Assembly: GCA_965215195.1 (NCBI GenBank)
Contig: CBDCDC010000002.1
Coordinates: 2,624,001-2,688,000, forward strand
Length of the DNA stretch: 64,000 bases
Source of the DNA: Candidatus Latescibacterota bacterium
Lineage (GTDB): Bacteria > Latescibacterota > UBA2968 > UBA8231
Reading direction: 5' to 3'
Numbering within the stretch: the stretch's first letter is position 1; the number at the start of each line of letters is the position of its first letter. The notes below the pieces were generated by a model. The model had not been told where the DNA came from, made no database searches, and saw only the letters and a list, made by a program, of their open reading frames with translations. Positions 1-64,000 of the stretch are shown piece after piece. A program made the position numbers and the translations under genes.

Positions 1-385
1 AGAGGACCGCGTCGTCCTGCTCGGGCCAGTCCCCGACGATGTGCTGGCCATGCTGCGCACCAGTTGCGATCTTTTCCTCATGCCCAACCTCCACATCCCC
101 GGCGATGTCGAAGGCTTCGGCCAGACCCAACTCGAATGTATGTACGCTGGCACCCCGGCCGTGGCCTTTGCCGTCGATGCCCTAACCGAAAGCGTACGCG
201 AAGGCGGATTTCTCGTCGCCCCGGAGGACTACCCGGCCTTCGTCGAACAGATCCATCGCTTCTTCGCGCTCGGCCCGGCCGAGCGCGCCGATCTAGGCCG
301 CCAGTGCCGCGCGTACGTGCGACGCGAATACTCTCGGGAAAGAATCGCCGGCCAATACATGGACCTTTTTATTGGAAAGACCTAA
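1..385 (+). CDS. Glycosyltransferase family 4 (GT-B), 5'-truncated by window edge
   Basis: Frame open from position 2; C-terminal GT4 motifs DLFLMPN..EGFG..LE.M.AGTP.V and YS.ERIA.QY. Confidence 0.85.
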   Translation, partial: EDRVVLLGPVPDDVLAMLRTSCDLFLMPNLHIPGDVEGFGQTQLECMYAGTPAVAFAVDALTESVREGGFLVAPEDYPAFVEQIHRFFALGPAERADLGRQCRAYVRREYSRERIAGQYMDLFIGKT

Positions 386-390
386 GCGCC

Positions 391-1440
391 ATGCACTTTA
401 CCGAACTCGACACCCCCGCCTTGTGCGTCGATCTCGACGTGCTAGAGAAAAACATCCGCGACTTGCAACGCGCCTGCGACCAGCTCGAAATTGGCCTGCG
501 CGTCCACACCAAGACCCACAAGACGCCGGCCATTGCGCGCATGCAAGTCGCCGCCGGGGCCATTGGCATCGTCAGCCAGAAGCTCGGGGAGGCCGAGGCC
601 ATGGCCGACGGGGGCATTCAAGACATCCTGATTCCCTACAACATCGTCGGCCAGCCCAAGCTAGCCCGCTTGACGCGCCTGATCCAAAGCGGCCAGAGCA
701 CCCTGACGCTCGCTGCCGACTCCGCGACCACCGTTGACGGGCTGGCACAGGCAGCCACGGCCGCCGGTTGCCGCATCCGCGTAATCATCGAGATGGACAC
801 CGGCGGCGGCCGCGTCGGCACCCAATCGCCGGCCGCCACCCTCGCCCTCGCCCAGCACATCGACCAGCTCCCGGGGCTGGACTTTACCGGCGTTATGACC
901 TATCCGAGCAGCGAGCGCGCCCGCCCCTTCCTCGACGAGGTGCGCGAAGGGGCACACAAAAGCGGCCTGCCGCTGCACATCATCAGCGGCGGCGGCACCG
1001 GCAGCGAAGCCATCTCCAAATCCCTCGGCTGTACCGAGACCCGCATCGGCTCGTACGCCTATGAGGGCATGACCCGCGTGGGCAAGCGCGAAGACCTCGA
1101 TCCCACTCGCTGCCCGTTGCGCCTAGTCGTCACCGTGGTCAGCACCTCCCGCCCGGGGCAAGCCATCGTCGATGCCGGGCAGAAGGCCTTCACCAGCTAT
1201 CCGCCGACTCCTTATGGCTACTGCATTGAGCAGCCTGAGCTTTTTATCAAAGGCATGTCCGTCGAGCACGGCCACGTCGATACCACCGCCGCAAATCGTC
1301 CAGTCAAGGTAGGCGATATGCTCTCTTTCATCCCCCTGCACGGCGGGATGACCACCAACCTCCACGACCGCCTCTTCGCCCTCCGCAATGGCGAGGTCGT
1401 CGAAGAATGGGCAGTCGCCGGCCGAGGCCGCGCCCAGTAG
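391..1440 (+). CDS. PLP-dependent D-threonine aldolase / D-serine dehydratase-like protein (alanine racemase fold)
   Basis: ATG at 391; LDTPAL.VDLD, RVH.KTHK PLP lysine, EMDTGGGRVG, DAGQK, SVEHG. Confidence 0.9.
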   Translation: MHFTELDTPALCVDLDVLEKNIRDLQRACDQLEIGLRVHTKTHKTPAIARMQVAAGAIGIVSQKLGEAEAMADGGIQDILIPYNIVGQPKLARLTRLIQSGQSTLTLAADSATTVDGLAQAATAAGCRIRVIIEMDTGGGRVGTQSPAATLALAQHIDQLPGLDFTGVMTYPSSERARPFLDEVREGAHKSGLPLHIISGGGTGSEAISKSLGCTETRIGSYAYEGMTRVGKREDLDPTRCPLRLVVTVVSTSRPGQAIVDAGQKAFTSYPPTPYGYCIEQPELFIKGMSVEHGHVDTTAANRPVKVGDMLSFIPLHGGMTTNLHDRLFALRNGEVVEEWAVAGRGRAQ

Positions 1441-1461
1441 GGGCAACCCTCGTGGTCGCCC
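1437..1461 (+). repeat. GTAG-type REP-like palindrome
   Basis: GTAGGGGCAACCCTCGTGGTCGCCC overlaps the TAG stop; related copies at 2757-2780 (inverted, degenerate), 11447-11474 and about 62818-62864. Confidence 0.6.
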
Positions 1462-1607
1462 AACCCAAAAAACCCGCGTACTTGCCCACTCGCTGATGGC
1501 GGAGCTAGCTGAGCAAGGGTGGACCACCATCTATGTCAAGAGGGACATGGACGACATAGGGAACGAGATGGTTATGCAGCGGTACAGATACCGACCGTAG
1601 TTCGATT

Positions 1608-1641
1608 AAGAGCGGCGTCAGAGAGTCTGGTGCCGCCTTTT
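1608..1641 (+). terminator. Intrinsic terminator-like hairpin
   Basis: GCGGCGTCAGA-GAG-TCTGGTGCCGC (with G-U pairs) followed by CTTTT, after a short ORF remnant ending at 1600. Confidence 0.5.
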
Positions 1642-1665
1642 CAATTCCGACGCGGAGGATACTTT

Positions 1666-2415
1666 ATGGTTGCCTTAGTTGTTCTTGCAACTCTCGCCAC
1701 GCAGTCCATTGCCCAAGATCAGACAAGAACGGAGAGTCTATCTTTCCCCAATTGGGATGTGGATGTCACGCGGGACATCTTTGGGGTCAGGGAGGTTCTG
1801 TCGCAGACCAAGGGAGAGTATGTCTCAATGGAGGATGAGGCTTCGGGAGTGCTGAGTGCCGAATCGCCTCCCGTGTTCTTTGTTTTGTGTAGGTTTAATC
1901 AGCACAAAGAGTCCTACATAAATGTGGGAGTCAGGCTTCCAGGGACATACTTTGACATACCAGACAACTCCTGTAAGACAGGAGCGGAGGAGTTCTTGGA
2001 GTTCTCGTCTGTTGTTTCGCAAGTAACGGCCATGGTTAAGGATGTCAAAGAAGACAGATTTATACACAATTATAGATTTTTCTATACGGCGAATCCGCGA
2101 ATGTGTGGGAAGTTGAACTGGAAAAAGAAAAAGATGCACGAGTTTAGGGCTGTTCACGACGCGGGGTGGACATGGCTAATCAATAGAGACGACAGACGAG
2201 GGACGTTCAATAAGACGAAGGAGTTGATTAAAAAACAGGATGAACACGGGCGATCTGTGATTGGAGTCTATGAGGAATATCGCGGCATAAAGCTCTCGTT
2301 CAATCTTGCAGGTCTCAAGGATGTCTATAACGCCATGTTTCTTGACTGCGGTGTTCACAAATGGAATCCGAATCTAACTGACCCAGATGAATGGAGAAGA
2401 TATGTATTCAAGTAG
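1666..2415 (+). CDS. Hypothetical exported protein, lower GC (probably foreign)
   Basis: GGAGG RBS at 1654-1658, ATG 1666, signal peptide MVALVVLATLATQSIA; AT-richer codons; no recognisable domain. Confidence 0.7.
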   Translation: MVALVVLATLATQSIAQDQTRTESLSFPNWDVDVTRDIFGVREVLSQTKGEYVSMEDEASGVLSAESPPVFFVLCRFNQHKESYINVGVRLPGTYFDIPDNSCKTGAEEFLEFSSVVSQVTAMVKDVKEDRFIHNYRFFYTANPRMCGKLNWKKKKMHEFRAVHDAGWTWLINRDDRRGTFNKTKELIKKQDEHGRSVIGVYEEYRGIKLSFNLAGLKDVYNAMFLDCGVHKWNPNLTDPDEWRRYVFK

Positions 2416-2436
2416 TATCAGCACGATAGAGAGATA

Positions 2437-2616
2437 CCTTACTACACGACACCTGCCTCCAGCCGCCGGCGGTCGTTTCCGTTTCGGTGCAGGACCTATC
2501 CCCCCGGCCCCCTTTCCGATGCGGAAAGGGGGAGCCGATGCGTTCCCCCCTTTCGCGTCGGAAGGGGGGCTAGGGGGGGTAGGTCAACCAGACAACGCTG
2601 GGGTCGCGTAGTAAGG
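2437..2616. mobile_element. MITE (family A, copy 1) carrying a C/G-rich double palindrome
   Basis: Terminal inverted repeats (TIRs) CCTTACTACACGACACCTG / reverse complement CCTTACTACGCGACCCCAG (16/19); perfect 7-bp direct repeat AGAGATA at 2430-2436 and 2617-2623. Confidence 0.75.
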
Positions 2617-2830
2617 AGAGATACTTAGGGCATGGATCGCCGAGGCTGCCGATCTGCCTTGGTGGCTATTGAATTGCTCATCAACTACATGCGAGTCCGG
2701 TTACTAGATGTATTCAATGCCATATCCTTCAAGGCACCCGATGCCCCGGTCAAGCTAGGACCACCACGGGGTCGCCCACTCACCCTTTAGAAGCCCGACC
2801 CTCACCCCTTTTCCACACCGGAAGGACGCC

Positions 2831-3703
2831 ATGGAAATCCAACCCCAACCACAAGTATTCGCCGTCGATGAGCAAAACTTTGAAGAGCTGGTCCTCCAAG
2901 GCTCTCTAGAGCGCGTCATCGTCGTCGATTTTTGGGCCCCTTGGTGCGGCCCCTGCAAGACTTTAGGCCCCATCCTCGAAGACGTCGTCGCGGCGCTGGG
3001 CCCCGGCGTGGCCCTAGCCAAGATCAACGTCGATGAAAACCAGCAGCTCGCCATGGCCTTTCGGGTGCAAGGCATCCCCGCGGTCAAAATCGTCAAGGAC
3101 GGCCAGCTAGCCCAAGAATTCACCGGCGCTCTGCCGAGAGAGCAGATCGAGGCCATTCTCCGCCCCTTGATCCCCGACGCCTCCATTCCCGAAGCCCAAG
3201 CGATTGATGAAGCCAACGACTTAGCGGCCACCGGTGACCTCGCCGAGGCCGCACACCAGTACGAGAACGTGCTTGAAGAAAATCCCACCGATGGCCCCGC
3301 CCTCCTCGGCCTAGCGAAGATCCACCTGCAGCAGGGCCGCTTCGAGACCGTGCAGGAACTGGTCAATCTCGTCGAAGAAGACACCCCCGAACACCCACAG
3401 GCCCAAGCACTACTCACCCAGATTGAGTTCGCGCAAAAGTGCCAGCAGGCCGGAGGCCGCGCCGCCTGCGCCCAACGGATACTCGGCCAGCCAGACGACC
3501 CAGAGGCCCGCTACCTATTGGCCTGTTGCGCGGCCTCCGAAGGCGACTACGAAACCGCGTTGCGGGAGTGGCTACACATGGTGGGAAAAAGATCGAACAG
3601 CGACCGCGCTAAGGACGCCATGGTCGCAGTTTTCCATCTACTCGGCCGCGACAACCCGCTGGTGGCCTCCTACCAGCGCAAGCTCTACCAAGCCCTGTAC
3701 TGA
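2831..3703 (+). CDS. ybbN: Thioredoxin-TPR chaperedoxin (YbbN/CnoX family)
   Basis: DFWAPWCGPCK thioredoxin site, TPR-like helices, C-terminal YQRKLYQALY. Confidence 0.9.
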   Translation: MEIQPQPQVFAVDEQNFEELVLQGSLERVIVVDFWAPWCGPCKTLGPILEDVVAALGPGVALAKINVDENQQLAMAFRVQGIPAVKIVKDGQLAQEFTGALPREQIEAILRPLIPDASIPEAQAIDEANDLAATGDLAEAAHQYENVLEENPTDGPALLGLAKIHLQQGRFETVQELVNLVEEDTPEHPQAQALLTQIEFAQKCQQAGGRAACAQRILGQPDDPEARYLLACCAASEGDYETALREWLHMVGKRSNSDRAKDAMVAVFHLLGRDNPLVASYQRKLYQALY

Positions 3704-3710
3704 GAACGCC

Positions 3711-4766
3711 GTGCAGATTACCCGCCTTGAACGCACCGTCTGTTGCGTACCCTTTCTCCCCGGCATCCTGCCCCCGCCCGAGTACGACGAGCCTGCGCCC
3801 GGCTATCCCGAGCCCCTCTCGGCGCGGCGCCAAGACGTCCTCCGGATCCACACCGACCAAGGACTAACCGGCCTCGGCATGAGCGGACCGTACTACGGCG
3901 ACCGCGCAGAGCAACCGCCCGACTTGATCGGCAAAGACCCCAACACCTTTGAGCCACGCTCCTTGCGCGGCGGTGGCTGGAACATCGCCCTCCTCGACCT
4001 GATCGGCAAAACGATCGGCTGGCCACTGTGCCGCATGTTCGGCGGCAAGCTGCAGGACAAGGTGCTGGTTGACTACTGGATCGGGCGGATGAGCGCCACG
4101 GATACCGCCTGCGCGGCCCAACGCGCCGCCGAGCTGGGTTTCCACGGCATCAAAATGAAGTGCAAGTGGGAGGATGCCAATATGGAGGATCGGGTCCGCG
4201 CCACCCTCGAAATCGCGCCGCACCTGCGGGTGGTTCTAGACCCCAACGAGCGCTTCTACACTCTCAAAAACGCGCTCGACCTAGCCCGCCGTCTCGACGG
4301 ACTCGACGTGGTCTTTGAAGATCCCTTCCCCAAAACCGATCTCAACGAATATCGCCGCCTCAAGGAAGAGACCAGCGTCCTCGTCGCCCCGCACTTCCAG
4401 AACCCCCGTCAGATCATCGACGCAGTGCATCTCAAAGCAATTGACGCCTTCAACGTCGCCCCCTCGGATTGGGACTTCCTCGACATGGCCCGCATCGCCG
4501 CAAGCGGGGACATCCCGGTGTGGCAAGCCTCCAATGTCGATCTGGGGATTTTCGATGTCTTCCGTCTCCACGCTGCGGCCGCCGCGCCCAACTGCACCTT
4601 TGGCTCCGACCTCTGCGGCAACTTCGCACACGAGCACAGCCTGCTCAAAGAGCCGCTGGTCCAAGACGGCTACGCAATCGTGCCCACTGGACCGGGTTTG
4701 GGCGTGGAATTGGACGAGGAGGCCGTCGCCTGTTACGCCATCTCCGCGCAGCAGTGGTCCGCCTAG
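3711..4766 (+). CDS. Mandelate racemase / muconate lactonizing enzyme family (enolase superfamily)
   Basis: GTG 3711; IALLDLIGK..G.PL...FGG, GFHGIKMK, DPNE, FEDP, PTGPGLGVELDEE. Confidence 0.9.
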   Translation: MQITRLERTVCCVPFLPGILPPPEYDEPAPGYPEPLSARRQDVLRIHTDQGLTGLGMSGPYYGDRAEQPPDLIGKDPNTFEPRSLRGGGWNIALLDLIGKTIGWPLCRMFGGKLQDKVLVDYWIGRMSATDTACAAQRAAELGFHGIKMKCKWEDANMEDRVRATLEIAPHLRVVLDPNERFYTLKNALDLARRLDGLDVVFEDPFPKTDLNEYRRLKEETSVLVAPHFQNPRQIIDAVHLKAIDAFNVAPSDWDFLDMARIAASGDIPVWQASNVDLGIFDVFRLHAAAAAPNCTFGSDLCGNFAHEHSLLKEPLVQDGYAIVPTGPGLGVELDEEAVACYAISAQQWSA

Positions 4767-5533
4767 GCCGGGACCAGCGCCTTTGCGCCAAAGATCATCG
4801 GATAGCCTGCGCCCGTGTGCACGGAACGCGCGGCTCCGTCCATATAGGCGATGCTAAAGGCGCGGCGCGACTGACCCGTCGGGTTGATTCCCGAGCGGTG
4901 CAGCAGCAGGTTGTTGAGCAAAATCGCCTCGCCCGCCTCGGCTTCGAGGTCGATTTCTGCTCCCGGCGGCGCGCATTCGGCTAGCTGCTCGGCCGAGGGA
5001 AAATGCCTTTCGGTGATCACCCCGCGCTGGTGGCTGCCGGGCACGATCTGCATACAGCCGTTTGCGACCGTCGCCGGGTCGAGCGCGGTCCACACTGTGA
5101 TCGTCGGATTGTAACCCACGCCCCAGCCCACGCCTACGTCTTGGTGCCAAGGCAGTACCGTGCCCTTTTCCGCCGGCTTATTCATAAACATCGCCCGGAA
5201 AATCGACACATCCTCGCCGATATAGCACCGGGTGATCTGGCGGAAGAGCGGGTGCTGCATGTAGGTGAGATAGACGGGGTCCTGCTCCAAGCCCATGATC
5301 TTGCGGTACTGGAGCGTGGCCCCTTTGTGGCCGGGGGAGACGATGGGCATCTTCGCGTAGTCGGCGTCCTCCCCGTCGAGCTGAAAGTCCATCTCCGGGT
5401 AGGGGAGCTCGCCGAGCATGATCGCGTTGATGCGCTGCTGTAATTCGGCCAATCCCGCGTCGTCGAGTACTTTGCCGAGCCGCGCGTACCCGTGCTGCTC
5501 AAAGTGGGCGTGGTGTTCATCGCTGTATTCCAT
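4763..5533 (-). CDS. Phytanoyl-CoA dioxygenase family protein
   Basis: FEQHGY, PWHQD, WTALD.AT..NGCMQIVPGSH, LLHRSG.N...RRA. Confidence 0.9.
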   Translation of the reverse strand: MEYSDEHHAHFEQHGYARLGKVLDDAGLAELQQRINAIMLGELPYPEMDFQLDGEDADYAKMPIVSPGHKGATLQYRKIMGLEQDPVYLTYMQHPLFRQITRCYIGEDVSIFRAMFMNKPAEKGTVLPWHQDVGVGWGVGYNPTITVWTALDPATVANGCMQIVPGSHQRGVITERHFPSAEQLAECAPPGAEIDLEAEAGEAILLNNLLLHRSGINPTGQSRRAFSIAYMDGAARSVHTGAGYPMIFGAKALVPA

Positions 5534-5640
5534 TAGCTGCTCCCTTTCGTTTCCCTAGAGATGGGCAATGTTCTCCCCTGTGTCAAATTTTCCTACCTTT
5601 CTACCCGCCCGTCCGCTCCTTTCCAAACGAGGAATTTCAC

Positions 5641-7377
5641 ATGCCAGACAAAAACCAAATGCGAATTTGCTACTCTTGGTTTTGTTGCGCCTTGCTCTTA
5701 GCGTGCAGTGGTGCCGAAGACCACGCGGAACAGCGGCAAGTCCCTCGTGAGCGGACGCTGATCCTCGGACTGACCCAGATGCTGGACTACGACGCCTTCA
5801 ACCCCTTTATCCCCGGCATGGTGTCTGCGACCGGATCTAATTTCCTCTTCGAGCCGCTCTATTACTACAATGCCTATAGCGAAAAGGACAACCTCATCCC
5901 CCATATCGCGGAGACCCACCAATACAACGAGGATTACACCGAAGTCACCATCAAAATTCGCGCTGGGGTCCAGTGGAGCGACGGCATGCCGTGGACAGCG
6001 CACGACTTGGTCTTTACCATCAATATGCTCAAGGCCCATGCGCCGGAACTGCTTCTGTCCACCGACATGCAAACTTGGGTCGCCGAGGCCGAGGCCGTGG
6101 ACGGGCTGACGGCGCGCATCACACTGCGGGCATCCAATCCAAGATTTCTGTTTTCGTACTTCACCGATTGTTTCGGCAATGGGGTCCGCATCGTCCCCGC
6201 GCACATCTGGAAAGACCAAGACGCCAAGACCTTCAAAAACCTCGACCTCGCCAAGGGCTGGCCGGTGGTCAGCGGGCCTTACCGCCTAGTGATTGCCGCT
6301 CCCGAACAGCGAGTTTGGGATCTGCGGCCGGACTGGTGGGCGGCCAGATTGGGGTTCCAGAGACTACCCAAGGTGGAGCGCATCATCTATCTGCCCTTCG
6401 GCAATGAAGCCAAGTGGTCCCAGCAACTCTTGGCCAACGAGATCGATTCGAGCGTCGACTTGCGCCCAGTCAATATCAAGACCGTTCTCGAGCAAAATCC
6501 CAACATTTCCACTTGGACAGGCAGGGAAGCACCTTACGGCTATCTGGATTGGTGGCCGCTGTCCCTCGGTTTCAACAATCTCGAAGAGCCCTTCAGCGAC
6601 CCGGAGATCCGCTGGGCCGTCAACTACGCGATCAATCGCGCCCAAGTAGTTGATGTAGGTTGGCAGGGGGCGGGCACGTTCACCCTGCATCCCTATCCCG
6701 AATTTCCCCCGCTGATGCGCTATATCGACCAGATCCAAGATCTTTTCGCTCAATACCCGTTGAATACCTACGATCCGGCCCGCACGGCCGAGATCATGGA
6801 GCGCAAGGGATGGCACAAGGACGAGGACGGGTTTTGGCGCAAGGACGGGACGCGCCTCAAGATAGTGGTCGACGTCTTTCCCAACCTCTTCCAGGACTTC
6901 ACGCCGGTGCTGATCGAACAATTGCGCCAAGCCGGTTTTGACGCCAGCTTCCGCGCCACCAACGACGCCTATACCCGCATGACCCAAGGCACGGCCCGGG
7001 CCTTTGTGATAGGACACGCGGCTTCGGTGCGGGACCCTTATTTCACCTTGCGCCTCTACCACAGTCGCTTCGTGCAGCCAACCGGGACGGCGGCCGAGTA
7101 CTTCTGGCGTTGGAAAAATGAGGAATTCGACGCGATCGTCGACCGCATGGCCGAGGTCGCGCCGGAAGATCCGGAGTTGGTCGCGCTCTTCCGCAAGGCA
7201 ATGGATATCTGGTTGCGCGAACTGCCTTCGATCCCCCTGATCCAGTGGTATCACCGGATTCCCCACAACGAGACCTATTGGAAAAACTGGCCCACGGCTG
7301 CAAACCCCTACGTCAACAGCGCCTATTGGCACCGCACCTTTCTGCTCGTCTTACTCAATTTAGAACCCACACATTGA
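5641..7377 (+). CDS. Peptide/nickel ABC transporter substrate-binding lipoprotein (family 5); no permeases adjacent
   Basis: Lipobox LLAC; LFEPLY, IRAGVQWSDG.PWTAHDLVFT, SGPY, PF.DPEIRWAVNYAINR. Confidence 0.9.
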   Translation: MPDKNQMRICYSWFCCALLLACSGAEDHAEQRQVPRERTLILGLTQMLDYDAFNPFIPGMVSATGSNFLFEPLYYYNAYSEKDNLIPHIAETHQYNEDYTEVTIKIRAGVQWSDGMPWTAHDLVFTINMLKAHAPELLLSTDMQTWVAEAEAVDGLTARITLRASNPRFLFSYFTDCFGNGVRIVPAHIWKDQDAKTFKNLDLAKGWPVVSGPYRLVIAAPEQRVWDLRPDWWAARLGFQRLPKVERIIYLPFGNEAKWSQQLLANEIDSSVDLRPVNIKTVLEQNPNISTWTGREAPYGYLDWWPLSLGFNNLEEPFSDPEIRWAVNYAINRAQVVDVGWQGAGTFTLHPYPEFPPLMRYIDQIQDLFAQYPLNTYDPARTAEIMERKGWHKDEDGFWRKDGTRLKIVVDVFPNLFQDFTPVLIEQLRQAGFDASFRATNDAYTRMTQGTARAFVIGHAASVRDPYFTLRLYHSRFVQPTGTAAEYFWRWKNEEFDAIVDRMAEVAPEDPELVALFRKAMDIWLRELPSIPLIQWYHRIPHNETYWKNWPTAANPYVNSAYWHRTFLLVLLNLEPTH

Positions 7378-7555
7378 GGCATGGATGTTCAAATGCCGCC
7401 TAGCATTGTCTTGGATTGCAAATCCAACTCCATCTGATATGAAATAGAAATCAGAACCTTTAGGTTCAGATACATTTCTACTACTTTATAGGCGACAGTA
7501 AGCGTCGTCTGTCTTGCCCCATCAACGCCATACCAAACGAAAGGAATCACATCCC

Positions 7556-8626
7556 ATGAAGAAATCCGATCCATTTGAAAAGGGCCTCGCAGCCGGCGAG
7601 GCCGCGGCTGCGGCCGCCGGAGGCGCGTCGCAAACATCGGCGCACAGCGGGCGCATGTATGTGCGCACCCAGAGTTTTGGGTCAACCGATGCCGAGTTGC
7701 GCTTTTTGCAGCGCTGTGGCGTGCGCCACAAGGCCGCCACCTTTCCCTTCCACCCCGACCGCGGTTGGGATCTCGACGAGTTGGTCCGAGAAAGAGAGCG
7801 TCACGCGGCCTTCGGGCTAACACTCGATATGAGCCTGCTACCCATATATCAGGAATTTCCCAACATCATCTATTTTGGCAAAAGCCCGGAGCGCGACCGG
7901 GAAATCGACCTCGTATGCGAAATGATCCGCACCGCTTCGCGCGCCGGCATCAACTCTCTGCGCTATAACACGTGCATCCTGCCCATCGACCGCACCGAAC
8001 AAGAAGAAGGTCGCGGCGGCTACTACCACACGGCGTTCCGCCTAGACAAGGTCCCGGCAGAAGAACAGGCCAAGCTAACTGAGGCCGGGCGCGTCACCGC
8101 CGACATGCACTGGGAGCGAATTGAGTACTTGCTCGAACGCGTGATTCCGGTGGCCGAAGAATTCAAGGTTCGCATGGGCAATTCTCAGGAAGATCCTGCC
8201 ACCCCCCCCGGTTATAAGGGCGTTGACAAAGTCCTCAATGACTTTGAGGGCATGCAGCGTTTCATCGAGATTCAGCGCAGTCCGTATCACGGCTGGAATT
8301 TCTGCGTCGGCTCCATCGCCGAAGGGCTCGCAGATCCGGCCAGTGAAATCTATCCCATCATAGAATACTTTGGCAGCCGCAATACGATCTTCCTCGTTCA
8401 CTATCGCAACCTCCTCGGGGGGCGCTACAGCTTCCGCGAGGCCCTGCCCGATGAAGGCGATATGGACTTCCACCGGGTCTTAAAGGCCCTCAAGGACACC
8501 GGCTACTGTTACGGCATTGATCCCGACCACGTCCCGCGCACCGACGACGATCCCAAGGGCTACTATCAGTCCTATGCTTACTGCTTCGGCTACATCAATG
8601 CCATGATTCAGGCGATCTACGGTTAA
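7556..8626 (+). CDS. Mannonate dehydratase (UxuA)-like TIM-barrel protein
   Basis: AAGGA upstream of ATG 7556; YLLERVIPVAEE, NFCVGS, I.LVHYRN, DEGDMD, PDHVP, AYCFGYINA. Confidence 0.8.
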   Translation: MKKSDPFEKGLAAGEAAAAAAGGASQTSAHSGRMYVRTQSFGSTDAELRFLQRCGVRHKAATFPFHPDRGWDLDELVRERERHAAFGLTLDMSLLPIYQEFPNIIYFGKSPERDREIDLVCEMIRTASRAGINSLRYNTCILPIDRTEQEEGRGGYYHTAFRLDKVPAEEQAKLTEAGRVTADMHWERIEYLLERVIPVAEEFKVRMGNSQEDPATPPGYKGVDKVLNDFEGMQRFIEIQRSPYHGWNFCVGSIAEGLADPASEIYPIIEYFGSRNTIFLVHYRNLLGGRYSFREALPDEGDMDFHRVLKALKDTGYCYGIDPDHVPRTDDDPKGYYQSYAYCFGYINAMIQAIYG

Positions 8627-8682
8627 TCCATCTGTAGCGGGCGTTACCTTTCTCTCGCCTGAGGTGTCGTAATAGTAGAGCG

Positions 8683-10038
8683 ATGGAAAGCCCATTTACA
8701 GATGCCCAGCTAGTCGCCGCCACACTGTCTGGCAGCCTTTCTGCATTCGAAGCCTTGGTTTTACTCCATCAGGATCGCCTCTATCTGCAGGCGCTGAGGT
8801 ACATGCGCACCAAGGAGGAGGCACAGGATGCTCTTCAGGACGCATTCTTGCAGGCGTTCAACCAGCTTGAGAATCTCAAGGAGCATTCTCGATTCCCATT
8901 TTGGGTGAGCCAGATACTTCGCAACATTTGCCTCAACCGGTTGAGGGACAATCGCCGCCGTCAAGCCATGTCGGTTGTCGAGGGGACGTATCCCGAAGAA
9001 CATCCAGAGCAGCCCGTTATCCGAAATGCAGCGTTCGAGGAACTGCTTTCAAGGCTTCCTGCAAAAAGCGCCCAAGCGTTTATACTGCATTATCTGGAAG
9101 GGTATTCGATTCAGGATGTGGCTCTTCAGGTACGAACGACCCCTTCAGGTGTGAAACAGCGGCTATACAGGGCGCGCAGGCAGCTTCAGGAGGAGGTCAC
9201 TCGCATGGCAAAGGACGAGAGGCGCAAGCACGATCTGCCCGAAGGATTCGCAGCACAGACCATTGTCCAACTTTTGCAACAGGGCAAGAGAGATCGATTG
9301 TACATGAGGATGGATGACGCGCGCTCCCGCTTCAGGGAAGCACTGGAGATGTCCCCGGACCATCCTGAAGCATTGATGGAGCTCGGACGGACCTATGACC
9401 CAATGCAGGGCCCAGCCGAGGAAGAGACGGCAACCCTTCAACGGGCCGCCAAAGCGGCCCCGGATTCCATAGAGGTCGCGCTCGAGCTTACCGCTGTGTG
9501 GGCGAGTGACCAAGAAAAGCAAGCCACAGCAATCGAGAAATGCCTAGCGCTGTGCAGTCTTCGGCTTGCGAAGGATCCCGATAACCTAGTTGCCCTCACT
9601 GCCCAAGCGCAGATGCTTTTGTGGAAAGGTGACTTTGAAGCGATGGAGGAGGTTGCCCGCCATGCGGTCACGTTCGCCCCAAAAGACCAGCAGTGCCTGA
9701 ATTATCTTGCTTTGTCACTAGCCCGGCAGGACCGGTGGGATGAGGCCTATCCAGTGTATGAGACGATATATGGACTAGACAAAAAGACCGTATGGGCCTA
9801 CGTTGCACTTCGGCAAATGGGGTCGTGCTTGGCATTCCACAGAGGTGATTGGGACCGGGCTGTGGGCCTGCAGGAGAAGGTGTGGAACCTTACCGGGAGA
9901 CCAAACGAGGCTAGCAACCTAATCTACTTCTATGGAAAGGCTGGGTTGGCGGAAAAGGCAAAAGCGCTGTTCGAGAAAGTCAAAGATCACCGCCATCCGG
10001 CGAGGGTTTACGAGATCGTTGGGAAAGTCGAGGATTAA
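8683..10038 (+). CDS. ECF sigma-70 factor with C-terminal TPR extension
   Basis: Region 2 EAQDALQDAFLQAF, region 4 LHYLEGYS..DVA....TPSGVKQRLYRARRQL, then TPR-like helices. Confidence 0.85.
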   Translation: MESPFTDAQLVAATLSGSLSAFEALVLLHQDRLYLQALRYMRTKEEAQDALQDAFLQAFNQLENLKEHSRFPFWVSQILRNICLNRLRDNRRRQAMSVVEGTYPEEHPEQPVIRNAAFEELLSRLPAKSAQAFILHYLEGYSIQDVALQVRTTPSGVKQRLYRARRQLQEEVTRMAKDERRKHDLPEGFAAQTIVQLLQQGKRDRLYMRMDDARSRFREALEMSPDHPEALMELGRTYDPMQGPAEEETATLQRAAKAAPDSIEVALELTAVWASDQEKQATAIEKCLALCSLRLAKDPDNLVALTAQAQMLLWKGDFEAMEEVARHAVTFAPKDQQCLNYLALSLARQDRWDEAYPVYETIYGLDKKTVWAYVALRQMGSCLAFHRGDWDRAVGLQEKVWNLTGRPNEASNLIYFYGKAGLAEKAKALFEKVKDHRHPARVYEIVGKVED

Positions 10039-10040
10039 AT

Positions 10041-11444
10041 ATGAATCGACCCAACATCGTCTTCATCCTCAGCGACGACCAAGGCCCTTGGGCCGCCGGC
10101 TGTTACGGCAACGCGGAAATCCGCACCCCGGCTATTGACCGCATCGCCCAGACCGGCATGCGCTTTGACAATTTCTTCGTCGCAACGCCGGTCTGCTCGC
10201 CCAGCCGCGCGACTTTTTTGACCGGGCGGATCCCTTCGCAGCACGGGGTCCACGACTGGATCAGAGAAGGCAATGTCGGCACGTCCGCAGCCGCTTATCT
10301 CGCAGGAGAAGTGGCTTATACCGACATCCTCGCGGCAAATGGCTGGGTCTGCGGGCTGAGCGGCAAGTGGCACCTCGGGCACAGCCAACTCGCCCAGCAC
10401 GGCTTCGCGCATTGGTACGTGCATCAGCAGGGCGGCGGGCTGTACAACGACGCGCCCATGATCCGCGACGGTGAGCTGATCACCGAGCCGGGCTACGTGA
10501 CCACGGCGATCACCAACGACGCACTGGCGTTTATCGATCGGCACGCCGACGGCGACGCACCTTTTTACCTGGGCGTACACTACACTGCGCCGCACAGTCC
10601 GTGGACTGGCCACCCGCAGGAGATCGTCGATTCCTATGACAACTGCGCGTTCGACTCCTGTCCGCAGGAAGCGATCCACCCTTGGGCGGTGGGCCATCCC
10701 CTGAGCGAAAACTGCTTGGGCAACCGCGAAATGCTCAAGGGCTATTTCGCGGCGGTGACGGCCATGGACCGCGACATCGGGCGGATCATCGACAAGCTAA
10801 AGGAACGGGGGCTGCGCGAGGACACGCTCATAGTCTTTGCCAGCGACAATGGCTTTAGCTGCGGCCACCACGGCTTCTGGGGCAAGGGCAATGGGACCTA
10901 CCCGCCGAACATGTACGAGAATTCGATCAAGGTGCCCTTCGTCGTCAGCCACCCCGGCCGCATACCTGCGGAGAGCGTCCAAAAGGGCATGGTCAGCGCC
11001 TACGACTTTATGCCGACCTTGCTCGACTATCTAGGACTGCCGCTGCCGGAGGACCTCAACCTGCCCGGACAAAGCGCACTGCCGCTGTTGTTGGGAGCAG
11101 ACGACACCGGCCGGCCGGAGGTGGTGATCTACGACGAGTACGGGGCGACGCGGATGATGCGCACCGAGGAATGGAAATACGTCCATCGCTACCCAGACGG
11201 GCCACACGAGCTCTACGACCTAGCCAACGACCCGGACGAGCGCACCAATTTAGCGGACGATCCCAGCCAAGCCGAGCGAGTGGGCGACCTGAAGCAGCGA
11301 CTCGAAGCGTGGTACGAACGCTACGCAGTGCCCGAGCGCGACGGTCGCAACTACGCGGTAACGGGCAAAGGGCAGCTCAGACCAGTGGGCGACCAGTGGG
11401 AAGACCCCGCGACCAGCAAAAATCAACCTTTCGCGCAGGAATAG
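10041..11444 (+). CDS. Sulfatase (choline-sulfatase/arylsulfatase family)
   Basis: RPNIVFILSDDQG, CSPSRA.FLTG formylglycine motif, GKWHLG, SDNG, ELYDL..DP.E..NLA. Confidence 0.95.
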   Translation: MNRPNIVFILSDDQGPWAAGCYGNAEIRTPAIDRIAQTGMRFDNFFVATPVCSPSRATFLTGRIPSQHGVHDWIREGNVGTSAAAYLAGEVAYTDILAANGWVCGLSGKWHLGHSQLAQHGFAHWYVHQQGGGLYNDAPMIRDGELITEPGYVTTAITNDALAFIDRHADGDAPFYLGVHYTAPHSPWTGHPQEIVDSYDNCAFDSCPQEAIHPWAVGHPLSENCLGNREMLKGYFAAVTAMDRDIGRIIDKLKERGLREDTLIVFASDNGFSCGHHGFWGKGNGTYPPNMYENSIKVPFVVSHPGRIPAESVQKGMVSAYDFMPTLLDYLGLPLPEDLNLPGQSALPLLLGADDTGRPEVVIYDEYGATRMMRTEEWKYVHRYPDGPHELYDLANDPDERTNLADDPSQAERVGDLKQRLEAWYERYAVPERDGRNYAVTGKGQLRPVGDQWEDPATSKNQPFAQE

Positions 11445-11446
11445 AT

Positions 11447-11474
11447 GTAGGGGCGATTCCGCGAATCGCCCTAC
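11447..11474 (+). repeat. GTAG-type REP-like palindrome
   Basis: GTAGGGGCGATTCCGCGAATCGCCCTAC just after the sulfatase stop. Confidence 0.65.
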
Positions 11475-11635
11475 CCGTTAGACGTACCACAAGCGGCCGG
11501 AAAGTCAATTCGTTGGAACAGATGCCCTTGTGGCGTCCGTTGTTTAGACCAGCGCAGGAGCCGATCCCCATGAGAGCGGTGGACTTAGCCCAATAAAGCC
11601 AAGAATTACATACAGTTAATCGTATTGGCAAAAAC

Positions 11636-11664
11636 TTGACGCTCACCTAGCCGTTGATTAAATC
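11636..11664 (+). promoter_or_regulatory. Putative sigma-70 promoter of the sORF-MNT-HEPN operon
   Basis: TTGACG-N17-TAAATC. Confidence 0.45.
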
Positions 11665-11671
11665 AAACAGC

Positions 11672-11773
11672 ATGTCCATCGCCAATCTCCGCTCCCTGTG
11701 GCGCACTGTCGCCCTCTTGGCCTTCGCGTCGCTCGAGACCCTCTTCGACCGCGCTGGCTTCAATCCCATCTGA
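11672..11773 (+). CDS. Putative 33-aa small ORF, possibly leaderless, coupled to MNT
   Basis: MSIANLRSLWRTVALLAFASLETLFDRAGFNPI; TGATG overlap with the next start. Confidence 0.35.
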   Translation: MSIANLRSLWRTVALLAFASLETLFDRAGFNPI

Positions 11774-12126
11774 TGAAGGCGACACTGCCCGGGACCCAAG
11801 TCACCGACGCACTCATCGAGCAGATGGTGCAGGCCATCGTCGCCGAAGTCGATCCCGAGCAGGTGATCCTGTTCGGCTCCCGCGGCCGGGGCGACGAGCG
11901 GGAAAATTCGGACGTCGATCTGATCGTCGTGGAAGCCGAACCCTTCGGGGCGGGGCGCAGTCGCCACCAAGAACTGGTCCGACTCTACCACGCGCTCGCG
12001 GGATTTTCCGTCCCGGCCGATATCTTGGTCTATTCCCATGCAGACGTCGCTTACTGGCGCGATTCCCTCAACCACGTTTTGGCGCGGGCACTGCGAGAGG
12101 GGAAGGTGCTTTATGAGCGACGTTAA
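11773..12126 (+). CDS. Minimal nucleotidyltransferase (MNT) antitoxin
   Basis: PEQVILFGSRGRGD...SDVDLIVV; ends ALREGKVLYER. Confidence 0.9.
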   Translation: MKATLPGTQVTDALIEQMVQAIVAEVDPEQVILFGSRGRGDERENSDVDLIVVEAEPFGAGRSRHQELVRLYHALAGFSVPADILVYSHADVAYWRDSLNHVLARALREGKVLYERR

Positions 12127-12499
12127 ATGTGCAAGGGTGATGTTGCAGGCCGCCGAGCGCGACCTCCTTACGCTGCGGGGCATGACGGCTGGTGTGCCGG
12201 AAGAGTCGTTTGGATTCCACGTGCAGCAAGCGGCCGAGAAGTCGTTCAAAGCATGGCTCGCCCTGCGGGGTGCGACGTATCCTCTCACGCACAACTTGGA
12301 GTTGCTGCTGGATCGCCTCGTCGCCCAAGGCGTTGCGACGCAGCCTTTCGAGAAGCTGATCGGATACACCCCATACGCTGTCGAGTTTCGCTATGAGGGT
12401 ATCGGCTCAAGTACCGAGGTGATTGATCGGGAAGGGGTGCTTACCCTCGTCGAAGCACTGCTCGGACGGGTTCGGGGGGAGTTTACAGAGGCGGTCTGA
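12113..12499 (+). CDS. HEPN domain protein (MNT partner)
   Basis: FHVQQAAEK.FKAWL, YP.THNL..LL, YAVEFRY; overlaps the MNT stop. Confidence 0.9.
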   Translation: MSDVKCARVMLQAAERDLLTLRGMTAGVPEESFGFHVQQAAEKSFKAWLALRGATYPLTHNLELLLDRLVAQGVATQPFEKLIGYTPYAVEFRYEGIGSSTEVIDREGVLTLVEALLGRVRGEFTEAV

Positions 12500-12563
12500 A
12501 CGTGCCGGCGGCACTCGACGCGGCGCGGCCAGCGGACGTTGCCAGACCGCCTCTACGAAGTGG

Positions 12564-13205
12564 TTAGGGCAGCGCGTCAATGCGCCACCTTGAGGTGTTC
12601 GCAATTCGGCTGGCTTGGAACCCGTCGCGATCTATGCGGCGGCCCGAATTGGTGCTGGCTATTGATTCCAAAACGCTCTCCCCTAAGACCTGCTTCTCGA
12701 AGCGATCGTAATACCCTCTCCCATCGGCCTTCACCTTGAAGCGATAATACCCTCTCCCATCGGCCTGCCCCTCAACGTGCTTGCGGCTGACATCAACGGT
12801 GCAACTCTCCCCCGGACTCAACTCCAACCCCACAGAACAGGCCACCATCTCCGCGCCGATCGGCTGTCCAATCCCCTCCGGCAACGCCGGGTCGGAGGGA
12901 TTGGAGATATAGGCTATAAGCAGCCGCACGTCGGTCGAATCGGTCCGACCATCGGCGTTGACATCGCCCAAGGCAATGTCGATTTGGTTGGGAATGGGAA
13001 TGGGCGAATCGGAGCCATACATCGCCCACACCACATCCATCACATCCACGCGCCCGTTGTCGTCAACATCCCCCAAAATACCGCCGGTCATCCCAGCGAC
13101 GACCGGGGCCGACACTGCCAGCCCGACGACAACGGAAAGTAAAGCGTTCATAAGGATAGTCCTTTCTTTGCGGAATCCGACGACAACGGAAAGTAAGGTG
13201 TTCAT
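12564..13205 (-). CDS. Secreted dockerin type I-like protein
   Basis: Signal peptide, paired GDVDDNGRVDVMD / GDVNADGRTDSTDV motifs; alternative start at 13151. Confidence 0.75.
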   Translation of the reverse strand: MNTLLSVVVGFRKERTILMNALLSVVVGLAVSAPVVAGMTGGILGDVDDNGRVDVMDVVWAMYGSDSPIPIPNQIDIALGDVNADGRTDSTDVRLLIAYISNPSDPALPEGIGQPIGAEMVACSVGLELSPGESCTVDVSRKHVEGQADGRGYYRFKVKADGRGYYDRFEKQVLGESVLESIASTNSGRRIDRDGFQASRIANTSRWRIDALP

Positions 13206-13223
13206 AAGGATGGTCCTTTCTTT
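13123..13223. repeat. 54-bp tandem duplication of RBS, start codon and first codons
   Basis: KERTILMN(T/A)LLSVVVG encoded twice; AAAGAAAGGA..ATG at 13205 and 13151 on the minus strand. Confidence 0.9.
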
Positions 13224-13354
13224 AATGGGGGCCAGCCGCTCGGTCGGCTGCAACCCCCGGGTGGAATGTTGGGGGGGCACTTAGGCAGGACGCCCCCACC
13301 AAGGGCAAGAGAGCCGAGATGCCGTTGCTTTCAAGGCGCAACATAGGGTTTTCA

Positions 13355-15865
13355 TTATCGCGAGACCCTAACGCCTGCTGCTTCGAGGGCGGGGATGTGT
13401 GTGAGCAGTGAAGCCTCATTGAGGGTAGTGATGCCCCGCAGGTCCAGATATGCCAAGTTGGTCAGGCTCAACAACGGACTCACATCCGTAATTGAGGTGG
13501 CACCCAGCCTCAGGTCGGTCAGGCTGGTCAGGCTCGACGCCAACGAACTCACCCCTGTATCCGTAATGCCGGTGCCACCTAGCTCCAGCCATTCCAAGTT
13601 GGTCAGGGTCGACGCCAACGAACTCACCCCCGTATCCGTAATGCCGGTGCCATCTAGGTCCAGCGTTTCCAAGTTGGTCAGGGTCGTCAACGAAGCCACC
13701 CCCGCATCCGTAATAGCGGTGGCTCGCAGCCCCAAGTATTCCAAGTTGGTCAGGGTCGTCAACGAAGCCACCCCCGTATCCGTAATGCCGGTGCCACCTA
13801 GGCTCAGCCATTCCAAGTTAGTCAGGGTCGTCAACGAAGCCACCCCCGCATCCGTAATGCCGGTGCCACCTAGGCCCAGCGTTTCCAAGTTAGTCAGGGT
13901 CGTCAACGAAGCCACCCCCGCATCCGTAATGCCGGTGCCACCTAGGTGCAGCCATTCCAAGTTAGTCAGGGTCGTCAACGAAGCCACCCCCGCATCCGTA
14001 ATGCCGGTGAAACCTAGGTCCAGCGTTTCCAAGTTAGTCAGGGTCGTCAACGGACTCACATCCGCAAGATCTTGGTTGCTGCTCAGGTCCAGCCTAGTCA
14101 GCGCCGTAGCGTTTTCGAGGCCGGTCAAGTTCTGAATGTTTAGGCTGCTTGCCTCGAGCTCCGTTAGGGATTCCAGATCGGTGGCTGTAAGCGCGCCTGT
14201 CGGTTGATTCAGCGCTTGCCGCACCGCACCCTCCAGATTTGCGTCGGCGAAGAACATCTCTGGCACGGAGGGCCTTCCGTCCACTCTGTAGTTCGTGCCA
14301 GAGGACACACTCCACGAAAGGTCTGCGTCGTTTCCTGCCTCATCGGTTATGGAAGACCCGATTGGAATAATCAAAGTCCCCGCGCGAACCCATATCACCC
14401 CGTCGAAGTCGAAGTCGTCCGCTTGGACCGTGTATGCGAAGTATAGCCGCCTGCCGGAGCTCTCGTCATACTCCGCCGGACGAGGATCACTGCCGAAACT
14501 GCCTATTTCGACTCCTATTGTCGGGCTTCCGCCCGCCGTGTCCACAATGAGGTTTTCAGAGAACTCAGCCATCACCCATATCACTTCGTCCCTGCGGAAC
14601 GTGTGTCCGTCCTCCGGAACGCTTACGATATCAGGCGTCCCACTAAGCTGTGGTGGAGTCATATCCGCAAGGCTGCCGTCAACTCGGTGGTTAGCCTGAG
14701 ATGGAACCGCCGCGTGGGAAAGGTCAACATTAACCCCGGATTCGAACCGTATCGCATTGGCCGCAATGCTCACTCCATCGCCGTCCATGTCGTCCGCACT
14801 AACTTGGTACTCGAAGCTCGTGGTGCGCCCGTCGATGCCGAGGCCGCACCGCCTAGCCCACGCATTCCTGACCACAGCTAGACCGCTGCCGGTCTGAAAC
14901 GTGAGTTCAATGTAACCACTGCGACAAACTAGCTGGCTAAAGCCGACCTCAATTTCGATGATGTCGTTTTCTGCATAGGTATCCACTGCGTTATCTTCGT
15001 CAGAATCCCTACTCGGAATCGAGACGATCGTTGGGCCTCTCGTAATGTACGCCAGTGGTTGCGGTTCGGGTTGCGGTTCGGGTTGCGGTTGGACGGCCGG
15101 TTCGGGTTGCGATAGGACCAGTGAGACAGTGACGTCCTTTTCTACCAAGGTGGGAACTTGGTCGGCGAGGTCAGAGCCTCGAATGCCAGTATCCACCAAG
15201 CCCAGCCAGTCTAAAGCGGTCAGGCTATCCAATGGAGCCACATCTTCCACCTGAGTTTTGCTCAGATTCAGCATACGCAAGTCGGTCAACCCCGCCAACG
15301 GAGCCACCTCTGCCACCTCGTTGCCCCACAGGTTCAGGAAGGTCAGGTCAGTCAGCCCGGCCAACGGACTCACATCCGCCACCTCGTTGCCCCACAGACT
15401 GAGCCATCGCAGGTTGGTCAACCCCGCCAACGGAGCCACATCCGTCACCTGATTGTCGCCCAAGTTCAGAAAGGTCAGGTTGGTCAACCCCGCCAACGGA
15501 CTCAAATCCGAAATCTGGTTGCCATACAGGTTCAGCGTGTCTAGCGCCGTCGCGTGTTCGAGGCCGGCCAAGCTGTGAATGGTCGGCACGTCTTGCCATT
15601 CTACGTCCAGCCGCGTCAGGGAGGCCAGATCGTCGGTGGTCAGCGGCCCTTCGGGTTTTTTCAGGGTTCGCCGCACCGCCAGCTCCAGATTGGCGTCGGC
15701 AAACGAGACGACGGCTGGCGCGGTACTATCGGCGTCGGCCGACGCGGTGGCTTTGCCCACCGGCTCCGGGGCCGTCGGCGGCTGGTCGGCACAGGCCATC
15801 CAAGTAATCACTACGCCTACAACGACGAAAACCCGCATGGCTTTGGTGCGCTTCACTAATGGCAT
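13355..15865 (-). CDS. Leucine-rich repeat lipoprotein: two LRR blocks flanking two Ig-like repeats
   Basis: GGAGG RBS; lipobox-like WMAC; 22-aa internalin-like LRRs; 24/25-aa LRRs (LExLxLGGTGITDAGVASLTTLTN); both blocks capped by FADANLExAVR. Confidence 0.9.
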   Translation of the reverse strand: MPLVKRTKAMRVFVVVGVVITWMACADQPPTAPEPVGKATASADADSTAPAVVSFADANLELAVRRTLKKPEGPLTTDDLASLTRLDVEWQDVPTIHSLAGLEHATALDTLNLYGNQISDLSPLAGLTNLTFLNLGDNQVTDVAPLAGLTNLRWLSLWGNEVADVSPLAGLTDLTFLNLWGNEVAEVAPLAGLTDLRMLNLSKTQVEDVAPLDSLTALDWLGLVDTGIRGSDLADQVPTLVEKDVTVSLVLSQPEPAVQPQPEPQPEPQPLAYITRGPTIVSIPSRDSDEDNAVDTYAENDIIEIEVGFSQLVCRSGYIELTFQTGSGLAVVRNAWARRCGLGIDGRTTSFEYQVSADDMDGDGVSIAANAIRFESGVNVDLSHAAVPSQANHRVDGSLADMTPPQLSGTPDIVSVPEDGHTFRRDEVIWVMAEFSENLIVDTAGGSPTIGVEIGSFGSDPRPAEYDESSGRRLYFAYTVQADDFDFDGVIWVRAGTLIIPIGSSITDEAGNDADLSWSVSSGTNYRVDGRPSVPEMFFADANLEGAVRQALNQPTGALTATDLESLTELEASSLNIQNLTGLENATALTRLDLSSNQDLADVSPLTTLTNLETLDLGFTGITDAGVASLTTLTNLEWLHLGGTGITDAGVASLTTLTNLETLGLGGTGITDAGVASLTTLTNLEWLSLGGTGITDTGVASLTTLTNLEYLGLRATAITDAGVASLTTLTNLETLDLDGTGITDTGVSSLASTLTNLEWLELGGTGITDTGVSSLASSLTSLTDLRLGATSITDVSPLLSLTNLAYLDLRGITTLNEASLLTHIPALEAAGVRVSR
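13520..14050. repeat. Near-identical 72/75-bp tandem repeats encoding the C-terminal LRRs
   Basis: Repeated GTCAGGGTCGTCAACGAAGCCACCCCCGCATCCGTAATGCCGGTG. Confidence 0.9.
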
Positions 15866-16103
15866 TGTTTGCCTCCTGCTAAAAAGCTGTGAAGGGGGGA
15901 TAGAATGAGGAACATGAGTCGTCCGCCTTGGCAGACGACGGCACCGGCGTACAGACGAATGCCGCCCGGGCAGCGTGAGCCTTGTCCCGTGCGGCGAGGG
16001 TAGAGACGTCTAGACCGGACGGATCGCCAAACGTCGGCTTGGGATCCGTCGCTGATGCTTGATCAGTAGAGAATGTAGCGCTTAGCGCTCGCGAAGAATT
16101 TGT

Positions 16104-16120
16104 GGGGGGGGGGGGGGGGG
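16104..16120. repeat. G17 homopolymer (C17 on the minus strand)
   Basis: 17 consecutive G about 240 bp upstream of the LRR gene start. Confidence 0.85.
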
Positions 16121-16288
16121 TAAGTTGTTGTTTTTTAAGGACTTACGTAACATTGAGTCGGCGAAAATTCCAAGCACCCAACACGGCTCGGCCACCATAG
16201 CAAGACCCCGGTCTGATATAGAATGCTCAACCATGTTCTCGTTTGTCCTCCAACTGGCGGCACAAAACAGGCCGCAAACGCGCCGTTT

Positions 16289-16316
16289 ACAATACGCCAT
16301 AAAAACAACGTGTCAA
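16289..16316 (-). promoter_or_regulatory. Putative sigma-70 promoter for the LRR gene
   Basis: Minus strand TTGACA-N16-TATTGT. Confidence 0.45.
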
Positions 16317-16385
16317 GAAAAATTTCAAAAATGTCACGCTTTAGTCGCCTGCGGCCACTCGCTCTACATTGTCAAATGAGTCTTT

Positions 16386-17231
16386 TCACTCCGGCAACAC
16401 ACTCCGCGCCGGCACAAATCCCAACTCCGCTTTAATCCGCGCAATATCATACACCGGATCCCGCTCGTGCCCCGTCCGCCCATAGTGCGCCATGTCGATC
16501 CCCGCCGCATCTGCCCCATACCAAATCCGCATCAACTCCGGCACCGTACAGGCCACACAGGCCTGCGGCCCCACCGCGTTCAAAATCCGCACCCCCGCCT
16601 TGGGTGCGCTCTCGGCCGCCAGCCGGAAGCACCGCACCGCATCGCTCAAATACATAGGCGAAATCGCCCCCATTCCCCACGGCCCCACCGGCCCCGGCTG
16701 CCGGGGCACCGGTATCCTGTCCTCGGGCCAAATCGAAGCCAGCCTAATGTTGATAAGGTCTAGGCCCTCCCGCTGCCGCGCCAGATAGCGGGTCGTCTCC
16801 TCCATCATGTACTTGGAAAAACCGTAGCCGTCGCGGTCGAGACACGGATGCTCATCCGACATCGGCAGTTCGAGCGGCCGAAAACGCACCGACTGCATCC
16901 CGACCGCCGCGATCGACGAGGCCAATGCGAATTTGCTGCAACCCCGATCGATCAGATAGCGCAACAAGCCGTAGGTCCCCATGACATTGACCCGCATGAG
17001 ATCCGCTTCGGCACCCGCGCCCGTCACCGCCCCCAGATGGACCAGCGCGTCGAAGTCCCACCGGTCCAACCGATGCAGATCCTCCACCTGCGAAAAATCT
17101 CCAACCACCACCGCCACTCCCGCGACCTCGGTCGGCTGGCGCGACAGACAAACCACCTCGTGCTCCGCCGCCATATCCGCGGCGAACGCTCGACCGATAA
17201 AACCGCTCGCTCCCGTAATCAATACGCGCAT
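16386..17231 (-). CDS. NAD-dependent epimerase/dehydratase
   Basis: VLITGASGFIG, ASSIAA, YGFSK (YxxxK). Confidence 0.9.
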   Translation of the reverse strand: MRVLITGASGFIGRAFAADMAAEHEVVCLSRQPTEVAGVAVVVGDFSQVEDLHRLDRWDFDALVHLGAVTGAGAEADLMRVNVMGTYGLLRYLIDRGCSKFALASSIAAVGMQSVRFRPLELPMSDEHPCLDRDGYGFSKYMMEETTRYLARQREGLDLINIRLASIWPEDRIPVPRQPGPVGPWGMGAISPMYLSDAVRCFRLAAESAPKAGVRILNAVGPQACVACTVPELMRIWYGADAAGIDMAHYGRTGHERDPVYDIARIKAELGFVPARSVLPE

Positions 17232-17232
17232 C

Positions 17233-18804
17233 TCAACCTCCCGGCGGGGCGATCCGCTCCCGACCTAAGCCTTCGGGACGCACAAAGTCCTTGTAGCGGA
17301 GCAAAATTTCCGCTCCATTAATGCTGCGGGCAAAACCCGCCCGCGCCTCTAACTTCTTCACCTCAATCTCGACCCGATTGGCCCCGCGCCTTATTTCCTC
17401 CGCTGCCAAGCGAAAGCGGAACCAGTGTGCCGAAAAACCCAACGGGGCCTGCACCGCCATACTGCCGGCGAGCTGGAGGGGAATGGTCAAGGCGCGCTCG
17501 TCCCTGATTTCGGCTTCGGCGCGGGACAGGACCCGGCCGTTAAAGCGCATTTCGATGTCGTCCTCAATGCAGAAAAAGGCAAAGCGCAGCGTCAAGATGG
17601 CCGGGCGCATCTCGCCGTCGCCCCGGGCGCTCTCCACATCGTCGGCCACCCAAATGTCGAGCGCGACCGTCTCGCCCTCCAAGAGTTGTTCCGGCACTTG
17701 GCGCTCTGGCGTAGAAGTCTCCTCTCCTATGGCCCCCTCGCGCGGCTGTAGCAGATAGCGCTTGTCGCGCCGGGCGTATGCCTGCGGATAGGCCACCTCG
17801 CGCAGGATCTGGTACTCGCGCTCGGCAAGGGGCCAAGGCATATAGCCCAAGTACATCCCGGCGTAGCCCTGCCAAGCGAGGGTCTGGCTGAGGGCGCGAT
17901 ACATCTCAATGCTCGGCAACCCCACCCGCTCGTCGTAGATGCGGCGCGGCGGCCGGTAATACGCGGCCGCACCCGCATTCTCGGCCACCGCGGCCAACCA
18001 CGGCGACCGAATGCCCGGGTCAACCAGCGCGTTCTCGTCTTGGCCGACGACCCAATCGAGGCTACCGGCCCGCAGCCAAGCCGCCACATCCAATCCCACC
18101 GCGAGGTTGTCTTCCTCGCGCAGATGCACCCGCGCCATCAGCGGAATTTTGCGGCCCTGCCGCACACCGATTTCCTCGGCCAACGCCCGCACTTTGGCCA
18201 CAAACTCGGTCATCAGCGGCGCGTTTTCTTGGATTTCGTCCTGTTTGAAATAGAAGTTGTCAAAGCAAAAATCCAGCTCCAACCCATCGGCTCGGTAGCC
18301 TTCTAACACTTCGCCGATGATGGCCAGCTTGTCCTCCTGCACGGCTTCTTGCGCGTAGTCGTAACACCACTCGGCCCGGCCGGCGTCGCCAATGCACACC
18401 GCGGCCCCGCGCTGCTCCTTGAGCCGCCCCGAGCGCTCGTGTCCCGGGCGGGAAGAGTCTTGGAGCTTGAGGCTGGGAAAGACCTTCAGCCCGGTCTCCT
18501 GGCCGCGCTCAATGACGGCCCGCAATTGGTCGGTGCCCAGCTCCTTGGCCACTTCAACCATCCGCATGATCCGCCAGTCAATGTAGTTTTCCCACACCTC
18601 CTTTCCCTGCCCCACCACGCGGCCGACCGCGCTCTGGTGAAAGAAGACGTCGCTATAGCCCAATCCCAAAACTAGCAGATCTACGCCCGTGCCCAGTACC
18701 TCATCTACCGGCCAGTGCAGGAGATGGCGGCTGGCCGGTGGTTCGAGTCGCTTGGCGTGGAAGTGGTGCGCGTCGTTGTAGTGAATCAAACGGGGGCGAT
18801 CCAT
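17233..18804 (-). CDS. Hypothetical protein with glycoside-hydrolase-like TIM barrel (GHL10-like)
   Basis: Strong ORF in operon; LIHYNDA, DYA...V, Y.ADGLELDF, GLDV.AWL..G. Confidence 0.6.
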   Translation of the reverse strand: MDRPRLIHYNDAHHFHAKRLEPPASRHLLHWPVDEVLGTGVDLLVLGLGYSDVFFHQSAVGRVVGQGKEVWENYIDWRIMRMVEVAKELGTDQLRAVIERGQETGLKVFPSLKLQDSSRPGHERSGRLKEQRGAAVCIGDAGRAEWCYDYAQEAVQEDKLAIIGEVLEGYRADGLELDFCFDNFYFKQDEIQENAPLMTEFVAKVRALAEEIGVRQGRKIPLMARVHLREEDNLAVGLDVAAWLRAGSLDWVVGQDENALVDPGIRSPWLAAVAENAGAAAYYRPPRRIYDERVGLPSIEMYRALSQTLAWQGYAGMYLGYMPWPLAEREYQILREVAYPQAYARRDKRYLLQPREGAIGEETSTPERQVPEQLLEGETVALDIWVADDVESARGDGEMRPAILTLRFAFFCIEDDIEMRFNGRVLSRAEAEIRDERALTIPLQLAGSMAVQAPLGFSAHWFRFRLAAEEIRRGANRVEIEVKKLEARAGFARSINGAEILLRYKDFVRPEGLGRERIAPPGG

Positions 18805-18857
18805 GGCTAGGCTCCTATTGCTACAGGCCCATCGGCCTCGTAGTGGTTTCGTTCAGC

Positions 18858-19973
18858 TTAGTCCTTCTTGTGGGACAAAACCTGATCCATGTATTTTTCG
18901 CGGCCGAAGAGCGGCTTTTTGTTGTACATTCGCGAGGGGTTGGGAATGAGGCGCAGACTGCGGTCGGCCAGCGGCAGGGCCACGGGCGCACAGCCCCGCC
19001 GGTGCGACTCGCGCACCGCAATGGCCATTTCGAGGACCTTGACGCCGTTCTCGCCGCTGCCCGGCGGATCCGCGCCCCGCTCCAGCGCGTCGACAATGGC
19101 CTTGCAACTAGCCACATTGCGGTCCCCAGGCCACCGCCAGCCCTCGGCGTCGTACCCACGTTTTGCGCCGTAGATTGGCCCTTCCGGCAAGACGCCCTCG
19201 ATTTTTTCCAATTTTTCCCAGCTCGCCCCATCGCCTTCGACGTACCGGTACAAGCCGGCGAGATGGTCGTCTGAGTAGAAGACCCCACCCTCACAGGCCA
19301 CCTCGTAGCCGCGGCCGCGCGCATCTTGGTCCCGGTAGATAAACGCCTCGATCCCATTGGTGAAGCGCACGTATCCGGCCCCGCCTTGGTCGTGCTCGCT
19401 CAGGGGATCATCCCTGACCCAGCCCGATACCCACGCCACCCCGGCGCATCCAGCGAAGTGGCGCATCAGGGTGAAGCGCTGGCAGCCCCCGCCCGACATC
19501 TCCGTGCCCGACCCGCCGAGCAGGGTGATGCGCTTGACCGCCCCCAACTCGCCCGCGCCGATGAACTCTAGGGCCTTTTGGTAGGCCGGCAGGTTGACGT
19601 CCAAGTCGCCCGCGCCAAAGGAGACGCGCCGGTGCTTGCACTCGGCGACCATGCGGTCGGCCTCTTCGAGTGAGGCCGCGATCGGCTTTTCGCAGAGAAT
19701 GGCCTTGACCCTGGCTCGAGCGCAGGCGATGACGACCTCCGGGTTGACGCCAACCGGCAGAATCGGCGCGGCAATGTCGAGCGCCTCTTTCTCTAGCATC
19801 TGGCGATAATCGGCATAACCGGGTACGCCCGTGCGTTTTTGAAACAGCGCCAAATTCTCTGGGTCTCCATCGGCCGCGGCCACCAACTCGGTGCGCTCGT
19901 CGAGCATATAGGCGCGTGCGTGCTGAGTCCCCTTGCGCCCGGCTCCAATCAACCCCACGCGATATTTAGCCAT
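18858..19973 (-). CDS. Gfo/Idh/MocA family oxidoreductase
   Basis: AGGAGG RBS; VGLIGAG, ILCEKPIA.SLEEAD.M. Confidence 0.9.
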   Translation of the reverse strand: MAKYRVGLIGAGRKGTQHARAYMLDERTELVAAADGDPENLALFQKRTGVPGYADYRQMLEKEALDIAAPILPVGVNPEVVIACARARVKAILCEKPIAASLEEADRMVAECKHRRVSFGAGDLDVNLPAYQKALEFIGAGELGAVKRITLLGGSGTEMSGGGCQRFTLMRHFAGCAGVAWVSGWVRDDPLSEHDQGGAGYVRFTNGIEAFIYRDQDARGRGYEVACEGGVFYSDDHLAGLYRYVEGDGASWEKLEKIEGVLPEGPIYGAKRGYDAEGWRWPGDRNVASCKAIVDALERGADPPGSGENGVKVLEMAIAVRESHRRGCAPVALPLADRSLRLIPNPSRMYNKKPLFGREKYMDQVLSHKKD

Positions 19974-20030
19974 CGTCAGAATCCTCCTTATATATGGTCT
20001 ATTTCTTTGGCACTTACAGCGGAATGTTCT

Positions 20031-22367
20031 TCACTTGAGATAGATCACGCGGCGCGTCTGCTTCCCGCCCGGATAGTGCAGACATGCCACATAGACGCCA
20101 GCCGCCACCGCAACACCCCGCTGGTCGCGGGCATCCCAAGGAACCTGATATACGCCAGCGGCTTGGACGTGGTCAACCAGTGTGCGCACGGGCTGACCTA
20201 AGACCGTGTAGATCGCCAGCCGCACCGGACCGGGCGCAGCCAAGCGGTAGGGGATCTGGGTAGTACTGTTGAAAGGATTGGGGAAACTGGGATCTAGGCC
20301 GCTGGTGGTCGGCATCGCCGGCTGTGGCGTTCCGGCTACCGCCGTGGCAGTGGGATCGAATAATGGATAGCCGGGATTGCCGGACAGGTTGAGCCGTTGC
20401 AGCGCCGGCAATTCGCTAAACGCATCCGCAGGCAATGTCTCAAGAGCATTGAAGCGCAGATCGAGCCGTTGCAGGGACCTCAGACCGGAAAATACATCGG
20501 CAGACAACGACCTAAGGGCATTGGCGGACAGATCGAGCCATCGCAGGGACCTCAGACCGGAAAACACACCGGGCGACAACGACGCAAGAGCATTGTCCCA
20601 CAGATCGAGCTGTCGCAGCGACGACAGACCCGAAAACACACCCGCAGGCAACAATGCAAGAGTGTTGCCGCCTAGAGAGAGCGTTTGCAGGGACCTCAGA
20701 CCGGAAAACACACCGGGCGACAACGACGCAAGAGCGTTGTCCCACAGAGTGAGCGTTTGCAGGGATATTAGACCGGCGAACATGTCGGCAGGCAACGACG
20801 CAAGGACATTGTTGTTCAGATGAAGCGTTTGCAGCGACGACAGATCGGCGAACACACCGGCAGGCAACGTCTCAAGGACATTATCGTTCAGATGAAGCGT
20901 TTGCAGCGACGACAGATCGGCGAACACATCAACGGGCAACGACGCAAGGGCATTGTCGTACAAATTGAGCCGTTGCAGCGACGACAGATCGGCGAACACA
21001 CCGGCAGGCAACGTCTCAAGGGCATTATCGTTCAGAGCGAGCAATTCCAGCGACGACAGACCCGAAAACACACCAACAGGCAACGTCTCAAGGACGTTAT
21101 CGTTCAGAGCGAGCAATTCCAGCGACGACAGACCCGAAAACACACCAACAGGCAACGACACAAGGGCGTTGTCTTGTAGGTAAAGCCTTGGCAGCGATGT
21201 TAGATCCGAAAACACACCGGGCGGCAACGACCCAAGGGCGTTATCGAACAGAGTGAGCGCCTCCAGTAACGGCAGCCCCGAAAACACGTTTTCCGGCAAG
21301 GACGTGAGAGCGTTACCGGACAGAGTGAGGGATTGCAGTGAACTCAGATTGGAAAACACACCGGGCGGCAACGTCTCAAGGGCGTTGTTGTTCAGGTCAA
21401 GCAATTGCAGCGACGACAGACCCGAAAACACACCAGCAGGCAACGACCCAAGAGCGTTGCTAGACAGAAAGAGCAATTGCAGTGAGGTCAGATTGGAAAA
21501 CACACCGGGCGGCAACGACCCAAGGGCGTTACCGGACAGCCTGAGTCTTTGCAGTGAGGTCAGATCGGCGAACACACCGGCGGGCAATGTCTCAAGGGCG
21601 TTACCGGACAGCCAGAGGAATTCCAGCGACGACAGACCCGAAAACACCCCAACTGGCAAGGACGTAAGAGCGTTATCGGCTAGACCGATCCTTTGCAGGG
21701 ACGACAAACCGCTAAACACATCCGCAGGTAATGACTCAAGACTGTTGTCGGACAGACCGAGCGCTTGTAGGGACGACAAACCGCTAAACACACCCGAAGG
21801 CAACGACCCAAGAGCGTTGCTGGACAGCCAGAGATCTTGCAGGGATGACAGACCGGAAAACACGCCCGCTGGCAACGACTCAAGGCTGTTGTAGGCCAGA
21901 TTGAGCGATTGCAGTGAGGTCAGACCGGAAAACACATCGGGCGGTAACGACTCAAGAGCGTTCTCGTACAGAGTGAGCGTTTCCAGAGACGACAAACCGC
22001 TAAACACACCCGAAGGCAACGACCCAAGAGCGTTGCTGCGCAGAGTGAGCGTTTCCAGAGACGACAAACCGGCGAAATCGCCCGCCTGTAGGCTCGAAAT
22101 TCCTCTATGCCTGAGGAACAGTTCGCCGGTAATCGCGGCAAGTTTCTCTTCGGTCACTCCCGCACAACCGCCGACGCGGGAAGTCCGCTTGAGAATGGCC
22201 TGTTGTACCTGCGGAGTGCGGTCACAGATGCCGCCAGGGGTCGTCTGCGCCCAGGCAACTCCACTAAAAGTCTGGACGAAGAGGACGAAGAAGCAAAGCG
22301 CACCCGCTGCTATAGCTCTATTGGCGGGGACCTCCGTTTTATCCGTCTCAGCAGTTAGCCAGTACAT
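20031..22367 (-). CDS. Secreted LRR protein (about 24 typical-class 24-aa repeats) with FlgD-Ig/T9SS-like CTD
   Basis: LPxGVFSGLSSLxxLxLxxNAL repeats, Cys N-cap ICDRTPQV, C-terminal FPNPFNSTT..Y...G.V.L.IY...GQ.VRTLV; start uncertain (22367 or 22442). Confidence 0.9.
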   Translation of the reverse strand: MYWLTAETDKTEVPANRAIAAGALCFFVLFVQTFSGVAWAQTTPGGICDRTPQVQQAILKRTSRVGGCAGVTEEKLAAITGELFLRHRGISSLQAGDFAGLSSLETLTLRSNALGSLPSGVFSGLSSLETLTLYENALESLPPDVFSGLTSLQSLNLAYNSLESLPAGVFSGLSSLQDLWLSSNALGSLPSGVFSGLSSLQALGLSDNSLESLPADVFSGLSSLQRIGLADNALTSLPVGVFSGLSSLEFLWLSGNALETLPAGVFADLTSLQRLRLSGNALGSLPPGVFSNLTSLQLLFLSSNALGSLPAGVFSGLSSLQLLDLNNNALETLPPGVFSNLSSLQSLTLSGNALTSLPENVFSGLPLLEALTLFDNALGSLPPGVFSDLTSLPRLYLQDNALVSLPVGVFSGLSSLELLALNDNVLETLPVGVFSGLSSLELLALNDNALETLPAGVFADLSSLQRLNLYDNALASLPVDVFADLSSLQTLHLNDNVLETLPAGVFADLSSLQTLHLNNNVLASLPADMFAGLISLQTLTLWDNALASLSPGVFSGLRSLQTLSLGGNTLALLPAGVFSGLSSLRQLDLWDNALASLSPGVFSGLRSLRWLDLSANALRSLSADVFSGLRSLQRLDLRFNALETLPADAFSELPALQRLNLSGNPGYPLFDPTATAVAGTPQPAMPTTSGLDPSFPNPFNSTTQIPYRLAAPGPVRLAIYTVLGQPVRTLVDHVQAAGVYQVPWDARDQRGVAVAAGVYVACLHYPGGKQTRRVIYLK

Positions 22368-22445
22368 CCGTTGCCTGCTTAGAAGCGGTTGAGCTATAAA
22401 AGTGAGGAGCCGACACAAAAGAGGAACAGCCGAACTACTCAATGC

Positions 22446-22785
22446 CTAAGCCCTCCGACTCGCCCGCGCCCACAGCAGCCCCAGCGTCACCGCCACCACC
22501 ACCAAAAAGGGCACCGCCAAGTGATTGAGCCTGTCCCAGCCAAACATCCCCTCCAAAGGTGCCGCCCCAAAACTGGTCATCACCATCAGGCCAAAGACCA
22601 GAAAGTCATTGCACGATTGCACCCGCGCCTTTTCCTCGGGCCGGTGCGTCGTCGCCAAGAGCGAAGGTCGCCAGCGCGGGATTCGGCGTCAACCGCTGGC
22701 CGACGAGCGCCATGCTCGAGAGCATGACGATGCTGGCGGTGCGCGAGAGGGCCTCGCACAAAAAGAGCAGCGAAACATTTCTCAC
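22446..22785 (-). pseudogene. MFS transporter with a large internal deletion and frameshift
   Basis: GTG-RNVSLLFLCEALSRTASIVMLSSMALVGQRLTPNPALAT joined out of frame to SLLATTHRPEEKARVQSCNDFLVFG...GWDRLN. Confidence 0.75.
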
Positions 22786-22796
22786 GCGAGCTAGGC

Positions 22797-23873
22797 CTAT
22801 CGGCCCGGTCGTTGATTATTTTTTCGCCGCGTCGCCACGGCCGCGGCCAATTCCTCCAGCACCTCCACCGTCGTCTCCCACCCGATACAGGCATCGGTAA
22901 TGCTCTGCCCGTAAACCAACTCACTACCTGCCTGCTGTTTCTGATTGCCCTCGATTAGGTGGCTTTCCAGCATCACCCCGAAAACATCCCGCGTCCCTCC
23001 CACTACCTGCGCGGCGACCGCACTTGCAACAGCCGGCTGGCGCTTGTGAGCCTTGGCGCTGTTGCCGTGGCTGCAATCGATCATCACGCGGTGCGGCAAG
23101 CCCGCCTCCTTGAGCCGGGCGGCGGCCGCGCCGACGCTGACGTGATCGTAGTTGGGGCCATCGCTGCCGCCGCGCAAAATCAGATGACAGCTCGCATTGC
23201 CCGAAGTCCCGACAATCGCCGCAATGCCCTGCTTGGTCACCGAGAGAAAGTGATGCGGGTGCCGGGCGGCACCGATGGCGTCAAGGGCGATCTGTACATT
23301 GCCCGCAGTCCCGTTCTTGAAGCCAACCGGCATCGACAGGCCCGAAGCCAATTCGCGGTGAACCTGACTTTCGGTGGTGCGGGCACCAATGGCCCCCCAA
23401 GCAATCAGGTCGGCGATAAACTGCGGCGTGATGGTATCGAGGAATTCGGAACCAGCCGGCAAGCCCATATCCGCCAACTGCACCAGCAAGCCGCGGGCGG
23501 CGCGCAAGCCGCTGTTGATGGCAAAGCTGTCGTCCAAGTGCGGGTCGTTGATCAACCCCTTCCAGCCGACGGTTGTGCGCGGCTTCTCGAAATACACGCG
23601 CATCACCACGCACAACTCGTCGCTTAGGGCCGCGGCCTTTTTTTTGAGCCGGTCCGCGTATTCGAGCGCGGCTTGGGGGTCGTGGATCGAACACGGCCCG
23701 ACCACTACCACTAGCCGGTCGTCCTCTCCGGCTAGTATGGCGTCCAATGCGCGGCGGGCAGAAGCCACAGTGTGGGAGGCGGCTTCCGAAATGGGCAATT
23801 CTTCCATTAGAATCGCCGGTGGGATCAGTGGTTTGAGTTGGGCAATGCGCAGATCGTCAGTTGATTCGAACAA
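22797..23873 (-). CDS. aroG: DAHP synthase, class I alpha
   Basis: TDDLRI, VVGPCSIHD, MRVYFEKPRTTVGWKGLINDP, IGARTTESQVHRELASGLS, DCSHGNS, YGQSITDAC; GGAGGAG RBS, TTG start. Confidence 0.95.
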   Translation of the reverse strand: MFESTDDLRIAQLKPLIPPAILMEELPISEAASHTVASARRALDAILAGEDDRLVVVVGPCSIHDPQAALEYADRLKKKAAALSDELCVVMRVYFEKPRTTVGWKGLINDPHLDDSFAINSGLRAARGLLVQLADMGLPAGSEFLDTITPQFIADLIAWGAIGARTTESQVHRELASGLSMPVGFKNGTAGNVQIALDAIGAARHPHHFLSVTKQGIAAIVGTSGNASCHLILRGGSDGPNYDHVSVGAAAARLKEAGLPHRVMIDCSHGNSAKAHKRQPAVASAVAAQVVGGTRDVFGVMLESHLIEGNQKQQAGSELVYGQSITDACIGWETTVEVLEELAAAVATRRKNNQRPGR

Positions 23874-23899
23874 GTCTTTCTACTCCTCCTAGTTATAAA

Positions 23900-24054
23900 C
23901 GGACGTTGCGCACGGCCGGCCCCGTCATTCCCGCACTTCACCCCCTGCTTTCGCAGGGGCTCACCACGCCCCCGTTTTCAAGGGCGCAGGCTTTGAGGCG
24001 TGGCATCCAAGGGGGGGATCGCACGGAGACGATGGTGCCCGTGCGTAACATCAG
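23900..24054. mobile_element. MITE-like element (family B) carrying a GTCATTCCCGC-type palindrome
   Basis: TIRs CGGACGTTGCGCACGG / reverse complement CTGATGTTACGCACGG (13/16); flanks TTATAAA / TCGTAAA (5/7); internal GTCATTCCCGC...GCGTGGCATCCA. Confidence 0.55.
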
Positions 24055-24082
24055 TCGTAAATTTTTATCGCCTAAACCCTAT

Positions 24083-25309
24083 TCACGCGCCACCCGGCAC
24101 CCAACCCAAAGCCGCAAAGTTCTTGCCGGTGAGATTCCGCATAAAGCGCGCCCGCTCGCGCGCTTCCCGTAGGTCCTCGCGCAGGTCCTCCGGCCGATGC
24201 GCCCGGCCCCGGCGCACGGTCAATACCGGCTCAATTTTGCGGTCGCCTTGCGCACACTGGCCGCGCACATCCCGGAACTCGAACACCCCCTCCAGCACCT
24301 CAAACGCCGCCAGATCCGCCACCGTCCCCTCCCGCAAAGTACCCAACTCCCCGCCGCGCCCAATGGCGGCGGCCGCCGCGGCCGTGCTCTGCTGCACGAC
24401 GCGCTCCAGCGGTACGCCCAAGTTGAGCAGCTTCGACGCGGTCTCCGGCATACTCTCGATCGGGCTATCCCAGCTATGGGCGTGCAAATCCGTGCTGATC
24501 ACGTCGGCGACAAAGCCGTCGGCCAAGGCCTGTCGCGCAATCCGGTAGTCGAAACTGCCGCCGCCGTGCCCCACGTCGAAGAGCACGCCCCGCTCCCGCG
24601 CTTCCCATACCTGCGGCACCACTGTCCCGGAGTCGTCCACCACGCAGTCTCCCGTGCCCTGATAACAATGGGTCACTACATCGCCGGGTCGCAGCAGGGC
24701 GAGCACGTCCGCAATCGGCACCCCCCGGGCGATGTGTACCATCACCGGCACCCCGGCCCACGCGGCCGCCTGCACTGCTAGCTGCAAGGGTTTGGTCCCG
24801 TTCTCGCCGACTTGGAAACCGCCCTGCCGCACCTTGACGCCGACGCAGTGCGCCTGCCAGTGATGGGCCGCAAACGCCGTGCGCTCTGGATCGCCGTACT
24901 GCAAATCGATCATCTCCCCCACCGGCCCACAAGTCAAGCCAATCGCCGAAATGTGTACGTACCCCAAAACTTGGGTCCGCGCCGGCTCAATGACATAATC
25001 GACAAACCCCGCGAAGTTGGCCCACCCGGCGCTTCCAGCATCGACGATTGTCGTCACGCCCGTGGCCAAGCACAGGGCATCGCCGCGAATGCCCCAAGTC
25101 GTGCATCCCGCGTAGAGATGCGCGTGGATATCGATCCAACCCGGCGTCAGGATTTTGCCGGACAGGTCTATGGTCTCCGCGGCCGGGGCCGTTATTTTCT
25201 CGGCCACTTCGGCGATCTCCTCCCCGACGATCCCCACATCGCGGATCCCATCCACGCCCTGCGCCGGGTCCATAACCCGCGCACCTTTTAACAACAGATC
25301 GTAGGCCAT
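24083..25309 (-). CDS. Amidohydrolase/deacetylase family metallohydrolase (dihydroorotase-like)
   Basis: PGWIDIHAH, GVTTIVDAGSAG, GVKVR, MVHI, PGDVVTHCY, DVGHGGGSF, ISTDLH. Confidence 0.9.
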   Translation of the reverse strand: MAYDLLLKGARVMDPAQGVDGIRDVGIVGEEIAEVAEKITAPAAETIDLSGKILTPGWIDIHAHLYAGCTTWGIRGDALCLATGVTTIVDAGSAGWANFAGFVDYVIEPARTQVLGYVHISAIGLTCGPVGEMIDLQYGDPERTAFAAHHWQAHCVGVKVRQGGFQVGENGTKPLQLAVQAAAWAGVPVMVHIARGVPIADVLALLRPGDVVTHCYQGTGDCVVDDSGTVVPQVWEARERGVLFDVGHGGGSFDYRIARQALADGFVADVISTDLHAHSWDSPIESMPETASKLLNLGVPLERVVQQSTAAAAAAIGRGGELGTLREGTVADLAAFEVLEGVFEFRDVRGQCAQGDRKIEPVLTVRRGRAHRPEDLREDLREARERARFMRNLTGKNFAALGWVPGGA

Positions 25310-25403
25310 TGCCCTTACTCCATTATCCTCTGTGGCTTCTTGACACGCCTAGGCCCAACCCCGTATATAATTCGCTTTTTTTACCCCTACTCCGAGAGCC
25401 ACT

Positions 25404-26402
25404 ATGGGAAACGCTCCACCGGCCGAAGGCATCCGCATCCCAGCCGCTGCCTTGCGCCAACTCACCGCCGACTTCTTCCACAAAGCCGGCACCAACCCCG
25501 CAGACGCCCAGCTCCTCGCCGACCTCTTAACGGCCACCGACCTGCGCGGCGTCCACAGCCACGGCACTTGGCAAATCCCCGGGTACGTGCGCCTGATGCT
25601 CGAAGGCCGCGTCAATCCCCGCCCTAATATAAAGGTGACCCGTTCAACCACCACTGCCCGCGTCTATGACGGCGATGGCGGCATGGGGCATTTTCCCTGC
25701 CACCAAGCCATGACTTGGGCAGCCGAGACGGCCGCAGAGTACGGCACGGCCGCGGCGACTACCCGCAACCACTTCCACTTCGGCAGCGCCGGCAAGTATT
25801 CGCGGATAGCCGCGGCGGCTGGCTGCATTGGGATAGCCATCTCCTCGCACCGCTACGACCTGCCGCCGGAATCGCTAGTCAAAGGCGTCAACGCCACGTC
25901 GCCGATCAGCATCGCCTTCCCCAACCGGGAGCAACCGCCCCTCGTGCTCGACATGGGCGCGCACATGCTGCCTTGGGGCGAGGAACTCTTCGCGCAGATC
26001 CCCTTCGCCTTTTTTAAGGAACTGGGCATCGGCGCGGTAAACCGGGCACTGGGCGGCGTGTTGGCCGGGATTTACCTGCCGCAATTTATCCCGCCGACGT
26101 CGCCTTGGGAATCCAACCAAGGCTCCTTCCTAGCGGCCTTTGACGTGCGTGCTTTTATGCCTTTAGAAGAATTCCACGCGCAGATGGACGCGTTTGTCGC
26201 CGCCGCCCGCAACATGCAGCCCTTCCCCGGCCTCGACTGCGCCGAACTGCCCGGCAATCTGGAGTGGCAACGGGAGCGCGAGTACGCCCGCGACGGCGTA
26301 CCCATCGGCCCCCAACACCAGCAAAACCTTCAGGACCTAGCTGACGAACTGGGGGTAGCCACTCCCTTCGCCGCCTACGAGCACACCCGCTTCACTGCCT
26401 AA
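25404..26402 (+). CDS. Ldh_2 family (malate/lactate/sulfolactate dehydrogenase-like) oxidoreductase
   Basis: DLRGVHSHG, DGDGGMG, N.FHFG.AG.Y, P.VLDM, LPG..E. Confidence 0.9.
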   Translation: MGNAPPAEGIRIPAAALRQLTADFFHKAGTNPADAQLLADLLTATDLRGVHSHGTWQIPGYVRLMLEGRVNPRPNIKVTRSTTTARVYDGDGGMGHFPCHQAMTWAAETAAEYGTAAATTRNHFHFGSAGKYSRIAAAAGCIGIAISSHRYDLPPESLVKGVNATSPISIAFPNREQPPLVLDMGAHMLPWGEELFAQIPFAFFKELGIGAVNRALGGVLAGIYLPQFIPPTSPWESNQGSFLAAFDVRAFMPLEEFHAQMDAFVAAARNMQPFPGLDCAELPGNLEWQREREYARDGVPIGPQHQQNLQDLADELGVATPFAAYEHTRFTA

Positions 26403-26419
26403 AAAAAGAAGAGGAACAG

Positions 26420-27418
26420 ATGACTCAACCCCGCATCCTGTCCAGCGTCGAGATCGAGTTTCAAGGCCAAAGCAAGGCCCGCCAGCTTATTGAGCGCGCC
26501 GGCTTCGCCATTGAGGTCCAACACCCCCAACCCGGCTGGCTCGACGAGGAAACGCGAGCGAAGCTAGACGGCTTCGACGCCCTGCTGGCCGGCGGCGAAA
26601 ACCTCAACGCTACCACCATGGACCAAGCAGCACAGCTCAAGATCATCGCCCGCAACGGCGTCGGCTTCGACAAGGTTGACCTCGATTACTGCACCCAGCG
26701 CGGCATCGTCGTCACCAATACCCCCGGTGCCATGGCCGACGCCGTGGCCGACCTGACTTTCGCCCTACTCCTCGGAATGGTGCGCTCGCTAAAGTTAGGC
26801 GACCATCGGGTCAAAACGGAAGACGCCTACGACGTTCCGGTCGGCGAGGACCTCTGCGCCATGACCTTGGGGCTGGTCGGCTGCGGCCGCATCGGCGCTG
26901 AGGTCGTGCGCCGCGCCCGCGGCTTCAAGATGCGAGTCCTCGTCCACGATCCTTGGATTGACGACGCGCAAATCCGCGCCCTCGGTGCCGAGCCTGCCGA
27001 CCGCACCGCCCTGCTGTCCCAAGCCGACGCCATTACCTTGCACCTGCCGCTGAGCGAGGGAAACCGCCACCTCGTCAATGCCGACTTCCTCGGCCTTATG
27101 AAAGAGGGTGCCTACCTGATTAACACCGCCCGCGGCGGTTTAGTTGACGAAGCCGCCCTGCTCGCCGCGCTCGACAGCGGCCATCTAGCCGGTGCCGGCC
27201 TCGACTGCCAAGCCACCGAGCCGCCCCAAGGCCAGTCCCTCGAACTGGTCCGCCGCGACGAGGTGCTAGCCCTGCCCCACACCGGCTCCAAGACCCTAAG
27301 CGCCCGCAAGCGCATGGCCTTCGTCGCCGCGCAGAGCATCGTCGCCCTGTTGCAGGGCAAAGTCCCGGATCACGTGGTCAACAAAGAAGTGCTGGATAGA
27401 CTGGATTTGGCGGGGTAG
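26420..27418 (+). CDS. D-2-hydroxyacid dehydrogenase (phosphoglycerate dehydrogenase-like)
   Basis: IARNGVGFDKVD, VTNTPG, GLVGCGRIG, LINTARGGLVDE, GAGLD..EP, PHTGS. Confidence 0.92.
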   Translation: MTQPRILSSVEIEFQGQSKARQLIERAGFAIEVQHPQPGWLDEETRAKLDGFDALLAGGENLNATTMDQAAQLKIIARNGVGFDKVDLDYCTQRGIVVTNTPGAMADAVADLTFALLLGMVRSLKLGDHRVKTEDAYDVPVGEDLCAMTLGLVGCGRIGAEVVRRARGFKMRVLVHDPWIDDAQIRALGAEPADRTALLSQADAITLHLPLSEGNRHLVNADFLGLMKEGAYLINTARGGLVDEAALLAALDSGHLAGAGLDCQATEPPQGQSLELVRRDEVLALPHTGSKTLSARKRMAFVAAQSIVALLQGKVPDHVVNKEVLDRLDLAG

Positions 27419-27633
27419 GGGAAAACGGCGAGGGTGAGGATGTCGGGATATTGCCACACTGTTCTCCTCGACCAGATTGCCAATATACCATTTACTCGCA
27501 CAAATTGGCTCCAGCCAAGAGTACTACGGACCTGAGAACATCATGCGGCTTACCTTCAACCCTATTCGGCAGGTCTTCCCACCTAATTGATTTCTCACGG
27601 TCCAAATCGGCCAAGGAGCATGTGCCTAATCGG

Positions 27634-28416
27634 CTAGTCCAACCGGCCGCTCTCCTCCACCCGCGGCGGCATAAAAAACTCGTACTGCTCCGGCGTACCG
27701 TAGCCCTCCATCTCCGTCAGCCGCACCCCTGTGCTGTTGAGCGCGGCCTCGACGATCCGCTTGTTAAAGGCACTGACGTTTTCCTCGGCCAAATACTCGG
27801 CTACCGGCATCCACAGACACTCGGCGATCTCGTCCTCCTGAATGCTAATCTCGGTGCTCAGGGGGCGCAGACGGCAGACGAAGTAAATATCCGACTTGCC
27901 GAAGCGGTAGCCGTGCCAGTGGCGGAAGCAGACCAGCGCGTCGAACTCAGTCTCGACCCCGGTCTCTTCGGCGACTTCGCGCACCACGGCTTCGGCCAAG
28001 TGCTCGCCCGGATGCAGCGCACCGCCGGGCAGCTTGTAGCGCGGCGGACCGGGCGCACGCCGATGGTACTTTTCGCTGACCACCAACAGTTCCCGCGCCC
28101 CGTTGAGCACCACTCCGCCCGCGCCGATATAGTGCGAGGCGTGGGCCGGCACATAAGCTCCTTCTTCGAGTTGCAAGGTCATCATTAGATAGCTGTCGCC
28201 ACTGTGGTGGAATGCAAACCCGGCTTCCACCGCCAGCGGGATCAACGCCGCCTTGACAATCGGGACCTCCAGCCAGACGACCCGATAGCCTTCGTCCCTC
28301 CAAGCCGCCAGCGAAACGCGCAGCCGCTCGGCAAACGCCGCCGGATCTGGATCGAGAGCCTCTGGTTTAGGAAGGATGCCGCCAAATGGATTCGTCGTTG
28401 CCGCAATAGGTTCCAT
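27634..28416 (-). CDS. NUDIX hydrolase, NUDT6/plant NUDX2-like
   Basis: GF.FHH, ASHYIGAGG, KLPGG....GE...AVVREVAEETG, FGKSDIYFVC. Confidence 0.9.
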   Translation of the reverse strand: MEPIAATTNPFGGILPKPEALDPDPAAFAERLRVSLAAWRDEGYRVVWLEVPIVKAALIPLAVEAGFAFHHSGDSYLMMTLQLEEGAYVPAHASHYIGAGGVVLNGARELLVVSEKYHRRAPGPPRYKLPGGALHPGEHLAEAVVREVAEETGVETEFDALVCFRHWHGYRFGKSDIYFVCRLRPLSTEISIQEDEIAECLWMPVAEYLAEENVSAFNKRIVEAALNSTGVRLTEMEGYGTPEQYEFFMPPRVEESGRLD

Positions 28417-28443
28417 GTATCCCGCCTCCCTCAATGGCCGCTA

Positions 28444-28472
28444 GTGATAGCAAACCCCGCCTAGCCTGTCAA
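28444..28472 (-). promoter_or_regulatory. Putative sigma-70 promoter of the NUDIX gene
   Basis: TTGACA-N17-TATCAC with TG extension. Confidence 0.4.
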
Positions 28473-28596
28473 GCGGTTTTCATACATTCTGACAGAGTTG
28501 TATAAAGAGATATTTTCTCTTTATGTTGATTCTTTGAATAAAATTTATAACTTTAATATATAAAAAAACGAAAAAATTAGGCTTAGAGAGAAGAAA

Positions 28597-29961
28597 ATGA
28601 TAATCAGATTCTCCGTTGAAAACTGGATGTCTTTCCGCGACCAAGCCACCTTTTCGATGATTGCCAGCCGAGAGCGCCAGCATGGAGAACGCGTTCCCAA
28701 GCTCGGCAAGTACCAAACGAGAGTTCTCCCGATAGCAGCGGTTTACGGCGGTAACGCCTCGGGCAAGACCAATCTTTTCAAGGCACTGAATTTTGCCAAG
28801 ACCCTAATCGTCAAGGGTACTAGACCCGACAGCCTGATCCCGGTCGAGACGTTCCGCTTGGATAGCAAGGGGACGAACCAACCCTCGCGCTTTGTATTTG
28901 AATTGCTGATTGATGAAGTCATCTACGACTTCAGCTTTGCAGTGACCCGAAAGGCGGTCCTAGAAGAAAGACTAGCGGTAATCACCAGTACCAGTGAAAA
29001 AGTGCTCTATGACCGCCGCGACGGAGAAATCAACTTTGACGCATCGCTCGCCAGAGAATTGTTTCTACAGTTCGCTTTCAAAGGGACCCGGGACAATCAG
29101 CTTTTCCTAACCAATTCTGTATCCCAAAAAGTGGACAATTTCAGGCCGGTCTATGACTGGTTCAAGGATACGCTTGTTCTGGTCGCACCTGACTCGCGAT
29201 TTGAGCCCTTTGAGTTGTTCCTTGATGAAAGACATCCATTGTACGCGGCCATGAACGAGATGTTACAACGGCTAGATACCGGGATCGTCCATCTGGGTAG
29301 TGAAGAAATTCCATTAGAGAACATCCCACTTCCCGATCCATTAAAGACCGCGCTTCAGGAAGAAGTGGAAGAAGGCATGACTGTTCGGTTGATGGAGGAG
29401 TCGATTAACGCCCGCTTCATGATCACCCGCGAGGACGGTGAGTTAATCGCCAAGAAAATGGTCTCCTTCCACCCAAAATCGGACGGCACGGAAGCCAAGT
29501 TTGAGATATACCAAGAATCGGATGGATCGCAACGGGTTATTGATCTCCTACCTGCCTTTCTCGAACTTTCTGCACAAACATCGCCGAAAGTCTATGTAGT
29601 TGACGAGATAGACCGCAGTCTGCATCCCTTACTGATCCGCCAACTGCTTGAAGTATACCTAGCTAGTTGTTCCGCAGAGCCTCGGACGCAACTGTTACTG
29701 ACGACCCATAACGTTATGCTGATGGACCAGCAGTTGCTGCGCCGGGACGAAATGTGGGTGACAGAAAGGGATAAGTCCGGCGCGTCCAGCCTGTTTTCCT
29801 TCAGCGAATACAAAGAGGTTCGCTACGACAAGGATCTTCGGAAAAGCTACCTACAGGGACGGCTGGGGGGAATCCCTCGCATTTTGTCGGGGGGCACTCT
29901 CATCAATCCTCATCTCATGGAGGAAAGTGAGGAGATGACGGATGCCGCTGAAAAGACGTAA
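28597..29961 (+). CDS. AAA_21 ABC-type ATPase, RloA-like
   Basis: [54 protein letters not shown]; lower GC, AT-rich upstream region. Confidence 0.9.
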
Positions 29962-30544
29962 TTTCCGCAGACCTCTTGGCGAGCGACGTTACCGAAAACT
30001 TTTTCTTATTGCGACAGAAGGGGTTAAGACCGAGCCGCAGTATTTCGCCATTCTAAATGACCGTTATGCGGTTATCCATGTAGATTGCCTAAAAAGCAAC
30101 TATCACAGCTCACCACTCCAAGTCCTGAAGCGTATGAAAAATCGCCTCAAGCGAAAAACTCTGAAGAATTCAGATGAGGCGTGGCTAGTGGTAGATAAGG
30201 ACCAATGGCAGGATGAACAGTTGGCGCAACTCCACGCATGGTCGCAGGATGCGGATAATTACGGATTCGCCCTTAGCAATCCCAAGTTCGAGTATTGGCT
30301 GCTGCTTCACTTTGAGGACGGTGCCAAGATCAGTTCGCCAAGCGAATGTTCCGTTCGGCTAAAGAAGCATCTTCCCGACTACGACAAGGGCCTTGATGGC
30401 CGAAAAATCACGTCCGGCATGCTCGAAGACGCTATCCATCGAGCCAAGGTTCGCGATAATCCTCCATGCGAGGATTGGCCGCGTACATTCGGTAGCACCA
30501 CAGTGTACAAACTGGTCGAAAACATCCTTAGCGAAAGACCATAA
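29942..30544 (+). CDS. rloB: RloB domain protein
   Basis: [43 protein letters not shown]. Confidence 0.88.
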
Positions 30545-30548
30545 TCCC

Positions 30549-32387
30549 ATGCAACGCACTCTGCACAGAAAGCTCATCGGCCCCAAGGCCCATCGCCAGC
30601 TCCTCGCCTTCCTCGGCGAGCACCTGCCCCGCTTCACGCCCCCCACTTCGGCCGCGGCCTGGCGCAAGCAAGCCCCGGCTCTGCGCACCCAAGTCCTCGA
30701 CCTATTCTTCCGCGGCCATCCCGCCGGCCTCCTCGCGGAAGAGCCGCAAGTTCACTGGGGCAACTGCATCGACACGGGTGCTGGCTACACCATCCGCAAG
30801 CTGCGCTACGAGGGCTATCCCGGCCTCTGGGTCCCGGCCCTGCTCTACGAGCCTGACCAACTCGGGGAAAAGGCCCCGGCCGTCCTCAACCCCAATGGCC
30901 ACCACGCCGGCGGCAAGGCCATGGACTACAAGCAGGCCCGCTGCATCAACCTCGCCAAGCGCGGGATGCTGGCGCTCAATACCGAATTTCTGGGGATGGG
31001 CGAACTGCGCGCCGACGTCGAACACAACCGCATCGGCCACCTCGACCTGTGCGGCATTGCCGGCATCGGCGTGTTCTATCTCTTGATGAAGCGCGGCCTC
31101 GACGTGCTGCTCGCCCACCCCAAGGCCGATCCCGAGCGCATAGGAATGACCGGCCTGTCGGGCGGCGGCTGGCAAACGGCTCTGCTGGCGGCCCTCGACG
31201 AGCGAGTCAAGGTCATTGTGCCAGTCGCCGGTCATTCGGCCATCTGGCAGCGCCGGGGCTGCATCGAGGACATTGGCGACCAAGAGCAATGCCCAACCGA
31301 CCTCTGCACGGTCGCCGATTACGACGCGCTCTCCGCGCTCTTTGCGCCGCGGCCGACCTTGCTAATCTACAACCGCCACGACGACTGCTGCTTCCAGACG
31401 CGGCGGGCGCGCAAGTCCATTTACGAGCCAATCCGGCCCGTCTTCGCCCTCCTCGGCGCACGCGATGACATCGCCCTCCACGACAACATTGACCCCGGCA
31501 CCCACAACTACGAGCGCGACAACCGCTGCCAGCTCTACAAATTTCTCAATCGGCATTGGGGATTGGCAACGCCAGACGACGACCTGCCCTATCGCGACGA
31601 ATTGCACACCGAAGAAGCCCTCGCGGTCGGCCTACCCCCGGACAACGCCACTTTGCTCTCCATCGCGCAGGCAGCTCTTGGCAAGATCAGAACGCACAAA
31701 AGAAAAGCGCACACTCCGGCCGCCGCACGCCAAGCACTCGCCTCATTACTCAAGCTGCCGCAGTGGAAAAACAGATCCCTGCAAGAAGTCGGCACCGCGC
31801 AAAAGCGCAACGACAGCACCATCCAACACTACCTATTGCATCTCGACGACACTTGGACCCTGCCTCTGACCGAGTACGCGCCGCCGCGCCCCCGAGGCAT
31901 TGAGCTGCTCATCGCCGATGGCGGGCGCGGTGCGCTTGCTGGCCCGCTAGCCACCGCCCTCGCCCAAGGCCGCCGGGTGCTCGTCGCCGACATCTTCGCT
32001 ACCGGCGAACTCCGCACCGACCCGCGCCACCAGATGCTAATCGCCACCGCTGGCCAGCGTCCGCTCGGCATCCAAGTCGGCCACGTGCTCGCGCTGCTGG
32101 CGACAGCACACCAAAAGAGCCGGGCCCTACACCTGACGGCGCACGGCCGCGTCTGCCCGGTCATCGCGCTAATCGCTGCCGCGCTAAAACCCCAAGCCCT
32201 CGCCTCGCTGACGACCAACGCCCTCATCGATTCCCTTGGCCGCCTCATCGACTGGCCACTGTCCTACGCCGCCGCCCCGTCGCTTTACTGCTTTGGCCTA
32301 CTGGCCGAATTCGACATCCCCGACCTGATCGCGCTTTCAGCACCCGTGCCGCTCGCCGATCCCCATCGCGGGCCGCTGCGCCGCTGA
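30549..32387 (+). CDS. Alpha/beta hydrolase (acetylxylan esterase-like)
   Basis: VPALLYEP, PAVLNPNGH, DPERIGMTGLSGGG, APRP.L, H.Y. Confidence 0.8.
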   Translation: MQRTLHRKLIGPKAHRQLLAFLGEHLPRFTPPTSAAAWRKQAPALRTQVLDLFFRGHPAGLLAEEPQVHWGNCIDTGAGYTIRKLRYEGYPGLWVPALLYEPDQLGEKAPAVLNPNGHHAGGKAMDYKQARCINLAKRGMLALNTEFLGMGELRADVEHNRIGHLDLCGIAGIGVFYLLMKRGLDVLLAHPKADPERIGMTGLSGGGWQTALLAALDERVKVIVPVAGHSAIWQRRGCIEDIGDQEQCPTDLCTVADYDALSALFAPRPTLLIYNRHDDCCFQTRRARKSIYEPIRPVFALLGARDDIALHDNIDPGTHNYERDNRCQLYKFLNRHWGLATPDDDLPYRDELHTEEALAVGLPPDNATLLSIAQAALGKIRTHKRKAHTPAAARQALASLLKLPQWKNRSLQEVGTAQKRNDSTIQHYLLHLDDTWTLPLTEYAPPRPRGIELLIADGGRGALAGPLATALAQGRRVLVADIFATGELRTDPRHQMLIATAGQRPLGIQVGHVLALLATAHQKSRALHLTAHGRVCPVIALIAAALKPQALASLTTNALIDSLGRLIDWPLSYAAAPSLYCFGLLAEFDIPDLIALSAPVPLADPHRGPLRR

Positions 32388-32435
32388 GCTTCGCTGTTCA
32401 GTTTTGAAACTTGTTTTTCGCTGTTGGGCAGAACT

Positions 32436-33157
32436 GTACGCGCAAAACGGCCTGCTGATTTCCAGCGGGAAACCAACAGGCCGCTCTTAGCCCTTTCTAC
32501 AACGGCTTGTTGCGCTAGGCGAACAGCGCTGCGACTGGCACCTCCCACCCCGGCACCACCTGCCCTCCCTTCAGCACATCGCCTTCGCGCAATACATCCA
32601 CAGCATCCGAGGTTCGATGCACCGCCACCGTGCGCTGCCGTGGCTCGACGACCACCACCATCTGCGTCCCAGCCGCCAGCCAAGCGGCCACCTTTTCCGC
32701 CACTTCCCCGTAGCGATCTCCCGGCGAGACCACCTCCACCGCCAAATCGGGTGCGCCCGGCCAATAGCCGACCACCGCGCCGACCGCATCTAACCGCGCT
32801 TGGCACACAAAAGCCGCATCCGGGGCCCGCACCGTGTCCGGGTCCGACCCCAGCCGAAACCCCGTCTCCGCCGCATACACCACTCCTAAGCGGTTGGCCA
32901 GCACGTGCTGACCCAATGATACGGTCACCAACGCGGAGATCTTGCCGTGTTCATTGCCTGCTGGCGTCATCTTGTGCAACTCCCCGCGCACCAGTTCGTA
33001 GCGAAAACCATCGTCTGGCAACCACTCTAGTTCGGCCGCTGTGGCCACTTGTTCGACCATCGTCATAGGCTATCGTCCTCGCCCCCTTCATCTCAAGTGG
33101 AGAGCATCGCCTCCGCACCTTATATAGAAAGGATGGACATGTCCGAAAAACTGCCCC
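32436..33157. repeat. Segmental duplication, copy 1 (copy 2 at about 35321-36080)
   Basis: Shared hairpin CGGCCTGCTGATT..AAACCAACAGGCCG, Uma2 gene, upstream blocks and GAAAGGATGGACATGTCCGAAAAACTGCCCC. Confidence 0.85.
32515..33066 (-). CDS. Uma2 family endonuclease
   Basis: RYELVRGEL..M.PAG.EHG, VRAPDAAFV, APDLAVEVVSP, KV..WL.AG. Confidence 0.92.
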   Translation of the reverse strand: MTMVEQVATAAELEWLPDDGFRYELVRGELHKMTPAGNEHGKISALVTVSLGQHVLANRLGVVYAAETGFRLGSDPDTVRAPDAAFVCQARLDAVGAVVGYWPGAPDLAVEVVSPGDRYGEVAEKVAAWLAAGTQMVVVVEPRQRTVAVHRTSDAVDVLREGDVLKGGQVVPGWEVPVAALFA

Positions 33158-33217
33158 GCCAGAATCTCTTTGCGGAACAACATACGGAATGCACTTAGCG
33201 CCTTTTCGCCACAACCC

Positions 33218-34294
33218 CTATCCATATTTTTCCCGCAGGCACCGCGCCGCTTCCACCTCGTTTTTGAGCTTGCTATAAACCTCGTCGATATCGACTTTCG
33301 CCGCCGATCCGGGAGCGAATCCGCAGTCCGGGTTGAGCACCACCCGCTCGGGCACCAAGTACTCCAACGCCTGTTCCACCCGCCCGATGATCGTCTCCGG
33401 CTCGTCGACCTCGCCCGGATGCACCCCCACACAACCCAAGCCGATCTCTAAATCTTCGCGCAGTGCCTTAAACACCTCCGCATCCCCTGCGCCCGGACTG
33501 GTAAATTCCATAGTCAGATGGTGTACCTTCAGGCGATTGAGATAGGCGATGATCGGGCCATAGCCGCCGGTGTGACATGCCTCGCCCCGGACCCGGGCAC
33601 CCGCACGGCGGCACAAATGCACGGCCAAGCGCACCCCTGTGGCTCCCTCTACCACCGCATTGGTCATCGCCACCGCAAAGTCGGCCTCGGCCTCGGGGTC
33701 GTCGTATCCGGCTCGCACCTCGTCATCGACGAGCAGGCATAGATGCGGATCGTCGATCTGCACGATATCGGCACCGGCCTCGCACAATAGCGCCAACTCG
33801 CGGCGCAGAATCGGCACACAAGCCTCGACGAATCCATTGCGGGTCGGATAGGCTCCGCGCGATTGTTCCGCATCCCACATCCGCTCGCCCAATAGCGCTG
33901 GCGCGGGCAAGGTGGCCTTGATTTTGCGCGAGCTAACCTGCTTGAGAAATTCTATTTCCCGCGCGATAAACCCTTCGTCTTTCGGCACCAACTCGCCCGT
34001 GACGATGGTCCACGGCCTGCCGTCCGCATTCCGGCTCAACTCGAAGCCATGCGCCAATTCGGCGATCACGCCGATATACGAGGCACGCCGCCATTCACCA
34101 TCGGTGATCACGTCCAACCCCGCCGCTTCCTGCAACGCCGCCGCATAGGCCACGGCCGCGTCCATCACCTGCCCCAGCCGTTCAGCGTCCATTGGCCGCT
34201 CACCCATCACCGCCTCGCGTACAAAATCCGGTCGCGGCAGCGAGCCGACCACCGCGGCCGGAAAGAGCGTCCCGTAGTGTTGACGAGTCGACAT
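33218..34294 (-). CDS. Cobalamin-independent methionine synthase II family protein
   Basis: VVGSLPRP, QE.AGLDVITDGEWRR, QIDDP, HLCR, LNPDCGFA. Confidence 0.88.
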   Translation of the reverse strand: MSTRQHYGTLFPAAVVGSLPRPDFVREAVMGERPMDAERLGQVMDAAVAYAAALQEAAGLDVITDGEWRRASYIGVIAELAHGFELSRNADGRPWTIVTGELVPKDEGFIAREIEFLKQVSSRKIKATLPAPALLGERMWDAEQSRGAYPTRNGFVEACVPILRRELALLCEAGADIVQIDDPHLCLLVDDEVRAGYDDPEAEADFAVAMTNAVVEGATGVRLAVHLCRRAGARVRGEACHTGGYGPIIAYLNRLKVHHLTMEFTSPGAGDAEVFKALREDLEIGLGCVGVHPGEVDEPETIIGRVEQALEYLVPERVVLNPDCGFAPGSAAKVDIDEVYSKLKNEVEAARCLREKYG

Positions 34295-34295
34295 A

Positions 34296-35060
34296 TTAGC
34301 CGCCGTATTCGCCTGACCAGCGCACATTGGCCAGCGCGACGTCCTCTTCAGTGTCAATTTCCATATACTCGCCATCGGTGGTCACCATGTGCAAGGCCAA
34401 TCCTGCGCTTAGCATTTCCTCGAAGAGGTGAATCAGATAAGCCTTTTCGAATGGCGTGCCGTCCTTCCAGTTCTGCCCGGCGTACTCCGCCTTCATCCGC
34501 TGATAATGCGCCTGCAAAGACCGCGCCCCCGCCACACTGAACCGCGCCACGCCGATATACTCGCCGCTGGCCGCTGGCGCAGGAATGGCGCGGTTGACCT
34601 CCACGACCCGATCGCCCTCGGCCACGATCTTTTCGGCATCGTCCTCGGGGTGCTGGCTGCGATCGGCATAGCGCGTACGCCAGTCCGTATCAACGCAGAG
34701 CGCGATATCGCCCTCGTGCTCCAGCGCTCGACGCACGACCGTGGGACGGTAGAGAATATCGGCATAGGAACAGACAAAACCATCGGCCATATACTCCTCG
34801 GCGCAAAAGAGCGAAGCCAAGATATTGTTGTGCTGCCAGTCGGCGTTATGACAATAAGTGAGATGCGGGTAGTCGGCTTGGATCTGCTCAATGCGATAGC
34901 CGCCGACAAAGACCGGCGTCTCTAACCCGGCCGCGGCCAGCGCCTCGAGCATCCAGTCGAGGATCCGCCGCCCGCCGATGGGCACATAGCATTTGGGCTG
35001 CCCGTCGGTCAGGGCGTTGAGCCGACTGCCGCGGCCGGCACCGATGATGATGGGACGCAC
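34296..35060 (-). CDS. Phosphocholine cytidylyltransferase-like NTP transferase
   Basis: IIIGAGRGSRL...T...PKC, NILASL, GEYIG, EIDTEED; AAGGAG RBS, GTG start. Confidence 0.85.
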   Translation of the reverse strand: MRPIIIGAGRGSRLNALTDGQPKCYVPIGGRRILDWMLEALAAAGLETPVFVGGYRIEQIQADYPHLTYCHNADWQHNNILASLFCAEEYMADGFVCSYADILYRPTVVRRALEHEGDIALCVDTDWRTRYADRSQHPEDDAEKIVAEGDRVVEVNRAIPAPAASGEYIGVARFSVAGARSLQAHYQRMKAEYAGQNWKDGTPFEKAYLIHLFEEMLSAGLALHMVTTDGEYMEIDTEEDVALANVRWSGEYGG

Positions 35061-35087
35061 AGCTCTCCTTTCGTTGTTAGCTCACTC

Positions 35088-35213
35088 GCTAAGTACACGA
35101 CAGTAGGGCCTTACCCTCGGATCGAGGGCATCTTGCCCTCGTCGAGGGCGGGACGCCCTCGATCCCGGACTCATCGCCCATTAACGACAAGTTATCGGTG
35201 TCGTGTAGTTAGG
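35088..35213. mobile_element. MITE (family A, copy 2) carrying a GAGGGC..GCCCTC double palindrome
   Basis: TIRs GCTAAGTACACGACA / reverse complement CCTAACTACACGACA; flanks CTCACTC / ATCACTC (6/7). Confidence 0.7.
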
Positions 35214-35368
35214 ATCACTCGACACACCCTGCGCCTTGTTGCCGGCCGGTGGCTTGGACGGTCCAGAACCGCCAATCTGCGCTTCCACGACCTCAAGCGG
35301 CGCAAAGATCGCCTTCAGCGGTACGCGCAAAACGGCCTGCTGATTCCCAGCGGAAAACCAACAGGCCG

Positions 35369-35920
35369 CTAAGCGAACAACGCCGCGACCGCCACCTTCC
35401 ACCCCGGCACCACTTCCCCGCCCTCCAGCACATCGCCTTCGCGCAATATATCCACAGCGCCCGAAGTTCGATGTACCGCCACCGTGCGCTGCCGTGGCTC
35501 GACGACCACCACCATCTGCGTCCCAGCCGCCAGCCAAGCAGCCACCTTTTCCGCCACTTCCCCGTAGCGATCTCCCGGCGAGACCACCTCCACCGCCAAA
35601 TCGGGTGCGCCCGGCCAGTAGCCGACCACCGCACCGACCGCATCTAACCGCGCTTGGCGCACAAAAGCCGCATCCGGGGCCCGCACCGTGTCCGGGTCCG
35701 ACCCCAGCCGAAACCCCGTCTCCGCCGCATACACCGATCCCAAGCCATGGGCCTCCACGTGTTGTGCCAAGGGCCAAGCAACGCGCATCGCGATTTTTCC
35801 GTGTTCATTGCCCGCAGGCACCATCTTACGCACCTCCCCACATACTAATTCGTAGCGAAAACCATCGTCCGGCAGCCGTTCCAAGTCCGCCGCCGTGGCC
35901 GTATGTTCGACAATTGTCAT
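35369..35920 (-). CDS. Uma2 family endonuclease (paralogue of 32515-33066)
   Basis: Same motifs; C-terminal two-thirds nearly identical to copy 1. Confidence 0.92.
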   Translation of the reverse strand: MTIVEHTATAADLERLPDDGFRYELVCGEVRKMVPAGNEHGKIAMRVAWPLAQHVEAHGLGSVYAAETGFRLGSDPDTVRAPDAAFVRQARLDAVGAVVGYWPGAPDLAVEVVSPGDRYGEVAEKVAAWLAAGTQMVVVVEPRQRTVAVHRTSGAVDILREGDVLEGGEVVPGWKVAVAALFA

Positions 35921-36061
35921 GAGCTATCGTCCTCGTCCCCTTCGGCTTTAGATGCGAAATACTATGCGGAATATACCTACCGCCTTCTACCCAAACAATC
36001 GCCAGTGGAGAGCATGGCCTCCGCACCTTATATTGAGATATTACACATTGAAAGGATGGAC

Positions 36062-37330
36062 ATGTCCGAAAAACTGCCCCTCGCCATCGTCGGCTGCGGC
36101 GGCATGGGCCACCGCCACCTCTACGGCCTCGCCGAGCTGCAAAGCACTGGCCTGTCGCCCTTTGAACTGGTAGGTGCCTGCGACCCCAATCTCGACAACG
36201 CCCACTCGCTCGCCGACCAAGCCGAAGAGCGACTGGGCACGCGACCCCAACCCGTCAAAGACCTCGCTGAACTAGCTTCCGTCGCCCCGGTGCAAGCCGT
36301 CGATATCACCACCCTACCGGCCCATCACCACACGGTGGCCATTGAGGCCATGGAGCGCGGCTGGCACGCGATGTGCGAAAAACCTATGGGGCTTACGGCC
36401 CGCGCCTGCAAGCAGATGATCGCCAAGGCCCAAGAGACCGGGTGCGTCCTCTCGGTGGCCGAAAATTACCGCCGCGACCCGGTAAACCGCCTCGCCAAGG
36501 CACTCCTCGACGCCGACGTCATTGGGCGTCCGCGCCTGATGCAGCAAATTGCCGTAGGCGGCGGCGACGGCATGCTCATTTCGGTGTGGCGGCACCAAAA
36601 AAACGCCAGCGGCGTCCTCCTCGACGTGGGCGTTCACTTTGCCGACATCATGGAGTACTTCCTCGGGGAGGCCGACACGGCCTACGCGCAAACGCGCCTG
36701 CACGAGCCGACGCGCAAAAACCCCGTAGCCGGCCGCGACGTCAGCAGCGGCTCGTCGGGAGGCGTCTATGAACGCTGGCAAAAAGACATGCCCGCGGAGT
36801 TTACTGCTACCGCGGACGACGCGGCCTACGCCACCATCCTCTTCAAAAGCGGCGCGGTCGCCCAGTACACCGAAGACCACGCGGCCCACGGCCAAAACCT
36901 GTGGCGGCGCTCCATCCACGGCAGCCGCGGCTCACTCGAACTGCCCGGCGACCGCTCGGGCCAACGCCTCGCGCTCCACCTCGACGGCGCAGACCCCATC
37001 GGCGACCAAGCTCTCCTCGACCTCGTGCCCGATCACCGCCTCGACGAGGTCACGGCCGCGCTCTTCGGCGGCGACCGGCTCTTCGAGTACGACTTTCCCT
37101 TTCCCGAGACCGATCGCAAGCTAATCGCCGTCGAATACCACGAACTCGGCACTTGCATCCAACACGGGCGACAGCCCGAAGTCAATGCCCAGCAAGGCAC
37201 TCGCTCCGTGGGCCTGTCTTACAGCCTGCTGGAGTCGCAAGTTGCCGGCCGTGCGCTGTCGGTCGATGCCGTCTGCAACGACCTGATCAACGCCTACCAA
37301 GCCGAGATCAACGAGCATCTGGGGCTCTAA
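36062..37330 (+). CDS. Gfo/Idh/MocA family oxidoreductase
   Basis: AIVGCGGMG, MCEKPM, VAENYRRDP, LLDVGVH; alternative ATG at 36056. Confidence 0.9.
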   Translation: MSEKLPLAIVGCGGMGHRHLYGLAELQSTGLSPFELVGACDPNLDNAHSLADQAEERLGTRPQPVKDLAELASVAPVQAVDITTLPAHHHTVAIEAMERGWHAMCEKPMGLTARACKQMIAKAQETGCVLSVAENYRRDPVNRLAKALLDADVIGRPRLMQQIAVGGGDGMLISVWRHQKNASGVLLDVGVHFADIMEYFLGEADTAYAQTRLHEPTRKNPVAGRDVSSGSSGGVYERWQKDMPAEFTATADDAAYATILFKSGAVAQYTEDHAAHGQNLWRRSIHGSRGSLELPGDRSGQRLALHLDGADPIGDQALLDLVPDHRLDEVTAALFGGDRLFEYDFPFPETDRKLIAVEYHELGTCIQHGRQPEVNAQQGTRSVGLSYSLLESQVAGRALSVDAVCNDLINAYQAEINEHLGL

Positions 37331-37334
37331 AACC

Positions 37335-38135
37335 ATGGCCGCCATCCTCTGCCCTCGCTGCCACAAACTCGTCAGCGCCGATGCTGAAACCTGCCCCCAC
37401 TGCGGCCAGCGCAAACCCGGGCTGTGGGGCGCGACAGCCACCATGCGCAAGCTCGGCCTACAGCTAAATTTCCCGCACTTAATTACGGTGTTCTGCGGCG
37501 TGCTCTACCTGCTCGCGTTGGCCCTAGACCCAGCGGCGATTTTCCAGACGCAGGGCCTGATGCAGATTCTCTCGCCCAGCATCCAAGCCAGCTTCAAACT
37601 CGGCGTCACCGGCACCGTGCCCATCTTCTCCTACAACTTCTGGTGGACTCCGATCACCGCCATCTACCTGCACGGCGGCCTGCTGCACATCTTCTTCAAC
37701 ATGATGTGGGTGCGCCAGCTTGGTCCGGTTGTAGAAGAGCTCTTCGGCCCCTTCCGCCTCTTTGCGATTTTTACGGTCGCCGGCATCACCGGCTTCCTAG
37801 CTTCGACCCTAGCGGGCCACTAACTCACGCTGGGGGCCTCCGGCTCAATTTTCGGCCTCTTGGCCGCGGCCATTGCCTACGGTCGGCGCGTTGGGGCCCA
37901 GCTCTTCACTCGGCAATTTCTCCAGTGGGCGGTCCTGCTTTTCTTTATGGGCTTTGTGATGCCCGGCGTCGATAACTGGGCGCACGGCGGCGGCTTCATC
38001 GGCGGGTATGCGGCCGCGTATGTCTTCAGCCGCAGCTCGGAGCGCGAGGGCTTGGGGGCCTATCTGGTCGGTGGTTTGTGCATGCTGGCCACAGTCGGCG
38101 CTTTCTTCATGCAGTTTATCGCCATGTTCCTGTAG
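37335..38135 (+). pseudogene. Zinc-ribbon rhomboid protease interrupted by an in-frame TAA
   Basis: CPRC..CPHC, LHGGLLHIFFNM, TAA at 37821-37823, then same frame LTLGASGSIFGL...VDNWAHGGGF. Confidence 0.8.
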
Positions 38136-38143
38136 CCCGCTTC

Positions 38144-38800
38144 ATGCCCGCCGAACGCATCGCGCTTTTCGACAGCCAGGGACAACCCATAGGCAGCAAA
38201 AGTCGCGCGGCGTGTGGCGACGGGGACCGCGTCGGCTTGGTCTTTGTCTGGGCGGCTTGGCGCACGTCCTCCGGCGTCGCTCGCACCTTATTGCAGACTC
38301 GCTCGCGCCCCGGCGACCCCTATCTCGGCAGCCTCGACGCGCCGGCCGGGGGCCACATCCGGGCCGGAGAAATGCCCGCGGCAGCGGCGCATCGCGAATT
38401 CGCCGAAGAGGTCGGTATCGCGCTGACACCCGCCGAGCTGGTCTTCCTCGGCCAGCAACCCCTCCAAGACACCAGGCACTCTGCCATGCAGTTTTTTTAC
38501 CTCTGCACGCGGCCTATCTCGCTGGGGGAAACCGCATTCAACGAAGAAGTGGGAGCCTTCGTCGAAGTCGGGCTCGACGATTTCGCCGCCTTGGTCTGCG
38601 GACGGGCCGCAGCGATCCAAGGTCAGGCCCGCTACAGGGAAACACCAGACGAAACGAGGCCGCAGGAAATTACTCCCGCGGCCTTCGCCGCCTATTCCGA
38701 GCCGATCATGGACGCCATCCGCCGCTCGGCCAGCGCGCTCCGCGCCTATCTCGATACCGGGCCGCTCGACGAAGCTATCTGGACGCACTCGACCGGCTGA
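38144..38800 (+). CDS. NUDIX domain protein (IPP isomerase-like)
   Basis: G.K.R, LLQTRS, GGHIRAGE....AAHREFAEEVGI. Confidence 0.8.
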   Translation: MPAERIALFDSQGQPIGSKSRAACGDGDRVGLVFVWAAWRTSSGVARTLLQTRSRPGDPYLGSLDAPAGGHIRAGEMPAAAAHREFAEEVGIALTPAELVFLGQQPLQDTRHSAMQFFYLCTRPISLGETAFNEEVGAFVEVGLDDFAALVCGRAAAIQGQARYRETPDETRPQEITPAAFAAYSEPIMDAIRRSASALRAYLDTGPLDEAIWTHSTG

Positions 38801-40229
38801 TATAGCACTCCAGATGCGCCAGCGCCCGGCCGCTATCCACAGCCTCCCGCGCCTCGGCCAACCCCTCTTCGGCACTCGCACTTAGGCCCAGATAATAGTC
38901 GGTCAGGCCGGCGTTGAGTACTATGCGGTCGTACGCGTGGCCTTGCTCGCCCTTGAGTGCTGCTACTCCCAGCGCTGCAAAAGCCCGCGCACTCACCACC
39001 GCAGGACGCGGGCTTTGCTCGTAGCAAAAGCCGTAGTCCCTCGGGTCCACGTCGCAGGCTACCGTCGTCAGTACACCTCGGACGCGGCGGAATCCCTGCG
39101 TGTAGTTGATGGCCTTGCGTCGAGCGTCCGAGGGCTTGCCCAAGCGCAATCCATAGTGGCTGCTCCCCTCCTCGCCCTTGATCACCAGCCCGGCGTCCAG
39201 CCTGTGCGCCGGCATCAACCCCAACAGCTTGTCCTCGTAGCCAGCGTGGTAAAAGCCCGCGACCATGCCGTTCCAAGCCGCGCCGGCAAACAACTGCTGT
39301 GCCTTCTCGGTAGTGGCCCAAGGCGGGCGTTTGGCGATGTGGGTGCGCAAATGTCGCAAAGCATACGCACGGGGGGCGTATTCGCGCTGACTCACGTACG
39401 CGAACCCAACGGCCGGGTCTTCGATGCAACGGGCCGCTGTCGCCAGCGACAGATCGACTCGCGCACCCAAGGACATCAGCACCCCTTCCTCGGTGACTCC
39501 GCGCTTGGGCGGCATTTCGGCGACGCCGTGTAGCACGGTCGCCCGGCCCAAGGCTGCGCGCACGGCCGCGACGAAGAGCGTCGGGCGAAAGAAGCGCGCT
39601 GCGCCGTCAAAGGGCTGGCCAAAATGCGTCAGAACTTCTACTTGCAGAGCGGACACCTGCTCTGAGGGAAGCACGGCGTCGAGATGAGCGCGAATTTCTT
39701 CCGCATTTTCGATGTTCATCCGCTGGCCGATCAAGAACGCGGCCATCAGCGAGGGGCGCACTTCGCCCGCTAGCATGGCCCCGAGCGCACCGCGCACTTC
39801 CTCGTAGCGCAAGTGCTCGCCCTGCAAAACCGGGCGCAGCGCTGCAACCACCCGCGCTTCGCCCCAACCGCAGCCGACGAAATCCGGTGCCATCCCCAAC
39901 AAGAAGCGCAAGTCAGCGGGCATCTTGCTGAGCGCGTCCCCATGGCGATCAAACGCCTCGATTTCCGCTGCGCTCCACCTCGTCCGCTCGCCAAAGGTGC
40001 GGCGGATGGACATGGCCGCGAAAAACGCGCCCATTTGGGCTGGAGAAACCTGCTCGGCGCGGGGCAAGGCCCCCTCGAGCGAAGCGAAAATTAGCCCTAG
40101 AATGCGCCGAGGGTCTGGGTCGCCCTCTTTTTTGCCCAGCGGACGGCTCTGGTGCGGCCCGGTACAGACGCGCATCTGCGCGGCCAGCACTTCCTCGTTG
40201 GGGCCGGGATAGGGGGCGGGTTCAGACAC
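38775..40229 (-). CDS. Anthranilate phosphoribosyltransferase-like (glycosyl transferase family 3) protein
   Basis: RVCTGP..SRPL, HFGQPFDG..RFF, LHG...MPPK.GVTEE, R..I.KRPPWATTEK, KGEEG. Confidence 0.8.
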   Translation of the reverse strand: MSEPAPYPGPNEEVLAAQMRVCTGPHQSRPLGKKEGDPDPRRILGLIFASLEGALPRAEQVSPAQMGAFFAAMSIRRTFGERTRWSAAEIEAFDRHGDALSKMPADLRFLLGMAPDFVGCGWGEARVVAALRPVLQGEHLRYEEVRGALGAMLAGEVRPSLMAAFLIGQRMNIENAEEIRAHLDAVLPSEQVSALQVEVLTHFGQPFDGAARFFRPTLFVAAVRAALGRATVLHGVAEMPPKRGVTEEGVLMSLGARVDLSLATAARCIEDPAVGFAYVSQREYAPRAYALRHLRTHIAKRPPWATTEKAQQLFAGAAWNGMVAGFYHAGYEDKLLGLMPAHRLDAGLVIKGEEGSSHYGLRLGKPSDARRKAINYTQGFRRVRGVLTTVACDVDPRDYGFCYEQSPRPAVVSARAFAALGVAALKGEQGHAYDRIVLNAGLTDYYLGLSASAEEGLAEAREAVDSGRALAHLECYISRSSASR

Positions 40230-40263
40230 GATTTTTGCTCCCTTTCACTAGCCGGAATCTCTT

Positions 40264-40292
40264 TTGACACGCAAAACATACCTTATTACATT
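40264..40292 (+). promoter_or_regulatory. Putative sigma-70 promoter of hicBA
   Basis: TTGACA-N17-TACATT. Confidence 0.55.
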
Positions 40293-40341
40293 CGCTGAGG
40301 AAATGAGATTACGAGTAGTTCCCCTTGTGGAGAAACTTCCG

Positions 40342-40689
40342 ATGACAGGTGCGATTTTATATTCTAAGTATTTATTTCCTATAGAAATAGAGCAAGGCGA
40401 GCTCGGCTATATATCTCGTTGTCCCACCTTTGACGTATGCAGTCAGGGAACGACAAAGGACGAAGCCCATCGCATGATTTCTGAGGCTGTGCAGCTATTT
40501 GTTGAGGATGCTTTCGACGATGGAACCTTAAAAGAGCTTCTCAAAGAATGTGGAGTCGATGGAGAGTTCGAGGTTAATGGTATAGAGTTGCCCAAGCAAA
40601 ACGCTCATTTTATAGAAATCTACATCCCAAAAGGGTATAATAATGAGACTTACGCCGTGCAACTGGAGGACACTAATGCAGGTGTTTGA
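40342..40689 (+). CDS. hicB: HicB-family antitoxin
   Basis: YISRCP.FDVCSQG.T.DEA..MI.EA..L; low GC; start 40342 or 40303. Confidence 0.8.
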   Translation: MTGAILYSKYLFPIEIEQGELGYISRCPTFDVCSQGTTKDEAHRMISEAVQLFVEDAFDDGTLKELLKECGVDGEFEVNGIELPKQNAHFIEIYIPKGYNNETYAVQLEDTNAGV

Positions 40690-40870
40690 AGCTGATGGTT
40701 TTGTTTTTTCGCGTGTAAAAGGCGATCACATTATTATGAGAAAGCCAAGTAAAAGATCAATAGTAATTCCCAAGAGAAAAGAAGTAGAGGTATATATTAT
40801 ACAATCTAATCTAAAAACTGCTGGAATTAGTAGAGAGCGATATTTTCAGTTATTAAAATCAGTGGGATGA
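40643..40870 (+). CDS. hicA: HicA-family toxin
   Basis: F...GF...R.KGDHIIM.K......VIP, I...LK.AGISRE.Y. Confidence 0.85.
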   Translation: MRLTPCNWRTLMQVFEADGFVFSRVKGDHIIMRKPSKRSIVIPKRKEVEVYIIQSNLKTAGISRERYFQLLKSVG

Positions 40871-40889
40871 GTGCTGGTTTACTCAACAC

Positions 40890-40933
40890 AATAGGACTAT
40901 TCCTCGATTCTATAAGGAGTAGTCCTATTTTTT
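40890..40933 (+). terminator. Intrinsic terminator after hicBA
   Basis: AATAGGACTATTCCT...AGGAGTAGTCCTATT followed by T run. Confidence 0.75.
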
Positions 40934-41032
40934 GCAGCGCAAGCTCGCGCTACTGAGACTTGTGAGGTTTCTCCAGATATGGAGGAATACCCAAGCCCCT
41001 GGGGCACCACCCTTTTCCGCGATAAAATCCCA

Positions 41033-41446
41033 ATGCGCTACCTCTCTCGTCTGTTTCTTATCGCCCTCGCCCTAACCGCTTGTGGCTCGTCCGACCCGGC
41101 CCCGCCAGCGCTGCTCCACTACGTCGCGGCCCAAGAAGCCTTGGCCTCCGACGACCTAGACCAGGCGCGTCAGGCACTGCAAGGCTTGGTGCAAAGCGCC
41201 AGCCCAACCCTCAAGCCGCTGGCGGAAAAAGCCGCGCATGCCGACGATCTTGCTGCGGTGCGCGTTGCGTTCAAGCCGCTGTCCGAAGAAGTGATGCAGA
41301 GCCAAATTCCCGAGGGCTACGTCGTGGCGTACTGCCCGATGGCCGACGGGGACAAGGGGGCGCACTGGGTGCAAAAGGACCAGCCCCAGATCGCCAATCC
41401 CTACTTCGGCGCTTCCATGCTCCGCTGCGGGGTATTCAAGGAATAG
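41033..41446 (+). CDS. DUF3347-like lipoprotein
   Basis: Lipobox LTAC; Y...QEALASDD, R.AF..LS, YCPMA....A.WVQ....IANPYFG..MLRCG. Confidence 0.8.
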   Translation: MRYLSRLFLIALALTACGSSDPAPPALLHYVAAQEALASDDLDQARQALQGLVQSASPTLKPLAEKAAHADDLAAVRVAFKPLSEEVMQSQIPEGYVVAYCPMADGDKGAHWVQKDQPQIANPYFGASMLRCGVFKE

Positions 41447-41458
41447 CTGCATCCGCAC

Positions 41459-42196
41459 ATGATCCGCGTAGAGTCCACCACCCGCCGCTACGGAGCTTTG
41501 ACCGCTGTTGACGAGGTCAGCTTTGCCGTTGACCAAGGCGAGATCGTCGGCTTCGTCGGCCCCAATGGCGCTGGCAAGAGCACCATGCTCAAGATGCTCT
41601 CCACCTTTATCCACCCCACGGCCGGCACAATCGCCATCGACGGGCTCAACGTGGTGGAGCACCCGCTCGCCGTGCGCCGCCGCATTGGCTACCTGTCGGG
41701 CGACACCCCGCTCTACCAAGAGATGCGCGTCGATAAGTTCCTCCGCTTCATCGCCCGAGCCCGCGGACTCGAAGGCGACGCCTTGCAGCAGGGTCTGGCG
41801 CGTGCGGTCGCGCTCTGCGGGCTCGAAGACGTGCTCACCCAGCGCGTCAAGGAGTGCTCCACCGGGTTCCGCCAGCGCATCGGCCTAGCTACCGCCATGG
41901 TTCACGATCCGCCAGTCCTGCTCCTCGACGAGCCAACCCACGGCTTCGATCCCTTGCAGGTTCTGGCCTTCCGCGACACCTTGCGCACACTCAGCTCGGG
42001 CCGGGCGATCCTCTTTAGCACCCACATCATCGGCGACGTCGAAGCCATTGCCGACCGCGTGTTGATCATCCACCAAGGGCGCTTGCTCGGCGATGGTCGC
42101 GTCGAACAGTTGGCCGCAGACGCCGGCATCCCCGGGGCCGGCCTCGAAGCCGTCTTCGCCCACCTAGTCCGCACCACAACCCCTGCCCATGGCTGA
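41459..42196 (+). CDS. ABC-2 transporter ATP-binding protein (GldA-like)
   Basis: GPNGAGKST, STGFRQRIG, LLDEPT.G.DP, STH. Confidence 0.9.
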   Translation: MIRVESTTRRYGALTAVDEVSFAVDQGEIVGFVGPNGAGKSTMLKMLSTFIHPTAGTIAIDGLNVVEHPLAVRRRIGYLSGDTPLYQEMRVDKFLRFIARARGLEGDALQQGLARAVALCGLEDVLTQRVKECSTGFRQRIGLATAMVHDPPVLLLDEPTHGFDPLQVLAFRDTLRTLSSGRAILFSTHIIGDVEAIADRVLIIHQGRLLGDGRVEQLAADAGIPGAGLEAVFAHLVRTTTPAHG

Positions 42197-42956
42197 CGCA
42201 CAACGCCTATCTGCCGCCGAGCGCCTGCGCGGCACGCGCATTGTCTTCGACCGCGAGCTAGAAGCCTACTTCGACTCGCCCATTGCCTATGCGTACGCGG
42301 CCGTCTTCTTGGTGCTGTCTTGCACCACCTTTATGAACTCCTTTTTTCTCGACGGGGTCGTCGATATGGGGCCGTACTTCACCGCCCTGCCCTTCCTGCT
42401 GATCCCCTTCGTCCCAGCCATTACCATGCGAGCTTGGGCCGAGGAGCGCGCCCAGCACACCTTTGAGCTGCTGATGACCCTGCCGCTGCATTCCTTGCAA
42501 ATCGTGCTGGGCAAGTATCTGGCGGCCCTCTGCTTCTACGCGATCGTCCTCGCCGGCAGCCTGCCCATCGTGCTGATGCTCCTCTTCCTCGGCGATCCCG
42601 ACCTCGGGCGCATAGCCGCCAGCTATGTCGGTGCGCTGCTATTGGGTGCTTTCTTCCTGTCCTTCGGCCTCTTTGCTTCCGGCCTGACCCGCGACCAGAT
42701 CGTGGCCTTTGTGCTCTCCGCGCTCTTAGGCTTCTTCTTCGTGCTCAGCGGGCACGAGAAAGTAGTAGAAGTCCTCGACGGACTAGCGCCGGCCTATCAG
42801 CCGGGCACGTGGCTGTACGAGACCATATCGGTCCTGCCCCACTACGCGGCTTTTGGCCGCGGCGTAATCGCTCTCGCCGACCTGTTGTACTTCGCGCTGA
42901 TGAGCGGCTTTTTCGTCTCAATGAACCATCTCAGCCTCCAGAGATCCAAGTATTGA
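42189..42956 (+). CDS. ABC-2 permease (GldF-like)
   Basis: REL.AYF.SPIAY, PAITMR.WAEER...T.ELL.TLP, IVLGKYLA, T.DQIVAF. Confidence 0.88.
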   Translation: MADAQRLSAAERLRGTRIVFDRELEAYFDSPIAYAYAAVFLVLSCTTFMNSFFLDGVVDMGPYFTALPFLLIPFVPAITMRAWAEERAQHTFELLMTLPLHSLQIVLGKYLAALCFYAIVLAGSLPIVLMLLFLGDPDLGRIAASYVGALLLGAFFLSFGLFASGLTRDQIVAFVLSALLGFFFVLSGHEKVVEVLDGLAPAYQPGTWLYETISVLPHYAAFGRGVIALADLLYFALMSGFFVSMNHLSLQRSKY

Positions 42957-45900
42957 AGCGGCACTTCTTGCTCCAAATCGCGCTGGCTTTTGCCCTGCTG
43001 TTGGGCATTGTCGCGTACGCCGGCCGCCTCCTGCACCTGACCGGGACTTGGACCTTAGACCTGGCCGGGAACGACATCGCCACGCTCGCGCCGGCGACCG
43101 AGCGCTACCTCCGCTCCCTAGACGCCCCGCTCGCCATCACCTACTTTGCCACCGCCCGCGAAAACATGCCGGCGCACCTCAAAGAACTCGAACCCCAAGT
43201 CCGCCAGCTCCTGTCGGCTCTGCGCGACCAAGCGCCCAACCGCATCGACTATCGGGTTATCGACCCGGACCAGAGCGGGCGCGCTGGCATCGGCTATGCG
43301 GCTAGCAAAAAGGCCTCCTCCTTCAGCGTGCGGCGGGTGTTGCACGACGAGCATTCCGAGCAGAAAATCTGGTCCTCGCTGGTCCTCGCACGCGCCGACG
43401 CGCCCGAAGTGCTCGTCCAAAGCATAGAGCCGGAACACCTTCCTTATCTAGAGGAGTACGTCATAGCCCAACTGCAGGCCGGGCGAGCGCCGCCGCAACC
43501 GACCTTTGGCGTCTCGGCTCCGCCGCCCTTCCAGCTTTTGGCGGCCTTTCTCAACGAGGCCGGGCCGGTCGTCGAGCTAGACCTCAACAGCAACCCCACC
43601 ATCCCCCCGGAAATCGACGTGCTGTTTTGGATCCAGCCTGAAGTCGCCACGCCCGAGCACGTGCGGCAGTTGCTTGCCTTCCTCGAATCCGGCCGCAGTG
43701 CAGTGCTCGCCGGCAGCACGTACCAGATCGGCTACTCCTCACCGGAGGACGCGATCTCCTATTGGGTACACCACGCGCCGCCAGCCTGGGGGCAACTGCT
43801 CCAGCCCTTTGGCATCCGGCCGGTGCCGGACTTGCTCGTCGATAAAAACACCGGGCCGGTCACCCTCGACTCGGGCGAAATCGTCGCGCCCTTTCACCTC
43901 CGGGTGCTGCCTGCTTTTTACAATATGAAGAGCTTTGCCGCGCCAGGCCGCGGCGGGCTCAACTTCGTCGCCGCCAGCGCACTCGAAGTCGATCCGCAGG
44001 CTGTACAAGCCAAGGGCTTCCATGCGGAAATCGTCGGCACCACCACCGAAAGCCCCCGCGTCCTACCCCTGCCCACCGGCCCCTTCACCGACGCCGATTT
44101 AACCGGCGGCCTGCCCGTGCCCAAACAAAATTTGCTGGTCCTGCTCAAGCCGGACGACCCTTGGCAGGGGCAGCTATTCGTCTTGGCCAGCGCGTCGCCC
44201 TTCCAAGATGGCATCATCAACCAGCCCGGCTACGCCCACCGCGTCTTCCTGCAAAACCTCATCCGCACCTACGGCCAACCCGAGCGCCTATTGCGGGGGC
44301 GCGTGGAAAAGGGCGGGGCGCAGCGGCTCGTCCCGCCCGGGGCACTCGCCCGTTTCTTCTGGCGGTTCTTTGCAGTCTTTTTAATACCGCTGGCGTTTGT
44401 GGGTCTCGGCGTGAGGCACTACCTCCGCCACAGCCGCCCGAGCTGGCCATCCGGCCGTTGGGGCCGACAGCTTGGCCTCGCCTGCTTGGTGCTCCTCGTT
44501 GGTGCGCTCGTCTGGCGCGGGCGCGGCCCCTATCTCGACCTGACAGCCGACCAGCTCAACACGCCCTCGCCGCTTTTGGGCCGCTTGTTGCAGGGCACGT
44601 CCCTATCCGCCGAACTGATCGCCACGCACCGGGCCTCCATGCCCCGCAAGCTCAAAGACGCCGAAGACCGCATCCGCACCTTGCTCGCCGACTGCAACAT
44701 TCCCCTGCGCGTGATCCGCCCCGACGCCCTGACCCCCGACCAGCGGCAGGCGTTCGCCGCCGAAGGGCTGGTGCCCTTTCCAGCCGAGCGAGTCCTCAAC
44801 GACACCCTCGCCACCCAATACGTGTGGAGCGGCCTGCGTCTGCTCGGCAACGCGCACACCATCGCCGTGCCGCGCCTCGACCAGCGCACGCTGCATCACC
44901 TCGAATTCCTCTTGGCCGCGGCGGCCCACGGCCTGCAACAGGAGCGCAAAATGCGCGTGGCCGTCATCTCGGACTTGCCGCGCCTCTCGCCGGCCGAAGC
45001 CCTCGAAGACTACCAGAAGAAGGGCCTCATCGCCCCGGGCGGCACCGACGTGTACAGCGACTTGAAAACCCTGCTCGCCGACTATCTCTACGACGTCCAC
45101 TATATCAATCCCCGTACGCCGAGCATGCCCGCAGACGTAGATGTCTTGTTGTGGATGCAGCCGCGCCGCGACTCCGGGCCGATCCTGCTGCTGCTGAGCC
45201 AGCATCTCGCCCAAGGGGGCAAGGCCATTGTCGCCATGCAGCATTTCAACATCCAGCAGCGCCAGTACCGCGGCTCGGGGTTTCAAACGGTGTACTGGCC
45301 CCAGCCTCAATTCCAAGACCTCGACCGCTACCTCCAGCTCTTTGGCATCGAACAGGTCCGCGAAGTGCTCTTTGACCGCACCCAGTCGCACCTCGACCTA
45401 GAGACCCAAGTCAACCGCACGGCCGTGCGCGAGTACGACCCGCAAAAGGTCGCCTTGCCTTTCTTGATCCGCGCCGTCGGCCAGCACTACGATCTCACCT
45501 CGCCGATCACCCGGCACCTCGGCGACCTGCTCTTTATCTGGGGGAATCGCTTTGCCCTCCACCCGGCTCAGCTCAGCAGCGCGGGCATAACGGCCCACAC
45601 CCTGATCTCCACCTCGCCCCAAGCCTGGGCGTACCCCTGGCAGGGCGGTTGGCTGCCGCCCGAGGTCTTCGCCCCGCAGACCTACCTGCCCGGCCCCCAA
45701 CCCCTCGTCGCGTTGCTCACCGGGCCTTTTCCCGAGGTCGCCTTTGCCGAAGGCGAGGATGGCCGCTCCGTCCTCCAGCGCGTGGGCGAGCACCCGCCGC
45801 GAGCGGGTGCCCTGCTCCTGATCGGCTCTTCCGAGATGTTCAAAAACGAGCACCTATTGACCCCGGGCTTTCAGCACGATCAGTTCTTGCTCAATGCCGT

Positions 45901-46075
45901 GGCGTACAACGCTTATGGCGCGAAGCTAGCCGCCTTACAGGCGCGGCGACCAATTTCGCGCGGCTTTCCCTTCCAGAGCACCGAGGCCAAGCGCCTGTGG
46001 CGAGTGGTCGTGGTGGGCGCGGGGCCGCTGCTGTTTTTGGGCTATGCCCTCTATCGCCGCACGAGGCGAAATTGA
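42953..46075 (+). CDS. GldG-like auxiliary protein with two fused modules
   Basis: TTG overlapping the upstream TGA; two TM-DL-periplasmic-TM units, each with DVL.W.QP and FL.N motifs. Confidence 0.8.
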   Translation: MKRHFLLQIALAFALLLGIVAYAGRLLHLTGTWTLDLAGNDIATLAPATERYLRSLDAPLAITYFATARENMPAHLKELEPQVRQLLSALRDQAPNRIDYRVIDPDQSGRAGIGYAASKKASSFSVRRVLHDEHSEQKIWSSLVLARADAPEVLVQSIEPEHLPYLEEYVIAQLQAGRAPPQPTFGVSAPPPFQLLAAFLNEAGPVVELDLNSNPTIPPEIDVLFWIQPEVATPEHVRQLLAFLESGRSAVLAGSTYQIGYSSPEDAISYWVHHAPPAWGQLLQPFGIRPVPDLLVDKNTGPVTLDSGEIVAPFHLRVLPAFYNMKSFAAPGRGGLNFVAASALEVDPQAVQAKGFHAEIVGTTTESPRVLPLPTGPFTDADLTGGLPVPKQNLLVLLKPDDPWQGQLFVLASASPFQDGIINQPGYAHRVFLQNLIRTYGQPERLLRGRVEKGGAQRLVPPGALARFFWRFFAVFLIPLAFVGLGVRHYLRHSRPSWPSGRWGRQLGLACLVLLVGALVWRGRGPYLDLTADQLNTPSPLLGRLLQGTSLSAELIATHRASMPRKLKDAEDRIRTLLADCNIPLRVIRPDALTPDQRQAFAAEGLVPFPAERVLNDTLATQYVWSGLRLLGNAHTIAVPRLDQRTLHHLEFLLAAAAHGLQQERKMRVAVISDLPRLSPAEALEDYQKKGLIAPGGTDVYSDLKTLLADYLYDVHYINPRTPSMPADVDVLLWMQPRRDSGPILLLLSQHLAQGGKAIVAMQHFNIQQRQYRGSGFQTVYWPQPQFQDLDRYLQLFGIEQVREVLFDRTQSHLDLETQVNRTAVREYDPQKVALPFLIRAVGQHYDLTSPITRHLGDLLFIWGNRFALHPAQLSSAGITAHTLISTSPQAWAYPWQGGWLPPEVFAPQTYLPGPQPLVALLTGPFPEVAFAEGEDGRSVLQRVGEHPPRAGALLLIGSSEMFKNEHLLTPGFQHDQFLLNAVAYNAYGAKLAALQARRPISRGFPFQSTEAKRLWRVVVVGAGPLLFLGYALYRRTRRN

Positions 46076-47079
46076 TCCGCTTGCTCTGCGCGCTAGGGGC
46101 CTTGCTGGTCCTGCTCGTCCTCGGGGAAAGCACGCTGCGCGAGCACCAGCGCACTGTGCGCCGCACGGCCGGGGCTTTGCGCCTCTTGACGCCCGAGTTG
46201 GCCTCAGCCATCGCGCAGATTGAGGTCCGTGCGGCCGGACGCCGCTGGCACTACGTCCGGCGCGGGCCCACTTGGCATTTCCCGGCGTATCACCGCGCCT
46301 TTGTTCTCAACCGCCGCGTCGAGCACCTGCTCCAGAGCTTGCTCGCTACTCCGGCGACCTTCGTCTCGGACGAGCCTGGAGACTTGGCCCGCTATGGCCT
46401 CGGCCCGGGCAGCGTCCGCATCCACCTGCTCGACCAACAGGGGCGTCCCTTGCTCGAGGTGCGCCAAGGACGCGGTGCCCCCGGGCCACGCGCTGGGGAA
46501 TCGTATGTCCAGCGCGTGGGTGCCGACAGCATCTTTCACCTTCACGCCCACCCCGTCCACGCCCTCGACACCGCGCCACCCGCTCCCATGCTCGACCGCC
46601 GCGTTTTGCCCCAAGCCTTACAGCGCAAGGGCCTGCGGCGCATCGCCTTCGCCGGCGACCCGGCCTACCCGGTGCAATCCCTCAGCCGCCAGCTAAAAGC
46701 CATGACGGCACCGGGCCCGATGATGCCGACCTACGAGTGGGTCGCCCTCTCTGCGGCGGGCGCAGAGACCTGCCTCTCCGCAAGTGCAGAAGCCTACGCC
46801 GACTTCCTCAAGCGCCTGACGTGGTCGGCCTTGCACGATCCGGGCCAAGCCGATGCCTTTGCCCAAGCTCGCTATCTCTATCTCGAAGACGAAGAGGGCA
46901 CCATAGACACCCTCGCCATTGGCCCAGCCCACGACCGCGGCCCCTACCTCCGCCTCCACACCACCGGCCACGTTCTCTCCATAACACCCGAAAAAGCCGC
47001 CCTCCTCTTCCCCACGCGAGCTGCCCTCCGCGACACGCTCCCCCAACCCTCGCCCTACCACCAAGCCGAGCCGTTCTAG
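46072..47079 (+). CDS. DUF4340 domain protein
   Basis: N-terminal TM, W...., DLARYGL, Y.Q.......F; usual fourth gene of GldAFG-like clusters. Confidence 0.7.
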   Translation: MIRLLCALGALLVLLVLGESTLREHQRTVRRTAGALRLLTPELASAIAQIEVRAAGRRWHYVRRGPTWHFPAYHRAFVLNRRVEHLLQSLLATPATFVSDEPGDLARYGLGPGSVRIHLLDQQGRPLLEVRQGRGAPGPRAGESYVQRVGADSIFHLHAHPVHALDTAPPAPMLDRRVLPQALQRKGLRRIAFAGDPAYPVQSLSRQLKAMTAPGPMMPTYEWVALSAAGAETCLSASAEAYADFLKRLTWSALHDPGQADAFAQARYLYLEDEEGTIDTLAIGPAHDRGPYLRLHTTGHVLSITPEKAALLFPTRAALRDTLPQPSPYHQAEPF

Positions 47080-47089
47080 TCCACTAGCC

Positions 47090-48589
47090 ATGCTCTACCG
47101 CAACCTGCTGCGCCACCAGTGGAAGGAGTTCATCCGCAACCCCTCTTGGAGTGGCATAAGCGTCGCCTACGCCATTTTCCTAGTTCTGCTAGCGCTGTAC
47201 TTCCTCCTCGTCCTCGCCCTCACGGGAGCCTTCATCGGTCATCTGCTAACTAGCCAAAATCCCACAGCCGATGTCGTCCGCTTGGTCAATCGGTACTTAT
47301 TGAGCGGTTTCTTGCTCTTGTTCCTAGCCCGCTTGCTCTTCCAAAACACGCCGCAAATAAAAATTGGCCCTTATCTTCACTTACCCATTTCCCAGCCTGC
47401 TCTAGCGCGATTTTTTTCTTTGGCGGCCCTGTTCCACCTGCACAACCTATTGCCGCTGGCCTTCTTCATTCCGTTCTGGATCCGCAATCTAGCGCTGGAT
47501 TACCCAGCTTTTACATCGCTGTCTTGGTTGGCGGGCATTGTGGCGGTCCTCGGTCTGTCCAACTACTTGGTCATCTGCGTCCGCTTAATTTCGGCCAGAC
47601 GCGCAGGCTGGCTCTTGGGCGGTGGGGCCAGCGGTCTAATCGCGTTGGATTATTGGCAACAGTGGGGCTACACGGGCGCACTGTCGAGCGCGGTATTCGA
47701 CTTTTTGCTGGGACCGGGCGGCCCAGTGCTAGCAGTGGCCCTGCTGGTGGCGACCTGCCTGCTCTTCGGCCTGACCTGTCGCTTGTTAAAGGACCATTTG
47801 CACGACGAAGCCCAATCCGAAAAAGCCTCTACGGCTCGGTCTCAAAGCCTGCTCGACCGGCTAGCCGGCACGGGTCCGGTGGGCCAACTGATGGCACTAG
47901 AAATTAAACTGGCGCTCCGCAACAAGCGGCCCCGGCAAATCCTGTGGTCTTCTCTGATGTTTTCAGCGGCCGGGCTGATAAATTTCATACTTCTTACCCG
48001 TGGTCCATCCGACTCGGTTGTGCCCACGACCACCTTAACATTCTACCATATTTTTTGGGGATTCTTACTCAGTAGTGGTTTCGCGATCAGTTACGGCCAA
48101 TTCATGTTCGGTTGGGAGAGCCTTTATTTTGACGGCCATCTGGCCCGGCCGGTCCACTTCCGCCACCTGCTATGGGCCAAACTATTGCTGCTGCAAGTTT
48201 CCTGCCTGGTATTGGCGCTAGTGTGTCTGCCGTTCTTGCTGGCCTTTGCCTCCGAATTGCTCGTCATGTACAGCGTCTTTTTGCTCTACAATATCGGTTT
48301 TAGCTCTGCTGGTATGCTGTTTTTCGCCACCATGAACCGCAAACGCCTCTATATCGCCCCTTCCTCATTTTTTAATCAGCAGGGGACTTCCCTGCACCAC
48401 CTAGTAGCCATCATTCCCTTACTGGCCCCGCCCTTGATTGTGATACTGGCGACCGACTTTGGCCCGTTGACCTTAGCTATCGGCGGCCTGCTGTGCTGGG
48501 CACTCAGTCCTATTTGGGTGCGCTTGTTGGCCTATCGGCTGCAAAAGTGCAAGTACCGCATGGCTGCTGGTTTTAGGGGGAGCACCTGA
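47090..48589 (+). CDS. DUF5687-like polytopic membrane protein (ABC permease)
   Basis: HQWKEF.R, PYLHLPI, LEIKL.LRNKRP, YGQFMFGWES.YFD, KY.M.AGFR. Confidence 0.75.
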   Translation: MLYRNLLRHQWKEFIRNPSWSGISVAYAIFLVLLALYFLLVLALTGAFIGHLLTSQNPTADVVRLVNRYLLSGFLLLFLARLLFQNTPQIKIGPYLHLPISQPALARFFSLAALFHLHNLLPLAFFIPFWIRNLALDYPAFTSLSWLAGIVAVLGLSNYLVICVRLISARRAGWLLGGGASGLIALDYWQQWGYTGALSSAVFDFLLGPGGPVLAVALLVATCLLFGLTCRLLKDHLHDEAQSEKASTARSQSLLDRLAGTGPVGQLMALEIKLALRNKRPRQILWSSLMFSAAGLINFILLTRGPSDSVVPTTTLTFYHIFWGFLLSSGFAISYGQFMFGWESLYFDGHLARPVHFRHLLWAKLLLLQVSCLVLALVCLPFLLAFASELLVMYSVFLLYNIGFSSAGMLFFATMNRKRLYIAPSSFFNQQGTSLHHLVAIIPLLAPPLIVILATDFGPLTLAIGGLLCWALSPIWVRLLAYRLQKCKYRMAAGFRGST

Positions 48590-48592
48590 ACA

Positions 48593-49300
48593 TTGCACCT
48601 GCGAGTCCAAAACCTGCAAAAGCGCTACGGCCTAGCGACGGTCCTCGACCTGCCTGAACTCGATATCGACAGCGGTGCTAGCTTCGGATTGGTGGGCAAC
48701 AACGGCGCGGGCAAGACCACCTTTTTGCGCCTCGTCCTCGATCTGATCCGCCCAAGCAAGGGCCAAGTACTGATTAACGGACAGGATGTGGCCCAAGACG
48801 ACGCTTGGAAGGGCTGCACGGGATCCTACCTAGGCCCTGCCTTCCTGATCGACTACCTGACGCCCGTGGAATACATCCACTTCGTCGGCAATCTGTACCA
48901 CATGAGCCCGGGCCAGATAGAAGAAAAATGGGAACACTACCATCCCTTTTTCGGCGATCAACCGCTCAACAGGGGCGAGTATATCCGCAACTTGTCCGAG
49001 GGCAACAAGAAAAAAGTGGGGCTCGTTGCAGCCTTGATGGTCGAGCCGCGGCTGCTGGTACTGGACGAGCCCTTTGCCAATCTCGACCCGACGAGCCAAA
49101 TCCGCCTCAAGGACATGCTAAAAGCGGCCGCCCAAACCGCCGATACTACGCTCATTATCTCCAGCCACGATCTCAACCACATCACCGAGGTCTGCCGCCG
49201 GGTTGCCGTCATTGAGCGCGGCGTCATCGTGCGCGATATCCGCACGGCCCCGGATACGCTGCGGGCATTGGAGCGCTACTTCGCCGTCGAGGAAACGTAA
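48593..49300 (+). CDS. ABC transporter ATP-binding protein
   Basis: GLVGNNGAGKTT, LSEGNKKKVG, LDEPFANLDPTSQ, SSHDL. Confidence 0.92.
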   Translation: MHLRVQNLQKRYGLATVLDLPELDIDSGASFGLVGNNGAGKTTFLRLVLDLIRPSKGQVLINGQDVAQDDAWKGCTGSYLGPAFLIDYLTPVEYIHFVGNLYHMSPGQIEEKWEHYHPFFGDQPLNRGEYIRNLSEGNKKKVGLVAALMVEPRLLVLDEPFANLDPTSQIRLKDMLKAAAQTADTTLIISSHDLNHITEVCRRVAVIERGVIVRDIRTAPDTLRALERYFAVEET

Positions 49301-49394
49301 AACTTTGCCTTGAGCGCTCCCCCAACCCGCGCCGTTCTAGCGGCAAAAAAGGACGTATTCGGGCCCTGTAGCGCGAAACTCACCGCTAAGCAAC

Positions 49395-49429
49395 AAAAAA
49401 AGCGGCCCGGCTCCCAAGCCAGACCGCTT
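49395..49429 (-). terminator. Intrinsic terminator closing the CTD-protein array
   Basis: Minus strand AAGCGGTCTGGCT-TGGG-AGCCGGGCCGCTT followed by TTTTT. Confidence 0.75.
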
Positions 49430-49454
49430 ATCACGCCGCACAAAGTCGAAATGA

Positions 49455-49505
49455 ATGGGGCCTCAATTTGAGGCCCCATCCCACCAACTTGCTGTACAGC
49501 GGCTG
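49455..49505 (-). repeat. Conserved post-stop cassette, copy 1
   Basis: ACAGCAAGTTGG linker, then hairpin ATGGGGCCTCAA/TTGAGGCCCCAT. Confidence 0.8.
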
Positions 49506-52500
49506 CTACCTGAGCAGCAGCATCTTCTTGACTTCGCGGAACTCGCCGCCCGCCTGCAAGTGGTAGAAATACATCCCCGACGACAAGCTATGGCCGCGGT
49601 CGTTCGTCGCGTCCCACTCCACCACGTAGCGACCAGCACTCTGGTGCTCGGCCACCAGCGTCCGCACCGCCTGACCGACTGCGTTATAGACGATCAACTC
49701 CACATCCGCCGCGGTCGGCAACGCATACTGGATCGTCGTCGTTGGGTTGAACGGATTCGGGAAATTGTTCGCCAAGGAGAACGCTTCCGGCCGCGTTTGC
49801 ACTACGGCTTTCGCCGCCTGCTCCGCTCCCGGGTCGCTCAGCGCGATCTCTACCTCGTCGCCTTCTAGCCCATCAATCGTACCGATCAGCCTGATGATCT
49901 CGTCGCCTTCCTCCAAGTTGTCGGCTCTTGGGTCGATGTAAAAATTCACCGTCCCTGTTATCGAGCCGGCCGGAATCTCAATCACAGGCGTAAATAGCGC
50001 GGCGTAGTCCAAATCGCGCGTCGCGGTCGAAGCGTCGTCAATGGCCAAGCGCACGGTCGCGTCCTCTGCCAACGCCTTGCCGTCCAACGTGGCGGTCACC
50101 GCAACAGTGGTCAAAGCGGCATTCTCACTCAACGCGTTCGGATCCGCCGACAGCGAAATGGACGTACTGGGCGTTTCGTCGTCTCGGATCTCAATGTCCG
50201 CCAATAGGGTCTGGCCTGTTGACACGAGCGTGGCCTGCACACCCAAACCCTTCAGACCCTCTTCAGTATCGTCGTTAATGGGCGTGAGGGTCAGAGTCGC
50301 CGTTCCCTCGGTAGTGCCCGCTGGAATGGTGATAAGCGCCTCCAACTCCGCCATGTAGTCCACATCGCGCATCGCGGCTGGGCCGTCGCTGGGAGCCACA
50401 ATGGCAAACCGCACGCTCTCGTCAGCCACTGAGGCGGCCGCCAAGGTAAAAATTAGCGAGACTTCAGTCTCGGCCGCGTCCTCTCGAATCACCGCCGGCT
50501 CTGCCGTCAACCCAGCGGCCACAACCGGGGGCAGCCCAGTTGTACGGACCGTGATGGAAAAGGTCAATTCCGCGGCGTCCCTGTTGCTGTCGGTCACCAT
50601 GTAGGTAACTGGGACCGGACAGTCGGTCGCTGCGGCCGGCGTACCCGAAAGCGTCCGCGTGACCGAGTCAAACGCCAAGCCCGCCGGCAGGGTCAAGACG
50701 CGGTACCGCAGGTCGCCAGCACCGCCCATCGCTTCCGGCAGCACCAAGTCGGCAATAGCCGTCCCCGCCGTGTACGTCTGGTCGGCGATGGAAGCTCTGG
50801 CCGAGAAGGCCAGCACGGCCCCTTTCTCAGCACTTGTAATGGTGAAGGTCAGCATGGCCGTGTCGTCGTCATCGTCAATCGCCGTGTAGGTGACGGTGAC
50901 CGCGCCGTTAGTTGCTTCGGCCGGCGTACCCGAAAGCGTCCGCGTGGCCGAGTCAAACGCCAAGCCCGCCGGCAGGGCTGAGATGCGGTACGTCAGGGTG
51001 CCGTCGCCACCCGAAGCCTCCGGCAGCACCAAGTCGGCAATAGCCGTCCCCGCCGTGTACGTCTGGTCGGCGATGGAAGCTCCGGCTGAGAAGAAAGGCT
51101 CGCCGCCTTCGCCGGGATCTTTCAGCGTTATATCTACAATGCCGACTGTCACCGTGATGTCGGCATCGCCCGCATCGGCGGTGATTTGATTGTTGGCGGA
51201 CGGCACGGTCAGCCTGATTTTCTCGTCGCCCTCCACGATCCCGTCGTCAATAGGGATGACGGTAATCGTCGTCGTCCCCGACACCGAGCCGGCCGGAATC
51301 GTCAGCGGACGCAGTGCTGCCGAGTAGTCTATATCGCGCGTCGCCTCAGCAACGTCGACGACCGTGCCAATAGCGTCCGCATCCTTGGGATCGGGGTCAA
51401 TGGTCAAGAGCACGACCACGTCATCGTCAAACACTTTCCCGTCCAAAGTTCCGGTCACCGCAACATGGGTCGCGCCGGCCCCTTCGCTTATCGTAGCCGG
51501 CTCCGCCGTCAGCGAGATATTCGTGCTATTCGCGTCGTCATCGGCGATGACTATCGTTTTAGTCGCCGATACGTCGCCGATCGCGACTTTTATATATATC
51601 GGCCCTCGCGGAACCACCGCGTTGTCGTCAATAGGGATGAGCGTGAACGTCGTCGTCCCCGACACCGAGCCGGCCGGAATGATGAGCGGCGGACCAAAGA
51701 CCAGCCTGTAATGCACATCGCGCGTCGGAGTGCCCGTCACAGTATCCCCAGACGGCAAGACCGCGCCATCGGGCAAAATCACGAGCCTCACCGTCTCGTC
51801 CTCGATCAAGGCATTCGTCAAGGTGACTTTCAGCTCGATCGTCGTCTCACCGGCGTCCTCGCGCACCCTCTCTTGACTAAGCGTAATGGCATCGGCCGTG
51901 GCCGCGACCTCCTTCCTCATTCTTATATCCACAGGCCTGAGCGTTAGCCCATCGTCTTCGATCTGTATTCCCGGGGCGTCCTCATCGGTATCATTATCAG
52001 GAGACGCTATCCGGATGGTGCCAGGTAACCGATTTTTTGGGGTGAGGATAATGGTCGCCGTCCCGGACACCGAATTTCTCGGAATCGTGAGCGTCTCCAG
52101 CGTCACCGTATAGTCCAAATCGCGCTGCGCTTCGCGATTGTCCTTAGTCGCATCCGCAGCGTCGATAGTGCCGTTGCCATCGGTATCGGCGTTGGGATTG
52201 GCCCCCAAGTCGGGATGATCGCCAATGGTCAAGACGAAACTCGTCGCCTGTCTCAGCACCTTGCCATCCAAGGTTGCCGTCACGGCGATCTCGGTCGCAT
52301 CATCGAACCTATTTAGCTCGACAATATCGACCGACAGATTGATGTTTCTGCTATCCTTGTCGTCGTCAACTAGCGTGATCGTCGTCAGCTCAACCGTCTT
52401 AATGCCAGCATTGCCGCGGATCTCAATAGGAAGGTCTTCGTCAACGACATCATCGTCAATGGGGATGAGGGTGAGGGTCCCCACTGCCTTTTTTTCGCCA

Positions 52501-52787
52501 GCCAGAATTCTGAGAGCGGTCAGCTTTATGCGGAAGCGACTATTGAGCCCCTCATGGGAGACACCCAAGAGCACATACGTATCCGCATCCACCACTGTAT
52601 CATCAGTAACTTCGACTGTCACCTCGATATCGGTCGCACCGGCGTCCTCGCGGACACTACTAGGATTCACCGACAGTTTTAAGTCCGACTGCGCCGCAGC
52701 CTCCCCGCTCCATCCCAACACCCAACCAGCGGCCAACAGCCAAGGCACAGAGGCCAGACGCTGCATCAACAACTTCGCATGTATCAT
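49506..52787 (-). CDS. Large secreted modular protein (Calx-beta-like repeats, putative Ig domains, FlgD-Ig/T9SS-like CTD)
   Basis: GGAG RBS, signal ..GWSGEAAA; P..(V/I)REDA..T.V.V / A.RD.DY repeats; LPAGLAFD..TRTLSGTP; NFPNPFNP..KKMLLLR. Confidence 0.88.
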   Translation of the reverse strand: MIHAKLLMQRLASVPWLLAAGWVLGWSGEAAAQSDLKLSVNPSSVREDAGATDIEVTVEVTDDTVVDADTYVLLGVSHEGLNSRFRIKLTALRILAGEKKAVGTLTLIPIDDDVVDEDLPIEIRGNAGIKTVELTTITLVDDDKDSRNINLSVDIVELNRFDDATEIAVTATLDGKVLRQATSFVLTIGDHPDLGANPNADTDGNGTIDAADATKDNREAQRDLDYTVTLETLTIPRNSVSGTATIILTPKNRLPGTIRIASPDNDTDEDAPGIQIEDDGLTLRPVDIRMRKEVAATADAITLSQERVREDAGETTIELKVTLTNALIEDETVRLVILPDGAVLPSGDTVTGTPTRDVHYRLVFGPPLIIPAGSVSGTTTFTLIPIDDNAVVPRGPIYIKVAIGDVSATKTIVIADDDANSTNISLTAEPATISEGAGATHVAVTGTLDGKVFDDDVVVLLTIDPDPKDADAIGTVVDVAEATRDIDYSAALRPLTIPAGSVSGTTTITVIPIDDGIVEGDEKIRLTVPSANNQITADAGDADITVTVGIVDITLKDPGEGGEPFFSAGASIADQTYTAGTAIADLVLPEASGGDGTLTYRISALPAGLAFDSATRTLSGTPAEATNGAVTVTYTAIDDDDDTAMLTFTITSAEKGAVLAFSARASIADQTYTAGTAIADLVLPEAMGGAGDLRYRVLTLPAGLAFDSVTRTLSGTPAAATDCPVPVTYMVTDSNRDAAELTFSITVRTTGLPPVVAAGLTAEPAVIREDAAETEVSLIFTLAAASVADESVRFAIVAPSDGPAAMRDVDYMAELEALITIPAGTTEGTATLTLTPINDDTEEGLKGLGVQATLVSTGQTLLADIEIRDDETPSTSISLSADPNALSENAALTTVAVTATLDGKALAEDATVRLAIDDASTATRDLDYAALFTPVIEIPAGSITGTVNFYIDPRADNLEEGDEIIRLIGTIDGLEGDEVEIALSDPGAEQAAKAVVQTRPEAFSLANNFPNPFNPTTTIQYALPTAADVELIVYNAVGQAVRTLVAEHQSAGRYVVEWDATNDRGHSLSSGMYFYHLQAGGEFREVKKMLLLR

Positions 52788-52839
52788 TATTAGTCTCCCC
52801 AGGGAACAACTCTCTAATAAGAGTAGGTATGATATTAAG

Positions 52840-52900
52840 AAATAGGGCCTCAAGTTGACGTTTGAGGCCCTATTTTGCTAACTCGCTGTGCCGTGAGTGC
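52840..52900 (-). repeat. Conserved post-stop cassette, copy 2
   Basis: GCACTCACGGCACAGCGAGTTAG, then hairpin AAATAGGGCCTCAA/TTGAGGCCCTATTT. Confidence 0.8.
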
Positions 52901-55900
52901 TTACTTGAGCAACAGCATCTTCTCGACTGCGGCGAACTCTCCCCCGGCCTGCAGGCGGTAGAAATACATCCCCGACGATAAGCTGTGCCCGCTGTCGTCG
53001 GTCGCGTCCCACTCCACCACGTAGCGACCGGCGCTCTGGTGCTCGGCCACCAGCGTCCGCACTGGCTGCCCGACGACGTTGTACACGGTTAGCTCCACGT
53101 CCGCCGCTTGCGGCAGCGCGTATCGGATGGTCGTCGCCGGGTTGAACGGGTTCGGAAAGTTGTTCGCCAACGCAAACGCGGCCGGCAGCGTCTGCAACGA
53201 TAGCGACGCGCTCGCGCCGTTGGCGTCCGTAACCGCGTACGTATATGCGAACTCACCCTCGGCCATCGGCGTACCCGCAATGGTCCGCGTGGCCGCGTCA
53301 AACGACAAGCCCGCCGGCAGGGCCGGCGAGAGGTGATACGTCAGGGGTGCGGTGCCGCCCGAAGCCTCCGGAAGCGCGAAGCTCTCCACGGGCTGGCCAA
53401 CGATGAATTCGCGGATTTCAACCAAGTCGGGCGAGCCCGTCGGAATGACCTTACCGGCCACACTGCCGAACAATTCGAAAAACTTTGCAAAACTCAGCGG
53501 GGGATTGACCGTGATGGAGAAGGTCAACGCGGCCGCGGTGCCATCGCTGTCGATGACCGTGTAGGTGACGACGACCGCGCCATTGGTCGCTTCCGCAGGT
53601 ATGCCCGCAATGGTCCGCGTGGCCGCGTCAAACGACAAGCCCGCCGGCAGGGCCGAGACGCTGTACGTCAAGTCGCCCGTGCCGCCCAAAGCGGCCGGCA
53701 GTACGAGATCGTCAATCGCCCCCTCGGCCGTGTACTCTTGGTCGGCGATCGAAGCGTCGTCCGCGAAGGCAAGGGACGAATCCTTCGGCTCCTGCGGCGG
53801 CTCCGGCTCCGGCTCCTGCGGCGGCTCTACCGTTGCTCGGTCGCTCAGCGTGATCTCCACCTCGTCTCCGACCAGACCTGCAATCGCACCGGTCAGCCTG
53901 ATGGTCTCGTTGCCCTCCGCTACAGTGTCGTCAATTGGTTGGACTGCAAACAGTATTGACCCCGTTATCGAGCCGGCCGGAATCACGAGCAGCGGCTTGA
54001 ACAGCGCCACGTAGTCCACATCGCGCGCCGCTGTTGACGCACCATCAATGGACACGGTCACGGTTGTGTCCTTTAGCAACGCCTTCCCGTTCAACGTAGC
54101 AGTCACCGTAATAGCGGTCTCACCGCCTTCCTCGCTTACCGTGCGCGGACTCGCCGACAGCGAGATGGACGTACTAGGCGTTTCGTTGTCGGCAATTTCG
54201 ATGTCCGTCAATACAGTCGCACCAGAAGCGAATGTAGCTTGCACACCTAACACTCTCGGGCCATTCGCCTCGGCGTTGTCAATGGGGTTCAGGGTGAGCG
54301 TCGTCGTCCCAACGGTAGCACCGGCCGGAATGGTGCTGACCGCCCCCAGTACCGCCGTGTAGTTCAAATCGCGCACGGCCGGCGTACCCGCACTTGGAGC
54401 GACAAGCGTGAACGTCACTCTCTCGGCCGTGGCCTTGGGAGCCGCCATGGTCACGGTCAGGAAAATTTGCGTGGTTTCAGCGTCCTCGCGGATCGACGAA
54501 GGAGCCGCCGTCAGCTCAGCGTCCGCAACCGGGGGCTGGGGCGGCGGCGGCGTCTCAGTCGCCTCGACCGCGATGGAGAAGGCCAACGCGGCCGCGGCCC
54601 CGTCGCTGTCGATCACCGTGTAAACGATGCTGGACGTTCCGGCCACTGTCGGCGTACCCGAAAGCGTCCGCGTGGCCGCGTCAAACGCCAAGCCCGCCGG
54701 CAGGGTCGAGACGCTGTACGTCAGGGTGCTGTCGCCGCCCGTAGCTTCCGGCAGTACGAGCGCGGCAATCGCGGTCCCAACCGCGTACTCTTGATCGGCG
54801 ATCGAAGCGTCGTCCGCGAAGGCAGGGATCTTCGGATCCGGCGGCTCTGGCTGCGGCTCTTCGTCCTCGGTGTCTTTCAGCGTTATCGTCGCTGGAGTGA
54901 CCTCCAGCTCTTGGAGGTCTCCGTCATCATCTTCGGCTATGGGCGGTTTAGACGCCAGCGTCGTCAAGCGGAACTTCTCGTCGTCTTCCTCCCCGTCGTT
55001 GGCGGTGGGCGTGACGGTGAACGTCGTCGTCCCCGACACCGAGCCGCCCGGAATCACCAACGGCCTCGGGATGGCTGTGTAGTCTGCATCGCGCGTCGCC
55101 GCCATATCATCGTCATTCACCTCGCCATCGCCATTAATATCGTTATCAATGACCAAGGGCACGATCACGTTATCGTCGAACACCTTCCCGTTCAAGGTGC
55201 CGGTCACCGTAACCTCGGTCGCACCCGCTCCCTCGTTTATCTCGGCCGGACTCACCTCTAACGTGATCGAATCGCTCGTCGTGTCGTCGTCGGTAATCAG
55301 GATTCCGGTGACGAAGGATTCTTGGGTTCCAACCCTCGCATTCACCTTGAAAGCCCTCGGCGGATCATTGTCTTTGTTGTTGATGGGGGTGACGATGATC
55401 GTCGTCGTCCCTTCTGTCTCGCCCTTGGGAATGATGAGCGGCTGCGGTTCCGCATAGTAATCCACATCGCGCTCCGCATCCACCGCGCTATCGAAAGCCT
55501 CGCCCAGACCGTCGCTGTCGTCATCAATAGTGAACTGCACCTTCTCGTCAGCCAACAAGGCGTTCTCCAAGGAAACTTTCAGGGTGACCTCCTTCGCCCC
55601 CGCGTCCTCGCGGATTGAGAAAGGAGTCGCCGTCAGCCCGGTAATCTCTTTAGCGGGATCGCCCGTTATCTCGATTGAATTAGCATTAACCGTTATGGGA
55701 GTGTCCTCGTCATTAGTTAGGCCGGCGTCAGAATCAGCCTCCACCCAGATAAAGCCGGTTCCGTCGCCCGTTCCTTCGTCCTTGGGGCGGATGATAATCG
55801 TTGCCCTCCCCGACACCTTGCGATCTGGAATGGTTATGGTGGCCATTATCGCAGTGTAGTCCAAATCGCGTCTCAAGCCAGATGCTTCACTTCTTGCTTC

Positions 55901-56872
55901 ATCAATAGTTAAAGAAAAACGCAGATCTTTTCTTTGCTTCTTGCCATTTAGGGTGGCCGTCACCACGATATTGGTTGTACCATCCCTCCTGCTTAGATCG
56001 GCATCAGAGAACGAAAGATTGATCTCACTGCTTTGCTTATCCGTGTCGATCAGCGTAATCGCTGTACTCTTGACGACCCTATCAGCGGCGGCGTTACCCT
56101 CAATCGCGATAGTGAGATCATTGTTGTCGGTTTCTTCACTAATGGGGGTGAAGGCGATCGTCCCGGTCGCCTCTTTCTTGCCCTTCGGAATCAGGAGGGT
56201 GGGCAGCGTTATGCGGAAGCGACTATTGAGCCCTGCGGATTCTCCGAGACCCAAGACCACATACGTATCCACATCCACCGCTGTATCATCAGCAACTCTG
56301 ACTTTCACCGCGACATTGGTTTTACCGGCGTCCTCGCGTACACTATTGGGATTCACCGACAGAATATAGTCCGCCCGCACCGTTATCTCCGATGCAAAAT
56401 ACGTGGGGATAGAACTAGCACCGTCACCGTCGACCTCCACCTTCATCCTTACCCAATACATACCAGTATTAATATCGGCGTCAGTAAAGGTGTGGGTGCT
56501 GTTGCTGCTACTATACTCCGCTTCAGAGCCGCCGATGGGGCCTGAAGCGGTAGTAAGATCAGAAGGAATCGCACCCGAATATAAACCCACCGTGTAGGAG
56601 GTGGCAGGGTTCCCATTATCCGCACCAGTGCCGAAATTCTGCGAATCAGACGTACTCCATTCCACAGTAATCGAATGGGGCCACGCGACCAAGTCATAAG
56701 TCAAAACCAAATTGGGATCGGTGGCATGAGGATGATCCGCCGCAGTGCTATGACCTGACGTAGCGTTCACATCAGCCGCAGCCTCCCCGCTCCATCCCAA
56801 CACCAAACCGACGGCCAGCAGCCAAGGCATGTAAGCCAAGCACCGTATCAACAACTTTGTATATATCATCAC
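52901..56872 (-). CDS. Large secreted modular protein, paralogue with an extra N-terminal domain
   Basis: GGAGG RBS; similar signal peptide and repeat order, three Ig repeats, NFPNPFNP..EKMLLLK. Confidence 0.88.
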   Translation of the reverse strand: MMIYTKLLIRCLAYMPWLLAVGLVLGWSGEAAADVNATSGHSTAADHPHATDPNLVLTYDLVAWPHSITVEWSTSDSQNFGTGADNGNPATSYTVGLYSGAIPSDLTTASGPIGGSEAEYSSSNSTHTFTDADINTGMYWVRMKVEVDGDGASSIPTYFASEITVRADYILSVNPNSVREDAGKTNVAVKVRVADDTAVDVDTYVVLGLGESAGLNSRFRITLPTLLIPKGKKEATGTIAFTPISEETDNNDLTIAIEGNAAADRVVKSTAITLIDTDKQSSEINLSFSDADLSRRDGTTNIVVTATLNGKKQRKDLRFSLTIDEARSEASGLRRDLDYTAIMATITIPDRKVSGRATIIIRPKDEGTGDGTGFIWVEADSDAGLTNDEDTPITVNANSIEITGDPAKEITGLTATPFSIREDAGAKEVTLKVSLENALLADEKVQFTIDDDSDGLGEAFDSAVDAERDVDYYAEPQPLIIPKGETEGTTTIIVTPINNKDNDPPRAFKVNARVGTQESFVTGILITDDDTTSDSITLEVSPAEINEGAGATEVTVTGTLNGKVFDDNVIVPLVIDNDINGDGEVNDDDMAATRDADYTAIPRPLVIPGGSVSGTTTFTVTPTANDGEEDDEKFRLTTLASKPPIAEDDDGDLQELEVTPATITLKDTEDEEPQPEPPDPKIPAFADDASIADQEYAVGTAIAALVLPEATGGDSTLTYSVSTLPAGLAFDAATRTLSGTPTVAGTSSIVYTVIDSDGAAAALAFSIAVEATETPPPPQPPVADAELTAAPSSIREDAETTQIFLTVTMAAPKATAERVTFTLVAPSAGTPAVRDLNYTAVLGAVSTIPAGATVGTTTLTLNPIDNAEANGPRVLGVQATFASGATVLTDIEIADNETPSTSISLSASPRTVSEEGGETAITVTATLNGKALLKDTTVTVSIDGASTAARDVDYVALFKPLLVIPAGSITGSILFAVQPIDDTVAEGNETIRLTGAIAGLVGDEVEITLSDRATVEPPQEPEPEPPQEPKDSSLAFADDASIADQEYTAEGAIDDLVLPAALGGTGDLTYSVSALPAGLSFDAATRTIAGIPAEATNGAVVVTYTVIDSDGTAAALTFSITVNPPLSFAKFFELFGSVAGKVIPTGSPDLVEIREFIVGQPVESFALPEASGGTAPLTYHLSPALPAGLSFDAATRTIAGTPMAEGEFAYTYAVTDANGASASLSLQTLPAAFALANNFPNPFNPATTIRYALPQAADVELTVYNVVGQPVRTLVAEHQSAGRYVVEWDATDDSGHSLSSGMYFYRLQAGGEFAAVEKMLLLK

Positions 56873-56924
56873 TCAACCTCCTTGAGGAAAGCATCCCTAT
56901 AATTGCCTGTTGGTTTATAGTCAG

Positions 56925-57030
56925 GAAATGGGGCCTCTCTCAAACTGAGGCCCCATTTCACTAACTCGCTGTGGCGTGGGTGCTTACTTACTTGAGCAGC
57001 AGCATCTTAACTGCGTGGAACTCGCTCCAT
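56925..57030 (-). pseudogene. Orphan CTD tail (last 12 codons) plus cassette copy 3
   Basis: SEFHAVKMLLLK-TAA, then GCACCCACGCCACAGCGAGTTAGT and hairpin GAAATGGGGCCTC/GAGGCCCCATTTC; no gene body upstream. Confidence 0.7.
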
Positions 57031-57209
57031 TTGTCAAAGATATTGCACAAGCCCTGTCGTAGCAAGCACAGACAAGAATGGACTTTGAAAATTACATGGG
57101 CGGCGAGGGACGGACCGGCGCAGTCTCGCGTCGTATCACCCTCCAGCCGCCGCGAGACTAGTTTCAACAGGCGGAAAAGTGCTTTGAAACCGAATCGGGT
57201 TGAATAGTA

Positions 57210-57269
57210 AAAGGGGACCCCACCTTGCGGTTTGAGGTCCCCTTTCACTAAATCGCTGTGCAGTGGGTG
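57210..57269 (-). repeat. Conserved post-stop cassette, copy 4
   Basis: CACCCACTGCACAGCGATTTAGTG, then hairpin AAAGGGGACCTCA/TGGGGTCCCCTTT. Confidence 0.8.
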
Positions 57270-59693
57270 CTACTTGAGCAACAGCATCTTCTTGACTTCG
57301 CGGAACTCACCACCCGCCTGCAGGTGGTAGAAATACAACCCCGACGACAAGCTGTGCCCGCTGTCGTTGGTCGCGTCCCACTCCACCACATACCGACCCG
57401 CGCTCTGATGCTCGGCCACCAGCGTCCGAACCGCCTGACCAACCACGTTATACACGGTCAGTTCCACGTCCGCCGCCTGCGGCAACGCATACCGGATCGT
57501 CGTCGCCGGGTTGAACGGGTTCGGATAGTTATTCGCCAACGCGAACACCGCCGGCCGCGTCTGCAACGCCACCGGAGCCGGCAGCACCAAGCGGTTGAAG
57601 CCAACGCTGTCATACGTCTGGCTGTCGGTGATCTCGATGACCGTGCTCTCGATCTCCGTCGTCGGCCGGAACACCAAGCTCAGCCCCACCTCCCCGTCGG
57701 AGACCACCGCGCCGTGAGCGACCAGCGCCAACACGCCGGCGTCGTCGGACAGCACCTGCGGGGCAGCCAACGCACTCCCGCCCAGCGGCTGATCGGTCAA
57801 CGCCTCGACGAACTCCAGCTTGTCGGCGTCGTATTGCACCTGCAAGCCGTAGCCCTTGACCGCGACGAAGTCGGCCATGCGCACGTCAAGGACGAAGTCC
57901 TCACCCACGCTGGGCAGCGCCGTGCGCGCATCCACATACAGTCGCGCCTCTGCGTTCAGACCGGCGAACAGGGGCACGCGCTTGCCAGCGGCAGCCGTAC
58001 TGCGACCAAAGTGATCGGCAAAGACGAAGAAATCGTCGAAGTCGATCGCCGCACTCGGTGCCAAGTCAAACGCCGGATCAAAACCAACGTCTTCGGCCGT
58101 CAAACCGAAGAAATCCGCTAGAATGAAGAAGTCGTCGAAGCCTACGCGGTTGTCCGCGCCGAATAGGCCGAAGAGGGCGCGCCCTTCGCTATCGACCACG
58201 CGGTTGCGCACGGCCAGCGCCGTCTGCTCAAGCTCGGAACCCGTCTCGTTGTCTGCGTCGTAGGGCCGCACCTGATAGGTGTAGCGCACCCCGTTGAGCG
58301 CCGTCGCATCGACAAAGGACGCAACGCCGGCATCGACTTGCGCGACCAAGACGAATTCGTCTTCGCCCGCTGCACGGCGATAGATGCCGTAGCCACGCAC
58401 ACCGACGACGGGCTCAGTCGTGGCCGGACCAATGGCTCCGGCCACGACGCCCTGCAAGAGGCGATCAGATGGCGAGAGCGTCCACGTCAGGACGATGCGG
58501 CTGCCCTCGTCGTTGGGCGCATCCAAGACGCGGAGCGACGGCACGGCTTCCGGCGCGATATTGTCGATAGCGCGAACCGGCTCTTCCGTGACGGTGATGG
58601 CCGAATGTTGTATGCCCTCAACCTGCCTCAGCTTCGGGGCCACGCCTTGAGCGAAAGCAAGCGCTTCCGGCAGCAGCGAGGCGAACACCGGCGCATCACC
58701 GGCTTGAGCCGCTTCCCGGCTGGCCAGCAGCGTCTCGGCCATCAACTCGTAGGGCTGGTTCACGTCTGCGGCGCGGACGAATGCGGCCTTCGCAGCATCG
58801 TGCGTGGTGCGGCCTCCGCGCTCGGCGGCAATGCCCCAGTTGGTAGCGACATTGTCGAGCGTGGCGACGATGGCGCGGCCAATCTGCACGCCCGGCACGG
58901 CATCTACCATGGCCCAAGGAACCATCTCGCCGTCCAGCGCGGGTATTTCGCGGAAGATGCGATAACCGTCCAGCGTGTCGTGATCGTCCGACAGGTCCCA
59001 AGTCAGCAGGACAAAGCCGCCTTGGTCGCCAGCACCATCGGCACCCTTGTAGTCTTCGGCCACCAGCACGTCGGGAGCATCCAAAGACTGCTCCACGACC
59101 GCCACGAGGAACGGCAACGGCCGCGAAGCAGAAGCACCGCTGCCGTCCATGACCGTGTACGTAATCACGACAGGTTCGCTCAACTCGGTGGGCGTACCCG
59201 AGATCGTCCGCGTGGCCGCGTCAAACGACAGGCCCGCGGGGAGCCCGGATACGCTATACGTCAGCGGCGGGGTGCCGCCCGTAACCTCCGGCAGCGGCAG
59301 CGGCTCAATCGCCTTGTCCACCTCATACGTCCGTATAGTGTCCGGCAACTTCACCTCAATGCTGAACGGCGGCAACGACGTACTGGCATTGGCACCGTCG
59401 GTCACCGTGTACGTGTACTCCGTGGCCGGGGCCGCCGCTAGCGGCGTACCCGAGATCGTCCGCGTGGCCGCGTCAAACGTCAAGCCCGCAGGCAGGGCCG
59501 GCGCGAGGCTGTAGGTAAGCGGCGGGGTGCCGCCCGCAACCTCCGGCAGCGTCAGCGGCGCTATCGCCGTGCCCACCTCATACGTCAAGATTCCGGTCTC
59601 GTGTTCATCGGCCAAGGCGGTATGAGCACCGGGAAATAGGCCGCTTGCCCCCAAAAGAGCCAGCGAGACAAAAGTCAAAAACGTTCGCTTCAT
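57270..59693 (-). CDS. Secreted protein: 2 putative Ig domains, FN3-like, EF-hand/dockerin-like, cohesin-like, FlgD-Ig/T9SS-like CTD
   Basis: AAGGAG RBS, ATG 59693; VGFDDFFILADFFG / IDFDDFFVFADHFG; VGEDFVLDV..VKGYGLQVQYD..KLEFV; NYPNPFNP. Confidence 0.88.
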   Translation of the reverse strand: MKRTFLTFVSLALLGASGLFPGAHTALADEHETGILTYEVGTAIAPLTLPEVAGGTPPLTYSLAPALPAGLTFDAATRTISGTPLAAAPATEYTYTVTDGANASTSLPPFSIEVKLPDTIRTYEVDKAIEPLPLPEVTGGTPPLTYSVSGLPAGLSFDAATRTISGTPTELSEPVVITYTVMDGSGASASRPLPFLVAVVEQSLDAPDVLVAEDYKGADGAGDQGGFVLLTWDLSDDHDTLDGYRIFREIPALDGEMVPWAMVDAVPGVQIGRAIVATLDNVATNWGIAAERGGRTTHDAAKAAFVRAADVNQPYELMAETLLASREAAQAGDAPVFASLLPEALAFAQGVAPKLRQVEGIQHSAITVTEEPVRAIDNIAPEAVPSLRVLDAPNDEGSRIVLTWTLSPSDRLLQGVVAGAIGPATTEPVVGVRGYGIYRRAAGEDEFVLVAQVDAGVASFVDATALNGVRYTYQVRPYDADNETGSELEQTALAVRNRVVDSEGRALFGLFGADNRVGFDDFFILADFFGLTAEDVGFDPAFDLAPSAAIDFDDFFVFADHFGRSTAAAGKRVPLFAGLNAEARLYVDARTALPSVGEDFVLDVRMADFVAVKGYGLQVQYDADKLEFVEALTDQPLGGSALAAPQVLSDDAGVLALVAHGAVVSDGEVGLSLVFRPTTEIESTVIEITDSQTYDSVGFNRLVLPAPVALQTRPAVFALANNYPNPFNPATTIRYALPQAADVELTVYNVVGQAVRTLVAEHQSAGRYVVEWDATNDSGHSLSSGLYFYHLQAGGEFREVKKMLLLK

Positions 59694-59849
59694 GGTTTTC
59701 TCCTTTAAGTTAAGAATGTAATTTAGCGGGCACTTGTTCACCGAAGCGCACCAGCAAGTGGCTGGCTCTTGACGGGTGCCCCAGTTATTAGCAACAATTT
59801 ATTAACAAAGATAATAAGCACAAGCACTTTTTCGCAATTTAGTAATCGC

Positions 59850-60695
59850 ATGATCATCGACGTCCACAGCCACGCTTGGCAGTTCCCCGAGCATTTCACC
59901 GACCAGTTCCGCCAACAAGCGGCCCAAGTGGCCAAAGCCGGCGAAGCGTTGGATCTGACCGTCAGGTACGAAACTTATCGCGCCGGCGCGCAATCCTGCG
60001 ACAGGACCATCGTCTTCGGCGGCAAGGCCCGGCGCTCTGGTTTGTGGGTGGACGACCGCTATGTCGCCGATTACGTCGCCGCTCACCCAGAGGCCCTGAT
60101 TGGCTTCCTCTCGCTCGACCCCACCCAAGACGGCTGGGAGCAAGAAATGGCCTACGGGCACCAAGAACTCGGCCTCAAGGGCATCAAGCTGCTCTCCATG
60201 TACGCTGGCTTCTACCCGCACGACCCAAGCCTCGACCCGCTGTGGCACTACGCGGCCGAGCACGACCTGCCCGTGCTGCTACACACCGGCACTACCTTCG
60301 TCGCCCAAGCCCCGCTCAACTGCACCTTGCCGCGCCATCTCGACCCGGTGGCCATCCGCTTTCCGGAGGTCAAAATCATCATGGCCCACCTGTCGCATCC
60401 CTACGAGGGCGAGTGCGTGGCCGTCATCCGCAAACACCCCAACGTGTACGCGGACGTCAGCGCCCTCCACTATCGGCCTTTCCAGCTCTACCACAGCCTG
60501 ATGCTGGTACAGGAATACGGCGTCTGGCATAAGTTGCTCTTTGGCAGCGACTACCCCTTTACGACGATCGACGCCTCCATTGAGGGCCTATGCGGATTGA
60601 ACAAAATGCTCGCTGGCACGGCCCTGCCGCGCTTGGACGAGCGCGAGATCCACGCCTTAATTCACCGCGATAGCCTCGGCATCTTGGGGCTTTAA
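59850..60695 (+). CDS. Amidohydrolase family 2 protein
   Basis: IIDVHSH, GLKGIKL, LPVLLHTG, IIMAH, PNVYADVS, LFGSDYP. Confidence 0.92.
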   Translation: MIIDVHSHAWQFPEHFTDQFRQQAAQVAKAGEALDLTVRYETYRAGAQSCDRTIVFGGKARRSGLWVDDRYVADYVAAHPEALIGFLSLDPTQDGWEQEMAYGHQELGLKGIKLLSMYAGFYPHDPSLDPLWHYAAEHDLPVLLHTGTTFVAQAPLNCTLPRHLDPVAIRFPEVKIIMAHLSHPYEGECVAVIRKHPNVYADVSALHYRPFQLYHSLMLVQEYGVWHKLLFGSDYPFTTIDASIEGLCGLNKMLAGTALPRLDEREIHALIHRDSLGILGL

Positions 60696-60770
60696 GGCTT
60701 GCGCCAGATCGCCTTTCCTCATTTAATCCCTTCTGTATCTCATACCCACCTCTTCCAAAGGAGTCGCTCT

Positions 60771-62804
60771 ATGAAGCGCTTACTTCTCAGTGCGTTGTCC
60801 ATCTTCCTCGTCGGCGCACCCGTGGTGGCCGATGACGAAGCGGATGTCGATGTCTATGAAATGGGAGAAATGATCATCACCGGCTCCAAGCTGCCGCAGA
60901 CGCCGGGGAATGTGACCCAGAAAATCTCCATTATCACCGCCGATGAGATGGGCTCTTTAGTCCTCGGCAACGGCAACCTAGCGGAGGTTCTCTCTTACAG
61001 CCCGGGCAACTTTGCCAACGTCCTCTCCCGCAACGACGCCAACTGGGGATCTTCCGGCGGCCTAGCCCATACGTATAAAGGCTACATGCTCGACGGCTTG
61101 CCCATCGACGCCTTCGTCGATCTCCAGAGCCTCGACCCGTGGGCCTTCCAGCGAGTCGAAGACCAGCGCGGCTCGGCTTCGGTCCTCTATCCGACCTATC
61201 TGGCCATGGACTTTGCCGGCAATCAATCGCCGCTGGCCGGGACGGCCAACTTCATTCTCAAAGAGCGCGTTGGGAGCACCCGCACCAGTGCCTCGGCGTA
61301 CTACGGCTCCTACAACACCATCGGCGGCCGCTTCTTCCACCAGCGCGCGGCCGGCAATCTGCACCTCTTCTTCGGAGGGCACCACGAGGATTCGGACTAC
61401 ACCTACTACGGAACCTTTGACGAGGAGGGCAACAGAAACTCTTGGCTGAATATGGATGACGACCCCGAGTACGAGAAAACCAAGATGTACATGCGGGGAA
61501 CCTACTTCCTCGACGACAGCGGCCAGCGGGCTTCCATTTACGCCCACCGCACTTGGCACACCGGCGATGCCGGCCGCATCAACCGGGACTTCGGCCACGT
61601 CTACACCACCCTGAACGCCGGGTACGCAAACCCAATCTCCGACAGGGCCACCGTCCAAGCCAAGGTCGGCTACCGCGACTACGTGCGCCGCTGGGAGGAG
61701 GATGGCATCTGGGAGGATCCCCCTAGCCGCGAACTGCGCTCGGAAGACGGGGTTGACCAGTCCGTCATACCGGCCGATCTCTCCGTCTCTATCACAACCC
61801 GAGAGGCAGACGTGCTCACCGTGGGTGCCGACTACCAGCTCGCCTCGTACGAGACCTCTCGCGAGACCGGCGAGATGAGTCCCGGCAACGACGCCACGGC
61901 CACGGCCTTGGGATTCTACGCCCAAGAGGAGTTCCGCTTGAACGCCCTCACCCTGCGGGCCGGGGCGCGCTACAACATCATCTCCCACGACATCGACCTG
62001 CTACAGGGTGCTCCTCCAAACGAGACCAGCAACTCCTGGAACAAGCTCCTGTACAGCGCCGGGGCGCGCTACAACCACAGCGACGACCTCTCGGTGTACG
62101 CCAACATAGGCACCAGCTTCAAGGCACCCTCCCTCAAATCGGTGGGTGGCACCGTTCCCCCGGACGGCAAGGGCGGCCATCTCCCGAATCCAGACATCAA
62201 GCCGGAGTCCGGGATCAGCATTGACGTGGGAGCGAACTTCCGGCCCATAGAGGGAGTACAGGTCGGCTTGCGCGGCTTCAACATTGAAATCGACGACCAA
62301 ATCGTGCAGCGGGTGGTGCCAGTAGATCCGGATGATCCCGCGCAGTCGCAGGACATCAACGCCGGCAACACCACGACCAATGGTGTGGAGCTAGAAGTCT
62401 CCCACCGCCTCGACGAGACGGTGGAGTGGTTTGCCAACTACACCTATACCAATGCCGAAGTGCAGGAACACCTCGACGAGAACCAAGTCGGCGCCAAGAT
62501 CAACTTCGTGCCGGAAAATGCGATTGGCGCCGGGGTTCACCTCACCTTCTCGCAGGGCTTGCGGGCGACGGTCACCGTGCAGTCCTACAGCGGCATTTAC
62601 CAAGACATTAACAAGGATTCCGAACCCCTCGACGGGTACATCCTGTTGAACGCGCGCCTCGAGCAGCGCGTCCGCACCCAAGACGGGTACGACCTGAGTC
62701 TCTATCTCGAACCGTACAACATCACCGACCAGACCTTTGAGATGCCGTGGCAGTTTCAGGATCCCGGCTTCTCGGTCAACGGCGGCCTGATGGTCTCCTT
62801 CTAG
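60771..62804 (+). CDS. TonB-dependent receptor
   Basis: Signal peptide, EMIITGSK TonB-box-like, plug domain RGSASVLY, NPDIKPE, terminal Phe. Confidence 0.92.
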   Translation: MKRLLLSALSIFLVGAPVVADDEADVDVYEMGEMIITGSKLPQTPGNVTQKISIITADEMGSLVLGNGNLAEVLSYSPGNFANVLSRNDANWGSSGGLAHTYKGYMLDGLPIDAFVDLQSLDPWAFQRVEDQRGSASVLYPTYLAMDFAGNQSPLAGTANFILKERVGSTRTSASAYYGSYNTIGGRFFHQRAAGNLHLFFGGHHEDSDYTYYGTFDEEGNRNSWLNMDDDPEYEKTKMYMRGTYFLDDSGQRASIYAHRTWHTGDAGRINRDFGHVYTTLNAGYANPISDRATVQAKVGYRDYVRRWEEDGIWEDPPSRELRSEDGVDQSVIPADLSVSITTREADVLTVGADYQLASYETSRETGEMSPGNDATATALGFYAQEEFRLNALTLRAGARYNIISHDIDLLQGAPPNETSNSWNKLLYSAGARYNHSDDLSVYANIGTSFKAPSLKSVGGTVPPDGKGGHLPNPDIKPESGISIDVGANFRPIEGVQVGLRGFNIEIDDQIVQRVVPVDPDDPAQSQDINAGNTTTNGVELEVSHRLDETVEWFANYTYTNAEVQEHLDENQVGAKINFVPENAIGAGVHLTFSQGLRATVTVQSYSGIYQDINKDSEPLDGYILLNARLEQRVRTQDGYDLSLYLEPYNITDQTFEMPWQFQDPGFSVNGGLMVSF

Positions 62805-62854
62805 CAACGCGACCCCCGTTAGGGGCTTCGTGGTGGCCCTAGCAAAAATACGGG

Positions 62855-63967
62855 ATGCCCCTACGCGGATCGCTAATGATTCTACTACATCCTTCTCCCA
62901 CGGCACCTTGGTTCCCGGTTCCCCCCTTCCTCGCAGGAAGGGGGGCTAGGTGGGTAGGTTCCATTCTCCTCGCTCTCCTGCTCGCCGCTTCTTCGGTCCT
63001 CGCAGAGGGCGTGGCGGCCACCGACTTCCGCGGTCGCCGCATCGAGTTGGACAAGCCGGCCGAGCGCATCGTCTGCCTGCTCGAAAGCGCCCTCAGCGGC
63101 CTGTACATGCTCGGGGCCGAAGCGCGGCTCGTCGGCATTTCGACCAATATCTACCAAGAAAGCGTCTTCCCGTACTACGCGGCCATGGACGAACGCATCC
63201 GCGAGCGCACCCTGCCCACGCCGGGGAATTGGGACTTCGTCAACATTGAGAGCATGGTGGCACTGCGGCCGGACCTAGTCATCCTCTGGTCGGGTCAGGA
63301 AGAGTCCATCGCTGCCCTCGAAGAGAAGGGGATTCCGGTCTTCGGAGTTTTCATCGAGCGCTTTGCGGATATTCACCGGGAGATCGCCGCCCTCGGCGAG
63401 CTGACCGACACCCAAGAACGGGCTACCGAGCTTCTCGCCATTGCCCAAGAGGAGTTGGAGGGGGTGCAGCGCAAGACCGCCCTCGGCGAAGGGGAAGCCA
63501 AGCCGCGCGTGTACTTCATGTGGGACCAAGGGCCGCTGGAGACGGCCGGCCGCAACAGCACCGTGCAGGAGCTCATTGATCTGGCCGGGGGAATCAACGT
63601 GGCGGCCGACAGCGAGCTAGAGCACCTCATCGTCAATCTCGAAAACGTTCTCGTCTGGAACCCAGAGCTGATCGTCATGTGGTGCAACGACCGGCTCAAT
63701 GCCGAGGACCTAGGCGAGCTGTCCGGCTGGCGCTCGCTCGCAGCCGTGCGCAACGGGCGAGTACGCGAACTGCCCGATCCCTTCTCGTGCGACTTCTGGA
63801 CCCTCAAGTACATCTTCACCGTCGATCTCGTCGCCCGCTGGTGCCATCCAGACCGCTTTTCCGCAACGGATGTGGAAAAACTACGAGCGGACCTGCTGAA
63901 CAAGCTGTACGGGGGACGGCTCGGGGAACTACCACCCCTCTCATACGGGGCAGGAGACGGCCCGTGA
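62855..63967 (+). CDS. Iron-siderophore/cobalamin ABC substrate-binding protein (BtuF/FepB-like)
   Basis: TDFRGR.I.L.KPAERIV, NIES..ALRPDLVI, LAGG.N, WNP..I, AVRNGRV; start 62855 or 62876. Confidence 0.9.
   Translation: MPLRGSLMILLHPSPTAPWFPVPPFLAGRGARWVGSILLALLLAASSVLAEGVAATDFRGRRIELDKPAERIVCLLESALSGLYMLGAEARLVGISTNIYQESVFPYYAAMDERIRERTLPTPGNWDFVNIESMVALRPDLVILWSGQEESIAALEEKGIPVFGVFIERFADIHREIAALGELTDTQERATELLAIAQEELEGVQRKTALGEGEAKPRVYFMWDQGPLETAGRNSTVQELIDLAGGINVAADSELEHLIVNLENVLVWNPELIVMWCNDRLNAEDLGELSGWRSLAAVRNGRVRELPDPFSCDFWTLKYIFTVDLVARWCHPDRFSATDVEKLRADLLNKLYGGRLGELPPLSYGAGDGP
62919..62959 (+). repeat. C/G-rich palindrome of the same family as 2543-2584, inside a coding sequence
   Basis: TTCCCCCCTTCCTCGCAGGAAGGGGGGCTAGGTGGGTAGGT vs TTCCCCCCTTTCGCGTCGGAAGGGGGGCTAGGGGGGGTAGGT. 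Confidence 0.8.
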
Positions 63968-64000
63968 CTAGCGCGTTCCGCCGCCGCCTCATTTACATCC
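63964..64000 (+). CDS. Probable start of the next operon gene (ABC permease expected), truncated by window edge
   Basis: GGAG RBS and GTGA start/stop overlap; only 12 codons visible. Confidence 0.4.
   Translation, partial: MTSAFRRRLIYI

Follow-up and report, generated by a model that had tools for sequence, protein, structure and literature searches.

As described in the accessible text of Minnick 2024 (PMC10969869), type II MITEs resemble their autonomous IS only at the ends. They carry target duplications, lie between genes and are strongly folded. QMITE2 of Coxiella burnetii is a MITE with terminal inverted repeats (TIRs) and direct repeats of 7-11 nt, and it contains a REP (PMC5896051, Wachter 2018). 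REPINs are hairpins of inverted REP doublets identical to the repeats that flank RAYT genes, and REP singlets come from doublets (PMC3116915, Bertels and Rainey 2011; bioRxiv 10.1101/2021.07.10.451892). In the accessible text of these two sources, which concern RAYT groups 2 and 3, REPINs are viewed as distinct from MITEs, as decaying without RAYT and as rarely crossing hosts. Some of the GTAG and CGTC repeat families are without a dedicated transposase, and "a broad spectrum of transposases" was suggested to move them (PMC3733652, Di Nocera 2013). The IS10 subgroup of the IS4 family has CT ends, a 9-bp duplication, the YREK motif and a single DDE transposase in 1200-1350 bp (Table 1 of PMC2266710, De Palmenaer 2008).

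We analyzed a window of 64,000 nucleotides from a Candidatus Latescibacterota genome (G000; 6.13 Mb in 2 contigs, 95.2% complete). It contains two short elements (Table 1). Both are probably type II MITEs that are moved in trans by IS10-like IS4-family transposases encoded elsewhere and that hold captured host palindromes as passenger cargo, which in element 2 would be a RAYT-derived REP. The interiors are pieces of host DNA with palindromic repeats and not IS remnants.

Table 1. Parts of the two elements, in window positions
Feature	Position	Strand	Remarks
Element 1 left target duplication	2429..2437		9 bp; identical to 2616-2624
Element 1	2438..2615		178-bp IS4-family (IS10-like) MITE; interior single-copy among the genome's paired elements
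Element 1 left terminal inverted repeat	2438..2453	+	begins CT
Element 1 cargo	2493..2585		C-tract/G-tract palindrome doublet; one long hairpin
Element 1 right terminal inverted repeat	2600..2615	-	
Element 1 right target duplication	2616..2624		9 bp; 9/9 match to left copy
Element 2 left target duplication	35080..35088		9 bp; 8/9 match to right copy
Element 2	35089..35212		124-bp MITE; belongs to a 30-copy family (family 1)
Element 2 cargo	35119..35165		REP doublet (REPIN-like)
Element 2 right target duplication	35213..35221		9 bp

The first-pass annotation described the two elements as MITE shells with a shared TIR, 7-bp flanking direct repeats and unrelated palindromic interiors, and it saw no transposase in the window. 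The shared TIR is present in both, but its first base belongs to the duplication and the ends begin with CT. The duplication is real but longer than claimed. Genome-wide position matching led us to reject the 7-bp length, as the 7 bp are the core of a 9-bp duplication. The unrelated palindromic interiors were found where they had been placed. No transposase was detected among the 11 ORFs scanned near the two elements; the cognate transposases are elsewhere in the genome. The end motif has 5 matches at two or fewer mismatches in the window, against 0.68 expected, and none of 100 shuffles reached 5. Both elements are predicted to fold strongly, with z = -10.9 for the whole of element 1 and z = -8.4 for element 2, whose inverted doublet forms one hairpin.

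The window contains several other features. A lone IS701-type end lies at about 24054 on the - strand, and a lone IS5-type end at about 22381 on the + strand. Two Uma2-family (PF05685) paralogues (32513-33066 and 35367-35920), 94% identical over 300 bp, bracket the genes next to element 2. The stretches 13400-15550, 20313-22125 and 49467-59551 contain long genes that include tandem units of 72 bp and 66 bp, and three large repeat proteins paralogous to one another.

The genome-wide search for further inverted end pairs with duplications that the annotation had proposed returned, under our own pairing rule, 119 short paired elements of 48-338 bp and one full-length pair of 1167 bp. The interiors of these 120 fall into 25 clusters (62, 30, 4, 2 and 2 copies and 20 singletons), and those of the 119 short elements into 24. 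Element 2 is in the 30-copy cluster and element 1 is a singleton (cluster 14). The 1167-bp IS clusters with no short element, and one pair of 243 bp is just the tip of the IS itself. Median divergence between copies is 5.9% for 28 copies of 152 bp and 3.2% for 17 copies of 124 bp. Eight of the 119 short elements lie inside ORFs, by crude ORF calls. Some MITEs in G000 are nested within other MITEs.

Of the 120 paired elements, 66 carry a perfect 9-bp duplication and another 14 carry one with a single mismatch. Where the 7-bp core is good (85 elements), each of the nine positions matches in 80-84, and the next positions outward match in 5 and 8. The target sites have a symmetric, A/T-rich border. 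Exact matches to the end motif number 208 in G000 and 79-89 in three congeners, and there are none in 4 of the 31 congeneric genomes. The elements show the features of type II MITEs: ends shared with an autonomous IS, duplications of variable sequence, empty sites, short non-coding multi-copy units and an interior unlike the IS. Minimal elements with little beyond the two ends are also present (29 bp IS701-type and 48 bp IS4-type; C2:1472392-1472420, C2:2043942-2043970 and C2:2473509-2473556).

Full-length IS with the same ends, which the annotation had suggested seeking, are encoded in G000. The ends of element 1 match those of two of them. IS-A (C2:1118368-1119532) contains 1165 bp and has a perfect 9-bp duplication. 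IS-B (C1:201671-202843) contains 1173 bp and has none. Their transposases score 201 and 185 bits, respectively, against NF033591 (IS4 family; cut-off 152). They are 48% identical, and both contain the YREK motif (Y-2-R-3-E-6-K). CT ends, 9-bp duplication and YREK fit the IS10 subgroup, as does the single DDE transposase; the sizes are just below the 1200-1350 bp typical of it, and the placement is by features, not phylogeny. In the IS4, IS701 and IS5 partners the transposase gene runs into the right terminal repeat and stops inside or at it (L001:302-1399, L002:356-1474, L294:233-1291 and L296:1428-1862).

The MITE ends match those of IS-A and IS-B over 17-21 nt, and then the likeness stops. 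Element 2 has one IS-A-like end and one like the right end of IS-B. This mixed pair is present in 31 of the 119 short elements; at 30 loci examined, no full-length element whose ends could be paired has it. In the 62-copy family (family 0), the second end is matched by the left end of L480, a third element. To judge from their ends, simple deletion within a single IS did not give rise to the shells. They may have been assembled from stray ends by deletion and by insertion of one element into another. An unsampled IS that carries such an end pair could also account for the mixed-end shells.

Empty sites in relatives, also proposed by the annotation, were found for members of the families, but no exact one was found for either window element among relatives or contigs of 4 public runs. 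In G001 (800 kb searched), both flanks were recovered for 4 of the 119 sites. One is an exact empty site with a single 9-mer, one is a probable empty site and two are uninformative. Within G000, 10 of the 119 elements have a paralogous locus, and 5 of these are empty with a 9- or 8-base overlap. Around element 1, a whole 1.37-kb block (window 1442-2810) is missing from 29 relatives. It consists of a 298-aa ORF (1519-2415, no Pfam match) and the element. Contigs of the 4 public runs contain joints at which the entire block is left out (1442-2810 in three runs, 1443-2819 in one), and two of the runs also contain the block; no joint in them removes the MITE alone. At most a 0.10 share of the words occurred in RNA runs. 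Around element 2, 22 relatives differ across the entire intergenic stretch. Matching ends, 9-bp duplications and empty sites together suggest movement in trans.

The doublet in element 2 is identical to that beside RAYT genes at two loci (L410 and L411), and it matches an in-frame copy in the DUF1156 methylase gene of G000 (C2, about 1800.7-1803.8 kb; 1800700-1803800). At a Y1 transposase locus of G012 (L041), inverted copies of the same hairpin family are on both flanks. The RAYT of this locus passes NF047646 with 95 bits (cut-off 80). The hairpin with its foot adjoins 42 of 80 metagenomic relatives of this RAYT and none of 400 base-shuffled controls. The foot beside these relatives is a GGGA-type motif, and the 5' GTAG/GTGG tetranucleotide foot is absent from the element 2 hairpin. 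Inverted palindromes flank the RAYT genes at L041, L408-L411, L491 and L492. What element 2 carries is a genuine REP doublet.

Among the 31 congeners there are 4 RAYTs over the cut-off. These and the RAYTs of L410 and L411 are all in frames of 1,200-1,290 aa. The frame at L041, the one scanned, is DUF1156 methylase-like, and the remaining frames align with the G000 homologue. At the site that holds REP-RAYT-REP in L410, L411, L491 and L492, the G000 homologue has the doublet only, in frame, and the G012 homologue has nothing inserted. Searches of G000 with PF01797, NF047646 and tblastn (5 RAYTs as queries) detected no RAYT, although at 95.2% completeness one could be absent from the assembly. 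With no cognate RAYT found there, the cargo is REPIN-derived and not a working REPIN in this genome. The methylase site in G000 may have lost its RAYT, or the doublet may have come alone. REP-flanked RAYT genes in frame within DUF1156 methylase-like genes were observed at L410, L411, L041, L490, L491 and L492. The records span several phyla, and the insertion site is not always the same. A tyrosine transposase inside a defence-type gene contrasts with the view of RAYTs as rarely moving.

We located 195 REP loci in G000. Of these, 125 are enclosed by the two ends of an IS4-, IS5- or IS701-type shell, 51 adjoin one end and 19 adjoin none. For 2000 random places the counts were 3, 24 and 1973. 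Many of the 19 loci without a shell end resemble decayed shells by eye; one is the methylase copy, and another adjoins a paralogous methylase fragment. Almost all REP copies in G000 are passengers. Both hairpins are kept in 46 of 69 copies of family 0 and 25 of 35 copies of family 1. The copies with a single hairpin retain either one (12 and 9 in family 0, 5 and 3 in family 1), which points to recurrent loss from a doublet. The doublet is the ancestral state in the shells. Across the 31 congeners, 1-6 doublets are present in six genomes and none in 22. Three genomes have many, two of them with no RAYT over the cut-off (85 in G000, 30 in G042) and one with such a RAYT (76 in G040), so shelling does not require loss of the RAYT.

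The same hairpin family is also carried by shells of other types. A second shell in G000 has a 3-bp TWA duplication (34 pairs, 22 in one cluster). Ends related to it are on elements of 856-870 bp (8 of 30 loci), in which a downstream ORF matches an IS5 model below the cut-off, as a half protein. No partner was identified for the high-copy AGAAGCGGTCTG shell. We provisionally label this shell IS5-type from its likeness to the GAAGCTGTTGAG ends and its 3-bp TWA duplication. The full-length IS5 copies, with a 313-aa transposase, were rejected as partner because their ends differ. A shell with a 7-bp duplication carries a variant of the doublet in G002 and G012, with both ends seen at 3 of 7 loci and one end at the rest. 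Its full-length partner is in G000 and encodes an IS701-family transposase (354 bits, cut-off 250). At one locus (L139), a REP doublet has an IS4-type end on its left and an IS701-type end on its right, possibly as a chimeric intermediate. Further palindrome types, including GTAG-footed hairpins, are in IS701- and IS5-type shells of congeners (L284, L288, L289, L293, L298 and L323).

A scan for the exact doublet in one genome per species returned at least 92 stretches, of which 80 are listed. Among the matches listed, it occurs in records named Latescibacterota, Binatia, Thermodesulfobacteriota and Gammaproteobacteria. The Binatia record has 13 of its 14 loci, among the 80 matches listed, in a 183-bp shell with 10-bp duplications. 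The partner of this shell contains 1,993 bp and encodes a 591-aa protein with PF13808. We take the 10-bp duplication and the PF13808 protein to mark the ISAs1 type. ISAs1-type ends are absent from G000. The same shell type has a second family, of 370 bp, with other palindromes, which is the pattern of the first-pass annotation in another phylum. Three Ca. Foliamicus records hold 20 doublet loci among the matches listed, with no IS-type ends as judged by eye. In the two tested, a RAYT over the cut-off is flanked by hairpin arrays.

Outside the palindromes, the flanks of the doublet do not resemble one another significantly from one shell family to the next (13 pairs, p 0.02-0.73 uncorrected) and are alike within one shell type (2 pairs, p 0.001). 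Unlike flanks could mean independent captures or divergence past recognition. The same doublet in several shell types with unlike flanks suggests that shells captured palindromes repeatedly. The flank comparison gives no support to one shell-swap series, with common ancestry of all doublet-bearing interiors.

The cargo of element 1 behaves differently in this respect. Its C/G-tract doublet was found at 13 loci from four congeners. Eight are in an IS5-type shell (7 in G012, 1 in G038), 2 are unshelled (G012/G005) and 3 are off-pattern. The 5' flank of this doublet is common to the IS4 and IS5 shells (17 of 19 bases, p 0.0005), which makes a shell swap or a common donor likely, rather than independent capture. 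The palindrome of element 1 was not found beside the 30 Y1 transposase loci searched. An unshelled C/G-tract hairpin is also present elsewhere in the window, at about 62920.

We considered three other explanations of the elements. The elements could be REPINs moved by an HUH enzyme, with ends and direct repeats incidental, and the cargo of element 2 is indeed a real REP doublet. This is very improbable. The 9-bp duplications of variable sequence in 80 of 120 elements and the exact empty sites with one 9-mer refute it, the ends are identical to IS4 ends, and no RAYT was found in G000. It is unlikely, to a lesser degree, that a RAYT put REP doublets into pre-existing MITEs as safe landing pads and that the filled MITEs were then amplified, with cargo exchangeable in a fixed shell. 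MITE insertion into MITEs in G000 does indicate that intergenic repeats serve as landing pads. RAYTs flanked by the element 2 hairpin are present in 3 of the 4 congeners with a RAYT over the cut-off, by our own pattern, with a related hairpin in the fourth. Copies without cargo exist as well (113 bp in G000, 131 bp in G043), but they retain part of the REP foot, and a short repeat marks their junction, which is what later deletion would leave. Either hairpin may be the survivor in single-hairpin copies, a sign of recurrent loss from a doublet, and no precise pre-insertion shell family free of cargo was seen. Cargo swapping within a fixed shell is not supported here, and repeated capture is favored instead. 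The proposal in the first-pass annotation of a nested system, in which MITE shells capture or spread palindrome families, is supported by the same ends around several unrelated interiors, the cognate IS4-family transposases, the empty sites and the RAYT-flanking REP cargo. Its word "interchangeable" gives way to "independently captured", since none of the shell families yielded a precise version free of cargo and the cargo-less copies resemble later deletions. The pattern is also wider than it saw, with one cargo in shells of several IS families.

The hairpin could instead be selected cargo. It might aid transposition or tolerance of the MITE (through pairing of the ends, stabilisation of transcripts or insulation), or the host might keep a REP function with DDE transposases replacing the lost RAYT. 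The two largest interior clusters in G000, by loose linkage (114 IS4-type and 60 IS5-type copies), both bear the hairpin, and the other 18 have 1-5 copies. With only two or three founders, hairpins in the large clusters cannot separate advantage from chance, and with few independent families founder effects suffice. Within family 1, few parts vary less than the doublet, and it was captured repeatedly, in four shell types. Against this, strong stems are enriched only weakly and not significantly (5 of 20 coarse interior clusters versus 68 of 600 random intergenic pieces), copies without one or both hairpins still carry duplications, and the doublet is patchy across the genus. By crude gene calls, convergent gene pairs are not in excess (14 of 111 versus 293 of 1709), and on that ground a terminator role of the hairpin was rejected. 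We regard selected cargo as improbable, slightly more so than insertion into landing pads. The cargo is most likely a passenger and not a required part.

Under the reading that we prefer, MITEs with captured passengers, the REP doublet of element 2 would derive from the RAYT cassette lodged in frame in the DUF1156 methylase gene. REP copies would have spread during the presence of the RAYT. Short IS ends, often from two IS lineages, may then have come to bracket one REP copy via nested insertion and deletion, and a DDE transposase would have amplified the resulting shell. The RAYT would later have been lost. Unshelled REP copies would have decayed, leaving nearly all survivors as passengers. 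Separate captures of the same kind may have taken place in IS5-, IS701- and ISAs1-type shells.

A broader and doubtful possibility is that REP doublets have a second, RAYT-independent life cycle. The RAYT cassette, crossing phyla in frame inside a defence-type methylase, would seed the doublet, and IS4, IS5, IS701 and ISAs1 transposases would repeatedly wrap it in stray-end shells, with the hairpin favoring capture or amplification. If true, this cycle would supply interiors for type II MITEs in general and let REP families outlive and escape their RAYT. More generally, the elements bear on the source of unrelated type II MITE interiors and on the persistence and spread of REPs without a dedicated tyrosine transposase. 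G000 is a traceable case, with a RAYT-less doublet at the home locus, 85 doublets mostly in DDE shells and the same cargo in other shells and phyla. RAYT activity cannot be read off the number of REPs in a genome. This is selfish-DNA biology from known parts, with no host function shown.

No paper on one REP doublet in several IS-family shells was found in the literature covered, outside which lie most subscription journals and supplements, and the accessible text of PMC3184786 and PMC6006769 contains no such case. The G000 elements share with type II MITEs the IS likeness limited to the ends, the duplications, the intergenic position and the strong folding. Unlike those in the accessible text of PMC10969869, they have an interior that can be traced to the REP doublet of a RAYT cassette. 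In one G000 family, the ends match two different IS lineages, and one cargo recurs across the shells of several IS families. QMITE2 is likewise a MITE with TIRs and direct repeats that holds a REP. In PMC5896051, whose main text is without the word RAYT, the REP is interpreted as a truncated MITE, whereas in G000 the REP appears to be the older unit, with a RAYT home locus and several captures. The doublet of element 2 resembles a REPIN in that it is an inverted REP hairpin identical to RAYT-flanking repeats. Unlike the published REPINs, which belong to RAYT groups 2 and 3 and may not be of the group of this RAYT, it is abundant in G000 with no RAYT found, lies inside DDE shells and occurs in records of several phyla. 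The GTAG and CGTC families are also palindrome families of which some lack a dedicated transposase. The foot of the element 2 hairpin has neither tag, and the accessible text of PMC3733652 does not describe DDE shells. Type II MITEs and a REP-containing MITE (QMITE2) are already in print, and what appears to be new is a REP cargo that is traced to a RAYT cassette and recurs across the shells of several IS families.

Follow-up and report, generated by a model that had tools for sequence, protein, structure and literature searches.

On the minus strand of the window, by which we mean the whole 64,000-nt stretch of DNA analysed here, three adjacent genes that encode large secreted surface proteins (A, B and D) each close with a module made of the terminal codons of a conserved C-terminal domain (CTD), a stop codon, a linker and a hairpin, and a fourth copy of the module (C) goes with a gene remnant (Table 1). 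All four modules described in the initial annotation were recovered on that strand, as was the separate strong terminator that it had placed after the array; this terminator, a stem of 13 bp with a run of T behind it, sits between gene A and a convergent ABC ATPase gene. The proposal that each module closes a secreted-protein gene holds for A, B and D and fails for C, an orphan patch that consists of the last 11 CTD codons with a 3-nt deletion and has no gene attached. The CTD DNA of about 270 bp, said to be highly similar in the three genes, is indeed 83-88% identical over 94 codons. A repeat search of the window returned the CTD with its module as a three-copy family of 300 nt and the linker with the 5' arm as a four-copy family of 44 nt, and the window contains the linker motif ACAGCRAKTTRG 4 times, as against 0.03 +/- 0.17 expected from 100 shuffles. 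Hairpins A, B and D have RNA folding energies of -21.4, -22.3 and -25.7 kcal/mol, respectively, and match the covariance model (CM) of the module with E values of 1.5e-8, 1.3e-12 and 9.9e-12; the A/T flanks of hairpin A are degraded (GGGATGGGG...CCCCATTCATTT).

Table 1. Genes, modules and terminator of the array (positions in the window)
Feature	Positions	Strand	Description
Terminator after the array	49400..49429	-	canonical intrinsic terminator; 13 pairs, 8 of them GC, then T-rich tail TTTTTGTTGC
Module A	49455..49545	-	tail codons; TAG 49506-49508; 26-nt linker 49480-49505; 10-12-bp hairpin 49455-49479
Gene A	49506..52787	-	He_PIG/Ig-repeat surface protein with T9SS type A C-terminal sorting domain (likely start)
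Shared 5' end of gene A	52693..52787	-	signal-peptide coding region; 83% identity to 56775-56869 of gene B
Module B	52840..52945	-	tail; TAA 52901-52903; linker; 13-14-bp hairpin 52840-52876
Gene B	52901..56872	-	1323-aa paralog; He_PIG repeats; type A CTD
Module C (orphan)	56925..57023	-	tail remnant 56991-57023; TAA 56988-56990; linker; hairpin 56925-56959
Module D	57210..57310	-	tail; TAG 57270-57272; linker; hairpin 57210-57245
Gene D	57270..59693	-	paralog of about 807 aa counted from ATG at 59693; type A CTD

The array proteins as putative type IX secretion cargo

Genes A, B and D appear to encode cargo of the type IX secretion system (T9SS) with a type A CTD: the TIGR04183 (Por_Secre_tail) model scores 30.2, 36.4 and 31.5 bits, all above the curated cut-off of 23, and a PorU sortase is encoded in the same genome (G000:C2:1739599-1742757; NF033707, 628.6 bits, cut-off 420), adjoined by a PorV-like match that falls under its cut-off (147.6 bits against 250). 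The Pfam version of Por_Secre_tail is borderline, at 22.2-27.0 bits for a cut-off of 27, and the array proteins further match He_PIG and FlgD_ig, the latter at 46.6-48.4 bits, again for a cut-off of 27. The N-termini of the array proteins are hydrophobic by reading and would represent putative Sec signal peptides, that of gene D being different. Gene A likely starts at the ATG at 52787 (MIHAKLL...), about 50 nt downstream of module B, because the longer ORF that extends to a TTG at 52853 would overlap hairpin B.

Distribution of the module in the genome and in relatives

Searches of the 6.1-Mb genome with nhmmer and the CM identify seven sense-strand modules, six of them attached to genes and one orphan; the 13 matches of the CM scan are these seven sites and six opposite-strand readings of the same palindromes. 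Every one of the seven follows a single He_PIG subfamily with the T9SS type A sorting domain, or its remnant, and the association of the module with CTD genes, for which the initial annotation had proposed such a scan, is thus borne out at 7 of 7 sites, behind one CTD subfamily. The family is present in all 24 genomes of the same genus that were searched, and in one of the relatives (G117), 17 of the 17 modules examined follow a CTD. As a general marker of T9SS cargo, however, the module was rejected: tblastn finds 138 CTD matches in the genome, only five of them at 80% identity or more (to which the diverged paralog G and orphan C are added), and the module accompanies six genes and one orphan among the 138, other CTD subfamilies having different 3' flanks of their own. 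Nor does the CTD DNA stand out by its conservation within the genus, an idea that was likewise rejected: the A-type CTD has a dS of 0.40, whereas the ABC and DUF5687 genes next to it have values of 0.22-0.32. Between paralogs, the CTD dS is 0.35-0.68.

A stem selected as RNA

In an alignment of 65 distinct modules, 98.4% of the cells of the 13-bp stem are paired and 9 of the 13 pairs show compensatory (two-sided) changes, so that the compensatory changes noted originally in the window are real and reach far beyond it. Cells with double changes number 93 as against 26.7 +/- 7.5 in shuffled alignments, a count that none of 500 shuffles reaches, and shifting the 3' partner along lowers the pairing to 27-65%. 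On the sense strand, G·U cells outnumber A·C cells 48 to 5, and the selected structure is, therefore, RNA. The GG/CC core of the stem is invariant in 64-65 of the 65 rows. The flanking A's and U's change in concert as pairs, AU giving way to GC in 2-8 of the 65 rows per pair, and on the alignment it is pairing, and not a free U tract, that selection maintains here.

The sequence of the stem persists as well. Paralog G keeps it although its CTD is saturated at synonymous sites, and 21 of 24 stem bases are identical, by manual count, in another genus (CTD dS of about 0.9). Conservation of this kind across paralogs and genera exceeds what is usual for generic terminators. Rfam has no match at the gathering score over the window, and none at E <= 1 over 49300-57400.

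A linker that drifts

Across 67 aligned rows, the mean pairwise identity is 0.83, 0.86 and 0.685 at codon positions 1, 2 and 3, respectively, 0.616 in the linker (with 9.6% gaps), 0.78 and 0.79 in the stem arms, 0.53 in the loop and 0.39 in the next 30 nt. The linker drifts about as fast as third codon positions, and therefore no constraint of its own is evident; with neighbouring genes and paralogous CTDs at the synonymous divergences given above, it can be aligned without any selection having to be invoked. It varies widely within the genus and carries a 6-nt insertion in G-type copies, folding of the alignment found no conserved structure within it, and in a copy from another genus (G051), it is absent, the hairpin following directly after the stop codon.

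In 3'-UTR-derived sRNAs, a single-stranded stretch precedes the terminator hairpin, and the anatomy of the module would fit with release of linker and hairpin as such an sRNA, or with their binding by a protein, the linker or stem sequence being the part that is recognised. An 11-mer, CACAGCGAGTT, that is identical in a relative from genus g9 (CTD dS of about 0.9 to paralog E) would agree with this possibility, as would the nearly invariant core of the stem. The linker as a whole, however, is no better conserved than third codon positions and differs within the genus, it has the insertion in G-type copies and is missing from G051, and there is no Rfam match, so that we regard this explanation as very improbable.

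Terminator-like features and their variation along the array

The module shares with intrinsic terminators, including bidirectional ones in which A's precede and T's follow the stem, a GC-rich stem of 10-14 bp located about 25 nt past the stop codon and flanked by A's and T's. The module hairpins fold at -18.7 to -26.9 kcal/mol. In a genome-wide hairpin scan that lets stems absorb T's and is, accordingly, a rough guide only, the six gene-attached modules start 19-34 nt past the stop codon with energies of -17.9 to -31.6 kcal/mol, compared with medians of 27 nt and -22.5 kcal/mol for the 89 terminator-like hairpins found behind 2988 long ORFs. The 10 nt after the stem contain 5-8 T in the seven modules of this genome, as against about 2 expected from composition. 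The window hairpins have T runs of 2-4 nt, those of the 89 span 2-7 nt with a median of 4, and a simple terminator scan of the window that requires 5 T in 8 returned 19 sites, none of which is one of the four module hairpins. The hairpin looks like a somewhat weak transcription terminator. It departs from the intrinsic type in its short U tract, of 3-4 at most sites, in flanks that covary within the stem, and in a stem sequence that the paralogs, and a copy in another genus, have retained.

In relatives, the array-terminal A-type and G-type copies carry TTTTGTGTTT or TTTCCTTTTTT, and the A-type copy is placed where two genes converge. In the relative L030, the module is gone from the D-position gene, whose stop codon is followed at once by a canonical GC hairpin and a T run; in the genome described here, hairpin A is without A/T flanks and is followed by the strong terminator. 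Among the 65 rows, the 10 nt after the stem contain on average 5.5 T in the 44 internal copies (those with a same-strand ORF that starts within 250 nt) and 7.0 T in the 21 terminal ones (Mann-Whitney p = 2e-4, for rows that are kin and not independent, two of them probably misclassified). In five orphan copies, located upstream of B-type genes, the stem is retained, GCTC replaces TTTC, and 2-3 of the 10 nt that follow are T. The next genes start 44-68 nt downstream, and co-transcription across such short spacers is possible.

If the array were co-transcribed, the internal hairpins might, in line with the initial annotation, be mainly RNA stability or processing elements that set different levels of the paralogs, by protection of the malE-malF type or as attenuators. 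The poorer T tracts of the internal copies, the short and constant spacers, the second, strong terminator at the end of the array and the pairwise covariation of the flanks are all in line with this alternative, and in E. coli, according to PMC5927463, operon-internal protective 3' structures are conserved, with several per operon. The malE-malF REP and menBCE hairpins described there (PMC5927463) resemble the modules in being stable and conserved and in lying in short spacers between successive co-oriented genes; the module hairpins differ from these in being T-flanked and in preceding genes with possible promoter-like motifs, in an array whose co-transcription is putative. Indeed, 19 of 36 spacers contain a conserved AT-rich motif similar to TATAAATCAACAGG, 35-56 nt before the next start, which could be a promoter of the downstream gene itself; moreover, every copy is T-enriched after the stem, and the terminal copies resemble plain terminators. 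On balance, we consider RNA stability or processing unlikely to be the main role of the internal hairpins.

The initial interpretation is supported only in part, and its suggestion that the module is more than a terminator is a conjecture with observations on both sides. In its favour are the failure of the simple scan to pick up the window hairpins, the shorter U tracts inside arrays, the covariation of A/U flanks as stem pairs, and a hairpin that outlasts saturated synonymous divergence. Against it are the linker, which evolves at a synonymous-like rate and is absent in G051, the match in place, stability and A/T flanks to the other terminator-like hairpins of the genome, and the substitution of a canonical terminator in L030.

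Exchange at the 3' ends

Module C, a patch of about 108 nt, matches the 3' end of paralog F (G000:C2:1633...), 1 Mb away, at about 95% identity, and the corresponding site of the closest relative, G018, has no such patch. Gene D shares 84% identity, over its residues 42-823, with residues 1021-1829 of paralog E. A 1.65-kb conversion tract was found among the paralogs, recombination tracts stop inside or beside the module, and mosaic genes and varying copy number are seen in the family. In the relative G004, tail, linker, hairpin and a 35-nt spacer form tandem units of about 148 nt, present in 2-7 copies at 7 of the 7 non-array loci examined. Throughout the genus, the core of the array keeps the order D-B-A. 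Sequence comparison thus supports exchange and loss at the 3' ends. The earlier notion that shared 3' ends allow surface-protein genes to be gained, lost and swapped agrees with the conversion tract, the orphan patch, the mosaic genes, the copy number and the tandem amplification; the core order, however, is kept, and swapping holds up as ordinary recombination between paralogs and fails, on the grounds given below, as the movement of mobile cassettes.

The orphan modules, the tandem units of G004 and the tracts that end in or beside the module could also be taken as the marks of a DNA-level recombination site or mobile repeat (integron attC-like, REP/MITE-like or a self-amplifying minisatellite) that drives cassette exchange, and integron attC sites and REP/BIME elements are likewise imperfectly conserved palindromes 3' of genes, in what here resembles a cassette array. 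This reading is scarcely credible given the prevalence of G·U over A·C, which points to RNA rather than to duplex or cruciform DNA. Furthermore, no integrase, transposase or recombinase domains were detected among the 46 window ORFs of at least 120 aa at the thresholds used, and the stems are perfect, with neither the extrahelical bases nor the RYYYAAC/GTTRRRY ends of attC. An integron or mobile-cassette system was rejected on these grounds, namely, the lack of an integrase and of attC features such as core sites, and selection that acts asymmetrically, on the RNA strand. Whereas REP/BIME elements occur in many dispersed copies after unrelated genes, the seven modules in 6.1 Mb are all tied to one gene family, that is, to one CTD subfamily or its remnants; the modules of G117 that invariably lie behind a CTD and the stable core order of the array also argue against a mobile element.

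Discussion

The finding is real and mostly ordinary. The explanation that we favour, with a probability of about 0.6, is that the hairpin is a family-specific 3' stem-loop of the intrinsic-terminator type, inherited with the CTD; termination and its efficiency are what we infer from its features, whereas the sequences themselves show the anatomy, the covariation and its strand asymmetry, the near-neutral drift of the linker, the distribution and the recombination tracts. Under this explanation, the module would be the 3' end shared by a group of paralogous type IX secretion cargo genes, old and genus-wide, with adhesin-like, Ig-repeat products. Its three parts would be subject to different regimes: the CTD tail would be maintained by selection at the protein level; the linker of about 26 nt would be a nearly neutral 3'-UTR spacer, alignable only through the kinship of the copies; and the hairpin, an RNA stem-loop with the A tract, GC stem and T tract of an intrinsic terminator, would be maintained because selection acts on the pairing of its bases in the sense transcript. 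A hairpin that ends an array would act as a normal terminator, in both directions between convergent genes, whereas an array-internal hairpin, with about three U's, would probably be a leaky terminator that, in addition, shields the upstream message at its 3' end. The copies would resemble each other through common descent along with occasional gene conversion or patching between paralogs.

A more elaborate proposal, which we hold to be quite unlikely, is that the stem-loop acts in cis as an RNA element specific to the family, both leaky terminator and 3' protector, with a stem sequence that is recognised, which would tune the output of paralogous type IX adhesins in arrays, the tail-linker-hairpin unit being copyable separately, as when it was patched across 1 Mb or amplified to 2-7 units per gene in a relative.

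A close parallel comes from Porphyromonas gingivalis, where, according to PMC5266723, the paralogous T9SS cargo genes rgpA, kgp and hagA undergo domain rearrangement and allelic exchange. As in the present family, there is a conserved CTD, of about 80 aa, along with repeated adhesin modules, combinatorial modularity and strain-variable repeat numbers; the repeats covered there are coding, however, whereas here the shared block passes the stop codon into a 3'-UTR hairpin (PMC5266723). The organism differs, too, in belonging to another, uncultured group, and orphan 3' ends have been left behind in its genome. Within the portions of the literature that our search covered, no description was found of a conserved 3' hairpin common to T9SS cargo paralogs, and the search returned nothing on type IX secretion in Latescibacter or on gene conversion of T9SS C-terminal domains.

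A caution is in order in that the similarity that runs from the CTD into the 3' UTR reflects paralogy, not a new element. With that understood, the stem, with 65 variants and one intermediate between two close genomes, is a clean case from nature of a bacterial 3' stem-loop that evolves by compensatory change, and the array illustrates how the surface-protein family of an uncultured lineage diversifies, through mosaic genes, tracts of conversion and 3' ends that were left behind. Should the internal hairpins prove to be more than terminators, they would provide a simple handle on how expression is set in arrays of secreted adhesins.

A genus-wide module at the 3′ ends of one surface-protein subfamily

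The three surface-protein paralogs of the window (A, B and D) all pass the curated cut-off (23 bits) of TIGR04183, the T9SS type A C-terminal sorting domain (CTD), and the genome encodes a PorU sortase above cut-off, adjoined by a weaker PorV-like gene. All three proteins end in EF..V(K/E)KMLLL(K/R)-stop, followed by a linker of about 26 nt and a hairpin. The initial annotation described four such modules on the minus strand and a separate strong terminator after the array, and both were borne out: the motif ACAGC(G/A)A(G/T)TT(A/G)G, contained in the linkers of the window modules, was found four times in the window versus 0.03 expected. A and B also have a signal-peptide coding stretch in common (83% identity over 95 nt; MIHxKLL..WLLAAGLVLGW), as have E and F outside the window; thus, the 5′ ends of the family are conserved as well as the 3′ ends. 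The signal peptide of D differs from all of these.

Coordinates of genes, modules and other features (plain positions, window; C2, contig of the same genome; L, loci from relatives; E, F and G, paralogs elsewhere in the genome)
Feature	Location	Strand	Remarks
Gene A	49506-52787	minus	He_PIG/Ig-type repeats; TIGR04183 30.2 bits
Gene B	52901-56872	minus	He_PIG/Ig-type repeats; TIGR04183 36.4 bits
Gene D	57270-59693	minus	He_PIG/Ig-type repeats; TIGR04183 31.5 bits
Orphan module C	56925-57023	minus	no gene attached
Strong canonical terminator	49400-49429	minus	3′ of array
Signal-peptide stretches	52693-52787; 56775-56869		A; B
Spacers with motif examined	56873-56924; 52788-52839		TATAAATCAACAGG-like motif
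Module E	C2:2592153-2592228		~32-34 kb before window
Module G	C2:2589987-2590064		directly downstream of E; ~32-34 kb before window
Module F	C2:1633480-1633552
Midway compensation	L022:7388-7463; 57197-57272		D-type copy of closest relative; own D
Displaced modules	L026:6014-6803; L030:4962-5408		same place in L027, L029, L032, L034, L036, L038
Tandem arrays (G004)	L055:3168-4154		also L056, L057, L058, L059, L040, L018
Intact linker 11-mer (G112)	L083:786-856		genus g9, same family
Other CTD subfamily	C2:2367753-2391470		outside window
Leucine-rich-repeat proteins	12564-15865; 20031-22442
AAA_21/RloB-like pair	28597-30544

A profile search of the whole genome found seven sense-strand copies of the module, and the covariance-model scan proposed in the initial annotation recovered the same seven. 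Within the genus, the model matched 21 of 22 genomes; elsewhere in the family it gave weak matches in 4 of 42, and in three other families it matched none of the 56 genomes scanned. The DNA of CTD plus module is present in 24/24 same-genus genomes searched (31/41 relatives overall). The CTD of A, used as a tblastn query, has 138 matches in the genome, of which just five, those in A, B, D, E and F, reach 80% identity; G, with a CTD only 52% identical, shares the hairpin. The module is therefore confined to a single subfamily and was rejected as a mark of CTD genes in general. No Rfam match to the hairpin was found, and the literature, in the parts available to our search, gives no account of a 3′ hairpin common to such paralogs. 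The module is a real, genus-wide feature of this paralog family.

The genes of another CTD subfamily are followed by a conserved 3′ flank of their own. It starts with TAGACACATGAGTCTA and extends into the ribosome-binding site of the next gene; conserved 3′ flanks are thus common among the paralog sets of this genome. Two large proteins with leucine-rich repeats are also encoded in the window, as is a small one that matches dockerin. Since the C-terminus of the second large protein is weakly of FlgD_ig type, the window contains further probable T9SS cargo that lacks the module. Elsewhere in it, an AAA_21 ATPase (154.6 bits) adjoins an RloB-like protein (130.6 bits), a pair that looks like a small defence-type module.

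Covariation in the hairpin

Comparison of the copies indicates that selection acts on the hairpin as an RNA structure. The alignment comprises 65 distinct stop-to-hairpin stretches, which are related and were gathered with the module profile, so that copies having lost the hairpin are absent from it. The consensus stem of 13 bp is paired in 98.4% of cells, and the compensatory changes read from the window alone are confirmed, 9 of the 13 pairs having changed on both sides. Double-change cells number 93 versus 26.7 ± 7.5 after shuffling (0/500 shuffles reach 93), and pairing drops to 27-65% when the 3′ partner is slid along. On the sense strand, G·U and A·C cells number 48 and 5, respectively, which fits selection on RNA made with the gene, not on DNA. 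At one stem position, compensation is seen midway: E has T-A, the D-type copy of the closest relative (G018) has G opposite A, and D itself has G-C.

A probable weak terminator and a passenger linker

Most likely, this structure acts as a rather weak intrinsic terminator, as suggested by its stability, place and flanks. Folding energies range from -18.7 to -26.9 kcal/mol; in a genome terminator scan, stems begin 19-34 nt past the stop in the six gene-attached modules (-17.9 to -31.6 kcal/mol). For comparison, 2988 long ORFs of this genome yielded 89 terminator-like hairpins, with medians of 27 nt and -22.5 kcal/mol. An A tract precedes the stem and T's follow it, with T enrichment in every copy class and a T run of 6-7 closing the G-type copies. 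The A-type copies of relatives sit between convergent genes and have the look of good terminators on either strand. In this genome, the A/T flanks of hairpin A are gone, and the strong terminator stands behind it. Between the D-type stop and the family linker-hairpin, eight relatives have a gap of 0.4-0.9 kb, and the D-type gene has a different, canonical terminator instead; at L030, the gene in the D position has lost the module and has a canonical GC hairpin and T run right past the stop.

The initial annotation took the module to be more than a terminator, perhaps an RNA processing or stability element, and several features speak against a plain terminator. A simple terminator scan lists none of the window's four hairpins, T runs are 2-4 long, and the A/T flanks covary as pairs of the stem. 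In five orphan copies, GCTC stands in place of the T tract while the stem is kept; it also persists in G, where synonymous sites are saturated. The T count per 10 nt past the stem is 5.5 in 44 rows with a downstream gene versus 7.0 in 21 terminal rows (p = 2e-4, with kin not independent and two rows likely misclassified). Spacers to the next start codon measure 44-68 nt, and in 19 of 36 hairpin-to-gene spacers an AT-rich motif resembling TATAAATCAACAGG lies 35-56 nt ahead of the next family gene's start codon; the motif also precedes an unrelated-looking G-type gene and may be a shared promoter or 5′ UTR element. As a promoter, it would favour separate transcription units. That the hairpin serves transcript stability or attenuation within the arrays is a fair minority possibility; weak termination is the reading that we prefer.

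The linker, for its part, is a passenger. Among 67 CTD-plus-module rows, mean pairwise identity is 0.83, 0.86 and 0.685 at codon positions 1, 2 and 3, 0.616 in the linker (9.6% gaps), 0.78 and 0.79 in the 5′ and 3′ arms of the stem, 0.53 in the loop and 0.39 in the next 30 nt. The linker behaves as neutral sequence of equal age. That age is modest: dS is 0.22-0.32 for neighbouring genes when this genome is compared with two relatives, and 0.35-0.68 between paralog CTDs. Conserved-fold prediction on the alignment found no structure in it, 9/9 G-type copies carry a 6-nt insertion, and one genome from another genus has the hairpin directly 3′ of the stop. In G112, a relative of another genus, the linker 11-mer CACAGCGAGTT is unchanged next to a CTD with a dS of about 0.9 to E, an oddity that a neutral linker would not explain.

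Recombination among 3′ ends

The paralogs are mosaics. A tract of 1.65 kb that reaches 18 bases past the stop is 98-100% identical in D and E, with about 10 differences in the next 50 nt and no similarity after the hairpin; between B and F, identity rises from ~0.7 to ~0.9 over the final 460 nt. The 108-nt patch that makes up orphan C is ~95% identical to the 3′ end of F and is absent from the closest relative, where the D-to-B spacer is unrelated. In a tree of 69 CTD-plus-module rows, B pairs with F and D with E, the three array members of G005 group by genome, as do those of G007, and a single clade (SH-aLRT 97) unites the A-type copies of seven genomes.

Related genomes hold further rearrangements. 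The gaps before displaced modules, in the six of eight relatives read, contain one or two small ORFs; Pfam searches in two of these relatives identified one ORF as a retropepsin-like aspartyl protease (RVP, 28.3 bits against a cut-off of 20.7). The other has only a weak DUF7921 match. In four of the eight, a CTD remnant with its own module comes next. In G004 (4.2 Mb), a unit of ~148 nt, made up of the CTD's final ~57 nt, linker, hairpin and 35 nt of spacer, is repeated in tandem 2-7 times after the gene at 7/7 non-array loci examined; hairpin variants alternate, and some units have lost the stop (TAG to CAG). In G117, the family is expanded, and a CTD precedes 17/17 modules examined.

Across the genus, the syntenic locus reads TonB receptor, amidohydrolase, D, B, A, ABC, DUF5687, with three or four family genes, some mosaic. 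The proposal that shared 3′ ends allow gain, loss and swapping of surface proteins is thus upheld as ordinary recombination among paralogs: 3′ ends do recombine, as the D/E tract, orphan C and the mosaics show, but the core array order is stable. A domain search of the window ORFs marked no dedicated cassette machinery, and a dedicated cassette system was rejected. Recombination is likewise seen in other surface-protein families, among them the gingipain/HagA genes (PMC5266723).
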